Shown in pieces: positions 1 to 64,000 of a stretch of 64,000 nucleotides of DNA (positions within the stretch are counted from its first letter, which is position 1; each line of letters opens with the position of its first letter). The stretch spans positions 215,933 through 279,932 of the forward strand of contig JBGAUW010000003.1 in NCBI GenBank assembly GCA_044228435.1, in the 5' to 3' direction. Below the pieces are notes generated by a model, which worked only from the letters and a program-made list of their open reading frames with translations, searched no databases and had not been told where the DNA came from. The stretch comes from Chitinophagales bacterium (GTDB lineage: Bacteria > Bacteroidota > Bacteroidia > Chitinophagales > LD1). A program made the position numbers and the translations under genes.

Positions 1-237
1 TTCTGTCTTTATTGGATTAAAAACTTTCAGTTTTATAGCATGACCTTCGGCAGCAGTAAAGCTGGTGTCGCGAACCGAATAAAAGTTTGGAAACTTATAC
101 CCGCCATACCAGTTCATAAACTTCATAAACAGGTTAGTAACCCAACGGGTTTCGTTCAATGGTTTATTGGTATTTACTCCACCAAGGTTTACGAAGAATA
201 ATAAGCGCTTTAGGCGGGTTGGTAGTGGTGGCTGCAT
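1..237 (-). CDS. hypothetical protein, N-terminal part only (gene runs off the window start)
   Basis: Hand translation of the minus strand from the ATG at 237-235 gives MQPPLPTRLKRLLFFVNLGGVNTNKPLNETRW... with no stop through position 1. It lies 18 nt downstream of the MBL hydrolase gene on the same strand. It is absent from the ORF track because it has no stop in the window. Confidence 0.35.
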   Translation of the reverse strand, partial: MQPPLPTRLKRLLFFVNLGGVNTNKPLNETRWVTNLFMKFMNWYGGYKFPNFYSVRDTSFTAAEGHAIKLKVFNPIKTE

Positions 238-255
238 GGTTTGAAGATAGAAAAA

Positions 256-1254
256 TCAAATCTTAAACAACTCCCCCACATCCAACAACTTCAAATCTCC
301 TTTTATCTTCTTCTTCGCCTCTAACTCTTTTAAGGTTCTGTAGGGCTCGCCCAGTGGTTCATCGGCCAAATCGAAAGTTCCGTAATGCATCGGTATAAAA
401 GTTTTTGCTTTCAGGTCGTGGAAAATCTGCACGGCCTCTTCGGGGTTGGTATGCACATCTTTCATCATTAAAGGCGGATGGTAAGCGCCTACACCAATCA
501 TAGCAATATCAATGTTCGGAAACAACTCAGCAATTTGTTTAGGGTAGCCGCAATAACCCGAATCGCCGTTAAAGAAAATATTAAGCCCATCGGCCTCTAT
601 CATAAAACTGCCATACAGAGTTTTATTAATGTCCGTCATAAACCGGTTGCTCCAATGCTGGGTAGGCAAAAAGGTAATTCTAAGATTATGCACCGGTAAA
701 TCATATTGCTGGTACCAACCCGCCTCCTGAAATTTAAGCCCGCTCACCCAATCTGCCACCAGTTTGCCTGTGTTAAGCGAGGTAAGCAGAGTAGCGTTGG
801 GATTAAGCGCAAAAACTGTTTTTAGCGACGATTTATCACAGTGGTCGCGATGCGCATGCGAAAGCAACACATAATCTATATTAGTAAAATCTTCAGGCGC
901 ACAGGGCAAATCAGAAAAGCGGGGCACAATACCCGATATCCGGCCAAATACAGGGTCAATTAAAAACCGCTTTCCGTTTAGCTGCATAAAAAAACTGGCG
1001 TGACCCAACCACACAATACAGCTACCCTTCTGTTTTAAAAAATCGTTACCCTTTTGCACTTTCAGCCGCCAGGTATCGTTCTTTTTTGCTTCGGCTTTTT
1101 CGTTCTTCATTGCTTTCCATTGCAATACTTTCATAAACGAACCGCTGAAACGCTTGTTAGGGTCTATAAACTTGCCTTTTATTACCGGGTTGCCTTTATA
1201 ACCCTTTAATATGGTTTTAAGTTTTGCATTATTACTGTATGTTATTTCTGCCAT
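256..1254 (-). CDS. MBL-fold metallo-hydrolase
   Basis: 332-aa ORF with the metallo-beta-lactamase HxHxDH motif (LLSHAHRDHCD) and downstream His/Asp ligand-like positions (FNGDSGY, PMHYGTF). Confidence 0.8.
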   Translation of the reverse strand: MAEITYSNNAKLKTILKGYKGNPVIKGKFIDPNKRFSGSFMKVLQWKAMKNEKAEAKKNDTWRLKVQKGNDFLKQKGSCIVWLGHASFFMQLNGKRFLIDPVFGRISGIVPRFSDLPCAPEDFTNIDYVLLSHAHRDHCDKSSLKTVFALNPNATLLTSLNTGKLVADWVSGLKFQEAGWYQQYDLPVHNLRITFLPTQHWSNRFMTDINKTLYGSFMIEADGLNIFFNGDSGYCGYPKQIAELFPNIDIAMIGVGAYHPPLMMKDVHTNPEEAVQIFHDLKAKTFIPMHYGTFDLADEPLGEPYRTLKELEAKKKIKGDLKLLDVGELFKI

Positions 1255-1294
1255 GCTTAGTATTACGTTTTAAACGATTGAATATTTTTACAAC

Positions 1295-2431
1295 ATGCCC
1301 CGCCAATTAATTACCATCCTGCTAACCTTACTGGTTTTGCCCGCTTTTGCTCAAACTGTAAAATACGACGACTGGCAAAACCTGACCACCTCGGGCAAAC
1401 TGCCGGCGCAATGCAAAATACAGCACAGCAATAATAACCTCGATCTGGTTAAGTATCACAATACTTTTTACCTGGCCTTTCGCACGGCCCCTAATCACTT
1501 TGCTTCTAAAAAGGCAGTATTATACGTAGTAAGCTCTACCGATTTAGAAAACTGGACCTACGAAACAGAATTTGCACTGGGCTACGATTTACGCGAACCG
1601 CGCTTTGCTGTTTACCACGATACGCTGAACCTGTATTTCTTTCAGGGGGGTAAACGCACCTTTCGTTTTGAACCCGAATTTATTTTTCTTACCCGAACAA
1701 CCGGAAACAAAAAATGGACTTCGCATCAATCGGTTAACCTGGATGGCTTTGTGCCCTGGCGTTTACGCGAACGCAGCGACACCCTATACCTTTCGGCTTA
1801 CTACGGCAAAGAACTTTACAAAGGCAACCACCACAGTAATTTGCGCCTGATGTATAGCACCGATGCCTTACATTGGAACAATATATCTACCGAACCACAG
1901 GTGGATATACTAAATGCCGAAGAGGGGGAATTTATTTTTGATAAAAAGGGCAACCTGTTTTCTACTGTGCGACTGGAAGGCACCGGTGCACTGGTTTGCA
2001 GGGCCGATAAAAACAATTTAGCCACCTGGCAGAAAAAGCGCACCAAAACCAAATACGACAGCGCGCTTTTATTTGATTACAAAAATGAGGTGTACCTGGT
2101 AAGCCGCCGCAATATAGATGGTGATATGGATAAGGTAAAAAATCGTAAAAATGATAAGCAGGGCCGTGTAAGAAACCTTATTCGTTACTCTATCACCCGT
2201 AAGGTTACATCGCTGTTTAAGTTTAATAAAGATAGCCTGAGCCTTTCGCTGGTTACCGATTTCCCCAGCACTGGGGATAATGCTTATGCAGGCATTGCGC
2301 AAATGGATGATAACACCTTTGTGCTGATGAACTATAGCAGCGATATAACCCGCCGCAAGAAAAACTGGATTAGAGGGCAATTAGGCAAGACGTATATCTA
2401 TTGGACGAAGTTGAAATTTAACCAAGACTAA
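1295..2431 (+). CDS. secreted hypothetical protein
   Basis: 378-aa ORF with an N-terminal signal peptide (LLTLLVLPAFAQ). I recognise no catalytic motif. Confidence 0.55.
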   Translation: MPRQLITILLTLLVLPAFAQTVKYDDWQNLTTSGKLPAQCKIQHSNNNLDLVKYHNTFYLAFRTAPNHFASKKAVLYVVSSTDLENWTYETEFALGYDLREPRFAVYHDTLNLYFFQGGKRTFRFEPEFIFLTRTTGNKKWTSHQSVNLDGFVPWRLRERSDTLYLSAYYGKELYKGNHHSNLRLMYSTDALHWNNISTEPQVDILNAEEGEFIFDKKGNLFSTVRLEGTGALVCRADKNNLATWQKKRTKTKYDSALLFDYKNEVYLVSRRNIDGDMDKVKNRKNDKQGRVRNLIRYSITRKVTSLFKFNKDSLSLSLVTDFPSTGDNAYAGIAQMDDNTFVLMNYSSDITRRKKNWIRGQLGKTYIYWTKLKFNQD

Positions 2432-3681
2432 AACTCCATCTCAGCCTTCTTTTTTATTGCGCGCTCTTTATACGAGCCGCCGCCATTAGCCAGGTCGTCT
2501 AACAATTTCTTAGCTTCATCTTTCTTCCCCTTCTTTAATAATATATTGGCCTTATACCATTTACTGCCTTCGCTAAACTTGGTGCCCTCTTTAAGCAGCT
2601 TATCAAAGTTCTTTTCGCTGCGTTTGGTATTGCCATTTATATAATCGCTAATGCCTCCAAAATACAAGGCATCGGCATTGTTAGGTTGTTGTTTCAATAT
2701 CTCGCTAAATTGCTCGCCCGATTTTTTGTAATCGCCCATGTTAAAACTCTTGGTAGCATCGTCAATCGTAATTACTACCACTTTTTCAGCAGGTACTTTT
2801 TCTTCAATGGCCCCATGCTGCTCAATGTTGTATGTATTACCCTGCTGCGATATAGTATAACCCGAAGGGTTGCCATCGTTGTAAGGCAAAATTTTAGGAT
2901 CTTTTTTAGCGGCCTTATTTTTTTCAGCGCGTTTTAACTCTGCAGCAGATAGGCTATCGGCATACACTCTTCCACCACCTGCACCACTAGCTTTAGCAGC
3001 AGATTTACTCATTATAACTTCCTCATTTGCTACTCCGCTATTCACGGCAGTCGCAGCCGCGCCACGAGGTGCTACCACAGGTGCACTTGCGGGTGCCGCA
3101 GCAGCCACCCGGTCATCTCTATCCGCTTCTGCCTTTCTTCTCTGCTCATCGGCCAATTGTGCAGGTGCTTTCGTTTCTAAGGCCGGCGGTTGCACTGCAG
3201 TGGTGGTTGCTGCCGTATTGCCAGTTTCATTGGTAACAAGTGTGCTATCAGTAACTACCGGTTCCGTAGCGGTTGCAGGTGCTTGTTCCTGCTTTTGTTC
3301 CAGCAGGTTTACACTCTCCTCTTTAGCCGCTTGGTTCATCGCAATTTCGTGGCCCGGCTTTGCTATATAGTTAACCATTACAAAGCCTATACCTATCAGT
3401 AAGCCAAACACCACAGCCGCCCACGCATAGGCTGTCCAGTGCATTTTTATGCCCTTCGCTTCGCGTATTCCCGCTTTTTCGCGCACCTTCTTATTAATAT
3501 TCAATACTGCCGTGGCCGTGCTGGCTTTACCGGCTTGCTGCAATCCTTCCAGGGCATCTTGCGCAAATGGGTCAGCCTGCAATAGCTTTTCCATCTCCTG
3601 CTTTTGTTCGGCAGTAAGTTCGTTGTTGGCATAAGCCAGCAACGCCTCTTCAAGTATTATCCCATTCTCAGATAACTTCAT
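2428..3681 (-). CDS. anti-sigma-factor-like membrane protein with C-terminal TPR-like region
   Basis: Overlaps the upstream ECF sigma gene by 14 nt. Has a short N-terminal cytoplasmic segment and a single TM helix (WAAVVFGLLIGIGFVMVNYI). An Ala/Pro/Thr-rich linker follows, then a helical repeat-like C-terminus (NADALYFGG..., KWYKANILLKKGKKDEAKKLL). Confidence 0.6.
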   Translation of the reverse strand: MKLSENGIILEEALLAYANNELTAEQKQEMEKLLQADPFAQDALEGLQQAGKASTATAVLNINKKVREKAGIREAKGIKMHWTAYAWAAVVFGLLIGIGFVMVNYIAKPGHEIAMNQAAKEESVNLLEQKQEQAPATATEPVVTDSTLVTNETGNTAATTTAVQPPALETKAPAQLADEQRRKAEADRDDRVAAAAPASAPVVAPRGAAATAVNSGVANEEVIMSKSAAKASGAGGGRVYADSLSAAELKRAEKNKAAKKDPKILPYNDGNPSGYTISQQGNTYNIEQHGAIEEKVPAEKVVVITIDDATKSFNMGDYKKSGEQFSEILKQQPNNADALYFGGISDYINGNTKRSEKNFDKLLKEGTKFSEGSKWYKANILLKKGKKDEAKKLLDDLANGGGSYKERAIKKKAEMEF

Positions 3682-4360
3682 TTTTTCCGTCCCTGTGCGA
3701 CTCGTTGTTTTTAGCCGTTATAAAATTCTTCAAATTCCTTTTCCCGTTCTGTATGTAGCTTTTTACCTCGTTTAAACTAAACCCCGTTAGGCTCGCAATT
3801 TCAGTATAGCTGCATTCTTTCAAATAAAAAAGCTCAATACACGTTCTCTGTTCATCTTTCAATTCGTCAATACCTTCTTTAAGGTGTTGAAGCACGAATG
3901 TTTTGTCCTCTGCTTCCTTCTTCTTCTCTTCCTCTGTTAGATGATCGGCCTGCTCATTTTCCATAACGCTGCCCAGCTCAAACTTCAGTTTTGCATTTTT
4001 TTTACCAATTGTTGTCTCTTTTCTAAAAAGCATCATACAATGGTTTTTAACAACCATGTGCAGCCAGGGCTTAAATGCCGTTACGTGGTGCTTTTTTAAA
4101 TCTTGTATCAGCTTTTCAAAAACCTGCATAGTTAGGTCTTCGGCCTCTGCTTCATTTTTCAGGTATTTCATGCAAACACCAAACACAAGGTGGGTATACC
4201 GTTGGTACAATTCTCCTATATAAACGGTCTCGTGCGAGTTGCGGTAACGATGAACTAATTCCTCGTCGGTTAAATCTTTATGTGATTCGTTTTTCAGCAG
4301 CAGGTGTTTTGCTTTACTAAGGTAATAATAACCGGTGGAATAATAGCATGTTTTTAACAA
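3668..4360 (-). CDS. RNA polymerase ECF-type sigma-70 factor
   Basis: Region-2-like (ELYQRYTHLVFGVCMKYL...AEDLTMQVFEKL) and region-4 HTH-like (EQRTCIELFYLKECSYTEIASLTGFSLNEVKSYIQNGKRNL) segments. The track start is a TTG and there is no in-frame ATG near the 5' end, so the start is uncertain. Confidence 0.8.
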   Translation of the reverse strand: MLKTCYYSTGYYYLSKAKHLLLKNESHKDLTDEELVHRYRNSHETVYIGELYQRYTHLVFGVCMKYLKNEAEAEDLTMQVFEKLIQDLKKHHVTAFKPWLHMVVKNHCMMLFRKETTIGKKNAKLKFELGSVMENEQADHLTEEEKKKEAEDKTFVLQHLKEGIDELKDEQRTCIELFYLKECSYTEIASLTGFSLNEVKSYIQNGKRNLKNFITAKNNESHRDGKNEVI

Positions 4361-4495
4361 GCCTAAACAGGTAGTATAACAAATAGGGCAGGTCTGTTTT
4401 TATGCTTTAAAACACATTAAATAGGACTCCTATCTGCTTTTCGCTTTAAAACTTAGCTCTATCTTAGCCGCCTATTTTAGGATAAAAACCTAACC

Positions 4496-6055
4496 ATGCC
4501 CATTACTATCGAACTTAAACTTACGCCCGAACAGGCGGCGTCCAATACCGAAATACAAAAACAGGCAGCCATAGCTGCTCAAATCCCTATAGCTGATATA
4601 AGCCATGTAGAGCCCGTTCGTAAATCGTTAGATGCCCGCAAGCCGCAAATAATAGTATTACTTAAGGTGGCTATTTACTTAAAAGATGAAGTGTTTACGC
4701 CCGAGCTACGGGTATTTGAGTTTAAGCCCGTAAGCAATGCTCACACCTGCCATATAATAGGCATGGGCCCGGCCGGTATGTACGCTGCTTTGCAGTTGCT
4801 GGAGCGGGGTATAAAACCCATAATTTTAGAGCGCGGCAAACCTGCCCGTGAACGCGTGGGCGACCTGGCCGATATACACCGCAAGCTGGCCGTAAACCCC
4901 GAAAGCAATTATTGCTTTGGCGAAGGTGGTGCGGGTACTTACAGCGATGGTAAATTATATACCCGCAGCAGTAAGCGGGGCGATATAAAAAAGGTGCTGG
5001 ATGTATTTATACAACACGGTGCCGATGAAAAGATTGGCTACGAGGCGCACCCGCACATAGGCACCAATAAGCTGCCCCGTATTATTGAAAATATACGGCA
5101 AACCATTTTAGATAATGGCGGCGAGGTACACTTCAATACAAAGGTGGTAGACTTTAAAGTAACCGGCAACCAAATAACCCAACTTATTTGCGCCGGTGGC
5201 GATAAGCTGGATTGCCAAAACGTAATACTTGCCACCGGTCACTCCGCGCGCGATATTTTTGAACTGCTACACCATAAAAACATTTTGATAGAAGCCAAGC
5301 CATTCGCACTGGGTGTGCGCATAGAGCACCCACAGGCTTTAATAGATAGCATACAATACAAGCGCGAAGAGCGTGGCGATTTTTTGCCTCCTTCATCGTA
5401 TAGCTTAGTTACCCAGGCTTGCAACCACGGCGTATTCTCGTTTTGCATGTGCCCCGGTGGGGTTATAGCACCGGCCTCTACCGATGCTAACGAAACCGTT
5501 GTAAACGGCTGGAGCAGCAGTAAACGCAACGGGCCTTTTGCCAATAGCGGTGTGGTAGTTACTGTAGAAGCCGAAAACTGGAAACACCTGGCCAAACATG
5601 GTACACTGGCAGCGCTCGAGTTTCAAAAACAGGTAGAACATACCGCCTTTAACGCCACCGGCAGCATACAGGCACCGGCCCAGCGTATGGAAGATTTTAT
5701 ACAAAATAAAATGTCGGCCACACTGCCGCGCACTTCGTATTTACCCGGACTTATTCCGGTGGAGTTAAAACAAGTGCTGCCCTCTTTTATTACTAAAAGC
5801 CTGCGCGAAGCCTTAATTGATTTTGGCAAAAAAATGCCTCCGCGTTTGGGCGGCAGTGGTTACCGCACTAACGAGGCCGTATTGGTGGGTGTAGAAAGCC
5901 GCACCAGCAGCCCCGTGCGCATACCCCGTAGCAAAGAGACTTTCCGCCACCCGCAAATAGAAAACCTGTTCCCCTGTGGCGAAGGAGCAGGCTACGCCGG
6001 CGGCATTGTAAGCGCCGCTATGGATGGTATGGCCTGTGCAAATGCGGTCTCGTAG
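4496..6055 (+). CDS. FAD-dependent oxidoreductase (uncharacterised NAD(FAD)-utilising dehydrogenase type)
   Basis: 519-aa ORF with a dinucleotide-binding GxGxxG (IIGMGPAGMYAALQL) followed by ILERG. A C-terminal GEGAGYAGGI motif is typical of this family. Confidence 0.8.
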   Translation: MPITIELKLTPEQAASNTEIQKQAAIAAQIPIADISHVEPVRKSLDARKPQIIVLLKVAIYLKDEVFTPELRVFEFKPVSNAHTCHIIGMGPAGMYAALQLLERGIKPIILERGKPARERVGDLADIHRKLAVNPESNYCFGEGGAGTYSDGKLYTRSSKRGDIKKVLDVFIQHGADEKIGYEAHPHIGTNKLPRIIENIRQTILDNGGEVHFNTKVVDFKVTGNQITQLICAGGDKLDCQNVILATGHSARDIFELLHHKNILIEAKPFALGVRIEHPQALIDSIQYKREERGDFLPPSSYSLVTQACNHGVFSFCMCPGGVIAPASTDANETVVNGWSSSKRNGPFANSGVVVTVEAENWKHLAKHGTLAALEFQKQVEHTAFNATGSIQAPAQRMEDFIQNKMSATLPRTSYLPGLIPVELKQVLPSFITKSLREALIDFGKKMPPRLGGSGYRTNEAVLVGVESRTSSPVRIPRSKETFRHPQIENLFPCGEGAGYAGGIVSAAMDGMACANAVS

Positions 6056-6114
6056 GGGCACCCCTTGCGGGTGCCCGGCTATACAGGGCATCTCGCCGCA
6101 AGGGGTGCCCCTAC
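6052..6114. repeat. GC-rich perfect 19-bp inverted repeat (REP-like palindromic element / possible terminator)
   Basis: GTAGGGGCACCCCTTGCGG (6052-6070) and its exact reverse complement CCGCAAGGGGTGCCCCTAC (6096-6114) are separated by 25 nt. The left arm contains the TAG stop of the upstream CDS. Confidence 0.6.
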
Positions 6115-6244
6115 CAATACACTCCACACCCCTTTGTGAATAGCTTCGCGGGTAATAGTTTCACACCCCCACAATCATTTCGGTATTTAGCTACTGTATT
6201 TTGTATTCACCATTTACTATTCACTCTATATCTAACTATTCACC

Positions 6245-7552
6245 ATGTCTAACTCATTCGAAGTAATCGGCGGAAAAAAATTAAAGGGCGAAATAACCCC
6301 GCAGGGAGCGAAAAACGAAGCCTTACAAATACTATGTGCCGTACTGCTAACGCCCGAAAAAGTAACCATCAGTAACATACCGGCTATAGTGGATGTATTA
6401 GCCCTGATTGATATTTTGAAAGACCTTGGCGTGAAGGTAGAGAAACTGGCCGAAGATACTTACACCTTCCAGGCCGATAACGTAAACCTCGATTACTTAA
6501 AGACTGATACCTATAAAAAGAAAGGCGCTTCGCTGCGGGGCAGCATTATGATAATGGGCCCTTTGCTAACCCGTTTTAAAAAGGCTTATCTGCCTAAACC
6601 CGGTGGCGATAAAATTGGAAGAAGAAGATTAGACACCCACTTTTTAGGCTTCGAAAAATTAGGCGCCAAATTTAACTACGATAGCAACGAAACCTTTTAT
6701 AGCGTAGAAGCCAGCAACCTGCACGGCACTTATATTCTTTTAGATGAACCATCGGTTACCGGTACGGCTAATATTATTATGACGGCCGTAATGGCTAAAG
6801 GCAAAACCACCATTTTTAATGCCGCCTGCGAGCCATACCTGCAACAACTGGCCGAAATGCTTAACCGCATGGGTGCAAAAATTACCGGTGTAGGCAGCAA
6901 CTTGCTATACATAGAAGGAGTAGAATATTTAGGTGGCACCGAGCATCGCATGCTGCCCGACATGATTGAGATAGGCAGCTTTATTGGCCTTGCGGCTATG
7001 ACACAGAGCGAAATAACGATTAAGAATTGCCGCATTGATATGCTGGGCAACATATTGCCGGTGTTTGAAAAGCTGGGTATAGAAATGGAATACCGCGGCG
7101 ATGATATACATATACCGGCGCGCGACAATTTTAAAATACAGCGCTTTATTGATGGCAGCATATTAACCGTTGCCGACGGACCCTGGCCTTTATTTACACC
7201 CGATTTGATATCTATAGTATTAGTTACCGCCACCCAGGCACAAGGCACCGTGCTTATCCATCAAAAAATGTTTGAGAGCCGCCTGTTCTTTGTCGATAAA
7301 TTGATAGACATGGGCGCACAAATTATCCTCTGCGACCCGCACCGCGCCACCGTAGTAGGTATTAACCGCGCTTATAAGTTACGTGGTATTACCATGAGCA
7401 GCCCCGATATACGCGCCGGCGTGGCACTACTTATTGCCGCCCTAAGCGCCGAAGGTAAATCTATCATCAACAACAGCGAACAGATAGACCGCGGCTACCA
7501 GCGTATAGATGAGCGCTTGAATGCATTGGGTGCGCAGATAAAGAGGGTGTAA
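6245..7552 (+). CDS. murA: UDP-N-acetylglucosamine 1-carboxyvinyltransferase
   Basis: 435-aa ORF with typical MurA features: N-terminus (F.V.GG..L.GE....GAKNEAL), a KPGGDKIGRRRLD loop and the C-terminus IDRGY..IDERL..LGA.I.R. Confidence 0.95.
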   Translation: MSNSFEVIGGKKLKGEITPQGAKNEALQILCAVLLTPEKVTISNIPAIVDVLALIDILKDLGVKVEKLAEDTYTFQADNVNLDYLKTDTYKKKGASLRGSIMIMGPLLTRFKKAYLPKPGGDKIGRRRLDTHFLGFEKLGAKFNYDSNETFYSVEASNLHGTYILLDEPSVTGTANIIMTAVMAKGKTTIFNAACEPYLQQLAEMLNRMGAKITGVGSNLLYIEGVEYLGGTEHRMLPDMIEIGSFIGLAAMTQSEITIKNCRIDMLGNILPVFEKLGIEMEYRGDDIHIPARDNFKIQRFIDGSILTVADGPWPLFTPDLISIVLVTATQAQGTVLIHQKMFESRLFFVDKLIDMGAQIILCDPHRATVVGINRAYKLRGITMSSPDIRAGVALLIAALSAEGKSIINNSEQIDRGYQRIDERLNALGAQIKRV

Positions 7553-7701
7553 CCCTTCAGAAATTCTAAATGAGAAATCTTAAATATTAAACGTAAAGTG
7601 TAGTTGACAATAACTGCATTCATCACGAGTGATGACACGTTTATAGAATAAATAGTGATGTGTAGTTCGATGCTGAAGGCATCGCACAATCAACTTACTT
7701 C

Positions 7702-8403
7702 TCAACGCTTCCTTTGCACATACCTATAATAAACAGCCTGTGCTATTCTCTCTTCCAGTGTAGCTATCGAAAGACGCTTTGCATTCACATTATTTACCGG
7801 AAGAACAGAGCTTACTAAAATTGAAACATTAGGGTTATAGCTAAAAATCCCAGATGCACGCCAAGGCAACATTATCGGATGCTGACTAAGTGTTGAAACT
7901 GTAATTGTATCATTGTTAGAGTAAATAAAGTTCACGCTTAATGCAGGATAATCATCCGTCCAATGATATCCATACAAATCATTTATAGCTTCTGCAACTT
8001 TTATAGAATCTTGTAACTGAAGCATAAGCAGTCCTTGCTCTTTTATACTGAGTGAGTTAAACGATCTATACTTCTTTGCTATATCCGGTGCCTTATACGA
8101 AAGCATACTACTGCTATAGCCAAAAGAACTTAATGTCAGATCGTAGTAACCAGTATCATTCAACGCTTCAATTAAACTATCGATAGTTGTCTGCTGTACT
8201 ATTCTCAATAGCTTACCGGTTGTATCCTTTAACTGGTAACCCTTGCTAATATCTATTTCATAATGCTTTTCGGCGGGTGTTCCAAAACCATACCAACAAT
8301 CGCTTATTATTATTTTAACAAGGCCGGCCTTTCCGATGGGTTGTGCGTACAACTGAAGCGACCACATAAATACGCAAAGCGATATTGCCAATCTGTATTT
8401 CAT
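7702..8403 (-). CDS. secreted hypothetical protein (low-GC orphan)
   Basis: 233-aa ORF with a signal peptide (ISLCVFMWSLQLYAQ). No recognisable domain. Local GC is clearly lower than in neighbours. Confidence 0.5.
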   Translation of the reverse strand: MKYRLAISLCVFMWSLQLYAQPIGKAGLVKIIISDCWYGFGTPAEKHYEIDISKGYQLKDTTGKLLRIVQQTTIDSLIEALNDTGYYDLTLSSFGYSSSMLSYKAPDIAKKYRSFNSLSIKEQGLLMLQLQDSIKVAEAINDLYGYHWTDDYPALSVNFIYSNNDTITVSTLSQHPIMLPWRASGIFSYNPNVSILVSSVLPVNNVNAKRLSIATLEERIAQAVYYRYVQRKR

Positions 8404-8465
8404 TCAGTTTATTAAACGGCTATTACTGAAAAAATTCTTTGCCGATGCTTTAGGCTTATTCCTTG

Positions 8466-9041
8466 TCACACCCTCACCACACCCCTAAACCCCCTGGCTG
8501 CATAATACGACTCCGCGCCATTGTGATAAGTAAACACCGTATTATACCGGCGGTCGCAGAAGATCGCGCCTTTTAGTTTGCGGATGGCAGCCGGTGTTTT
8601 TACCCAGCTGCTGGTTTTGGTATCAAAGTCTCCCAGGGTTTGTAGTTCGCGGTATTGTTCTTCGGTCAATATATCAATGCCCATATCTTCAGCCATACCC
8701 ACGGCGCTGTCTTTGGGTTTGTGTTCTTTGCGCGATTCTAATGCTTCGTGGTCGTAGCAAATGCTGCGGCGGCCTGCCGGGCTTTCGGGTGAGCAATCGT
8801 AAAAAGTATATTCACCGGTCTTTTTATCGTAAGCCACTACATCCGGTTCGCCAACGGTGCGCTCCATTTCATTCAGGCTCCATAATTTATCAGCATTGGC
8901 TTCCAGCTTCGCCTGCACATCATCCCACTTAATGCCTTTGTGGCGGTTGGTGTTTTTCTCAAAACGCTTTTTTAATATGCCGAGTAGTGCTTCGCTTTCT
9001 TTGGCAGGTAGTTTCTTTTTTGCGCTGTTATTCTTGCCCAT
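8466..9041 (-). CDS. DUF4256-like protein
   Basis: 191-aa ORF. The overall pattern (LL..LKKRFE.N..RH.GI.W..V...L, ...YDCS.ESP.GRRS.CYD) matches my recollection of DUF4256. This is not verified by search. Confidence 0.6.
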   Translation of the reverse strand: MGKNNSAKKKLPAKESEALLGILKKRFEKNTNRHKGIKWDDVQAKLEANADKLWSLNEMERTVGEPDVVAYDKKTGEYTFYDCSPESPAGRRSICYDHEALESRKEHKPKDSAVGMAEDMGIDILTEEQYRELQTLGDFDTKTSSWVKTPAAIRKLKGAIFCDRRYNTVFTYHNGAESYYAARGFRGVVRV

Positions 9042-9174
9042 GCCTTATGCTATTGGTGTTGCGTATGGTTTTGTTGCTATAAGTAAAAATAACCGGTTCC
9101 GGCCATACACACAAACTCATAAGCAACCTGCACACAGTTTAGCAGAAATACTTCATGGCGCTTTTAAGTGACTG

Positions 9175-10290
9175 ATGGAATCTGTTATATTGCATAAAAA
9201 ACCTATGAAATCAATACGGATCAACACCTTGTTTATACTAACGGTTACATTACTGTTTACTATTACCGGTTGCAAAAAAGCTGACGATACTTGCTCCAAC
9301 GGTTTACAAGATACCAACGAAACAGGAATAGATTGCGGTGGGGCCTGCCACTCTTGTTTAGATACCCTGCATATTTATGTGGCAGGCTACCTGCGCAAAA
9401 ATACGGACAAGATAGCCACATACTGGAAGGACGGAATAGCGGTAAGCCTTACAAACGGCACTTATGCCTCTGCAAACGATATTTTTGTGTTGGGTAACGA
9501 TGTGTATGTGGCCGGCTTTGATTATGGAAATAGCGGTTATGCTATAGCAAAGTATTGGAAAAATGGCACCGCGGTTACCTTAGGCAATATCAGCTCAGAG
9601 TCTTTTGCTAATTCTGTAGTTGTGGTCGGCAGCGACGTATATGTAGCCGGTTATGAAAATAACCTTGCCTGCTACTGGAAAAACGGAACCAAAGTTTCGC
9701 TGGCGCAAGGTGTGCAATCTTCGCAAGCCAGCACAATCGTTGTATCTGGTAGCGATATATATGTAGCGGGCTTTGAAAGTACCGGCACTAAAGGAATTGC
9801 TAAGTATTGGAAAAACGGGGTGGCCGTAAATCTGACTGATGGCACCTATGATGCCCAAGCGGACGATATATTTATAAGTGGTAATGATATATACTTGGCC
9901 GGCTATGAAATAAATGCACAGGGTTTTAGCGTTGCTAAATATTGGAAAAACGGTACTGCGGTATCATTAACCGACGGCACACCGGGCAATTCGATGGCAG
10001 CGGCCATTACTACAGATAATGGAGATATTTATGTGGCGGGATTTAAAAACATTAGTGGAGCTATGCGGGCTGTATACTGGAAGAATGAAATAGTAGTACC
10101 TTTACCGCAAGCAACTACTCCGGGTTATGCCAGCGAAATTATAGTTGCTGAAGGCGATGTATATGTGGCAGGTTGTGAACCTCAAGGTTCAGTAATGGCT
10201 GTAAAATATTGGAAAAACGGAGTGCCTGTTACAGTTTCCGATAGTACCTGGGATGCTTATTCTTCAGGTTTATTTATTGTACGGCAATAA
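9175..10290 (+). CDS. lipoprotein with Cys-rich module and seven YWKNG/YVAG repeats (beta-propeller-like)
   Basis: Has a lipobox (LLFTITGC), a 4-Cys module (CSNGLQDTNETGIDCGGACHSC) and seven ~45-aa repeats of D.YVAG(Y/F)...A.YWKNG..V.L. An alternative ATG start lies at 9205. Confidence 0.7.
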   Translation: MESVILHKKPMKSIRINTLFILTVTLLFTITGCKKADDTCSNGLQDTNETGIDCGGACHSCLDTLHIYVAGYLRKNTDKIATYWKDGIAVSLTNGTYASANDIFVLGNDVYVAGFDYGNSGYAIAKYWKNGTAVTLGNISSESFANSVVVVGSDVYVAGYENNLACYWKNGTKVSLAQGVQSSQASTIVVSGSDIYVAGFESTGTKGIAKYWKNGVAVNLTDGTYDAQADDIFISGNDIYLAGYEINAQGFSVAKYWKNGTAVSLTDGTPGNSMAAAITTDNGDIYVAGFKNISGAMRAVYWKNEIVVPLPQATTPGYASEIIVAEGDVYVAGCEPQGSVMAVKYWKNGVPVTVSDSTWDAYSSGLFIVRQ

Positions 10291-10303
10291 ACTTAAAGAA
10301 AGG

Positions 10304-11158
10304 CTACCCTCTCTTTCCCTTCCCCGGTGCCCGGCCATACTTCTTTTTATAAGCCGTGCTAAAATGCTGGGGCGAGGAGAAACCGAGGTCGAAAGCGATT
10401 TGCGTAAGCGATTTACCACCGGTGCCTATTAGCTCCTGCGCTTTTTGCAGGCGGTATTCATTCAGGTAGCTAAACACGGTATCTCCAAAAACCTCTTTAA
10501 AGCCCATTTTTAATTTAAGCAGGTTAATGCCGGCAATACGGGCAAGTTCGGGCAGCGAAGGCGGGTTGGCTGCTTGTTGTAAAATGTAAGTGCGGGCAAA
10601 CTCTATCCGCTCGCGGTCATAAGCCGTGCGACAGTGCTTCCATTTTTTCGCACCGCTTTTATCATACAGGTCGAACATATACAGCAGCATTTCCGGGGCC
10701 TTACCCAACAGCATCAGGGCGCGGTATTTTTCATCTACCGGTAGTTTTACTATATCGGAACAGATGCGGTCGATGGGCAAACTAACCGGCAAAGATTGAA
10801 GCAGCAGAACGCTTGGCTGCTGGTTTTTAATTGCTGCCACAAATGGTATTTTAACCAGGTCGAACTGCTGCATCAGTTCCATAAAATAGCCGGCCTCAAA
10901 TTGAACCACCACCATTTCGTTAAAGGTATCACGGTTGGTTACCGTGCCTTCGGCGCTTTGTGCATAAAACATGTTGCAGGTATTGGGGGCAAAGGCAATT
11001 GGTTTTTCGAGCCCTGCCAGTTGTAAATCTACCGCGCCGGTAAGGTTAACCACCAGGCTTACCATATTTTCGGTAGCCTTCCACTTGTAGGTGCTGGCTA
11101 TTTTGCCCGGTATGGCCAAATACCTGATAATAAGATGATTAAGCGACCATTGCCGCAT
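10304..11158 (-). CDS. AraC family transcriptional regulator
   Basis: C-terminal double HTH (LPELARIAGINLLKLKMGFKEVFG ... LTQIAFDLGFSSPQHFSTAYKKKYG). I prefer the ATG at 11158 over the track start at 11224. Confidence 0.85.
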   Translation of the reverse strand: MRQWSLNHLIIRYLAIPGKIASTYKWKATENMVSLVVNLTGAVDLQLAGLEKPIAFAPNTCNMFYAQSAEGTVTNRDTFNEMVVVQFEAGYFMELMQQFDLVKIPFVAAIKNQQPSVLLLQSLPVSLPIDRICSDIVKLPVDEKYRALMLLGKAPEMLLYMFDLYDKSGAKKWKHCRTAYDRERIEFARTYILQQAANPPSLPELARIAGINLLKLKMGFKEVFGDTVFSYLNEYRLQKAQELIGTGGKSLTQIAFDLGFSSPQHFSTAYKKKYGRAPGKGKRG

Positions 11159-11274
11159 TTTTAGTGCTCTTGCTTTCAATATTAATACTTTTAATATAAG
11201 TATATATACTGTAAATATAACCAAATTATAGTAAAGCCAGCCATCTTTGCATCACAAAATTAAAACAATAAGCC

Positions 11275-11964
11275 ATGGTTAACTTTAAAAAACTAAAACA
11301 GCTCATCACCATACAAGGCAGCGGAAACATAGTTTCGAAGGAGTTTGAAATAAGTTCTTTTATGCGGTTGCACATCGGCGTTCAGGGCAATGCCGAGCTT
11401 ATTCAATCGGATGTAGAAAAGGTAGTAATAGAATGCGACGATAACCTGCTCGATACCTTTGAAGTGGTTAATTCGGGCAGCACGCTATATATACTTTCCG
11501 ACGCAAAAATACGAACCCCGGCCTACACCCATTGCCTGGTAAAAGTGTATTATCGGCAAATGGACACGCTGGTAAATAGCTGCAACGGTAACTTAAACAT
11601 TACCCAACCGCTAAAGCTTACTACCCCGCTGGAATTAAAACTACAAGCCAATGGCAATACCACCCTGCAACTGGATGTGCCGGCGCTTAAACTTAAAAAC
11701 CAAAGCAATGGTAATGTAACCCTAAGCGGAAAGTGCAGCGAGCTGGATATTAAAAACCAGGCCAACGGTAACCTGAATTGCCGCGACCTGATGGCCGACG
11801 TAGTAACCATTAAAAATCTTGCAAACGGCAACGTAGATATTCGCTCGCAGCAGAATATTTCCCTCTACCACTTGGGCAATGGCTATGTGCACTATTACGG
11901 CAAGGGAGTTTTAAAAGATGTAAAGCAGCTTGGGGTGGGGGCGGTAAAACATGTAAATGAATAG
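11275..11964 (+). CDS. DUF2807 / GIN-domain (adhesin-head-like beta-helix) protein
   Basis: Pattern IQGSGNIVSKEFEISSF...V.IECDDNLLD...V.NSG.TLYI, followed by repeated (A/S)NGN(V/L) rungs. No obvious signal peptide. Confidence 0.65.
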   Translation: MVNFKKLKQLITIQGSGNIVSKEFEISSFMRLHIGVQGNAELIQSDVEKVVIECDDNLLDTFEVVNSGSTLYILSDAKIRTPAYTHCLVKVYYRQMDTLVNSCNGNLNITQPLKLTTPLELKLQANGNTTLQLDVPALKLKNQSNGNVTLSGKCSELDIKNQANGNLNCRDLMADVVTIKNLANGNVDIRSQQNISLYHLGNGYVHYYGKGVLKDVKQLGVGAVKHVNE

Positions 11965-12137
11965 GGTGCCCGCTTTAAACGGAATTGGCTGTTTAAGCCT
12001 GCCAACTTTTCAATAGTTGACCGATAGTCATCTAAATTCAGCCAATTGGCGTCAATTTGTCCTTTCTGGGTTAAAAGGCAAAAAAATTGATATTCGCACC
12101 CTACCGAAATGTTTTTCGGGTTAAAAACGTATGCGCC

Positions 12138-12818
12138 ATGGAAGAAAATACAGAAAAATCGGAAAAAGAGAACCTTAAAGATAAGGTGGAGGACATTAAA
12201 AACCAGGTAACAGATAAGGCCGGCGAGTTTGCAGCCGATGCCAAAGAAAAAGCAGAAACGTTTGCCGGCAAAACTCTGGATGCTGCCGAAAAGCTCTTAA
12301 ACGACGTATTTAAGAAGAACAAGCCCGAAGACGCCGACTACGAAGAAGAAAAAACCGACCCGAAGGATATTGAAATTGCCGAGCTAAAGCGCGAAATAGA
12401 AGAACAACGCGATAAGTATGTGCGCCTGTATGCCGATTTTGATAATGCGAGAAAGCGCATGGCCAAAGAAAAACTGGAATTAATCTCTACCGCATCGAAA
12501 GATGTGGTGAAGGACTTGCTACCGGTGTTGGATGATTTTGAGCGTGCCCAAAAAGCGGTTGAAAAATCGAACGATTTAAATGCCCTTAAAGAAGGCCTGG
12601 CTTTAGTTTACAGCAAGTTTAGCAACACCCTTGCCGCTAAAGGCCTTAAGCCCATGGATAGCGTAGGCAAAGAGTTTGACGTAAACAACCACGAAGCCAT
12701 TACCGAAATACCGGCCCCCACACCAGAGCTTGCCGGCAAGGTGATAGACGAAGTGGAAAAAGGCTATTACTTAAACGACAAAATTATCCGCTTCGCAAAG
12801 GTTGTCGTTGGAAAATAA
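12138..12818 (+). CDS. grpE: nucleotide exchange factor GrpE
   Basis: GrpE core (YVRLYADFDNARKRMAKE...LLPVLDDFERA...HEAI). I prefer the ATG at 12138 (MEENTEK) over the TTG track start at 12087. It has a long acidic N-terminal extension. Confidence 0.9.
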   Translation: MEENTEKSEKENLKDKVEDIKNQVTDKAGEFAADAKEKAETFAGKTLDAAEKLLNDVFKKNKPEDADYEEEKTDPKDIEIAELKREIEEQRDKYVRLYADFDNARKRMAKEKLELISTASKDVVKDLLPVLDDFERAQKAVEKSNDLNALKEGLALVYSKFSNTLAAKGLKPMDSVGKEFDVNNHEAITEIPAPTPELAGKVIDEVEKGYYLNDKIIRFAKVVVGK

Positions 12819-12936
12819 AACTTCCTATACCCACAAAGAAAAGGGCTTACATATAGATTAAATGATTAAAAAATCATCATAAAAAGAAAAACTCTCAAAG
12901 TCCCCTTTAGGGGATTTAGGGGTGGGGCTTAGGATT

Positions 12937-14112
12937 ATGGCAAAGAGAGACTACTACGAAATTTTAGGTGTTACCAAAAGCGCGTCGACTGAGGAGATTA
13001 AGAAGGCATACCGTAAGGTAGCCTTACAATTTCACCCGGACCGTAACCAGGGCGATAAAGCAGCCGAAGAAAAATTTAAAGAGGCTGCAGAGGCTTACGA
13101 AATTTTGAGCGATGCTCAGAAGAAAAGCAAGTACGACCAGTTTGGCCATGCCGGTATGGATCCAAGTAACTTTGGCGGCCATAGCTACCAGGGTAACATG
13201 GAGGATATCTTCCGCAACTTTGGCGATATTTTTGGCGGTGGCGGCGGCGGTGGCTTCGACCCTTTTGAAACTATTTTTGGTGGCGGCGGTGGCAGAGGCC
13301 AGCAACGCACGCGCGGCAAACGTGGCAGCAATCTGCGCGTGCGCGTAAAGCTTAGTTTAATAGATGTAGCCAACGGGGTGCGCAAAAGCCTGAAGGTTAA
13401 AAAACATATACAGTGCCATACCTGCAACGGCAGCGGCGCTAAAGATGCTAACTCCGTAGGCAAGTGTACGGTATGCGGTGGCAACGGTGTTGTGCGCAAA
13501 GTGCAAAACACCATTTTAGGCCAAATGCAAACTACTACTACCTGCTACCAGTGCAATGGCAGCGGACAGCAGATAACTAAAAAGTGCGGCACCTGTAACG
13601 GACTTGGTGTTGAATATGGTGAAGAAACAATTAGCGTAGATATACCGGCCGGTGTGCAGGATGGTATGCAGCTAAGCATGGGCGGAAAAGGCAACGCCGG
13701 TGAACAAGGCGGCCCCGCAGGCGATTTAATTATACAAATAGAAGTAGAGCAACACGCCGAGTTAGAAATAGACGGACAGAACGTAATTTACAATTTGCAT
13801 GTAAGCTTTATTGATGCTGTGTTAGGCAGCCAAATAGAAGTGCCTACCATTGAGGGCAAAGCGAAGTTTAAAATACCTGCCGGTACACAAGCCGGTAAAA
13901 TATTTAAACTGGCAGGCAAAGGTTTACCATCGGTAAACAGCTATGGCCGTGGCGACCAGCTGATACTAATAAACGTTTATACCCCAACCGATATTACCAG
14001 CGAAGAGCGCAAGCTGCTTGAAAAGCTACGCGAAGCACCCAACTTTAAACCCAAGCCCGGCGTAAAGCAAGAGCGTGGCTTTTTTGATAGGGTAAAGGAT
14101 ATGTTTGAGTAA
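12937..14112 (+). CDS. dnaJ: molecular chaperone DnaJ (type I)
   Basis: J-domain ([10 protein letters not shown]...HPD), a Gly/Phe-rich region and four CxxCxGxG zinc-finger motifs ([32 protein letters not shown]). ATG at 12937. Confidence 0.95.
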
Positions 14113-14315
14113 GCTGTCCATTGACGATTGACAATAGCAACAGCCTTAGAGCTACATTAAGAAACAAGCGCTAAGGCTGTTGGCTGTTAATGTCCCTCTC
14201 GCGCAGAGGGTGGTTTAGCGAAGCGAAATTGGGAGAGGAGTGAATCTTTAAAATAAAGCACTGTATTAACTACAAGCATTTACGTCTGCTCTAAATCTAA
14301 ATTACAAAAGACCTT

Positions 14316-15689
14316 TTACCCAAACAATTCCTCCATTAACTGCTGCACGCGGCTGATGTACACAATTTCAATATTGAACTTCTTCGTATCAATCTTCTGA
14401 TTGAACTTGCTTACAAATATTTTTTCAAAACCCAGTTTATCAGCCTCCGATATGCGTTGGTCTACCCGGCTTACGGTGCGTACCTCGCCACTAAGGCCTA
14501 CCTCGGCAGCAAAAGCAACTTTATTGCTAACCGGTATATCGTTATAACTGCTGCATAATGCGGCCATTACCGCAAGGTCAATAGCAGGGTCTTCTACCCG
14601 CATGCCACCGGCTATATTTAAAAACACATCCTTAGTCCCAAATCGGAAACCCGCGCGTTTCTCCAATACAGCCAACAACATATTCATACGCCTTGCATCA
14701 AACCCGGTAGCTGAGCGCTGTGGGGTACCGTAAAAGGCAGGTGTAACCAATGCCTGTGTTTCAATTAAAAACGGGCGCATACCTTCCATCATACTGGCTA
14801 TGGCAATACCGCTCAGGTTATCGTCGCGCTGCGTAAGCATTATTTCCGATGGGTTAAGCACCGGTCGCAGACCCTCGCCTATCATTTCGTAAATACCAAT
14901 TTCGCTGGTGCTGCCAAAGCGGTTTTTAGTAGTGCGCAAAATGCGGTAAGTGTAGTTTCGGTCACCTTCAAACTGCAACACCGTATCTACTATATGCTCC
15001 AGCACTTTAGGTCCGGCTATCATACCATCTTTGGTAATGTGGCCTATAAGAAAGATAGGGATGGCGCTTTCTTTTGCATAGCGCATTAACTCGGCTGTAC
15101 ACTCACGCACCTGGCTAACGCTACCGGGGGTAGATTCTACATAAACAGTATGCAACGTTTGTATCGAATCAATTACTATTATTTCAGGTTGCAATTCTTC
15201 GGCCTGTTTAAATATTTGCTGGGTATTGGTTTCGGTTAATATAAAGCACTGGTCGTTTTTAATACCTACGCGGTCGGCGCGCAGTTTAATTTGCCGGTCG
15301 CTTTCTTCACCGGTTACATACAATACCTTTTTGCCTTGCAGGTTAAGGGCCAGTTGCAACATAAGGGTAGATTTACCAATACCAGGCTCCCCTCCTATTA
15401 ATATTAAACTGCCTAATACTATGCCCCCGCCCAACACACGGTTCAACTCGCTATCTTTTGTATCAATGCGCTGCGTTTCCAGTTCATGCACATCTTTTAT
15501 CGATACTGGTACGGCAGCCTCGTTCTTCTTGGTAGCATAACCGCGTTTCTCTTTCAGCTTTTCTTCTTCTTTATCAACCTTCTCCTCGGCGTATGTATTC
15601 CACTCGTTGCAGGCTGGGCACTTGCCAATCCACTTTGGGCTTTGGTTACCACAGTTTTGGCAGAAATAAATGGTTTTGCTTTTGCTCAT
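14316..15689 (-). CDS. radA: DNA repair protein RadA
   Basis: N-terminal zinc ribbon (YFCQNCG...KCPACNEWN), Walker A (GGEPGIGKST), a KNRFG motif and a Lon-like C-terminal domain. I prefer the ATG at 15689. Confidence 0.95.
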   Translation of the reverse strand: MSKSKTIYFCQNCGNQSPKWIGKCPACNEWNTYAEEKVDKEEEKLKEKRGYATKKNEAAVPVSIKDVHELETQRIDTKDSELNRVLGGGIVLGSLILIGGEPGIGKSTLMLQLALNLQGKKVLYVTGEESDRQIKLRADRVGIKNDQCFILTETNTQQIFKQAEELQPEIIVIDSIQTLHTVYVESTPGSVSQVRECTAELMRYAKESAIPIFLIGHITKDGMIAGPKVLEHIVDTVLQFEGDRNYTYRILRTTKNRFGSTSEIGIYEMIGEGLRPVLNPSEIMLTQRDDNLSGIAIASMMEGMRPFLIETQALVTPAFYGTPQRSATGFDARRMNMLLAVLEKRAGFRFGTKDVFLNIAGGMRVEDPAIDLAVMAALCSSYNDIPVSNKVAFAAEVGLSGEVRTVSRVDQRISEADKLGFEKIFVSKFNQKIDTKKFNIEIVYISRVQQLMEELFG

Positions 15690-15707
15690 ATAGGCCACAA
15701 AATACAA

Positions 15708-15738
15708 AACCCGAACGCAATGTATCTGCGTTCGGGTT
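15708..15738 (-). terminator. rho-independent terminator of the collagen-like gene
   Basis: 12-bp stem AACCCGAACGCA / TGCGTTCGGGTT with a 7-nt loop. On the minus strand it is followed by TTTTGTATTTT. Confidence 0.7.
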
Positions 15739-15763
15739 TCTTAAAATAGGTTTTTATTAAATT

Positions 15764-17386
15764 TTATTGTTCGTAAAGTATAACAGCCTTGTAAGGTTTG
15801 CCTACAATACCTAATGAGTTTAGCAAGGTGGTCTGTACTTCAAACACACCGTTTTTTAGGGTATAGCTGTATTCCACGTTAGAAAGCACGCCCCCTAACA
15901 GATTGGTAAGCGGCGCAATAACTCCTTTAACGGGGTCAATGGCAGATACCATTACCTGTAACACCTTTCCGTCTGCAATACCTGTGTTAGTAGCAGTAGC
16001 ACTATTCGCCCCCGGCATAGTGCCCTCTACTTTCATCATTTTAATCATGGGTGCGTTGCTACCACCAAGACGCGTAAAGCCATTCACATCTAAATCTGCC
16101 TGCGGGTTAGGATTGTTAATACCCACTTTGCCCGGGTTATTGTTGTATATGTTGTTTCCGCTACGGCTCCAAACGGAATCAGCTACACCTGTAGGGCCCT
16201 GTGCACCAGTAGCACCTTTTTCGCCTGTTTCGCCCTTAGGGCCTGTAGCTCCTGCCGGGCCTGCTACGCTTACGCCATTCACACCTGGCACCCCTTGTGG
16301 GCCTTGCTCTCCGGTTGCACCTTTTTCTCCCTGCTCTCCGGTTGCACCTTTTTCTCCCTGCGCTCCGGTTGCACCTTTTTCTCCTTGTACCCCTGTATCC
16401 CCCTTAGCGCCCGTGTCGCCCTGTGCTCCTGTGTCACCTTTAGCTCCTGTATCTCCCTTTGCACCGGTATCCCCTTGGGGACCTTTAGTGCCTTGCGCAC
16501 CGGTAACACCTATAGGGCCTTGTGGTCCGGTAGCGCCAACTTCGCCTTGCGCACCGGTATCACCCTTTGCACCAGTGTCGCCCTTATCACCCTGCGCTCC
16601 GGTGTCACCTTTTGCTCCTGTATCACCCTGTGCACCGGTATCGCCTTTTGGCCCGGTATCACCGGTAGTTCCTATTACTCCATCTGCACCGGCTGGCCCA
16701 ACAGGACCTTGTGGGCCTGTGTCGCCTTTATCACCAGTATCACCTTTTGGTCCTTGTATACCATCGGCGCCTGTATCACCTACTGGCCCTTGCAATCCTG
16801 TAGCCCCGGTAACACCTTGTACACCAGCAGGCCCTTGTGGACCTATAGGTCCGGCCGGCCCCACTGGCCCTTGCGGACCAACAGCACCATTAATGCCCGG
16901 GGCACCAGGTGCGCCGGTTGCTCCTGCAATACCCTGCAATCCTGTAGGGCCGGTTGGGCCTGGTGTAGAACTGCCGGAGCTTACCGCATATAAAGCATAA
17001 GGCACACTTAATAGTTGGGTAGTACCCATATCCGAATAAGCAGTACCACCGGTAATATCGGTTTCAACCTGCATAAACTTGCTGCCGTTGCCCCAGTTAA
17101 TGCCGCCAAGGCTGCCTACGCTAATAGAGCCACCACCAACAATTACGGTTATAATGCCGAATTGATTGGGAAACACGGTATCGGTTTGCTGAAATATAAC
17201 AGGTCCGTTAGCCGTAGTATCATGTATGGTAAACCGCATACTTACGGGCTGGTTTTGAATAATGTTGCCCATAGCATCGCGCACTACCGCCTGGTAGCCA
17301 AAGCCCTGGGGAACATTATTAGCTGCAAAATTGGTAAAGTACGTGCATAGTAATGCAACGAGAAGGAGTGGGTAATTTTTCCGCAT
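15764..17386 (-). CDS. secreted collagen-like triple-helix-repeat protein
   Basis: Signal peptide ([15 protein letters not shown]), a ~140-aa N-terminal domain and ~85 Gly-X-Y triplets (aa 143-399) with one 2-residue break. A ~140-aa C-terminal globular domain follows. Confidence 0.85.
16190..16960 (-). repeat. Gly-X-Y coding repeat region (9/18/27-bp periodic DNA repeats)
   Basis: By hand count, 76 uninterrupted GXY triplets, one further GVS triplet, a 2-residue VA break and 8 more triplets. It includes three near-identical 27-bp units at 16309-16389. Confidence 0.85.
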
Positions 17387-17544
17387 AGTGATAAGTTGAT
17401 TAACAATAAAAACAGTCAGGTTTAGTAAATGAAAAAAAATGACCGAAGGCTTTTGAACGCATATATTCAGGTAAACGTGTTTTGATAATTTTTTTTAGTT
17501 TCTGGAACCCTTTGTGTTTTGTTTCCGTAAATACTACACATTGT

Positions 17545-36400: not shown

Positions 36401-39400
36401 CAGCACTTGCTGTTGCGGTGCAACCGTTTACACCATCGGTAACAGTAACCGTATAGGTGTTTGGTGCGCTAACAGTTTTTGTTGCGTTGCTGCCACCATT
36501 GCTCCAGGCATAGCTGCCGCCACCGCTGGCTGTTAGCACAGCACTAATGGTGGTACAGTTTAACGTAGCATTTGCCGGCGTTACTGTAGCAACCGGTGGA
36601 GTAATATTTTGATTAACAACAGCGCTTGCTGTGGCTGTGCAACCGTTGGTTCCGCTGGTTACAGTTACCGTATAAGTGTTGGGTGTGGTAACGGTAATGG
36701 CATTGGTATTGCCGCCTGCGCCCCACAAATAAGTTCCGCCACCGCTGGCAGTTAAAGTTGCAGATGTGCTTGCGCAGGTAAGCGTAGCACTGGCTGGTGC
36801 AATTGTGGCAGTTGGTGGTACTATGTTTTGAGAAACTGTAGCACTGGCAGAGCCCGTGCAGTTATTACCATCGGTTGCGGTTACGGTGTAAGTATTAGGT
36901 GTACTAACTGTTATTGAAGACCCCGACACACTGGTGCTCCATTGGTAAGTTGTTCCTCCACCGGCGGTAAGCAATACCGAAGTGGTGTTACAGGTAAGGG
37001 AGGCCGATGTCGGATTTATACTGGCAACAGGTAAAGCATTTACTACCACAGCTACACTGGCCGAAACAGAGCAGTTATTGCTATTAGTAACAGTTACCGT
37101 GTAGGTAGTATTGCCGGTTGGCGAAACACTACCGCCCGACACATTACCCGCAAGGCCGCTGCTCCAGGCATAGGTAGATATAGTACCACCACCCGCTGTG
37201 GCATTGGCCGCAAGTGTAGTGCTGGCACCATTGCATATTGCTGCTGGTGCTGCTGTTGGCGTGGCCGTTGGCCCGCCTGTAACATTTACTGCCACCGAGC
37301 CCGTAGCAGTACAGTTATTGCTATTGGTTACAGTAACGGTATAGGTAGTTGGTACAGACGGAGAAACTGAGCCGCCTGCTACGTTACCGGCAAGGCCGCT
37401 GCTCCAAGCATAGGTTGAAACGGAGCCACTGCCCGCTGTAGCGTTAGCTGCAAGTGTGCTACTACCCCCGTTGCATATACTCGTCGGTGAGGCTGTAGGC
37501 GCCACCGTAGGCCTTGCATTAACCGCTACCGCCACACTGCCCGTGGCCGAACAGGTATTGCTATTGGTTACAGTTACCGTGTAAGTAGTACCGGTAGCCG
37601 GCGAAACCACACCACCCGAAACGTTACCCACCGGCCCGCTGCTCCAGGCATAGGTTGAAATAGAACCGCTACCTGCCGTAGCATTAGCCGCAAGGGTAGT
37701 GCTTCCACCGGTGCAAATTGCAGCCGGCGATGCCGTAGGCGCTACCGTAGGTGCCGCATTCATAGTAACCGGCACTGCTGTTCTTGCCGAGGTACATCCT
37801 CCTTCAGTGCAGGCAACATAATACGTGGTATTACCGTTTATTGCAGGTGTAGTAAACGTATTACCAGTGCCAAGCGAAGGCCCCCCGGTTAATGCCGCAT
37901 ACCAATTCAGTGTTCCTGCACTGCAGCCTGTGGCAGAAAGGGTGGCCGTGTTACCTGCACATACCGCAACGGCTGATGCTGTAGGCGCTGCTGTGCAACA
38001 AAGCGTTGCCGGAAATATAGACGGTAAATCTGCCGTGCAACCCACATTATTCCAAACACCAAGTTCACCATCAGCGTAAGATTTCATTTTTACGGTACAA
38101 TCTGTTTGGCCGTTTGTGCAGGCTATAACAGCGCGGGCTTGTAGCTGAAAGCAAACCTGCCAGTCTAAGGTGTTTACACCACAATTGGGATAATTACCAT
38201 CACCGTAACTATTATCGGGGTCGGTAGGGTCGCCGGTGCAAAGCCCCGTTTGGGGGCTATAAGAACTTAAAAAATACCATCCCGCTCCCGGATCGGAGCC
38301 GGCCGGAAGTGAACCAACGATGTTATTATAAGTAACACTGCCCGCCGGAAACCACGACCATGCCCCCGCAGCTGTTCCCGCACAAGCATTGGTGCCCGGG
38401 TTTGGTATAACTGATTGAATTACACCCGCAGCAGCCAGCGGTACAGTAATATTAACCGGTCTGCCTTGCGCGTTAAATGAAACAGGGTCCCAACAATCGC
38501 CAAAAGTGGGCACAAACCCCGCCATATAATTACAATTGAATTGGGTATAATCTGTAACGCTATAGCAGAAAGTGACTATCTCACCAGGTTGAAACGGACC
38601 GGTTAAGGCAGAACCCATAGAGGTCGCCGTCACTGTTAAATCCTGGTTTCTATTACAGGCGCTGTTATCGTTATTTACTCTGACACAAAAATTAAAGCTT
38701 CCTTGTACCGCATTGGCATCGGAAACAGCAATCAGGTAAGTTGTATTGGGTGAAACAGTGGTTGTACCGGTAGCGCTACCCGCCGCCCCCTGCACACAAC
38801 TAATAATTGTATAGGTAAGGCAATTAGTGGTAGTAAAAACAGTATAATAAGGATTAGTAAGTGCTGCGCTGGTAAGGCTAAAATCTATTGAGGCACTACC
38901 CGCGCCTGTGGTTATAGAATACCAGGTAGTAGCATTAGGAAAATCGTAGCAGTTGTTTCCGGTAAAATCCGGGCCGGGTGCCAGGCCGGTGTTACAACCA
39001 GTAACACAAGCTTGTGTGCCCGTGGTGTAAGTAATTACAGTAGGCGAAGTACAGGCCACACCCGAACATAAGGGGTTAGATGTGGTGGAACAAATAGTAA
39101 ACGGGCCCGGAGTTCCGTTATAAGCATTCGATACTGTGAAATAGTAGGTAGTTCCACTCACCAATCCGCCAATATTAATATTAAGTGGCGAAGCCCCGCA
39201 GGCACTACCTACAATGGTAAATGAACCGGTGCAGGTTCCCGAAGCTAAGGTAAATTCCATGGTGCCGGCCCAGCCTGCACCAGCGGTTAAAGTACCGGTG
39301 TAATTACTTCCTGTAGCCGTAAAAGAGTACCAAACATCCCGGTGCGAAAACGCAGGTAAACCGGCCTGGCAGCCCACATTATTGGTCCAGTTATCAGTAG

Positions 39401-39548
39401 CGGCTACGGTAGTGCCCGTAACACAAGTTCCATCGGGGGTTATGGTCTGTGCTGCGGTGCACACATCGTTTGCGGGTTGCGCCACTGCCAGCGCAATTGT
39501 AACTGAGAAAATAAAAGCAAAAATATAGCGCATGCGGGCAAATTTCAT
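33426..39548 (-). CDS. 2040-aa repeat-rich adhesin with T9SS type B (gliding motility-associated) C-terminal domain
   Basis: Signal peptide and a Cys-rich N-terminal region. Then 3 x 80-aa repeats, 11 x 73-aa repeats and 3 SprB-type repeats. The C-terminus (PSAFSPNGDGNNDVF...NRWGEKVFE...W.G.) is typical of type B sorting domains. Confidence 0.9.
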   Translation of the reverse strand: MKFARMRYIFAFIFSVTIALAVAQPANDVCTAAQTITPDGTCVTGTTVAATDNWTNNVGCQAGLPAFSHRDVWYSFTATGSNYTGTLTAGAGWAGTMEFTLASGTCTGSFTIVGSACGASPLNINIGGLVSGTTYYFTVSNAYNGTPGPFTICSTTSNPLCSGVACTSPTVITYTTGTQACVTGCNTGLAPGPDFTGNNCYDFPNATTWYSITTGAGSASIDFSLTSAALTNPYYTVFTTTNCLTYTIISCVQGAAGSATGTTTVSPNTTYLIAVSDANAVQGSFNFCVRVNNDNSACNRNQDLTVTATSMGSALTGPFQPGEIVTFCYSVTDYTQFNCNYMAGFVPTFGDCWDPVSFNAQGRPVNITVPLAAAGVIQSVIPNPGTNACAGTAAGAWSWFPAGSVTYNNIVGSLPAGSDPGAGWYFLSSYSPQTGLCTGDPTDPDNSYGDGNYPNCGVNTLDWQVCFQLQARAVIACTNGQTDCTVKMKSYADGELGVWNNVGCTADLPSIFPATLCCTAAPTASAVAVCAGNTATLSATGCSAGTLNWYAALTGGPSLGTGNTFTTPAINGNTTYYVACTEGGCTSARTAVPVTMNAAPTVAPTASPAAICTGGSTTLAANATAGSGSISTYAWSSGPVGNVSGGVVSPATGTTYTVTVTNSNTCSATGSVAVAVNARPTVAPTASPTSICNGGSSTLAANATAGSGSVSTYAWSSGLAGNVAGGSVSPSVPTTYTVTVTNSNNCTATGSVAVNVTGGPTATPTAAPAAICNGASTTLAANATAGGGTISTYAWSSGLAGNVSGGSVSPTGNTTYTVTVTNSNNCSVSASVAVVVNALPVASINPTSASLTCNTTSVLLTAGGGTTYQWSTSVSGSSITVSTPNTYTVTATDGNNCTGSASATVSQNIVPPTATIAPASATLTCASTSATLTASGGGTYLWGAGGNTNAITVTTPNTYTVTVTSGTNGCTATASAVVNQNITPPVATVTPANATLNCTTISAVLTASGGGSYAWSNGGSNATKTVSAPNTYTVTVTDGVNGCTATASAVVSQNVTPPVASVTPASAVLNCTTTSATLTASGGGTYAWSNSANTAAITVTTPNTYTVTVTNSANGCTASASATVTQTAVPPVASINPSTFLLSCTATSTVLTATGGGTYQWSTGVGTNTITVTTPNTYTVTVTDGTSGCTATASAIVSQNIAPPVAAVNPANATLTCTNTSAVLTASGGGTYLWSSGGNNNTITVTTPNTYTVTVTDGTNGCTATASALVNQDITAPVAGVTPATATLTCTANSATLTASGGGTYSWSNGTNTAAITVSTPNTYTVTVTNPTNGCTATAGAVVNQNITPPAVSVSPTSAVLNCTAQNATLTASGGDTFVWSNGDNIAAITVSLPNTYTVTATDATNGCTATAAATVTQTAVPPVATINPAAFTLTCTTTSTSLTATGGGTYQWSTGVGTTSITVSAPNTYTVTVTDLNSGCTATASAVVSQNITPPAAAINPATATLTCASTSAVLTASGGGTYLWSTTDNSSAITVTTPNTYDVTVTDGVNGCTATASAIVNQNTTPPVASVSPATATLFCNAVTANLTAGGGGSYLWSTGEVTASITVNAANTYPVTVTDATNGCTATASATVSSIPPVTAVLAGTNVTCSGGTDGSVDLTVGGGQSPFVFLWSNSAATEDISGISAGTYTVTVTDAVSCSVTASTVITEAVALLATETHTNESCNGYSDATIDVTVTGGTSPYSYQWNDAVTTEDRSNVAPGAYSLTVSDNNLCTTNIQVVVTEPAGMTVSSTVNNPTCETIAPDGSIALTITGSTAPYSYVWSNGAQTATASQLPAGAYTVSVTDANGCSSLNSFSLTYQFAFTVEATPSVYVNLGDEAQLGYTINGNGGNISSVWSPALALSCVDCASPIATPLTTTEYTIRIQNEFGCFATSRTTVFVAPVYDIFLPSAFSPNGDGNNDVFRMYGNLKDIAYLDMQIFNRWGEKVFETNDHNFSWDGTFKSAVQTPQVFIWQLKLVWVDGHREEWRKGSITLMK
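34629..37034 (-). repeat. 11 tandem 219-bp (73-aa) coding repeats
   Basis: By hand count, repeat starts (PPVA..-type) fall at aa 839, 911, 984, 1057, 1130, 1203, 1276, 1349, 1422, 1495 and 1568. The consensus is ..LTASGGGTY.WS.G.N...ITV.TPNTYTVTVTD..NGCTATASA.V.QN. Confidence 0.85.
37035..37754 (-). repeat. 3 tandem 240-bp (80-aa) coding repeats
   Basis: The unit PT.(A)PTA.P..IC.GGS.TLAANATAG.G..STYAWSSG..GNV.GG.VSP....TYTVTVTNSN.C...GSVAV.V starts at aa 599, 679 and 759. Confidence 0.8.
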
Positions 39549-39560
39549 GGGTTCGGCAGG

Positions 39561-39929
39561 TTATTCAAAAATGAAGGATTGGGTAAAGGGGATAAACCCG
39601 GGTGCTGTTATTTGCTTGCGCGACAGCACCTGTAGCTTGCAATACTCCGAAAGCACAAGGGTTACCTCTTCGTTTTCCTTTCGGTTCTTATCAATAACTT
39701 CAAATATATCGGTGGTAAAGGCTTGCCTTATACCTTTGGTAAAAATAAACCGATAAGTGCCATCGTAGGGCTCAACAATATTGGTAGCTTCGGTATTTTC
39801 TGCTGGCTGATTTGCGGGCAAAGCGGTTAATGTTGCTTTGGGGTTATACTGTTTGGTAGCGGTTTGTGCAATGCTAAAAGCCGGCAACAAAATCATTAAA
39901 AATACTGCTTTACGTAAAAATCGAACCAT
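39561..39929 (-). CDS. small secreted hypothetical protein, co-oriented 12 nt upstream of the giant adhesin gene
   Basis: 122-aa ORF with a signal peptide (FLMILLPAFSIAQ). No recognisable domain. Confidence 0.5.
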   Translation of the reverse strand: MVRFLRKAVFLMILLPAFSIAQTATKQYNPKATLTALPANQPAENTEATNIVEPYDGTYRFIFTKGIRQAFTTDIFEVIDKNRKENEEVTLVLSEYCKLQVLSRKQITAPGFIPFTQSFIFE

Positions 39930-40304
39930 AATGCTGCTAAATTTAATAAAAAACCAGGTACTAGCGCTTTAATAACCACTGTACCTTTTGCGCAAATTTA
40001 TCAAATATTCATCCAACGTTATGCGTTATTGGCCTGTATGTAAATAAAAAGTTAACCCTTTTATTATGGCCGGCAACTGCATAAACAATAAGCAGACCCC
40101 GTTTTATTTAAGTGGGTTGCATTCTAACCCCGCAACATGCGTGATAAACAGCCTGTTTGCGGTCCGCTTTTTAGCAGCATTTCCCCTCAGTACCCGGCCC
40201 AACCCTTAAAATTTCAATTTAAAGTGCCCTCTTTTTAAGCCTTTACATAAGGATAACCGCGCCCGCTATTTTTTTATTTGCCCGCGAACAAGCACATTTA
40301 CCTT

Positions 40305-41087
40305 ATGTATTATAAAATAACAGGAAAGGGGAAGGTGGTAGTGCTGTTGCACGGATTTATTGAAGATGGACGTTTGTGGAGCGAAACAGCAAAAGCGCTT
40401 TCGAAAAAATATAAGGTAATAGTACCCGACCTGGAAGGGTTTGGCAACACGCCTTTACACACCCCACAGCTAAGTATGAATTATTATGCCGATGAGGTTT
40501 ACACCCTGCTAAAAAAAGAGAAGGTAAAGCGCTGCGTAATGCTGGGCCACTCCATGGGCGGCTATGTAACCCTGCACTTTGCCGAAAAATATCCGCAATT
40601 GCTGGATGGCTTTGGGCTGGTTAACTCCCATTGTTTTGCGGATAGCGACACCAAAAAAATCAACCGAAAAAAAGGAAATGATTTTTTGCAAAAGCATGGC
40701 ACACAACCTTTTGTAAAAGAGCTTTATAACAACATTTTTCACGCTTCCTTTAAAGCAAAAAAACTACCGGGTGGCATTACGGGCCAGCAATTTATAAACC
40801 GGCTAATCACGCAAGCCGAACAATATACCCCCGAAAGCTTAATTGCAGCCAATACGGCTATGATGAACAGAACCGGCAAAGAAGATATTTTAAAAAATGC
40901 CCGGGTGCCTGTGCTAATGATTAATGGCAAACAAGATGAAAGTGCTCCCTATGCAGCTACCCTGCAACAAGCATCTTTTCCGCCTTTTGCCGATATACAC
41001 TTTTACGATGATGCCAAACACATGAGTTTGTTTGAAAAAAAGAAAGAAACCCGCCTGGCCATTGAGCAATTTTTGACCCGCGTATAG
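40305..41087 (+). CDS. alpha/beta hydrolase
   Basis: Has the HGF oxyanion region (VVLLHGF) and the nucleophile elbow GHSMGG. I prefer the ATG at 40305 over the TTG track start. Confidence 0.8.
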   Translation: MYYKITGKGKVVVLLHGFIEDGRLWSETAKALSKKYKVIVPDLEGFGNTPLHTPQLSMNYYADEVYTLLKKEKVKRCVMLGHSMGGYVTLHFAEKYPQLLDGFGLVNSHCFADSDTKKINRKKGNDFLQKHGTQPFVKELYNNIFHASFKAKKLPGGITGQQFINRLITQAEQYTPESLIAANTAMMNRTGKEDILKNARVPVLMINGKQDESAPYAATLQQASFPPFADIHFYDDAKHMSLFEKKKETRLAIEQFLTRV

Positions 41088-41208
41088 GGCTGCTTTAGGT
41101 AGTATTCTTTAAATATTATCCTAATTACCCGCAGGCAGCCAACGTTTGCCTCAAAAAAAGCGTTTAGTAATAGGCACATTTCAATTTTAGTTAATTTCGC
41201 CATCCTTT

Positions 41209-44200
41209 ATGCATGTAAAAAAAATACTATCAGCCGCTCTAATATTCCTGTCGTTTACAATGGCGCATGCTACCCACATTGTGGGCGGCTATATTTCGTA
41301 TCGTTTTATTTCGGGCACTACCTACGAAATTAAGCTAACCATTTATCGCGATTGCAACAGTACTACGCCGTTTGATGGCACTCCGGGGGCTACCACTTCG
41401 GCTATAGTAGGGCTGTTTGATACCAACGGCAACCTTATTACCACTTACCCGCTTACCGATCCGCTTATTACCAGTATAGATCCGCCCAACGATAACCCCT
41501 GTTTACAGATAACCTCGCCGGCCTGTGTAGAGCAGGGGGTGTATACCGAAACTATTACTCTGCCGTCAGGCACTGCAGGTTATACCCTGGTGCACGAGCG
41601 CTGCTGCCGCAATGGCACTATCACAAATGTTTTCGACCCTGGAAGCGAGGGCGCAGTATACTCGGCTGCTATTCCGCCTACCAATACTTACCAAAATACC
41701 AGCCCGGTGTTTAATAACCTGCCCCCTTTATTTATATGCTTAAACTCTCCTTTGGTATTTAATTACTCAGCTACTGATGCCGATGGCGATGTTTTAACTT
41801 ACAGTCTTTGTACGCCGTATTCGGGGGGGAACACTACGAACCCTGCGCCAGACCCACCTGTTGGCCCACCGTTTAATAATATAAACTGGCAAAGCCCTTA
41901 TTCACTAAATAATTTGTTGGGTGGTACACCTGCATTAGCCATAGATAATACAACCGGTGTTTTAACTGCCAAGCCTAATACCGTAGGGCAGTTTGTATTT
42001 GGCGTATGTGTAAGCGAGTACCGCAATGGCGCATTGCTGGGCACTTACCTGCGCGATTACCAGGTAAACGTAACTGAATGTAATATACCTATAGCCAGCA
42101 TTCCCAGTTTTGCCATTAACCCCAATACCGGCATTGGCACTTACGTTGTAAATTGTACTAACCTCAATATTGATTTTGTAAACGCATCATATAACCCGCC
42201 ACCCTCTTATTACCATTGGGATTTTGGCGTTGCCGGTGCCACTAACGATACTTCTAACCTCACCAATCCATCTTTTACTTACCCCGATAGCGGATCTTAC
42301 CTCGTAACCTTAATTGCTTATAAAACACCAAGCGGCGGACAAACATGCCAGGATACTACCCGGGCTTACGTATATGTATACCCTACCTTTAGCAACGATT
42401 TTACCACCGCCGATGTGTGTAACGATATACCCGCCCGCTTTACCGATGGCACCTTATCTACCGGTGGCAACATTACCGGCTGGCAGTGGAATTTTGGCGA
42501 TGGCACCACCAGCACACAGCAAAGCCCCACCCACCAGTATGGCGCGCCCGGCACATACAATGTAACCCTCATAAGCTCTAACGAAAAAGGCTGTAAGGAT
42601 ACTACCCAAAAAGCTATTAATGTATTGGCTGCACCGGTGGCAAATTTTTCAACCGGCCCTACCTGTATCAATAGCCCTGTTACCTTTACAGTTTCTACCC
42701 CAGGTAACATTGTATCGCAAAACTGGGATTTTGGCGGCGGCAACACCAGCACACAGGCTACGCCATCTTATACTTACACCACGGCCGGCACCTTTCCGGT
42801 AACTTTAATTATTGCCACGCTGGAAGGTTGCGCCGATACCAATACGCAAAACCTTACTATTCATCCCCTGCCGGTCATCAATATTTCTAACGATACTTTA
42901 ATTTGCCCTTTTACATCGGTGCAACTTTTGTCATCGGGCGGTGTAACTTATCAATGGAGCCCTACTACCGGCCTTAATAACCCTAACGGCGCTAACCCGG
43001 TTGCTACACCACCACCGCCAAATGCTATTACTTATACCGTAAACGTTACCGATGCTAACCAGTGCGCTAACCGCGATAGTGTGCGCGTTTCGTTTTACCC
43101 TATACCACAAATTGAGGCAGGGCCCGATACCTCTGTTTGTTTAAACCCCGGCAATTTTCACCCAAGTGTGCAGTTGCAGGCTACCGGTGGTGTAAGCTAC
43201 CAGTGGTCGCCGGCTACAGCTTTAAGCTCCACCACAACATCCAACCCAACTGCCAACCCTACCGTTAATACCACCTACTACGTGCTGGGTACGGATGCCA
43301 ATGGCTGCCGCCTTACCGATTCGCTTACTGTGTTTGTGTTAGACCCTGCCTTAAACGTAATATCAGAAACCTCGCAAACCATTTGCGAACGCGATACCGC
43401 CTACATTACCGTAATTAACCAGGGCGCCAGCAGCTACAGCTGGAACCCAACGCAGTATATTACCGACCCACTGCTTTTAAGCCCCGGCTTTTTTCCGCCC
43501 GATACCACCAACTACATAATAACTATTAGCAATTACTGCTATACTAAAAACGACTCGGTGCTTATTATTGTATGGCCGTTGCCGCAACTCAACTTAAACC
43601 CGCTGGATAGTGTTTGTTTTACCGAAAGCATACAACTACAGGCTAATGGTGCCCAAACTTACCAGTGGGATGCCGACCCTACCTTAAGTGCCACCAACAT
43701 TGCCGACCCTGTTGCCACTCCACCGGTAACTACACGCTACTTTGTAACCGGCACCAGTTCGTTGGGCTGTGTTAACCGCGATAGCACTTTAATACTGGTT
43801 TACTTTCCATCGCTTATACAGGTTACACCGCGCCTGCCTTACGTTTGCTTAGGCGACCCCATACAACTAAACGTAACCGGTGCTTATACATACCAGTGGA
43901 ATGCTGACCCTACTTTATCCAGTCTTACAATAGCTAACCCTATTGCCAACCCTACCGATACTACAACATATTTTGTAACCGCTACCAACATACACGGCTG
44001 CATAACCACCGATTCAGTTACGCTTAATGTGCAGTTTCCGGTTACCGCAACCACCAGCCCTCTGTTCGATGGCTGCCAGGGCAGTCCGGTGCAGTTGCAG
44101 GCTTCAGGTGGCGTTTATTACCTCTGGACTCCCTCGGCAGGACTGAACAATCCTTTCATCAGCAACCCGTTTGCCATGCCCGATAGCACTACTAACTATG

Positions 44201-44775
44201 TAGTTACGGTTAGCAACGATTGCTTTAGCGATAGCGCCATTACACAAGTTATAGTGCACCAGCTGCCATTTGTAGATGCCGGCCCCGATACTTTAATTTG
44301 GCGCGATACGTATGCCGAGTTACAGGGCTACACCGCCGAAACCAACCACTTTTGGAACCCGAGTACCTGGCTGGATGACCCTTACGATTTAAATACGCGC
44401 GCACAACCGCAGCAAACGCAGTACTATGAGTTATTTGCCATAGACCAATACGGCTGCCTTAACATAGACTCTGTATTAATAACTGTAGAGCCATATACCG
44501 TACTGGATATACCTACCGGTTTTTCGCCGGACGGCAACGGCGTAAACGACCTTTTCCGCATAGTGCGTTATTTGAATATTGAAAAGCTGATAGAGTTTTC
44601 GGTATTTAACCGCTGGGGCAACCAGGTGTTTAGCACTACCGATATTACGCAGGGCTGGGATGGCACTTATAAAGGCGAACAGCAACCCCTAAGTGTATAC
44701 ACCTGGCAGGTAATAGCTAATGCTAAAGACGGCACACGCATAGCCAAAAAAGGTAACGTAACGCTGGTAAGATAA
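41209..44775 (+). CDS. 1188-aa PKD/Ig-repeat protein with T9SS type B (gliding motility-associated) C-terminal domain
   Basis: Signal peptide, N-terminal THIVGGYISYRF...IYRDC and several PKD signatures (WDFGVAG, WNFGDGTTSTQQSPTHQY, WDFGGGNTS). Also ~8 repeats of ..LQASGG..YQWSP..GL. and the C-terminus PTGFSPDGNGVNDLF...NRWGNQVF...GWDG. Confidence 0.9.
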   Translation: MHVKKILSAALIFLSFTMAHATHIVGGYISYRFISGTTYEIKLTIYRDCNSTTPFDGTPGATTSAIVGLFDTNGNLITTYPLTDPLITSIDPPNDNPCLQITSPACVEQGVYTETITLPSGTAGYTLVHERCCRNGTITNVFDPGSEGAVYSAAIPPTNTYQNTSPVFNNLPPLFICLNSPLVFNYSATDADGDVLTYSLCTPYSGGNTTNPAPDPPVGPPFNNINWQSPYSLNNLLGGTPALAIDNTTGVLTAKPNTVGQFVFGVCVSEYRNGALLGTYLRDYQVNVTECNIPIASIPSFAINPNTGIGTYVVNCTNLNIDFVNASYNPPPSYYHWDFGVAGATNDTSNLTNPSFTYPDSGSYLVTLIAYKTPSGGQTCQDTTRAYVYVYPTFSNDFTTADVCNDIPARFTDGTLSTGGNITGWQWNFGDGTTSTQQSPTHQYGAPGTYNVTLISSNEKGCKDTTQKAINVLAAPVANFSTGPTCINSPVTFTVSTPGNIVSQNWDFGGGNTSTQATPSYTYTTAGTFPVTLIIATLEGCADTNTQNLTIHPLPVINISNDTLICPFTSVQLLSSGGVTYQWSPTTGLNNPNGANPVATPPPPNAITYTVNVTDANQCANRDSVRVSFYPIPQIEAGPDTSVCLNPGNFHPSVQLQATGGVSYQWSPATALSSTTTSNPTANPTVNTTYYVLGTDANGCRLTDSLTVFVLDPALNVISETSQTICERDTAYITVINQGASSYSWNPTQYITDPLLLSPGFFPPDTTNYIITISNYCYTKNDSVLIIVWPLPQLNLNPLDSVCFTESIQLQANGAQTYQWDADPTLSATNIADPVATPPVTTRYFVTGTSSLGCVNRDSTLILVYFPSLIQVTPRLPYVCLGDPIQLNVTGAYTYQWNADPTLSSLTIANPIANPTDTTTYFVTATNIHGCITTDSVTLNVQFPVTATTSPLFDGCQGSPVQLQASGGVYYLWTPSAGLNNPFISNPFAMPDSTTNYVVTVSNDCFSDSAITQVIVHQLPFVDAGPDTLIWRDTYAELQGYTAETNHFWNPSTWLDDPYDLNTRAQPQQTQYYELFAIDQYGCLNIDSVLITVEPYTVLDIPTGFSPDGNGVNDLFRIVRYLNIEKLIEFSVFNRWGNQVFSTTDITQGWDGTYKGEQQPLSVYTWQVIANAKDGTRIAKKGNVTLVR

Positions 44776-44835
44776 GCTGCGGAATATTTAGGACTGAATG
44801 ATGCAAGTTGCACCTCGAAGTTCTAATGAAACGAA

Positions 44836-44861
44836 AGCCGCGCCTCGCCGGTGGCGCGGCT
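44836..44861. terminator. GC-rich hairpin between convergent genes
   Basis: AGCCGCGCC-tcgccggt-GGCGCGGCT, extendable by CGAAAG/CTTTCG with a bulge. The T-rich tract is only on the minus-strand side (TTTCGTTTCATT). Confidence 0.5.
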
Positions 44862-44896
44862 CCCGACTTTCGCTTGTATCAAAATGCGCCGCCCTA

Positions 44897-46981
44897 TTAC
44901 TTCACAAACTTCCTCACCACCCTTTGCCTCTCATCGCTTAGCTGCAAAAAGTAAATACCGCTGGGCAGGGTGCTAACATCAATATCAAAGTTGGGCCGTG
45001 TAACAACAAAATCGGATATTACAACCATCCCTTGAACCGTCAGAATCTTTGCTGATAAATTGGAGCCATTTTTAATACGACAATATAGTTTTTCTGATGT
45101 GGGATTAGGATATAGGGTGATTTTTGAATTATCATTCAAATCACCAATGCCGGATATTACTATTTCATTGGAAAACGCGCTGCATCCATTTGTATCTATC
45201 ACTTCTACTAAATAAACACCAGCTTGTTCGGGAATATAAAAAGTTGATGTAGCCCCCTGTATCAGCGTATCGTTCAAATACCACTGGCAATTTTCGGCAT
45301 CGTAAACCTTTAGAGTATCTCGGCTTACGCTTACCGAAACGGATGGTTTGGAATATGAATTTATGGTCATTTGACCCGAAGCAGCCGTGCATCCGTTAGC
45401 ATCGGTAATTGTAAGCTGATAGGCACCCGGATAATTCGTTTTAATGCTACTGCTTGTCATTCCGTTGTTCCATAAATAGTTTGAGTAACCCGGCCTTCCG
45501 GATATAGCCACGCTATCGTTTGAACAGATGGATGCCGGGTCACTACTGATTGTTGTAATACCGGTTAAACAAATATGACTGGTATCGGTAAACTTTATTA
45601 TCCAATAATCAGAGGTTCTATTACTTGTATCTCGGTTGGCTTGGGTTTTATATCCATTTATACCAGCACAAGTTGAGTTAGCTATAAGATATCCCCCTTC
45701 GCGTGTTTCCAAGGCATAGCCCTCGACGAATTCATACTCCGAAAAGGTAAATATTGTTTTATCCCATTGTTTTACTCCGTTTAAATCTGTTTTTACAATC
45801 CATGTTTGCTCCAACCCAAGGTTATTCTCTGTTTTATCGCCGCTGGCGTTCGAAAACGAACTGCCCGCAAGCAAATATCCTCCATCGCTTGTTTGTGTCA
45901 GGCTTCCCAATTTTTCTTCCACGTTAAGCCCTCCGTATTTCTTATCCCATATTTTATTACCCGCCGAATCAATCTTCACTATCCAGTAATCTGCCCCTAA
46001 TTGACTATTTAAAGTCGCTGTATCTCCCATAGGCTCAGTTTTATCACCCTCATTGCCCGATTGCGAAATACCGCCCAGTATATAACCGCCGTCCCTTGTT
46101 TGGTGCAGGCAGGAAAGTAAATCTGCACGCAAGCCCCCAAAGCGCTTATCCCACTGCTTATTACCGGCAGAGTCAATTTTAACTATCCAGTAATCTTCCT
46201 CACCACGGCCCGGCTCTGTTACGTTTCCATCAGCCCTTGACTTTGATTCTCCCCCTAATATATATCCGTTATCGGTGGTTTGTTCAAGGCTGTAAAGAAT
46301 ATCCCTGTTAGTGCCCCCAAAGCGTTTATCCCACTCCTTATTTCCAACTGAATCAATTTTTACTACCCAATAGTCTGAAATATCTACCCCGTTCCAATAA
46401 GGTTCGCTTTTATCGCCGTCTGCGGGCGACATTGAAGCTCCGCCCAAGATATATCCCCCATCCCTGGTTTGTTTTAATGAAAGTAAATCATCTCCATATG
46501 TTCCGCCATAGCATTGGTCCCATTGTTTCTGCCCCGCTGAATCGATTTTTACGATCCAATAATCGTAGGTGTAAGAACCAAAAACCGCATCTGTTTTATC
46601 GCCGCTAATACCCGACATAGATGACCCACCTAAAATATAACCCCCATCATTAGTTGCTGCCGATGAAAAAAGGTAATCAGATCTGTATCCGCCAAAACTT
46701 TTATCCCATTGTTTATTACCTACCGAATCGATTTTTATTACCCAATAATCATCCATGCCGCGTGTAGATTCTGTGCGGTCACCACTACTGGAAGACAAAC
46801 TATGGCCGGCCAAAAAATACCCTCCATCTTTTGTTTGCAAAAGCGAAGAGAGTTTATCGTGCCCAAAACCGCCAAAGCGGGCATCCCAGTTTTTTACCAA
46901 TGGCGCTTGCGCGTGCAAACTGCCTAAGCAAGAAAAACAGAGGAGCAGGAATAAACAACACTGCCGGATTTTTTTCTTCAT
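44897..46981 (-). CDS. T9SS type A cargo protein with seven DYW(I/V)VKIDS.GNKQWDK.FGG repeats
   Basis: Signal peptide and seven ~52-aa repeats (beta-propeller-like). Also Ig-like Cys-containing modules (TITDANGC, VIDTNGC) and a type A CTD (LYPNPTSEKLY...GIYFLQLSD). Its start lies 2 nt after the stop of the upstream S8 gene. Confidence 0.8.
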   Translation of the reverse strand: MKKKIRQCCLFLLLCFSCLGSLHAQAPLVKNWDARFGGFGHDKLSSLLQTKDGGYFLAGHSLSSSSGDRTESTRGMDDYWVIKIDSVGNKQWDKSFGGYRSDYLFSSAATNDGGYILGGSSMSGISGDKTDAVFGSYTYDYWIVKIDSAGQKQWDQCYGGTYGDDLLSLKQTRDGGYILGGASMSPADGDKSEPYWNGVDISDYWVVKIDSVGNKEWDKRFGGTNRDILYSLEQTTDNGYILGGESKSRADGNVTEPGRGEEDYWIVKIDSAGNKQWDKRFGGLRADLLSCLHQTRDGGYILGGISQSGNEGDKTEPMGDTATLNSQLGADYWIVKIDSAGNKIWDKKYGGLNVEEKLGSLTQTSDGGYLLAGSSFSNASGDKTENNLGLEQTWIVKTDLNGVKQWDKTIFTFSEYEFVEGYALETREGGYLIANSTCAGINGYKTQANRDTSNRTSDYWIIKFTDTSHICLTGITTISSDPASICSNDSVAISGRPGYSNYLWNNGMTSSSIKTNYPGAYQLTITDANGCTAASGQMTINSYSKPSVSVSVSRDTLKVYDAENCQWYLNDTLIQGATSTFYIPEQAGVYLVEVIDTNGCSAFSNEIVISGIGDLNDNSKITLYPNPTSEKLYCRIKNGSNLSAKILTVQGMVVISDFVVTRPNFDIDVSTLPSGIYFLQLSDERQRVVRKFVK

Positions 46982-46983
46982 TG

Positions 46984-49900
46984 CTACATTTTTATCACTT
47001 TTACCGTTGCCTTGTATTTGGCGGTTTGTAGCCTGTAAAAATACATTCCCTGCGTTAACTCTTTAATAGAATGAGTTAGTTTTAACTTATTATCAGTAAC
47101 CATTCCGCTGTATACATCGGCTACTTTGCGGCCGGTTATATCAAATAAGCCGATAGTAACATGCTGCGGCGAATTAAAATCGGCTTCGATATAATTATAG
47201 GTAGACGTAAGCGTAGGAAATATTTTAAGGCTGCCGCTTTCGGGCACCTCTTTAACCGAGGTTACCAAAGTAGTATCTTCTATTAATACCGAAATGCTAA
47301 GATTGGCGTAATTTAATGAATAAACACTGTCTCCGGGGTACCAGGCCACAAAATTATTGTTGGTGTCTTTTAGTGCATAGTAATAACCGGCAAGGTAAGC
47401 ATCGCCAAATAAATTCCAGGCTACAGGTATAACATATTCCAGCGAGGATATCACATTGTCTTGATCGGGCGGGAGTAGCAATGTGGAAAGTGATGCATCT
47501 GTCCAATAGTCAACAATGATCTCGTTAGGGTTTAAATTATATCTTACAACGTGCTCGGCAAAATAAACATCGGCATGGTAATTTCCTTTGTTTATCCATA
47601 TACCATTTACATTCTGCACCGTTTCGGCTAAATAAACCGGCACGTTGGAGCTTTCCTTTGTATTGTATTTCGAGCCACCCTGATCGCTGAAATAATGGCG
47701 GATAGACCTTTCGGGTTTGTGCACGTAATAGAGGGCGGCTCCCGCATTTAAAAGCCCATGACCGGAAGAATCGTCATATCCTGCTGCACCCTTATCGGTA
47801 GCCGTTACTTCAATTATATGTTCTACATCTTCCGGCGTCAGGTTGCTTAAGCTATATGTTGTATCGTTATAGTAGCTGAGCAGCAAGGCAGCAACACCGG
47901 CCACATGGGGTGCGGCGGCAGAACTGCCATTGAAGGCCTTATAGCCCCCGCCGGTTTGGGTGGTGGTTACAATGTTTATCGAGCCCGGCGCTATTACGTC
48001 CATATCTTTGCCAAATGAGGTATTGAAAGCTCCCAGCACAGGGTTATTGCCCGTATTATTTACCACCGCCGTTTTGCCATTGTTGCCCGAAGCTCCAACG
48101 CTTAATACCCAGCCATCGTAATAGCAGGCGGGGTATTCTACTAATGTATCGCCTTCATTACCACGGCTGGCTACAAAAACACTGGCGCAGCGGTTAGCCA
48201 CATGTACAGCATCGCGCAACAATTCAATTACAGTGTCTTTAAATATACTTGGCGACTTAAACGGTCCTATCCCCCAACTGTTACTCATAATATTTAGTTT
48301 ATCCCCGGCGGAATTTAGGCTAAGCACTGCATTGTCTACAATGGCGCCATGAATATAAGATACAAAGGTAAGGGAATCGTATGGGAAAATTCGGTAGCCA
48401 TACATAGAAACTCCGGGGTTACCGCTTTGCATATCACCACCCGCAATTCCGGCGATGCCCTTGCTATTATTACGGTAGGCGCCAATTATGCCGCCGCATT
48501 TTGTGCCGTGGTCGCCGCGCCCAAAAGGAGAAGCAAAAATAGATACACCACTTCTTGTATAGTCTTTACCACTCTTTACTTTTATGCCTTGGCCACCCCC
48601 AAGGTCGGGGTGCATATAATCCAGCCCATCATCTAATACACCCACTCTTATATCTTCGCGGCCATTTACCAAATCCCAGGCAGGTTCAATATTGATACTT
48701 GCGCTATCGAAAGGGGAGATATAGTGAACTGAAATTTGCTGGGCAGCATACAGTGAATCATTCGCACCGGCCGTCTTTTTGCCTGCATAATCTGGATGCG
48801 CGTAAATGACGTAAGGAAATAGGTTCGATACTGCGTCTGCGAAATTAATCTCATTTACATCACTAGCGCTATAATCTAATGCGAAAGCAGCCCACAAGGC
48901 TGGTATTTTCACCTCTGTGCCTAACCGGCTTAATAACAGTGTATCATTGGGCGTTATTGATGAAAGTCTTACGAAGGTAGCCTCGTCTAAAGAAAAAGGT
49001 GCTATCGAATCCAATACGTGAAATGCAATGGAATCAAGGATTTGTGCCGGCGAAAAAAACTGACGTTCATTGTCCATGAGCAAATCTGTATTGATATTGG
49101 CTTCGTTGAATCGGATAAGAATCCTCTTTTTCATGAATAAGGGATTCGAAGCAGTATCGTACGTTACCTCTATTTTCTTTTCCAACTCCTTATACATCGC
49201 CGCAAAATACAAGGTGTCCGTTGGTCCCTCACTGCTGCCAATTACTAAGGTTTCTTCGCCGCCTGCAAAAAAGCCGGTAGCCCTGTCGTTGGTGCCTGCA
49301 CCGCGGTTGTAGGTTTTTAGCCAGCGCATATTGCCGCCTGTATCGTAGCTAATGGTTACCATATCAAAATCGGCCCCGTTATACTGGCGGCCGGCTACAT
49401 ACACATTGCCCTGCACCGGGCCGCCGCTCCAATCTCCTATTACCGCTTTGGCGCTTGTTTCCCAGGCAGGGTTGGGGTTGCTTAGCCTGCGTTCCCAATC
49501 GGTAGTGCCGCTGGTATCGTATTGGGCCGTTAGTATGTCCTTGCCGCCTGTAGCATTGTTGGCCGTACCGGTTATTACCAGTTTACCGTTAAAAAAGTTG
49601 TAGTCTAAATCTTCAGCCACATCGGGCAGCACACTATCGCCTAAAACTTTTACCCACACCTGGTGGCAGGCGGTATCGTATTTTATCAGTTTCAAATCGG
49701 TATTGCTGCCGCTTACCTGGCTGGTGCCCAATACATACAGGTTATCTTCATTATCCTTAATAATATCTATCGGGCGGCTAAAAGCGCCGCTGCCGTTGGC
49801 TGCGCGGTTTTGGTCGTGCAGGGCACCGGTAGAAGGCGAAAAAGTAGCCGTGGCAAAATCCCAACTGCCAAAACCACTACCCGAAAAGCCGGTAATGCTG

Positions 49901-50523
49901 ATATAAGTGCCAATTACAAGTCCTACGCCCCCATCGTAATAACCTGTGCTATCGTAGGTGCTTTTCCATTGCATGGTGCCGCTGCTGTTATACTTAATCA
50001 GGTTCATGCCATAATCTAAGCTGCCGGTTTGTTCAGTGCCCACCACATATACGTTACCCGCAGCATCTACCCGCACTTTGGCAGGGGCAGCATAGCCGCT
50101 GTAAGATGGGGTGTAGGTGGACCGCCACACTACCGAGCCATCGCTTTCCTTTATCTTCATGGTATTAAAGGTGCAAACGTTGGCACTATCAAGGGTAACG
50201 CCGGTGGCATAAATGTAGTTTTTATAATAGTAAATGTCGGTGCCCCAATCGCGGCCTGTAGTTATATCGTAGGTGGTGTCCCACAGCAGGTTGCCGGTAT
50301 TATCCAGCTTGGTTATTTGATAGTTTTCGAGGTTACTACCTATTTGCTGGCTTACCATTACATACAGGTTGCCGCTGGCATCTTTATCAAAGCTTAAAAG
50401 GCTATTGCCCTGGTAAGGCCCACCTATATCAAATACCTCTTGCTGGTTTACTAAGGTTTGGGTTTGGGCAGAAGTGATTAAAAAGAAAATACAAAGGGCT
50501 ACTAAAGTGCCGATGTTCTTCAT
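46984..50523 (-). CDS. S8 family (subtilisin-like) serine peptidase with N-terminal beta-propeller-like repeats and T9SS type A CTD
   Basis: Catalytic-triad-like motifs: VGVLDDGLD (Asp), GDHGTKCGGIIG (His) and FNGSSAAAPHVAGVAALL (Ser). CTD: IFPTLTSTYNYIE...GMYFYRLQT. I prefer the ATG at 50523 (MKNIGTLVALCIFF). Confidence 0.85.
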   Translation of the reverse strand: MKNIGTLVALCIFFLITSAQTQTLVNQQEVFDIGGPYQGNSLLSFDKDASGNLYVMVSQQIGSNLENYQITKLDNTGNLLWDTTYDITTGRDWGTDIYYYKNYIYATGVTLDSANVCTFNTMKIKESDGSVVWRSTYTPSYSGYAAPAKVRVDAAGNVYVVGTEQTGSLDYGMNLIKYNSSGTMQWKSTYDSTGYYDGGVGLVIGTYISITGFSGSGFGSWDFATATFSPSTGALHDQNRAANGSGAFSRPIDIIKDNEDNLYVLGTSQVSGSNTDLKLIKYDTACHQVWVKVLGDSVLPDVAEDLDYNFFNGKLVITGTANNATGGKDILTAQYDTSGTTDWERRLSNPNPAWETSAKAVIGDWSGGPVQGNVYVAGRQYNGADFDMVTISYDTGGNMRWLKTYNRGAGTNDRATGFFAGGEETLVIGSSEGPTDTLYFAAMYKELEKKIEVTYDTASNPLFMKKRILIRFNEANINTDLLMDNERQFFSPAQILDSIAFHVLDSIAPFSLDEATFVRLSSITPNDTLLLSRLGTEVKIPALWAAFALDYSASDVNEINFADAVSNLFPYVIYAHPDYAGKKTAGANDSLYAAQQISVHYISPFDSASINIEPAWDLVNGREDIRVGVLDDGLDYMHPDLGGGQGIKVKSGKDYTRSGVSIFASPFGRGDHGTKCGGIIGAYRNNSKGIAGIAGGDMQSGNPGVSMYGYRIFPYDSLTFVSYIHGAIVDNAVLSLNSAGDKLNIMSNSWGIGPFKSPSIFKDTVIELLRDAVHVANRCASVFVASRGNEGDTLVEYPACYYDGWVLSVGASGNNGKTAVVNNTGNNPVLGAFNTSFGKDMDVIAPGSINIVTTTQTGGGYKAFNGSSAAAPHVAGVAALLLSYYNDTTYSLSNLTPEDVEHIIEVTATDKGAAGYDDSSGHGLLNAGAALYYVHKPERSIRHYFSDQGGSKYNTKESSNVPVYLAETVQNVNGIWINKGNYHADVYFAEHVVRYNLNPNEIIVDYWTDASLSTLLLPPDQDNVISSLEYVIPVAWNLFGDAYLAGYYYALKDTNNNFVAWYPGDSVYSLNYANLSISVLIEDTTLVTSVKEVPESGSLKIFPTLTSTYNYIEADFNSPQHVTIGLFDITGRKVADVYSGMVTDNKLKLTHSIKELTQGMYFYRLQTAKYKATVKVIKM

Positions 50524-50918
50524 AGGTGGTGGGGTTTGGTAAACTAAATGTAGCTTATAAAGCATCAAAAACGACCCCTCATATATCATTAAATTGTTAA
50601 GCTTTGAATTGTGTGGGTTTTACAGGATAACCGGTAGGTTTGAGTGGGGATTGGGTAAAAAATAAATTTTGCGGTAGCCATACAAAGGAAATAAGGAGTG
50701 ACAATACTCTTTCAAGTAAGCATTATTTCATATCTTTGTATGACAGTAATGTTCTTTGATTTATTGGTTCTTTTATAAACACAAAAGCAGGTTTAAACTC
50801 ATTTTCTAGCGCTTGCCTTGTCCTAAATTAGGTTGACAAAAAAATGTTACGCCTTTACACACCGGTTATGCATTACTTATTTGATTACTAGTAGCTTAAA
50901 CCTAACGGTTAAAAAAAA

Positions 50919-50935
50919 AGTGTAACAGTTACACT
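50919..50935 (-). terminator. weak AT-rich hairpin followed by a T9 run (minus strand)
   Basis: AGTGTAA-cag-TTACACT, then TTTTTTTTT on the minus strand. It lies ~270 nt downstream of the SRPBCC gene. The stem has only 2 GC pairs. Confidence 0.35.
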
Positions 50936-51209
50936 TTCGCGGTTTTGTTCAAATCCTGGTGCTGAAAGTTGGTAAAAAACAAGCACAAAAATTGGCACAA
51001 TTTTTAAGCTATTTCTATTCAGCTTAAAGCAATATAATATATTGATAAAAAGGTTCTTATGGACAAATTAATAACCTCAAAAAGGTAGGCAGAAAAGTAG
51101 GCACAAAATGCACTAATAGGTATGTGTTTTCAGCTGTTTTATCCCAGCTTAAATATCAATGGCATTGTTCCGTTTTTCTTATCCATTATTCCAACATTCT
51201 AAGGCATTT

Positions 51210-51647
51210 TTACCGCTCGGCTATATCTTTAACGGCTAAAAATGCCTCCGGAAATGCCTTCTTGAAATACTCCACGTGGCTTTCCTCTATATCTACATTA
51301 CAGGTTAAAATGGTTTTGCCCTCTTTCTCTTCCAGGTAATATTCTTCCATAGCACCAGCCCATTTTTTACTCTCCTCGCTTTCCGGCTGTTCTACGCCAT
51401 TTTTTACATAGCCCAAATGCTTAAAAATCATTACTTCACCGGGGGCCGTCTTTTCAATTGTGCTATACATACCCTCGCCGGTGGCCGAAAGAAAATGAAC
51501 CCGGCTGCCTTTTTGCCAATCGGTTTTAGCATACCCTCCGCCACCAAAGGGGCGTGTCCATTCCGGATAGGTGGCGTCGTTCCACAATACATCCCACACT
51601 TTTTGTGCCGGGGCATTTATTTCAACATCAAAGGTTAGTTTTTGCAT
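51210..51647 (-). CDS. SRPBCC (START/AHSA1-like) domain protein
   Basis: 145-aa ORF with the typical start (..INAPAQKVWDVLWNDATYPEW) and the size of this family. Confidence 0.7.
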   Translation of the reverse strand: MQKLTFDVEINAPAQKVWDVLWNDATYPEWTRPFGGGGYAKTDWQKGSRVHFLSATGEGMYSTIEKTAPGEVMIFKHLGYVKNGVEQPESEESKKWAGAMEEYYLEEKEGKTILTCNVDIEESHVEYFKKAFPEAFLAVKDIAER

Positions 51648-51708
51648 GGTGCTGGCTTTAGTTTAATAAATAATCGGGTATAACCCCTAAAGCTAAAAAA
51701 ACGTGCCA

Positions 51709-52668
51709 TTACTTATGGGGGCTATTCAGAAGTTCAGCGTAAAGCGCCCTTATTTTCCCTAACAATACCTCGGCAATTTTCTGTTTGCTTTCGTGGGTCC
51801 AGCCCGCAACGTGCGGGGTAAGCAATACGCGCTTTTCGGCCAGCAAGGTATCAAATACTTTTTTCTCTTCACCGGTTAGGGTGCTTAGCTTTTCGTTCTC
51901 AAACACATCCAGCCCGGCGGCTTTTACTTTGCCTTCTGCAATGCACTTTAGCAAATCGGCAGTGCGCAACACCTTGCCCCGCGATATATTGATAAACCAG
52001 ATAGGTTTTTTAAATTGGGATAGAAAATTGTAATCTACCATATAGCGCGTCTCATCGGTTAACGGCAGGTGCAGACTAAGCACATCAGCGCTTTCAAAAA
52101 TCTGTTGCAGGGTAGCTTCTTTAACGTAGCCGGTGCTATAACCCTGCACATATTTATCGTAGGCCAGCACCTGCACATCAAAGCCCTGTAATACTTTGGC
52201 AAAGGCTTGTGCATTGTGCCCATAAGCTATAATGCCTACGGTTTTACCGGTTAGTTCATGGCCGCGGTTTTCTTCGCGCTTCCATTCGTAGTTTCTAATT
52301 TCTGCATCGGCCCTGCTTATATTGTTCATCAGGTTTAGCAGCATACCAAGGGCATGTTCGGCTACTGCGGTACGGTTACCTTCGGGCGAATTAAATGCGG
52401 CAATATTATTCTGCGCTGCGTAAGCCGTATCAATTACCTCTAAGCCCGAACCGGCACGGCAGATAAATTTAAGTTTAGTGCCGCGGTCTATTAGTTCCTT
52501 ACCGGCGTATACCCTGCTATTTATTACCAGGCCATCGTAAGCGGGTATAATGTCCAATACTTCTTCAGGCTTTATAGCCGGGCGATAATCCACCGTAAAG
52601 TCATCCTGCTCTAAGCCCTGCTTAAGCAAAGGGTGCACATCATCCGTAATTAATACCGCCGGTTTCAT
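51709..52668 (-). CDS. D-isomer-specific 2-hydroxyacid dehydrogenase family protein
   Basis: Has the NAD-binding region (GKTVGIIAYGHNA) and catalytic Arg/Glu/His context (INISRG, LDVFENE, LTPHVAGWT). I prefer the ATG at 52668 (MKPAVLITDD), 1 nt after the rsmA stop. Confidence 0.8.
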   Translation of the reverse strand: MKPAVLITDDVHPLLKQGLEQDDFTVDYRPAIKPEEVLDIIPAYDGLVINSRVYAGKELIDRGTKLKFICRAGSGLEVIDTAYAAQNNIAAFNSPEGNRTAVAEHALGMLLNLMNNISRADAEIRNYEWKREENRGHELTGKTVGIIAYGHNAQAFAKVLQGFDVQVLAYDKYVQGYSTGYVKEATLQQIFESADVLSLHLPLTDETRYMVDYNFLSQFKKPIWFINISRGKVLRTADLLKCIAEGKVKAAGLDVFENEKLSTLTGEEKKVFDTLLAEKRVLLTPHVAGWTHESKQKIAEVLLGKIRALYAELLNSPHK

Positions 52669-52669
52669 T

Positions 52670-53446
52670 TTACTTGATCGCTTGTTCAATTAAGTTGGTT
52701 AAATCCTGAAACTGTTTTACCGAAATTTGCTCGGGCCGCAAATTGAAAACCTCGTTACCGGCAATTTCTTTTCCACCGGTAAACTCTTTAAGGCTGTTGC
52801 GCATGGTTTTGCGACGCTGGTTAAAGGCAGCTTTTACCACGCGCTTAAAAAGCACCTCGTTGCAATCGGGCTTTTCGGTTTTGCGCTTCAGTTGTATTAT
52901 ACCACTCATTACCTTGGGTGGTGGGTCGAAGGCTTCGGGCTGCACATCAAACAGGTAATTGCAATCGTAATAAGTTTGTGTAAGCACACTGGTAACGCCG
53001 TAGTCTTTACTGCCGTGTTTAGCCGCAATGCGCAGGGCCACCTCTTTCTGAAACATGCCCGTCATCATCTCTACCTTATCCCGCTCATCAATTATTCTAA
53101 AAACAATTTGCGAGGAGATGTTGTAAGGAAAGTTACCTACTATATGCGTGGGGTGTTCCAGAAAACTTAAGTCGGTAGTCAAAAAATCCTGGTGGATGAT
53201 TTTGCCGCGCAGGCTTGGGTGGGCATGGCCCAGGTGTTCGGCCCAGCGGTCGTCTAACTCTACCACATAAAAAGCCGGGTGCTTTTGCGGCAGCAGGTAT
53301 TTGGTAAGGGCGCCCATGCCGGGGCCAATTTCTACTACGGTTTTATAAGGGCCTAAATCGCCAATGGCATCGGCAATTTTTTGCAGCACGCTTTCATCTT
53401 TCAGAAAGTGCTGCCCCAATGATTTTTTAAGGTGGAGGTTGCTCAC
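52670..53446 (-). CDS. rsmA: 16S rRNA (adenine1518/1519-N6)-dimethyltransferase
   Basis: KKSLGQHFL start, SAM motif (VVEIGPGMGALT) and the NFPYNISS motif. Confidence 0.9.
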   Translation of the reverse strand: MSNLHLKKSLGQHFLKDESVLQKIADAIGDLGPYKTVVEIGPGMGALTKYLLPQKHPAFYVVELDDRWAEHLGHAHPSLRGKIIHQDFLTTDLSFLEHPTHIVGNFPYNISSQIVFRIIDERDKVEMMTGMFQKEVALRIAAKHGSKDYGVTSVLTQTYYDCNYLFDVQPEAFDPPPKVMSGIIQLKRKTEKPDCNEVLFKRVVKAAFNQRRKTMRNSLKEFTGGKEIAGNEVFNLRPEQISVKQFQDLTNLIEQAIK

Positions 53447-53477
53447 GGGGGCGAATATAGCAAGCTGCGGACTAAAA

Positions 53478-54365
53478 TCAGGCCGCTACCGTGGCGGGCA
53501 CTTTCTTTTTAGCCTGCACATGCTGCCGCGAGGTTTTGCAAACCTTATCCCAAATAGACGATACCTCGCCGAAGTTGGCGTTTACATCGCTATGGTGTAT
53601 GTTGTGCCAGGCGCTGCTGTTTAAACCAACGCGGGGAAGCACACGCTCCAGCCAGTTAAACGTAACCCCGCAGTGCAGGTAAAGATTTAAAAACACAAAG
53701 CCCACAATGGCCGAAAAATAAAGCGGCGCAAAATGCTTGGCCGGCGGAAAACAAATAAGCAGCAGGGGCCAAAAGGTAAGCAGGGTTTCCAACGGCCCTA
53801 CGGCAAAGCCCGAAAAGGGGGTAGGGTCGCGAAAGGTATGGTGGTGCTTATGAAACGGAAAAAACATACGGGTATGCAGCAACCGGTGTTTCCAGTAGGT
53901 CATAGCATCTACTGCTATTATGCCCAGGTACATTTGCAGCACTACCATCCACCAGCTAAGGCCCATTTCTTCTACCGTCCACGCAAGCCCGGTGGGTAGG
54001 CCCATGCGATACATACCTACGGGCCAGGCCGCCATACACGATACTACAAACATAGCCCGTGTAGTGCCAAATGCCTCCATAGCAATAGGCGGCGTTTTTT
54101 TTCGCTGCCCCTGTATACGGGTGCCTTTGCGCTCCGAAAACCAATACATAAGTGTGCTGAACAGCAATAAAGGAATGGTAATAACCGCAAAAATGCGCCA
54201 CAGGCTATCGTAATAAATACGGGCGCTGGGGTGCAATAAACCCGATAGAAAGAAGGCTATAACAATAAAACCATCTACAAATGTAGCTACCTTATCGGGG
54301 CGAAAAACATGCTGCTTTACAAGGGTGGCCATGGTGGTGGGTTGATTTGAATCAAAGGTATACAC
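53478..54365 (-). CDS. fatty acid hydroxylase / sterol desaturase superfamily membrane protein (ERG3/ERG25-like)
   Basis: Three His boxes (HRLLH, HKHHH, HNIHH) and four or more hydrophobic helices. An alternative ATG start lies at 54332. Confidence 0.75.
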   Translation of the reverse strand: MYTFDSNQPTTMATLVKQHVFRPDKVATFVDGFIVIAFFLSGLLHPSARIYYDSLWRIFAVITIPLLLFSTLMYWFSERKGTRIQGQRKKTPPIAMEAFGTTRAMFVVSCMAAWPVGMYRMGLPTGLAWTVEEMGLSWWMVVLQMYLGIIAVDAMTYWKHRLLHTRMFFPFHKHHHTFRDPTPFSGFAVGPLETLLTFWPLLLICFPPAKHFAPLYFSAIVGFVFLNLYLHCGVTFNWLERVLPRVGLNSSAWHNIHHSDVNANFGEVSSIWDKVCKTSRQHVQAKKKVPATVAA

Positions 54366-54468
54366 TTTCGTTGCTTTTTAAAACACAGCACAATCTGATA
54401 ATTACCGTTTTATTATACCCTTGCGGCATTGCTGATTTTATATTTTAGCACCCTTAAAAATTAACAAT

Positions 54469-55902
54469 ATGAAACTGCAGCTGCTTTTATGTAAAGATTA
54501 TACCGCCTTTAATAACACCATTATATTAATTGACGACAAGACGAAAGTAGCCTCTTTGGGCCTAGCTAAGGGCGTTGCCGCCGAGGCTGAAACATTTTTT
54601 AATGAAAAGGTAAACCACATTTTTCAGCAACAGTACGAGGGCCGGAGCCTTAGCGTGGTAAAAATTGATACCGGAAAAGAAGAATATAAAACGCTGGAGG
54701 CTGCCCGCCGCGCCGGCAATGCCATTAATAAATTTTTAAACGGCAAACGTATTAAAGAGGCATCATTGCTAAACGGCTCTGCTAACCCTGCCTTAGCCCT
54801 GGCCTTTGCCGAAGGCGCCGCCTTAAGCAACTACGAGTTTTTAAAGTATAAAACCAAAGACAAGAAAGAGAAAAGCCTTGCTAAACTGCATATTGATGCA
54901 AAATCGGCCGATAAAAAATCGCTGGATGAACTAAGCAGCCTGGTAGAGGCAAACTTCTTTTCGCGCACCCTAATAAACGAACCGCTATCGTACTTAACAG
55001 CTACCCAATTGGCTAAAGAGATACAACGTGCCGGTAAAGAGAATGGCTTTGATGTAAAGGTGTTTGATAAAAAGAAAATTGAGGCCCTTAAAATGGGTGG
55101 CTTGCTATCGGTAAACAAGGGAAGTATAGACCCGCCTACCTTTACCGTGCTTGAATACAAAGGCAAAAGCCCTAAAAACAAAAAACCAATTGTATTGGTG
55201 GGTAAGGGTGTGGTATACGATACCGGTGGCCTTAGTCTTAAGCCAACGCCTAACAGCATGGATATGATGAAGTGCGACATGAGCGGTGCCGCAGCCGTAG
55301 CCGGCATTTTTGTAGCCGCAGCTAAACTGAAACTACCGGTGCACATAGTAGGTTTAATACCTGCTACCGATAATCGCCCTGGCGGTAACGCCTACGTACC
55401 CGGCGATGTGGTAACTATGATGAGCGGAATGAATGTAGAGATGCTGAACGCCGATGCCGAAGGCCGCATGATTTTGGCCGATGCCCTGCACTATGCCAAA
55501 CAATACTCGCCTGAATTGGTGTTTGATTTTGCTACCCTTACCGGTGCCGCAAAAGCTGCTACCGGTGGTGTTGCTTCGCCATTTATGGGTACTGCCGGCG
55601 ATGATGTAAAGAAAAAACTAACTACCAGCGCTAATAACACTTACGAGCGTTTAATTGAGTTTCCGCTGTGGGATGAGTATGGCGAAATGATAAAGAGCGA
55701 TGTGGCCGATATTAAAAACGTAGGCGGGCCGGAGGCGGGTGCTATTACAGCAGGCAAATTTTTAGAGCACTTTACCAGCTACCCATGGATGCACTTTGAC
55801 ATTGCAGGCACAGCCTATTTAATGGGCGAAGATAGCTACCGCGGCAAATACGGCACGGCCGTAGGCGTTAGGTTGATTACAGACTTTTTGAAGAACTACT
55901 AA
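54469..55902 (+). CDS. pepA: M17 family leucyl aminopeptidase
   Basis: Has the M17 signature NADAEGRMILADAL and the metal/active-site context VGKGVVYDTGGLSLKP. Confidence 0.85.
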   Translation: MKLQLLLCKDYTAFNNTIILIDDKTKVASLGLAKGVAAEAETFFNEKVNHIFQQQYEGRSLSVVKIDTGKEEYKTLEAARRAGNAINKFLNGKRIKEASLLNGSANPALALAFAEGAALSNYEFLKYKTKDKKEKSLAKLHIDAKSADKKSLDELSSLVEANFFSRTLINEPLSYLTATQLAKEIQRAGKENGFDVKVFDKKKIEALKMGGLLSVNKGSIDPPTFTVLEYKGKSPKNKKPIVLVGKGVVYDTGGLSLKPTPNSMDMMKCDMSGAAAVAGIFVAAAKLKLPVHIVGLIPATDNRPGGNAYVPGDVVTMMSGMNVEMLNADAEGRMILADALHYAKQYSPELVFDFATLTGAAKAATGGVASPFMGTAGDDVKKKLTTSANNTYERLIEFPLWDEYGEMIKSDVADIKNVGGPEAGAITAGKFLEHFTSYPWMHFDIAGTAYLMGEDSYRGKYGTAVGVRLITDFLKNY

Positions 55903-55911
55903 ACACACCAA

Positions 55912-56964
55912 ATGGAAAACGAAAAATATACCGTAGGCATTACCCTTGGCGATTACAATGGCATAGGCCCCGAAGTATTGATTAAAGTGCTGAGCGATGA
56001 GCGCATTTACAAATACTGCAACGTGGTGGTGTATGGACAAAAGAGCGTTATTTCGTTTTATACCAAGCTGCTTAAAATACAGAACTTTAATATACAGGAG
56101 GTAAAAGATACCACCGGTCTTAGCCCTAAGCTACCTAATATAATTAATTGCTGGGCCGAGCAGGTAGAAGTGCAACCCGGCCAAAACACTGCCGAAGGTG
56201 GCAGCCGTGCTTTACTATGCCTTAATGCAGGTATAAAAGATTTAGTAGAAAAGAAGATTGACGTATTGGTTACCGGACCGGTAAACAAAAGCAACATAAG
56301 CACCCACCTGCCCGATTTTACCGGCCAAACAGAGTTGGTAAGCAAAGCGGCAGGTAACGAAAACTCGATGATGCTATTGCTAGATGATGGCCTGCGCGTA
56401 GGTTTGGTTACTAACCACGTATCGTTAAAGGATGTAACGGGCAAAATCGACATCAACCTTATTTTAACCAAGCTGGAGACGCTGAACAATACTTTAAAGC
56501 AAGACTTCTTAATAAGCAAGCCACGTATAGCCGTGTTAGGCCTTAACCCGCATGCCGGCGATAACTCGCTGTTAGGTAAAGAAGAAAAAGATATAATAGC
56601 ACCGGCGGTTAACCGCGCTAAAGAGAAAGGTATGTTAGTAGTAGGTCCGTTCTCTGCCGATGGCTTTTTTGGCTCGCAGCACTTCCGCAAGTTTGATGCA
56701 GTGCTGGCAATGTACCACGACCAGGGCTTAGTACCGTTTAAAACACTTTCGTTTGGCACCGGTGTAAACTTTACAGCCGGCCTTAACGTAGTGCGCACCT
56801 CACCCGACCACGGCACCGGTTATGATATTGCCGGTAAAGATCTTGCCGATTCTGATTCGCTGCGCAATGCCATCTTTACCGGAATAGATATCATCCGTCA
56901 CCGCACCGCCTATAAAGAAATGACGGCTAACCCGGTTGAGAAGGTAGCTGTGGATAGAGAGTAA
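55912..56964 (+). CDS. pdxA: 4-hydroxythreonine-4-phosphate dehydrogenase
   Basis: Motifs ITLGDYNGIGPEV, GLNPHAGDN, AMYHDQGL and TSPDHGTGYDIAG. Confidence 0.9.
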   Translation: MENEKYTVGITLGDYNGIGPEVLIKVLSDERIYKYCNVVVYGQKSVISFYTKLLKIQNFNIQEVKDTTGLSPKLPNIINCWAEQVEVQPGQNTAEGGSRALLCLNAGIKDLVEKKIDVLVTGPVNKSNISTHLPDFTGQTELVSKAAGNENSMMLLLDDGLRVGLVTNHVSLKDVTGKIDINLILTKLETLNNTLKQDFLISKPRIAVLGLNPHAGDNSLLGKEEKDIIAPAVNRAKEKGMLVVGPFSADGFFGSQHFRKFDAVLAMYHDQGLVPFKTLSFGTGVNFTAGLNVVRTSPDHGTGYDIAGKDLADSDSLRNAIFTGIDIIRHRTAYKEMTANPVEKVAVDRE

Positions 56965-56968
56965 TTTT

Positions 56969-59170
56969 TTATCCCTTCAAATACCTGCCCAGCGCCCAAA
57001 TGGGGAACACATTGCGGTAGCTGGTGTAGCTTATCATACAGTTATGGTTAAAAACGCCGCTTATGCTTTCTTGTGGCCAATCGCCGGTGGGTTGCTGGCG
57101 GCTGATGAGTAAGCGCATACCTTTTTCGATGGCAGTTTTTATAGCCTGTTGTTTAGCACCGGTTGTTAGTTTCTCAATCTCCATTAGGCTTAGCAAAGCC
57201 CAACTGGTATTAACCACCTGGCTGGTGGGGTGCTCTATGTATTCTTTCTCAATACAGCTTTCAAAGCTTTCGCCCCAGCCACCATCTTCTTTTTGTTTCG
57301 ATAAAAGAAACGTGCTTGTACGTTCGATTGCTGCATTTATTTCCGCACTCTGTATTCCGGTTTCCGCCTTAGTAAGCGCTTCAATGGCAAACCAGGTTCC
57401 ATAGGTAAAACAAACTGCCCACGAACCATACCAAGAGCCATCTTCCCGCTGCAAGTTCTTTTTAAATTCTGCCAGGCTTTGTATACAGGCCGATGAACAT
57501 TCGGTGTAGGAGTAATCTACCATTATGTTTCCAAATACTTCCGAGGGGTTCAGTAACTCTATCCATTCCGGCGCACGGGTCAGTTCATACGATGCCCAAC
57601 CGCCGCCACTGTTTTGCATAGAAAGTAAAAGGTCGGCCGCCTTCTTTAATCTTTCATCAGAAATTTGTTTCTCCTGTATCGTATCTTCTCTCTTGTGCCT
57701 TTCCTCTTGTTTCTGTTGTCTTGTTTCTTGCTTCTTGTTTCTTGGCTCTACTAACAACGCCGTCTTCAATCCCTCTGCCGTGCAATCGGTAATGGGCCAA
57801 CCGTGGTCGGCAGTAGAGAAAGGCCAGCCGCCTACGGAGTCGTGCCGGAAATACTTTTTGTGGTCGCGCACTTCTTCTTTCACTTGGCTATGGTCAATGA
57901 AATTGAAAGCCTTACTTACTGTTTCAGGAAAATACTTTTCCATACCACCTTCTAAAATAGCCTGGGTGGCAAACACGGTATCCCATAATTGCGAGCCGTT
58001 ATAGCCCTGCATTTTCATACCATCTTCAGCTACCCAAAGGTAGTCGGCCCAACGCTCTGCGTGCTTTTTAAACCGCACTGAATCTTTACCGTAGGCATGG
58101 TAAATAGCAATAGAGTTTATAACCTGATTAACCGGGCCTATATCAATATAATTGGTGTGTTCATCTTCGGCATTAATGTAATCCAGGCAAAAGTCGACCG
58201 CCTTTTTGCGCCAGCTTTTTACTTTAAACTTTTCGTAAACGTTTAAAGCGCGGTTCATCAGTTTTAAAGCTGCCGACTGAGGGTAGTATAAATCGGGCTC
58301 TGCACAACTTTCGCGCGCCTTTACCCAATCTACCGATGCATAATCTTGTGTATATAACTCCTTGCGCAGTTCGGCAATCAGGTTGTTTTGTCGCCCTATC
58401 ACTTTATGTCCATAGCAATAAGCCATGGGCAGGTAAACCATGCGCGCATGGCACCAATACCGCCCCGGGTGAAAGGGCAGCCACTGCGGCAAAGTCCACA
58501 TTTCGGGAAACAGAGAGTTATTGCCTTCCCACTCATAAACGCCCAACACACTCAGATAAAATTTGCCCCAGCCAGGCAAGCCCGTAGCCCCGCCATTTGC
58601 CAGTATCCACTGGCGGGCATTGATAATTTGAGGGGTATCTTTTTCCATACCCAGCAGCCGCAACGCCACATATTGCAGTACGGTGCCGAACATGGTGCTT
58701 TTGCCTTCCAGGTGCAAGCCCCAGCCCCCATCGGGGTTCTGGTGGTTTAAAAAATATTGTTTCATTAAAGCCTGATGGCTTTCGGGAAAGGGGGTTTCGG
58801 TTACGTAGCTGGCTATAACCAGCCCCGGCAACAAAAACATAGGGCCGCCGTAGTCGCCCGGCCAATGGCCTTCGGGGGTTTGCAGGGTGCTGTAAAAGTG
58901 GATGCCTTTATAAGCCGCCTGAAAAGCCTTGTGCGATATTTCGCCCTCCAAATTATCGGGGTAAGGAATGTGCAGAGGATTTAAATTGGTTAGCAAACCA
59001 ACCTGCTGGGCCCTATAAACACGGTCTGCGCTGTTCGGATTTTCGGATTTGTTGTAAACAAAATCTTCAAAAACCTTACCGTGGTTGTTTCTCTCGCCAA
59101 CATAGCTCCATCGCTGCCTTCCCGCATCTGTATTGAGTTTCCAGCTGTTCCACCCCTGTTTATTTAGCAT
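56969..59170 (-). CDS. oxidosqualene cyclase (cycloartenol-synthase-like terpene cyclase/mutase)
   Basis: 733-aa ORF with the catalytic DCTAE motif (WPITDCTAEGLK), not the DxDD of squalene-hopene cyclases. Also YWCHARMVYLPM, MQGYNGSQLWDT and QW-type repeats (DGSWYGSW, DGGWGES, GDWPQE). Confidence 0.9.
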   Translation of the reverse strand: MLNKQGWNSWKLNTDAGRQRWSYVGERNNHGKVFEDFVYNKSENPNSADRVYRAQQVGLLTNLNPLHIPYPDNLEGEISHKAFQAAYKGIHFYSTLQTPEGHWPGDYGGPMFLLPGLVIASYVTETPFPESHQALMKQYFLNHQNPDGGWGLHLEGKSTMFGTVLQYVALRLLGMEKDTPQIINARQWILANGGATGLPGWGKFYLSVLGVYEWEGNNSLFPEMWTLPQWLPFHPGRYWCHARMVYLPMAYCYGHKVIGRQNNLIAELRKELYTQDYASVDWVKARESCAEPDLYYPQSAALKLMNRALNVYEKFKVKSWRKKAVDFCLDYINAEDEHTNYIDIGPVNQVINSIAIYHAYGKDSVRFKKHAERWADYLWVAEDGMKMQGYNGSQLWDTVFATQAILEGGMEKYFPETVSKAFNFIDHSQVKEEVRDHKKYFRHDSVGGWPFSTADHGWPITDCTAEGLKTALLVEPRNKKQETRQQKQEERHKREDTIQEKQISDERLKKAADLLLSMQNSGGGWASYELTRAPEWIELLNPSEVFGNIMVDYSYTECSSACIQSLAEFKKNLQREDGSWYGSWAVCFTYGTWFAIEALTKAETGIQSAEINAAIERTSTFLLSKQKEDGGWGESFESCIEKEYIEHPTSQVVNTSWALLSLMEIEKLTTGAKQQAIKTAIEKGMRLLISRQQPTGDWPQESISGVFNHNCMISYTSYRNVFPIWALGRYLKG

Positions 59171-59255
59171 CTTTTGGCATGTTTTCTAAGTAATCAACAA
59201 ATAAAAGTGAAAAATTCGCTATTGCAAATGCGAAAACTTCGCTTTTAATTTACGT

Positions 59256-59284
59256 TTGCATTGCGAATATTACGCAAGATGCAA
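59256..59284. promoter_or_regulatory. nested imperfect palindrome in the divergent cyclase / squalene synthase promoter region (candidate operator)
   Basis: TTGCA-T-TTGCG-aatatta-CGCAA-ga-TGCAA. A TACGTTTG (TAnnTTTG-like) box lies immediately upstream at 59251-59258. Confidence 0.35.
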
Positions 59285-59310
59285 TTTTCAGTTCACTAAA
59301 CAAAAACGTT

Positions 59311-60510
59311 ATGGTAATTGACTTACTGAAATCAGCCAATAAGCCATCAGAACTGATGGCGATACTTAAAATTAAATTCGGCGACCTATCGATTAAAGCA
59401 AATGATGAGCCACTGGATATACTGGCACGCAAACTTGGCGACCGCGCCTTTTGCTATGCCGCCCTTAACCAGGTTTCGCGCTCGTTTGCCGTGGTTATTC
59501 AGCAGCTGCCTTATGAACTGCGCGACCCTGTTTGTGTATTTTACCTCGTGCTGCGCGGGCTCGACTCGGTAGAAGATGATATGACTTACCCTGCCGAACA
59601 GCGCTTACCCCTGCTGCGCAACTTCCACGAAAAGTGCAACCAAAAGGGTTGTAAAATAGAAGGCGTGGGCGACTCAGCCGACTACCGCGTACTGCTGGCC
59701 AACTTTGACAAGGTGATAAACGTTCACCAATCGCTAAAACCCGAATACCGCGATGTAATAACCAACATTTGCGAAAAGATGGGCAACGGTATGGCCGACT
59801 ACGCCAGCCGCAAGGTGGTTACCCTTACCGACTACGATGATTACTGTTATTATGTGGCCGGTTTAGTGGGTATTGGGCTTTCGAGCCTGTTTTACGCCTC
59901 GGGGCTGGAAAGCCACCAATTGCAGGATAGCTTTGAATTAGCCAACTCTATGGGCCTGTTGTTGCAAAAAACAAACATCAGCCGCGATTACTACGAAGAT
60001 TTGAACCTGGGCCGCTCATTTTGGCCGAAAGAGATTTGGGGTAAATATACCGAGCGACTGGATGAGCTACAGAAAAACCCCACCTCGCCAGAGTCGCTGG
60101 GCTGCATAAATGAGCTGGTAACCGATGCCCTGCAACACGTTAGCAACTGCATATTATACCTGAACATGATACGCGACCCGCAGGTGTTCCGGTTTTGTGC
60201 CATACCGCAGGTAATGGCTATGGCTACCCTGGCAAAAATTTACAATAACCCGGATGTGTTTACCGAGGTGGTAAAAATACGCAAGGGCCTTGCCGCTAAA
60301 CTAATGGTAGAAACCAACAGCATGGAAGTGGTAAACAAGGTGATGAACAAGTATGTGGAACAAATAAGAAGCAAACTGAATACGGAAGACCCGAACTACC
60401 TGCTGACTAAAAAACGCTTGAACCGCATTACCGAATCGCTGGATGATGTGAAATATAACAAGTGCGAAATAGTGCCCGATAGAGCGATAGAGGAATCGGT
60501 ATTGTTTTAA
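59311..60510 (+). CDS. squalene synthase (farnesyl-diphosphate farnesyltransferase, eukaryote-like)
   Basis: Has the two Asp-rich motifs (LDSVEDD, RDYYEDL), YCYYVAGLVGIGLS and FCAIPQVMAMATL. Confidence 0.9.
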   Translation: MVIDLLKSANKPSELMAILKIKFGDLSIKANDEPLDILARKLGDRAFCYAALNQVSRSFAVVIQQLPYELRDPVCVFYLVLRGLDSVEDDMTYPAEQRLPLLRNFHEKCNQKGCKIEGVGDSADYRVLLANFDKVINVHQSLKPEYRDVITNICEKMGNGMADYASRKVVTLTDYDDYCYYVAGLVGIGLSSLFYASGLESHQLQDSFELANSMGLLLQKTNISRDYYEDLNLGRSFWPKEIWGKYTERLDELQKNPTSPESLGCINELVTDALQHVSNCILYLNMIRDPQVFRFCAIPQVMAMATLAKIYNNPDVFTEVVKIRKGLAAKLMVETNSMEVVNKVMNKYVEQIRSKLNTEDPNYLLTKKRLNRITESLDDVKYNKCEIVPDRAIEESVLF

Positions 60511-60519
60511 AGGCGAACC

Positions 60520-61911
60520 ATGAGCACAAGCGAATACGACATATGCATTATTGGCGCCGGAGTAGCCGGTGGCACCCTCGCTGCTTACCTGGGCAGGCAT
60601 GGACTGCGGGTAGCAGTGATTGAAAAAAGCCTGCGTGAGCAAGACCGGATAGTAGGCGAATTGCTACAGCCTGGTGGCGTAATGAAGTTACGCGAAATGC
60701 AGCTGGAGCATTTGCTGGAAGATTTTGACGCCCAACCGGTAACCGGTTATGCGCTTTTTTTAAACGGACAAAACTTTAGGGTTAACTACCCCGAGGTGGA
60801 AAATGGCCGTGGTTTTAGGAACGGAAAGTTTGTGCAGAAAATAAGAAGTGAGCTTTCATCCCTGGCATCGGTGAAAGTGATTGAAGGAAGCGCCACCGGT
60901 TTTGTTGAAGAAGGGGATATAGTAAAGGGCGTAACTTATACCGATGCCGAAACCAAAGAACCGAAACAAATAAGTGCTGCACTTACAGTTGTGTGCGATG
61001 GTATGTTCTCGGGGTTTAGGGAGCAACTGGCTATGAACCAGAAAAAAATAAGCAGCTACTTTTTAGGCATGCTTTTAAAAGATTGTGTGCTACCCTATGC
61101 TAACCACGGCCATGTGATAATTGCCGACCCATCGCCTTGTTTGGTTTACCCGGTATCAAGCACCGAAACCAGAGTGCTGATTGATTTTCCGGGTAGTGAG
61201 CCGCCAAAAAAGGGAGAAGAACTAACCGCTTACTTACGCGATACTATTGGCACACAAATGCCCGAAGAAATTAAGCCCTCCTTTTATGCGGCAGTAGAGG
61301 AAGGCAAGTTTAAGGTAATGCCCAATCATATTTTTCCGGCAAAGCCAAGGCTTAAACAAGGGGCGGTTATGCTTGGCGATTCGCTGAACATGCGGCACCC
61401 GCTAACCGGCGGAGGCATGACAGTAGCTTTTACCGATGTGCATGCCTTAGGCAGTAAATTAATACAGGCCCTATTACAACCCGGCACGCCACGCACTCCA
61501 GAAGAAAAACAGCAGCTGATTTCGGCCTGCGTAAAAGAGTTTTACGAAAACCGGCACAAACAAGTGGCCACAGTAAATATTTTAGCCGATGCGCTTTACG
61601 GGGTAATGAGCAGTAAAGATTTAAAGCAAGCCTGCTACGATTACCTGGCCCGCGGTGGTAATTACTCTGCCGAGCCGATTTCTATTTTATCGGCTGTATC
61701 GCGCGATGTAACTTTGCTTATGCGCCACTTTTTTGCCGTGGCCTTGTATGGCGTTAAAAATCTTTTAGGCTCTAAACCAAACAAGCAAGGCGCCATTCGT
61801 TCGTATAAAATGATGAAGGCTGCTGTAAAAATTATTGCTCCCCTCATGGCAAATGAAAAGCCTAACCGGGTAACACGCTCGGCGCAGAGTGTGGCAAGAG
61901 CGATGTTTTGA
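60520..61911 (+). CDS. squalene monooxygenase (squalene epoxidase)
   Basis: FAD-binding motif (DICIIGAGVAGGTLAAYL...VAVIEK), DRIVGELLQPGG and GDSLNMRHPLTGGGMTVA. Its start lies 9 nt after the squalene synthase stop. Confidence 0.9.
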   Translation: MSTSEYDICIIGAGVAGGTLAAYLGRHGLRVAVIEKSLREQDRIVGELLQPGGVMKLREMQLEHLLEDFDAQPVTGYALFLNGQNFRVNYPEVENGRGFRNGKFVQKIRSELSSLASVKVIEGSATGFVEEGDIVKGVTYTDAETKEPKQISAALTVVCDGMFSGFREQLAMNQKKISSYFLGMLLKDCVLPYANHGHVIIADPSPCLVYPVSSTETRVLIDFPGSEPPKKGEELTAYLRDTIGTQMPEEIKPSFYAAVEEGKFKVMPNHIFPAKPRLKQGAVMLGDSLNMRHPLTGGGMTVAFTDVHALGSKLIQALLQPGTPRTPEEKQQLISACVKEFYENRHKQVATVNILADALYGVMSSKDLKQACYDYLARGGNYSAEPISILSAVSRDVTLLMRHFFAVALYGVKNLLGSKPNKQGAIRSYKMMKAAVKIIAPLMANEKPNRVTRSAQSVARAMF

Positions 61912-61997
61912 GATACGAAATGCTGAATAATGAAACATACGTAGCCTTGTTTTCATTTTTAAAAGCAATCTGCCATCATATTACTATAATGACCGTA

Positions 61998-62660
61998 TTA
62001 TTGTTTTATACCCTTTAATATTATTTCGTATCCTGAACCTAAGCCTGAATGTACCTGATAATAAAACACAGAATCATCCGGGGCTTTATGAAAAGATATA
62101 GTACTTGCATAGGGGCTAGGATAATTGTGTCCGAACAAATACCTGGTTGAGTCGGGGTTATAATAGATATGTTCAGTTTGTTTAGCAATAACCGCATTGC
62201 GGTAAACGGTAACTTCCAATAGCTCATCCAAAGCCGTGGTGGTATCCAACCCGGTAATATCCCAGGACCGAGAGGTACCCGTTACGTGATATATCCCCGA
62301 AAACTGGCCAATAGCTATACTGCAATCCGGGCCTGCCCATGCCGAATCGCAAACACATCCATTTGCTACACTGTGAGAATGAAGGCCGCAGGTATCATTT
62401 GATTGATCGCAATTCGGGCCAATCCATCCTGAATCACAAACACACCCATTTCCTACATTATGAGAATGCAGGCCACAGGTATCATTTGATTGGTCACAAT
62501 CCAAACCAAACCAACCCGTATCACATACACAAGTGCCATTCTCTAAATGTTTATGGCCGGTATCTCCACAAACATCTAAATCTCCGTCAGACCCTGTCTT
62601 TTTACATCCGGCTATTACCAAAAAGAGAACAATAAATAGTATGAAGCCTTTTAGTTTCAT
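61998..62660 (-). CDS. lipoprotein with three EGF-like CxCxxGWxGxxC repeats
   Basis: Has a lipobox (LFLVIAGC) and three ~27-aa Cys-rich units (..TCGLHSH.V.NGCVCDSGW.GP.CDQSN). I prefer the ATG at 62660 over the track start, which would run into the upstream terminator. Confidence 0.7.
   Translation of the reverse strand: MKLKGFILFIVLFLVIAGCKKTGSDGDLDVCGDTGHKHLENGTCVCDTGWFGLDCDQSNDTCGLHSHNVGNGCVCDSGWIGPNCDQSNDTCGLHSHSVANGCVCDSAWAGPDCSIAIGQFSGIYHVTGTSRSWDITGLDTTTALDELLEVTVYRNAVIAKQTEHIYYNPDSTRYLFGHNYPSPYASTISFHKAPDDSVFYYQVHSGLGSGYEIILKGIKQ
62322..62576 (-). repeat. 81-bp tandem coding repeats (EGF-like units)
   Basis: Units 2 and 3 are clearly related at the DNA level (..aggccacaggtatcatttgattggtcacaat.. 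versus ..aggccgcaggtatcatttgattgatcgcaat..). Confidence 0.65.
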
Positions 62661-62716
62661 TTTGATTTGTACGGGTAACACATTAGAAAAATAAAACAAT
62701 TACCGGTAAAACAAAA

Positions 62717-62742
62717 ACGCCCTTACATTTCTGTAAAGGCGC
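62717..62742 (-). terminator. rho-independent terminator of the pyrophosphatase gene
   Basis: The minus strand reads GCGCCTTTACA-gaaa-TGTAAGGGCGT followed by TTTTGTTTT. It lies 25 nt after the stop at 62767. Confidence 0.75.
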
Positions 62743-62766
62743 TCTATTATTTAATGAGGAGATTGC

Positions 62767-64000
62767 TTAAGCGAAGAAGCTTGCAACCCACTGTATAAAC
62801 GAAGTTGTTTCGTGGTTGTTAACGGCTATAAGCGGAGCGATAGTTAAACCTACCAGCGATGAAAGCTTGATTAAGATGTTCATAGATGGACCCGAAGTAT
62901 CTTTGAAAGGATCGCCTACAGTATCACCTACCACAGCAGCTTTGTGCGGTTCAGATTTTTTGTAGAAGGTTTCTTTCTTTCCGTTTACTTCAATCTCTAC
63001 ACCTTTCTCAAATGATTTTTTAGCGTTATCCCATGCACCACCGGCATTGTTTTGGAAGATAGCCCAAAGCACACCGCTAACGGTTACACCGGCCATGTAA
63101 GCACCTAATGCCTCAGCACCCATACCTACACCCACTAAAATAGGAGTAACGATAGTAATAACACCCGGCGCTAACATTTCGCGCAAAGCGGCTTTGGTAG
63201 AAATTTCAACACACTTTTCGTAATCCGGTTTACCGGTTCCTTCTAATATGCCCGGTATTTCGCGGAACTGGCGGCGAACTTCGTTCACCATATCCATAGC
63301 CGCTTTACCCACGCTGTTCATAGCAAGGGCCGAGAAAACTACCGGAATCATACCACCCACAAACAAGGCAGCCAATACCTTCGCATCGAAGATATTGATA
63401 CCATGAATACCGGTAAGTGTTACATAAGCTGCAAAAAGCGCAAGGGCTGTTAATGCCGCCGATGCAATAGCAAAACCTTTTCCTACCGCTGCAGTTGTGT
63501 TACCTACTGAATCTAATACGTCGGTTTTTTCGCGAACCTCTTTAGGCAATTCACTCATTTCGGCAATACCACCTGCGTTATCGGCAATAGGGCCAAAGGC
63601 GTCAACTGCTAATTGCATAGCCGTAGTAGCCATCATAGCCGAAGCGGCTATACCCACACCGTAGAAACCAGCCAATGCATAAGCGCCCCAAATAGCGGCT
63701 GCAAAAATGATAACCGGGAATGCTGTAGAAAGCATACCGGTTCCTAAACCTGCAATAATGTTAGTTGCTGCACCGGTAGCCGATTTTTGAACGATATCAC
63801 GAACCGGTTTGCCACCAAGCCCTGTATAGTACTCCGTAATGTAAGAGATTAAGTAACCTACTACCATACCAATACAAACAGCGAAGAATACATTTAAAGA
63901 TGAAGTGGTAATTACGCTGAATTCGCCTGCGTTAAAAGCACTCATTTGTATAGTTTCCGGCAACATCAATTTAATTAAGCCGAAAGAAGCAGCTAAAGCC
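62767..64000 (-). CDS. hppA: membrane-bound (H+/Na+)-translocating pyrophosphatase, C-terminal ~410 aa (5' end beyond window)
   Basis: Motifs [27 protein letters not shown] and [11 protein letters not shown]. The frame stays open to position 64000 (..[15 protein letters not shown]..). Confidence 0.9.

Follow-up and report, generated by a model that had tools for sequence, protein, structure and literature searches.

The locus analysed here raises the question of whether a Chitinophagales bacterium encodes the steps from farnesyl diphosphate to a sterol backbone, and whether its cyclase is in a working state. A 64-kb stretch of DNA (the window), part of a ~396-kb contig, was analysed, and three sterol-backbone genes were found at 56969-61911. 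The locus very probably represents an authentic bacterial module for the sterol backbone, of a kind described before and carried on a Chitinophagales-like Bacteroidota chromosome, with cycloartenol, a plant-type sterol, as the predicted product and with an oxidosqualene cyclase (OSC) allele that is either defective or misassembled. The trait itself is known, as Bacteroidota sterol producers have been published, and the window is one further case of a rare bacterial trait. The earlier note had described sterol synthesis as rare in bacteria yet reported in a few Bacteroidota, and in the host phylum sterol genes are indeed uncommon but documented (PMC4919349).

Gene organization of the locus

The three genes encode squalene synthase (SQS), squalene epoxidase (SQE) and OSC (Table 1). 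The coordinates of the open reading frames are exactly those of the earlier note, whose reading of three adjacent genes as eukaryote-type SQS, SQE and an oxidosqualene-type cyclase is borne out by family scores far above chance. All motifs that it quoted for the three enzymes were located in the translations, and by bit score all three proteins are, as it had proposed, much nearer to the human enzymes than to the squalene-hopene cyclase (SHC) or HpnC/D families.

The OSC gene is divergent from the SQS-SQE pair. SQS and SQE are probably co-transcribed, because SQE begins 9 bp after SQS. The surroundings of the cluster in the window are bacterial and include T9SS cargo proteins and the housekeeping genes PdxA, KsgA and DnaJ/GrpE. 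The GC content of the cluster is 0.46-0.47, compared with 0.42-0.52 over the window. An identical gene order was found in three independent assemblies (L002, L003 and L087/L088), and the divergent SQE-SQS<>OSC arrangement occurs in approximately 20 Bacteroidota metagenome-assembled genomes (MAGs).

Table 1. Features of the sterol-backbone locus, with positions counted from the first letter of the window
Feature	Position	Strand	Details
OSC, cycloartenol-synthase type	56969..59170	-	733 aa; PF13249/PF13243, TIGR01787, human OSC alignment, Foldseek
OSC deletion junction, in-frame	57452..57453	-	66 bp / 22 codons; between L573 and Q574
OSC clade-specific charged low-complexity insertion KKQETRQQKQEERHKREDTIQEKQ	57671..57748	-	~residues 475-500; predicted disordered
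OSC catalytic Asp motif I460-T-D462-C-T-A-E466	57773..57793	-	human OSC alignment, residue census
Divergent control region OSC/SQS	59171..59310	.	140 bp
Palindrome copy 1, GTGAAAAATTCGC	59207..59219	.	GCGAA-N3-TTCGC type, one mismatch
Palindrome copy 2, GCGAAAACTTCGC	59230..59242	.	GCGAA-N3-TTCGC, perfect match
Palindrome copy 3, GCGAATATTACGC	59263..59275	.	GCGAA-N3-TTCGC type, one mismatch
SQS, eukaryotic Sqs type	59311..60510	+	399 aa; TIGR01559, human SQS match
SQS Asp-rich motif LDSVEDD	59560-59580	+	residue 84
SQS Asp-rich motif RDYYEDL	59983-60003	+	residue 225
SQE, FAD monooxygenase	60520..61911	+	463 aa; PF08491, human SQLE 6c6n match
SQE dinucleotide-binding motif GAGVAG (GxGxxG)	60553-60570	+	residue 12
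SQE motif GDSLNMRHPLTGGGMTVA (GD FAD-binding motif)	61375-61428	+	residue 286
FA_hydroxylase / "sterol desaturase family" membrane protein	53478..54365	-	295 aa; PF04116 87 bits

Squalene synthase and squalene epoxidase

SQS converts two molecules of farnesyl diphosphate to presqualene diphosphate, which is reduced to squalene, and SQE uses FAD and O2 to convert squalene to (3S)-2,3-oxidosqualene. The window SQS passes the equivalog cut-off of TIGR01559 (461 bits; cut-off 287) and scores 315 bits with human SQS, compared with 50 bits with HpnD and 39 bits with HpnC. The window SQE contains the SE domain (PF08491, 292 bits) and scores 309 bits with human SQLE (6c6n); its motif IVGELLQPGG starts at residue 44. 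In the following step, the cyclase would protonate the epoxide via Asp462 of the I-T-D-C-T-A-E motif, and the chain would fold to the protosteryl cation.

Helix deletion in the cyclase

The OSC gene differs from those of its relatives by the in-frame loss of 66 bp. In P0121, a homologue with 94% identity, the missing stretch reads FSDYRKQEIERALSKGIGFILSQ and comprises an outer barrel helix together with nine residues at the start of a QW motif (human OSC ~549-570). The QW motif whose first half is deleted is the canonical KGIGFILSQQREDGSW, and the window OSC does not have the complete double alpha-barrel with the full set of QW-motif helices. The deletion is confined to the window OSC among 202 homologues, all others having 37-38 residues in this region compared with 16, and it is absent from the relatives nearest in sequence (94%, 87% and 82% identity). 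It lies directly before the cavity residue Trp584, which corresponds to W581 of human OSC. In the AlphaFold model of the window OSC, pLDDT is <50 at residues 574-586 and 42-45 across residues 571-590, whereas the intact control P0121 shows a helix at residues 578-594 with pLDDT of 95-97. The earlier note overlooked this 22-codon deletion.

These alignments and models leave two possibilities, a destabilised or inactive enzyme in this strain or an assembly error at the junction. The deletion may abolish activity, and then no sterol would be made. The fixed length of the deleted segment in 201 of the 201 other homologues, its confident helical structure in the intact control, its share of the canonical QW motif and the collapse of model confidence around Trp584 argue for a real deletion that inactivates or strongly destabilises the cyclase, so that in a recently broken cluster the pathway would lead no further than squalene or 2,3-oxidosqualene. 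This explanation is plausible but falls short of being probable, as the deletion is in frame, the remaining gene is under purifying selection (11 nonsynonymous to 54 synonymous substitutions), SQS and SQE are both intact, and pLDDT is no measure of activity.

The second explanation, tentative and rather doubtful, is that the 66 bp were lost in assembly or consensus calling, for instance because strains were mixed in a metagenome bin, and that the real gene is intact and functional. The variant is present in one contig only, the 90% cluster to which it belongs has two members of which the other is intact, every relative is intact, and relaxed selection was not detected. However, the region is non-repetitive, the junction is without microhomology and the gap is exactly 22 codons, the chance of an in-frame gap by error being one in three.

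Relaxed selection on the OSC gene, the signature of a pseudogene, was tested for and not found, the lineage-specific nonsynonymous to synonymous substitutions being 11:54 in the window and 8:51 in the sister lineage. This pattern would be expected alike of a working gene, of a gene damaged very recently and of a misassembled one, and does not discriminate among them. A search for the deletion junction in JGI metagenome contigs gave no matches, which neither confirms nor refutes the deletion.

Predicted product of the cyclase

The specificity triad of the window OSC, Y390/H456/I460, corresponds to human positions 381/449/453 and is common to 167 of the 202 homologues. I460, the counterpart of human V453, is a cycloartenol-type residue; Ile at this position (I453) is correlated with cycloartenol synthesis among bacteria, and no sterol other than cycloartenol was observed in Fluviicola taffensis (PMC4919349). 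The window OSC thus carries the residues of a cycloartenol synthase (Y381/H449/I453 in human numbering), and this triad predicts cycloartenol, not lanosterol or arborane. Cycloartenol is probably also the end product, as in F. taffensis, because demethylase genes are absent nearby. The genome may also contain tailoring genes, or another copy of OSC, beyond the 64-kb window. The formation of a tetracyclic sterol from the cluster, as proposed in the earlier note, is not secure for this organism, whose cyclase allele is without the conserved helix and half of a QW motif.

Some OSC homologues of Bacteroidota form triterpenols other than sterols, such as arboranes (eudoraenol/isoarborinol) or pentacyclic compounds, but it is very unlikely that the window cyclase does so. 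Arboranes are produced by Eudoraea (Bacteroidota) and by some OSCs from metagenomes, and arborane synthases are recognized by the substitutions W230S, H232Y and N697Y (PMC12414744). None of these is present in the window OSC, which, like all 202 clade members, retains the unsubstituted residues (W239, H241 and N708), and the YHI triad is of the cycloartenol type.

Family membership of the cyclase

The window OSC matches PF13249 and PF13243 (each ~1e-50) and scores 668 bits against TIGR01787 (cut-off 323). It scores 674 bits with human lanosterol synthase and 136 bits with SHC; in Foldseek comparisons, human OSC gave a TM of 0.84-0.85 with 42-43% identity, whereas SHC showed 21% identity. The V/I-x-D-C-T-A-E motif and its Cys partners (human D455, C456 and C533) are present as ITDCTAE at residues 460-466 with C463 and C558, and the catalytic and cavity residues D462/C463, C558, Y528, W239, H241, W584, F707 and N708 are all conserved. 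The cyclase is therefore of the oxidosqualene type (DCTAE at residue 462) rather than an SHC (DxDD), as had been claimed. That the locus is an SHC or hopanoid locus, or a eukaryotic contaminant, to which the sole pointer is the common class II terpene cyclase fold, is already refuted by the motif, the human OSC and SHC scores, a TIGR01507 score of 242 bits (cut-off 431), the bacterial housekeeping and T9SS flanks, the matching GC and the conserved synteny.

Against TIGR03463 (osq_cycl), the window OSC scores 666 bits in two stretches, under the trusted cut-off of 851. The intact relatives (711-722 bits) and a Methylomonas OSC (657 bits) are also below this value; the cut-off thus shuts out the whole clade and not just the window allele, and the shortfall was rejected as a sign of the deletion. 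The OSC may belong to "Group 2d" of Wei et al., an assignment inferred from its nearest neighbours, the Methylococcales lanosterol-type OSCs. The charged insertion (Table 1) is common only to the window OSC, P0121 and P0002, and has pLDDT <50 at residues 479-499 in the window OSC and 491-499 in P0121.

Divergent control region

Approximately 80 bp of the region between OSC and SQS are near-invariant among relatives with OSC proteins that are just 67-87% identical. This region contains three copies of a palindrome (Table 1). Across the fetched loci, the density of GCGAA-N3-TTCGC within SQS-OSC intergenic regions is approximately 85 times that outside them. Of 20 divergent SQS-OSC loci scanned, 11 have the near-invariant core with the palindromes in this intergenic position; with L087 included, the count is 12 of 21. 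Two transcription units, SQS-SQE and OSC, would diverge from this 140-bp region, which is more conserved than the genes. As judged from the DNA sequence, the palindromes are most likely putative operators for a dimeric regulator. A further proposal, speculative and on balance unlikely, is that the ~80-bp core is an array of operators for an undescribed, sterol-dedicated regulator of Chitinophagales; if true, bacterial sterol production would have its first defined transcriptional switch in this promoter core. Less likely than this regulator is that the OSC fold naturally tolerates the loss of the helix in the window cyclase.

A search of the whole window against Rfam at gathering thresholds gave no matches, and the control region corresponds to no known RNA family. 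Scans for sigma-70 promoter and terminator consensus sequences gave no more matches than shuffled sequence and were uninformative; the promoters of Bacteroidota depart from the sigma-70 consensus anyway. The invariant operator core was also sought in JGI metagenome contigs, with no matches.

Tailoring genes and a neighbouring desaturase-family gene

No genes encoding CYP51, Rieske/SdmA, SDR/SdmB, C-14 reductase or sterol methyltransferase were found among the open reading frames of at least 150 aa in the 64-kb window. The claim that no tailoring genes are adjacent thus holds for the classical ones, but it had overlooked a gene of the sterol desaturase family located 2.6 kb from OSC. The encoded FA_hydroxylase protein has the His boxes HRLLH, HKHHH and HNIHH, and the gene is syntenic in L002/L003 and L087/L088. 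With respect to ERG3/SC5D, the protein shows a generic PF04116 match only; its best NCBIfam match, OlsE (E = 8e-4), is not an equivalog match, and a PDB search gave no match even at E = 1. Some of its homologues are labelled "lathosterol oxidase" by JGI. In the 80 other species-level genomes, no homologue was found within 10 kb of OSC, and homologues elsewhere are paired with DUF6134, with sterol genes not nearby. Membership of this gene in the cluster is unsupported, its linkage to OSC being restricted to the immediate clade and its pairing elsewhere being with DUF6134. The protein is a possible candidate tailoring enzyme or may be unrelated to the cluster.

Significance of the locus

Bacterial sterol producers bear on the interpretation of sterane biomarkers and on debates over how eukaryotic sterol synthesis arose. 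Among the 80 best species-level genomes are 44 Bacteroidota and no isolates, and the window adds one Bacteroidota genome to a clade known almost wholly as uncultured MAGs. Chitinophagales are frequent in soil, fresh water and sludge, and may therefore supply more cycloartenol than has been appreciated. What is known of the sterol pathway is unchanged by the window. The natural helix deletion in an OSC is a testable lead, and the conserved cis-element is a possible handle for finding a regulator of bacterial sterol synthesis.

Comparison with known systems

Human squalene synthase (1EZF) and human squalene monooxygenase (6C6N) match the window SQS and SQE, respectively, over the full length of the catalytic domain, with both Asp-rich motifs and the FAD motifs kept. 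The window SQS is without an evident C-terminal membrane anchor (translation inspected by eye), unlike human SQS, and the window SQE is without the N-terminal regulatory domain of eukaryotic SQLE. The fold of the window OSC is common to human lanosterol synthase (PDB 1W6K) and a plant OSC (8J5Z), with TM of 0.84-0.86. The human OSC residues D455/C456/C533, W387, F444, Y503, W581, F696 and Y704 are kept, whereas positions 381/449/453 are Y/H/I in the window and T/C/V in the human enzyme. The window OSC also differs from human OSC in being without the helix equivalent to 549-570 and in having an extra charged loop.

Among bacteria, the eudoraenol (arborane) synthase of Eudoraea adriatica is a Bacteroidota OSC homologue that uses oxidosqualene, the predicted substrate of the window OSC as well; the arborane-defining residues S230, Y232 and Y697 of this enzyme are absent from the window OSC. 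The next-closest OSCs, with 51-53% identity, are those of Methylococcales (Methylococcus, Methylobacter and Methylomonas), which have a lanosterol-type triad (YNV or YQV) in contrast to YHI in the window. In Methylococcales, SQE adjoins OSC, downstream and on the same strand, and the locus is without an Sqs-type squalene synthase. These loci also contain the tailoring genes for CYP51(-ferredoxin), Rieske (SdmA) and SDR (SdmB) proteins, which the window does not.

Fluviicola taffensis, in which Fluta_3214 encodes cycloartenol synthase and Fluta_3221 encodes SQE (Wei et al. 2016, PMC4919349), belongs to the same phylum as the host. Its genes are several apart by locus tags, whereas the SQS-SQE pair and OSC of the window are directly divergent, and the window OSC differs by its 22-aa deletion and charged insertion. 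Both systems are without downstream sterol-modifying genes, and both OSCs, which are presumably related, are of I453-type specificity.

Three-gene sterol cluster

A cluster of three genes encoding a squalene synthase (SQS), a squalene epoxidase (SQE) and an oxidosqualene cyclase (OSC) is confirmed, and the family assignments of the earlier note are right. The gene coordinates in that note agree exactly with the ORF list, and all of the motifs that it quoted were located at defined residues: LDSVEDD (residue 84) and RDYYEDL (residue 225) in SQS, IVGELLQPGG (residue 44) and GDSLNMRHPLTGGGMTVA (residue 286) in SQE, and DCTAE (residue 462) in OSC.

Positions of the features in the window
Feature	Positions	Strand	Description
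Collagen-repeat protein	15764-17386	minus	540 aa; PF01391, 136 bits; local GC 0.50
Run of type IX secretion cargo genes	22081-50589		proteins up to 2040 aa
FA_hydroxylase	53478-54365	minus	295 aa; PF04116, 87 bits; three His boxes
OSC	56969-59170	minus	733-aa ORF
Charged insertion in OSC	57671-57748	minus	residues ~475-500; surface loop
OSC-SQS intergenic region	59171-59310		140 bp
GCGAA-N3-TTCGC palindromes	59207-59219, 59230-59242, 59263-59275		13 bp each; spaced 23 and 33 bp
SQS	59311-60510	plus	399-aa ORF
SQE	60520-61911	plus	463-aa ORF; start 9 bp past SQS stop
EGF-domain protein	61998-62699	minus	233 aa; directly downstream of SQE

The OSC matches the Pfam families SQHop_cyclase_N and SQHop_cyclase_C (~1e-50 each) and the NCBIfam family TIGR01787 (668 bits). 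The SQS scores 461 bits against the NCBIfam equivalog TIGR01559 'squalene synthase' (cut-off 287), versus 39 and 50 bits against the hopanoid families HpnC and HpnD, respectively, and the SQE matches PF08491 'Squalene epoxidase' in Pfam with 292 bits. The nearest solved structures of OSC, SQS and SQE are human lanosterol synthase (674 bits), human squalene synthase (315 bits) and human squalene monooxygenase (309 bits), respectively. The AlphaFold model of the OSC fits human OSC with a TM of 0.84-0.85 and 42-43% identity; identity with squalene-hopene cyclase (SHC) is 21%. Profile and structure-match scores agree that all three proteins are nearer to the eukaryotic enzymes than to HpnC/D or SHC, as had been proposed. 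The cyclase is of the oxidosqualene type and does not group with SHCs by score (674 bits for human lanosterol synthase vs 136 bits for Alicyclobacillus SHC). The OSC scores 666 bits against another family, TIGR03463, below the trusted cut-off of 851; this miss was rejected as a sign of a defect because intact OSC relatives (657-722 bits) also fall below the cut-off.

Predicted product and tailoring genes

The residues of the window OSC were placed on human numbering by pairwise alignment with human OSC. Conserved catalytic and cavity residues (human numbers in parentheses) are D462/C463 (D455/C456), C558 (C533), Y528 (Y503), W396, F451, W584 (W581), F707/N708 (F696/N697) and Y715. The specificity triad Y390/H456/I460 is the cycloartenol-synthase combination Y381/H449/I453. 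This YHI triad is present in 167 of the 202 members of the OSC clade, with YNV or YQV in the other 35; the aligned Methylococcales examples carry N and V at the triad positions. In bacteria, I453 is paired without exception with cycloartenol production (PMC4919349). The window OSC has none of the substitutions diagnostic of arborane synthases, W230S, H232Y and N697Y (PMC12414744). Based on the triad, the I453 rule and the absence of the arborane substitutions, the product is predicted to be cycloartenol.

No candidates for CYP51, Rieske (SdmA-like), SDR (SdmB-like), ERG24 or methyltransferase proteins were found among the ORFs of at least 150 aa in the 64-kb window. The earlier claim that no tailoring genes are adjacent thus holds for the CYP51, SdmA and SdmB types, but a gene for a 'sterol desaturase family' membrane protein (FA_hydroxylase) lies 2.6 kb from OSC. 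Homologues of FA_hydroxylase with 60-85% identity occur in many Chitinophagales and Flavobacteriales metagenome-assembled genomes (MAGs), labelled 'sterol desaturase family protein' by NCBI and, for several, 'lathosterol oxidase' by JGI. The gene is syntenic with the sterol cluster only in the closest relatives (loci L002/L003 and L087/L088), and a search to a distance of 10 kb from OSC in 80 other species-level genomes gave no homologue. The gene adjoins a DUF6134 gene in two unrelated genomes, with sterol genes absent nearby. FA_hydroxylase is an unproven candidate tailoring enzyme, and the unmodified product foreseen in the earlier note is most likely.

Helix deletion in the window OSC

An alignment with ten homologues showed that 22 residues after L573 are missing from the window OSC only. 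In the gene sequence, the loss appears as a clean in-frame 66-bp gap relative to the related loci L001 and L002, and no microhomology flanks the gap. The OSC of L001 (P0121) is intact and shares 91% nucleotide and 94% protein identity with that of the window; L087, a third close relative, likewise has an intact OSC. Among 202 sequences, the spacing between window positions 565 and 580 is 16 residues in the window and 37-38 residues in all other OSCs. The missing peptide, FSDYRKQEIERALSKGIGFILSQ in P0121, is equivalent to human residues ~549-570, and nine of its residues make up the start of a canonical QW motif, KGIGFILSQQREDGSW.

AlphaFold models of the window OSC and P0121 gave mean pLDDT values of 85.5 and 90.5 and pTM values of 0.88 and 0.92, respectively. 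In the window OSC, pLDDT falls below 50 at residues 479-499 (a charged insertion) and 574-586 (the deletion junction, including W584), and in P0121 only at residues 491-499 of the charged insertion. The values for residues 571-580 and 581-590 are 42 and 45 in the window OSC against 95 and 97 in P0121. The P0121 model has a helix (578-594) in the segment that the window OSC lacks. In the alpha/alpha-barrel fold, removal of an outer helix joins two neighbouring inner helices end to end, and destabilisation of the window OSC is therefore expected. The charged insertion itself is a lysine-, glutamate- and glutamine-rich stretch, KKQETRQQKQEERHKREDTIQEKQ, that is common only to the two closest homologues and predicted to be disordered.

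Parsimony counts with L002 as the outgroup speak against long-standing decay of the OSC, as both lineages have been under similar constraint: they gave 11 nonsynonymous and 54 synonymous changes for the window lineage and 8 and 51 for the L001 lineage (Fisher p = 0.63). The deletion is therefore a recent lesion, a tolerated change or an assembly error. The deletion-junction sequence had no match in JGI metagenome contigs. The loss of the helix is specific to the window OSC and possibly crippling, and leaves the known picture unchanged.

Genomic surroundings

Outside the cluster, the window carries housekeeping genes encoding PdxA, KsgA, M17 aminopeptidase, DnaJ/GrpE, EPSP synthase and H+-pyrophosphatase, and genes for numerous cargo proteins of type IX secretion that bear a Por_Secre_tail or CHU_C domain. 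Such cargo is a hallmark of Bacteroidota. The GC content of the cluster (0.46-0.47) lies within the window range (0.42-0.52), and the closest OSC homologues that bear names belong to MAGs of Chitinophagales and Bacteroidota. A common gene order, 2-Hacid-DH, KsgA, FA_hydroxylase, M17, PdxA, OSC, SQS and SQE, is found in three independent assemblies (L002, L003 and L087/L088); in L087, an EGF-like protein and H+-PPase follow, matching the window. The bacterial neighbours, secretion cargo, GC content and shared gene order therefore establish that the cluster is chromosomal bacterial DNA and rule out contamination.

Several other features were observed in these surroundings. The protein downstream of SQE contains repeated teneurin-like EGF domains, an unusual, eukaryote-like type, and its N-terminus resembles a lipoprotein signal by eye; a counterpart is present at the equivalent position in L087. 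The stop codons of PdxA and OSC are 4 bp apart in the window, and an extra 165-aa ORF without a Pfam match lies between these genes in L087 (5619-6116) and L088 (5367-5864). The run of very large cargo genes encodes PKD, Ig_7, SprB, subtilase, CHU_C and Por_Secre_tail domains, and a gene in a locally GC-rich stretch encodes a protein with collagen triple-helix repeats.

Related loci and the putative OSC-SQS control region

A scan of 185,579 species, with one genome per species, identified OSC relatives in 254 genomes. Bacteroidota account for 44 of the best 80, mostly Chitinophagales and all MAGs, and most of the non-Bacteroidota genomes among these 80 are Methylococcales. SQS is directly divergent from OSC in 18 of the 80 loci, 17 of which are labelled Bacteroidota; the exception is one Chlorobiota MAG.

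About 80 bp of the OSC-SQS intergenic region is nearly invariant across the window, L002, L004, L006 and L087, whose OSC proteins are only 67-87% identical, and conservation of the region exceeds that of the flanking genes. With at most one mismatch, the palindrome has six matches in the window (1.9 expected), three of them in this region. When L002 and L003 were added to the 18 divergent loci, 11 of the resulting 20 (12 of 21 with L087) had one to four copies between SQS and OSC, including loci whose OSCs are 55-60% identical to that of the window. In 1.43 Mb of fetched loci, the palindrome is ~85-fold denser in SQS-OSC intergenic regions (5.3 per kb) than elsewhere (0.063 per kb). No Rfam family matched the intergenic region. 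The palindromes are likeliest a candidate operator array, through which a putative dimeric transcription factor would act on the two divergent units. This putative control region is a testable feature of the window and does not alter what is known of such clusters.

Comparison with known sterol clusters

Relatives' OSC loci carry additional genes, whose functions were judged by eye from cluster sequences rather than by Pfam scan (L004, L007, L022-L026, L029, L032, L034, L043, L045, L048, L049, L054, L055, L058 and L073). A polyprenyl (diphosphate) synthase gene adjoins OSC in 17 loci, nearly all from Bacteroidota MAGs. Some loci include a DHCR24-like FAD oxidase or mevalonate-pathway genes (HMG-CoA reductase, GHMP kinase and Idi2), in others SQS and OSC are separated by an AraC-type membrane regulator, and in L034 a Rieske gene and an SDR gene form a pair similar to SdmA/SdmB. 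All of these extra neighbours are missing from the window, which represents the minimal three-gene core.

In most bacterial genomes, sqmo and osc are located near each other (PMC7306690). Earlier work has described OSC genes from Bacteroidota, and Fluviicola taffensis makes cycloartenol only (PMC4919349). Judged from its nearest neighbours rather than from a tree, the window OSC is probably a member of Wei et al.'s 'Group 2d', the group of the F. taffensis and Methylococcales OSCs. The window cluster is a Bacteroidota (Chitinophagales-type) Sqs-SQE/OSC module of an already published sort.

Follow-up and report, generated by a model that had tools for sequence, protein, structure and literature searches.

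The 64,000-nucleotide stretch of DNA analysed here (the window) comes from a Chitinophagales (Bacteroidota) bacterium and harbors a putative protosterol module of three genes. The genes for squalene synthase (SQS) and squalene epoxidase (SQE) lie on the plus strand and the gene for an oxidosqualene cyclase (OSC) is oriented divergently on the minus strand (Table 1). The squalene synthase is full-length and aligns without gaps to its counterparts in L002 and L004 at 90% identity, while the squalene epoxidase is colinear with homologues at 12 related loci, and both genes are fully intact. The divergent SQE-SQS/OSC order is kept at at least 12 related loci (L002, L004, L008, L010-L012, L017, L019, L027, L030, L033 and L034), and the cluster is near-universal in the clade among loci with enough flanking sequence. 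By its gene content the module corresponds to a bacterial protosterol gene cluster in which the substrate-supplying genes adjoin the cyclase gene; the epoxidase product, 2,3-oxidosqualene, would be the substrate of the cyclase. Genes dedicated to later modification of the sterol were not recognised in the window. An FA_hydroxylase gene (53478..54365) is at most a tentative candidate for a downstream sterol enzyme; it is syntenic in the closest relatives only, does not occur near the cyclase gene in 31 loci of other genomes, and neither NCBIfam nor PDB gave a match for it. A promoter and terminator scan of the cyclase locus, as well as tRNA and Rfam scans, gave nothing beyond chance. The gene content of the window also includes T9SS, CHU_C and SprB genes, which points to the Chitinophagales.

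Table 1. Features of the cyclase gene and of the adjoining squalene genes; positions are those of the window.
Feature	Position	Strand	Details
Oxidosqualene cyclase gene, cycloartenol-synthase type by residues	56969..59170	-	733 aa, stop codon included; ORF list
Junction of private in-frame 66-nt (22-aa) deletion, between Leu573 and Gln574	57452..57453	-	DNA alignment with 92%-identical L001
Lys/Gln/Glu-rich insertion, about residues 476-503, loop after DCTAE helix	57662..57745	-	Alignment
DCTAE motif, residues 462-466, catalytic Asp462 (human D455)	57773..57787	-	Alignment
Ile460 codon (AtCAS1 I481, human LSS V453)	57791..57793	-	aat, reverse complement ATT
His456 codon (AtCAS1 H477, human LSS C449)	57803..57805	-	gtg, reverse complement CAC
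Tyr390 codon (AtCAS1 Y410, human LSS T381)	58001..58003	-	ata, reverse complement TAT
Squalene synthase gene, 399 aa, divergent from cyclase gene	59311..60510	+	Pfam SQS_PSY; TIGR01559 equivalog, 460.6 (cut-off 286.75)
Squalene epoxidase (monooxygenase) gene, 463 aa	60520..61911	+	Pfam SE PF08491, E 5.5e-87

The cyclase belongs to the oxidosqualene cyclases, as indicated by its two barrel domains and its similarity to solved OSC structures. It matches the Pfam families SQHop_cyclase_N (PF13249) and SQHop_cyclase_C (PF13243) as well as TIGR01787 (667.7 bits, cut-off 322.7). The best solved-structure match in a HMMER search is the human enzyme 1W6K (E 2.5e-201), and Foldseek aligned the AF2 model to 1W6K/1W6J with TM scores of 0.84-0.85. 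The motif ITDCTAEG, which includes D462 and C463, is of the OSC type and not the DxDD motif of SHC. The canonical active-site positions W239, H241, Y528, C558, W584 and N708 correspond to W230, H232, Y503, C533, W581 and N697 of human lanosterol synthase (1W6K/1W6J); these residues, together with human D455 and C456, are all conserved. With TIGR03463 (2,3-oxidosqualene cyclase, cut-off 851 bits) the window protein scores 666.3 bits, the intact P0002 712.8, cycloartenol synthase CAS1 of Arabidopsis (AtCAS1) 643.3 and P0114 656.8. Since AtCAS1 and intact relatives also stay under the cut-off, this threshold does not discriminate here and was dropped as a membership criterion. The gene has been under long-term purifying selection, with a dN/dS of 0.086 relative to L001. 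The Lys/Gln/Glu-rich insertion is common to the three closest relatives only and is predicted to be disordered (pLDDT about 50 in the models of the window protein and P0002).

An earlier note, made from the DNA letters only, had assigned Tyr390, His456 and Ile460 of the cyclase, together with the catalytic Asp462, to the product-determining positions Y410, H477 and I481 of AtCAS1, had described the local sequence as nearly identical to the plant motif and had set it against that of lanosterol synthases. All of this holds on closer analysis. In the translated protein, MKMQGYNGSQLWDT begins at residue 385, which places the tyrosine at 390, and FSTADHGWPITDCTAEGLK begins at residue 451, which places the histidine at 456, the isoleucine at 460 and the aspartate at 462. 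The codons in the raw DNA agree (Table 1; for Asp462 atc at 57785-57787, reverse complement GAT), and the span 57785..58003 runs exactly from the D462 codon through the Y390 codon. The HMMER alignment with 1W6K pairs Y390/T381, H456/C449, I460/V453 and D462/D455. In a MAFFT alignment Y410, H477, I481 and D483 of AtCAS1 (database copy P0123), which lie within MKMQGYNGSQL and FSTADHGWPISDCTAEG, share columns with Y390, H456, I460 and D462. Thus, aligned with both AtCAS1 and human LSS, the residues fall at the same three positions. Local identity to AtCAS1 around the triad amounts to 14/14 and 18/19 residues, whereas human lanosterol synthase has QGTNGSQ and STLDCGWIVSDCTAE at these sites. The mark of lanosterol synthases is T381/C,Q449/V453 and that of cycloartenol synthases Y381/H449/I453 (PMC4919349). 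The first (Thr, Cys or Gln, and Val at human positions 381, 449 and 453) is absent from the window cyclase; the second (Tyr/His/Ile at AtCAS1 410/477/481) is present by both HMMER and MAFFT.

The three enzymes would take farnesyl diphosphate through squalene and 2,3-oxidosqualene to a tetracyclic protosterol. In the proposed mechanism Asp462 of the DCTAE motif would protonate the epoxide, and the protosteryl cation would rearrange to a C-9 cation before Tyr390, His456 and Ile460 come into play. The environment provided by these residues, as by their AtCAS1 equivalents, would promote deprotonation at C-19 with closure of the 9β,19-cyclopropane ring. The outcome would be cycloartenol and not lanosterol, which requires C-8/C-9 deprotonation; a different deprotonation outcome is indeed expected from the contrast between human T381/C449/V453 and Y/H/I in the window protein. 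With no gene for further sterol modification recognised in the window, cycloartenol would stay unmodified, as an end product like that of Fluviicola taffensis.

The Tyr/His/Ile triad is kept in 119 of the 123 sequences aligned with MAFFT, so the match is not one of chance. The full triad occurs in 118/121 aligned homologues, among them a Fluviicola genome, and in every Bacteroidota locus aligned, the Fluviicola MAG (L024) included. By these alignments the triad is standard throughout the Bacteroidota clade and no distinguishing mark of this gene, which makes the cycloartenol prediction well supported yet unsurprising. The relatives found in a scan of GTDB species are all MAGs, with identities to the window cyclase of at most 74%. 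The Fluviicola MAG, which served as proxy for the characterised F. taffensis enzyme, is 48% identical (Fluviicola-type enzymes about 45-48%), a value equalled or exceeded by AtCAS1 (48%) and human LSS (49%), so the assignment as a cycloartenol synthase is based on few residues and not on close homology. A rough NJ tree places the window cyclase within a Chitinophagales clade and has the Fluviicola-type enzymes branch basally among the bacterial ones; the enzyme of the Fluviicola MAG has the same triad but lies outside the Chitinophagales group.

Cyclases of the cycloartenol type have been documented before in bacteria, Bacteroidota among them, and the field treats the residue rule as textbook knowledge. 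F. taffensis (Fluta_3214) is a cultured member of the Bacteroidetes shown to produce cycloartenol (PMC4919349). The resurrected ancestor of the group II bacterial OSCs is a cycloartenol producer as well (PMC8237579), and two expressed metagenomic bacterial OSCs also yield this product (PMC12324236). For Eudoraea, the source of the other characterised Bacteroidota cyclase, PMC12324236 describes arborane triterpenols. The remark in the earlier note that cycloartenol had been reported for a few Bacteroidota cyclases thus has to be narrowed, as the literature searched documents one cultured Bacteroidota producer. The F. taffensis cyclase and the window cyclase come from the same phylum, both lack recognised downstream sterol genes, and the unmodified cycloartenol made by the former is predicted for the latter. 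No characterised enzyme from the present Chitinophagales clade was found in the literature searched; the window cyclase would be one more predicted cycloartenol-type member, from a clade without a characterised representative.

Arabidopsis CAS1 (EC 5.4.99.8) resembles the window protein in fold family, in the Y/H/I triad and in the catalytic Asp of DCTAE. Overall identity is 48%, as given above, and the window gene is bacterial and clustered with SQS and SQE genes. A further difference is that AtCAS1 keeps a QW-repeat helix, KAVKFIESIQAADGSW, which the window protein lacks, the latter having in addition the Lys/Gln/Glu-rich loop insertion. The missing segment, FSDYRKQEIERALSKGIGFILSQ, spans an outer barrel helix and the leading two-thirds of a QW motif, the third counted from the C-terminus. 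Its counterpart in human lanosterol synthase is the helix of about residues 549-570, and in the P0002 model it forms helix 575-591 (pLDDT 97-98). A QW motif scan found this third repeat cut to a 'QREDGSW' tail and the other QW repeats intact. The segment measures 22-23 residues in 122/122 other aligned cyclases and 1 residue in the window protein, which is thus the only one of 123 sequences without the full set of QW repeats and outer barrel helices. Two sister species with the same synteny do not have the deletion, and neither the deletion allele nor a contig of the same species was present in the JGI metagenomes scanned. The junction shows no microhomology, which leaves a slipped-strand deletion without specific support.

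Owing to the deletion, scores against the family HMMs fall by about 50 bits, and the TIGR03463 match breaks into two parts. The missing helix lies directly upstream of the loop and helix that carry Trp584, the equivalent of the human active-site residue W581. In the AF2 model of the window protein, residues 573-584 have pLDDT below 50 and residues 581-590 a pLDDT of 53; the model is otherwise confident (mean pLDDT 88.6, TM 0.84 to 1W6K). With one outer α/α-barrel helix lost next to the Trp584 loop, the enzyme may be destabilised or inactive, and the uniqueness of the deletion among 123 sequences together with the pLDDT drop suggests that folding or activity of the protein may be impaired. Further signs of gene decay were not found in the cyclase gene, the frame being intact and free of stops and frameshifts. 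Private amino acid changes number 16 in the window lineage and 8 in L001, a difference that is not significant; the 16 substitutions are mostly conservative, none affects an invariant column, and every catalytic or invariant residue is retained. Accelerated decay of the cyclase, to which tblastn identities had pointed (PdxA 99%, OSC 91%), was ruled out, since both genes are about 92% identical in DNA, with dN/dS values of 0.086 (OSC) and 0.016 (PdxA).

A product can be read from the residues only if the enzyme folds and is active, which is in doubt for this copy. The cycloartenol prediction of the earlier note therefore stands as far as the class of the cyclase is concerned; the loss of 22 residues of helix, which had been overlooked, calls into question whether the enzyme is folded and active. 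The allele could be non-functional or the protein severely destabilised, either by a recent loss-of-function deletion or because the deletion is an assembly or consensus artefact, in which case squalene or oxidosqualene would be made and no cycloartenol. We regard this as a serious possibility, though somewhat short of an even chance. The uniqueness of the deletion and its absence from the syntenic sister species speak for it, as do the removal of a complete, confidently modelled helix, the reduced HMM scores and the larger number of private changes. The same holds for the low model confidence over the conserved GSWYGSW segment, which contains the W581 equivalent. These points are countered by the open frame, the retained catalytic residues and conservative, statistically unremarkable substitutions, by the intact SQS and SQE genes next to it and by the confident remainder of the model; moreover, the 16-residue linker that is left has sufficient length to bridge the barrel. 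In work from the Hoshino laboratory, squalene-hopene cyclase with point mutations in its QW motifs reportedly lost mainly thermostability and kept activity, which also argues against a dead allele.

An active enzyme might also form mainly lanosterol, parkeol or a mixture in spite of its CAS-type triad, since second-sphere residues can shift the specificity of oxidosqualene cyclases. Within the same clade of bacteria, the close relatives P0114 and P0118 have changed to Y/N/V at the triad sites, so that specificity appears evolutionarily labile in this clade. We nevertheless consider such a product improbable, because all three positions of the window protein are CAS-type and are embedded in the near-identical stretches shared with AtCAS1. 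In mutagenesis by the Matsuda laboratory, AtCAS1 reportedly required changes at H477 or I481 to form lanosterol or parkeol, which again speaks against these products here. In bacteria position 453 alone was reported to track the product, from a small sample, but I453 and cycloartenol showed complete correlation across the bacteria tested, F. taffensis included (PMC4919349). Less probable still is that the cyclase forms eudoraenol, isoarborinol or another non-sterol triterpenol. Such a product is suggested by the enzyme of Eudoraea adriatica, a Bacteroidota OSC homologue that is likewise encoded beside a squalene epoxidase gene and that, according to PMC12324236 (citing Banta 2017), makes arborane triterpenols. 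The diagnostic substitutions W230S, H232Y and N697Y (human numbering) of this eudoraenol/arborinol synthase are absent from the window protein, which keeps W239, H241 and N708. Of the substitutions reportedly sufficient for eudoraenol formation these three could be mapped, while the change at position 521 maps poorly, human residue 521 being Phe in the alignment.

In the reading we prefer, the gene encodes a cyclase of the cycloartenol-synthase type and carries a helix deletion private to it. We hold this reading with considerable confidence, which extends to the classification and not to the activity of the allele. The intact orthologues in the sister species very probably make cycloartenol; for the window allele itself, continued cycloartenol formation is a nearly balanced matter that leans slightly to the negative. 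It seems rather unlikely that the allele represents a natural, still-active OSC that works without one outer barrel helix and a QW repeat. If it did, a supposedly structural barrel element would be shown to be dispensable, and the deletion allele constitutes a small natural experiment on the dispensability of a QW repeat. In practical terms the deletion warns against calling products from motifs without also checking protein integrity.

Bacterial sterol synthesis bears on the reading of sterane biomarkers and on models for the origin of the eukaryotic sterol pathway. The near-universal triad and the SQS-SQE/OSC cluster suggest that many uncultured Chitinophagales are able to make cycloartenol, and uncultured Chitinophagales of soil and freshwater may be a large, overlooked bacterial source of the unmodified compound.

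Translation of the predicted oxidosqualene cyclase (OSC) places MKMQGYNGSQLWDT at residue 385 and FSTADHGWPITDCTAEGLK at residue 451, and direct reading of the codons showed that the residue numbers Y390, H456, I460 and D462, as well as their coordinates, are exact in the earlier note, which had claimed a cycloartenol synthase triad for this protein. In a phmmer search against all PDB chains the top match was human lanosterol synthase (LSS, 1W6K, E 2.5e-201), which serves as a structural template but differs in the triad: Y390, H456 and I460 are aligned with T381, C449 and V453, and D462 with D455. As plant reference we used the Arabidopsis database entry P0123, which was retrieved with an AtCAS1 sequence as query, is 100% identical to it across 99% of the query, and which we take to be AtCAS1. 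It carries Y410, H477, I481 and D483 within MKMQGYNGSQL and FSTADHGWPISDCTAEG, a numbering that agrees with the literature, for example a reference title naming 'cycloartenol synthase residue His477'. In two MAFFT alignments, one with 124 and one with 43 sequences, the window residues share their columns with Y/H/I/D of AtCAS1 and T/C/V/D of the human enzyme, and 14 of 14 and 18 of 19 surrounding residues are identical to AtCAS1. The plant residues named in the earlier note, the near-identity to the plant motif and the contrast to lanosterol synthases were thus all recovered, and formal alignment with AtCAS1 and human LSS places no other residues at the triad. According to the published rule, T381, C or Q449 and V453 (human numbering) denote lanosterol synthases and Y381/H449/I453 cycloartenol synthases, and in the bacteria tested the product tracked position 453 completely (PMC4919349).

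Other product classes can be compared by residues as well. The catalytic motif is DCTAE, whereas squalene-hopene cyclases have DxDD, and Y528, C558 and W584 correspond to human Y503, C533 and W581, all of which are kept. A cyclase of Eudoraea, also of the Bacteroidota, forms arborane triterpenols, for which W230S, H232Y and N697Y together with a change at position 521 are reported to be sufficient (PMC12324236). The window protein has unsubstituted W239, H241 and N708 at human positions 230, 232 and 697, which sets it apart from the Eudoraea arborinol synthase and excludes that type. Since these residues and DCTAE are retained, the protein is, as judged from its sequence, a sterol-type OSC with cycloartenol-type residues, and cycloartenol is the predicted product. 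Domains, catalytic motif and fold of the family are present; the full QW/helix complement is not.

The Tyr/His/Ile triad is not unusual in the clade. Besides the window protein and AtCAS1, it occurs in 118 of 121 homologues that were taken from the first search and aligned, in every recovered Bacteroidota locus, including a Fluviicola MAG, and in one Verrucomicrobiaceae MAG. Overall identity does not discriminate, with 48% to both AtCAS1, which shares the triad, and the Fluviicola enzyme, and 49% to human LSS. In a rough neighbor-joining tree the window protein lies deep within a Chitinophagales group, with plants and human outside the bacterial clade. The three exceptions have Y/N/V and are nested inside this clade; the position of two of them, P0114 and P0118 (source names Methylomonas/Methylococcaceae), suggests a natural His-to-Asn and Ile-to-Val switch within an otherwise Y/H/I lineage. 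The same changes convert cycloartenol synthase to lanosterol synthase in mutagenesis. For group II bacterial cyclases, ancestral reconstruction infers a cycloartenol-producing ancestor (PMC8237579), and expressed bacterial metagenomic cyclases gave cycloartenol (PMC12324236). With the triad common in the clade and such precedents published, the prediction of cycloartenol is sound, yet expected.

The genes for squalene synthase (SQS) and squalene epoxidase (SQE) are divergent from the cyclase gene, full length and colinear with their homologues. The SQE-SQS/OSC arrangement recurs in at least 12 related loci, and the Logan contigs of the two closest relatives, L033 and L034, share a wider synteny of SQE, SQS, OSC, PdxA, PepA, FA_hydroxylase, RsmA and 2-hydroxyacid dehydrogenase. 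Conservation of the cluster is uneven: compared to loci L002 and L004, SQS is 90% identical, while SQE (74-75%) and the cyclase (67-73%) are much more diverged. Cyclase matches in species-representative genomes were found only in MAGs, labelled Chitinophaga, Chitinophagales, Chitinophagaceae, Bacteroidetes etc., at 74% identity or less. Within the window, no sterol genes of the CYP51, C-14 reductase, SdmA/B or methyltransferase type were recognised. Similarly, Fluviicola taffensis, which shares the phylum but belongs to a distant clade, has cycloartenol as its sole sterol and no downstream genes (PMC4919349). Three genes from the cyclase, an FA_hydroxylase protein (PF04116, 295 aa) is encoded, with no match in NCBIfam or PDB. 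Its gene is syntenic in L033 and L034 and was not found near the cyclase in more distant loci. Sterol C-4 methyl oxidase (ERG25) and the C-5 desaturase ERG3 belong to this superfamily, and the 295-aa protein could be a sterol-modifying enzyme or unrelated.

Coordinates of features in the window
Feature	Position	Strand	Remark
Collagen-like ORF, 540 aa	15764..17386	-	six matched PF01391 triple-helix repeat stretches, E 4e-40
Large surface-protein run	22081..50589		Por_Secre_tail, CHU_C, PKD, Ig_7, SprB
2040-aa protein	33426..39548		within surface-protein run
1201-aa subtilase	46984..50589		within surface-protein run
FA_hydroxylase	53478..54365	-	
OSC ORF, 733 aa	56969..59170	-	contains 57785..58003, the span of the earlier note
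Lys/Gln/Glu-rich insertion	57662..57745	-	residues about 476-503
Asp462 codon	57785-57787	-	read from DNA
Ile460 codon	57791-57793	-	read from DNA
His456 codon	57803-57805	-	read from DNA
Tyr390 codon	58001-58003	-	read from DNA
SQS gene	59311..60510	+	TIGR01559 equivalog, 460.6 bits vs cut-off 286.75
SQE gene	60520..61911	+	PF08491, E 5.5e-87
EGF/teneurin-like ORF, 233 aa	61998..62699		adjoins pyrophosphatase ORF
H+-translocating pyrophosphatase ORF	62767..63969	-	profile positions 296-644 of 645 only

The remainder of the window is typical of Bacteroidota, with T9SS sorting domains, CHU_C and SprB repeats. The very large proteins of the run at 22081..50589, predicted to be secreted or located at the surface and with T9SS sorting signals among them, fit a gliding host within the Bacteroidota, and the 540-aa ORF is an unusual bacterial collagen-like protein. 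For the pyrophosphatase, the true start probably lies upstream of the TTG given in the ORF list, or else the N-terminal part is encoded in another frame or outside the segment assembled by the ORF caller. Neither tRNA nor tmRNA genes occur in the 64-kb window, and no Rfam family reaches the gathering threshold.

The earlier note read the residues correctly but overlooked that 22 residues are missing between Leu573 and Gln574, a segment that none of the 122 other sequences in the alignment lacks, AtCAS1, human LSS and the 755-aa protein of a sister species (P0121, 94% identical) among them. Compared to the related locus L001, the deletion is a single clean in-frame gap of 66 nt (junction 57453/57452) and the sole indel in the cyclase gene, the loci being otherwise ca. 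92% identical throughout. In P0121 the lost peptide reads FSDYRKQEIERALSKGIGFILSQ and makes up the front of a canonical QW repeat (KGIGFILSQQREDGSW), of which QREDGSW alone remains. In the AlphaFold2 model of an intact relative (P0002) the segment forms helix 575-591 (block pLDDT 97-98), whereas in the window model residues 573-584 have pLDDT below 50 (blocks 571-580 and 581-590, 41 and 53). This stretch holds the invariant G578, W580, G582 and W584, the last being equivalent to human active-site W581. The rest of the model is confident (mean pLDDT 88.6; TM 0.84-0.85 to 1W6K/1W6J). Family HMM scores are ca. 50 bits below those of P0002 and the TIGR03463 match is broken into two. Separately, an insertion of ca. 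18 extra residues (RNKKQETRQQKQEERHKREDTIQEKQ) follows the DCTAE helix and is shared only with the three closest relatives P0121, P0002 and P0122; its pLDDT is ca. 50 in both models, so that it probably forms a disordered loop at the surface.

The deletion is either recent or tolerated, but it may also be an assembly artefact. The junction has no microhomology, and searches of metagenomes for the deletion allele, and separately for contigs of the same species, gave no match. NCBI lists an identical sequence of 733 aa, so the protein as deposited carries the deletion. The reading frame is free of stops and frameshifts, and the invariant columns of the alignment are all retained. Relative to L001, dN/dS is 0.086 for the cyclase and 0.016 for the neighbouring PdxA. 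With P0002 and P0122 as outgroups, 16 private substitutions were counted in the window lineage and 8 in L001, a difference that is not significant; they are mostly conservative and none falls at an invariant site. Beyond the deletion, nothing points to decay of the cyclase gene.

Following established OSC chemistry, SQS would convert two farnesyl diphosphates to squalene, which SQE would epoxidise. The epoxide would be protonated by Asp462, activated by Cys463 and Cys558, and chair-boat-chair cyclisation would give the protosteryl cation, with 1,2-shifts carrying the charge to C-9. The Tyr/His/Ile environment would then direct proton loss from C-19 and 9β,19-cyclopropane closure to cycloartenol, whereas Thr/Cys/Val in lanosterol synthase would favour C-8/C-9 deprotonation. 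Given the loss of an outer barrel helix beside the Trp584 loop, the chance that the window protein itself is active seems slightly less than even; for its intact orthologues, a function as cycloartenol synthases is very probable. The main addition of this analysis is the clade-wide survey of the triad, together with the caveat that the window allele is structurally truncated.
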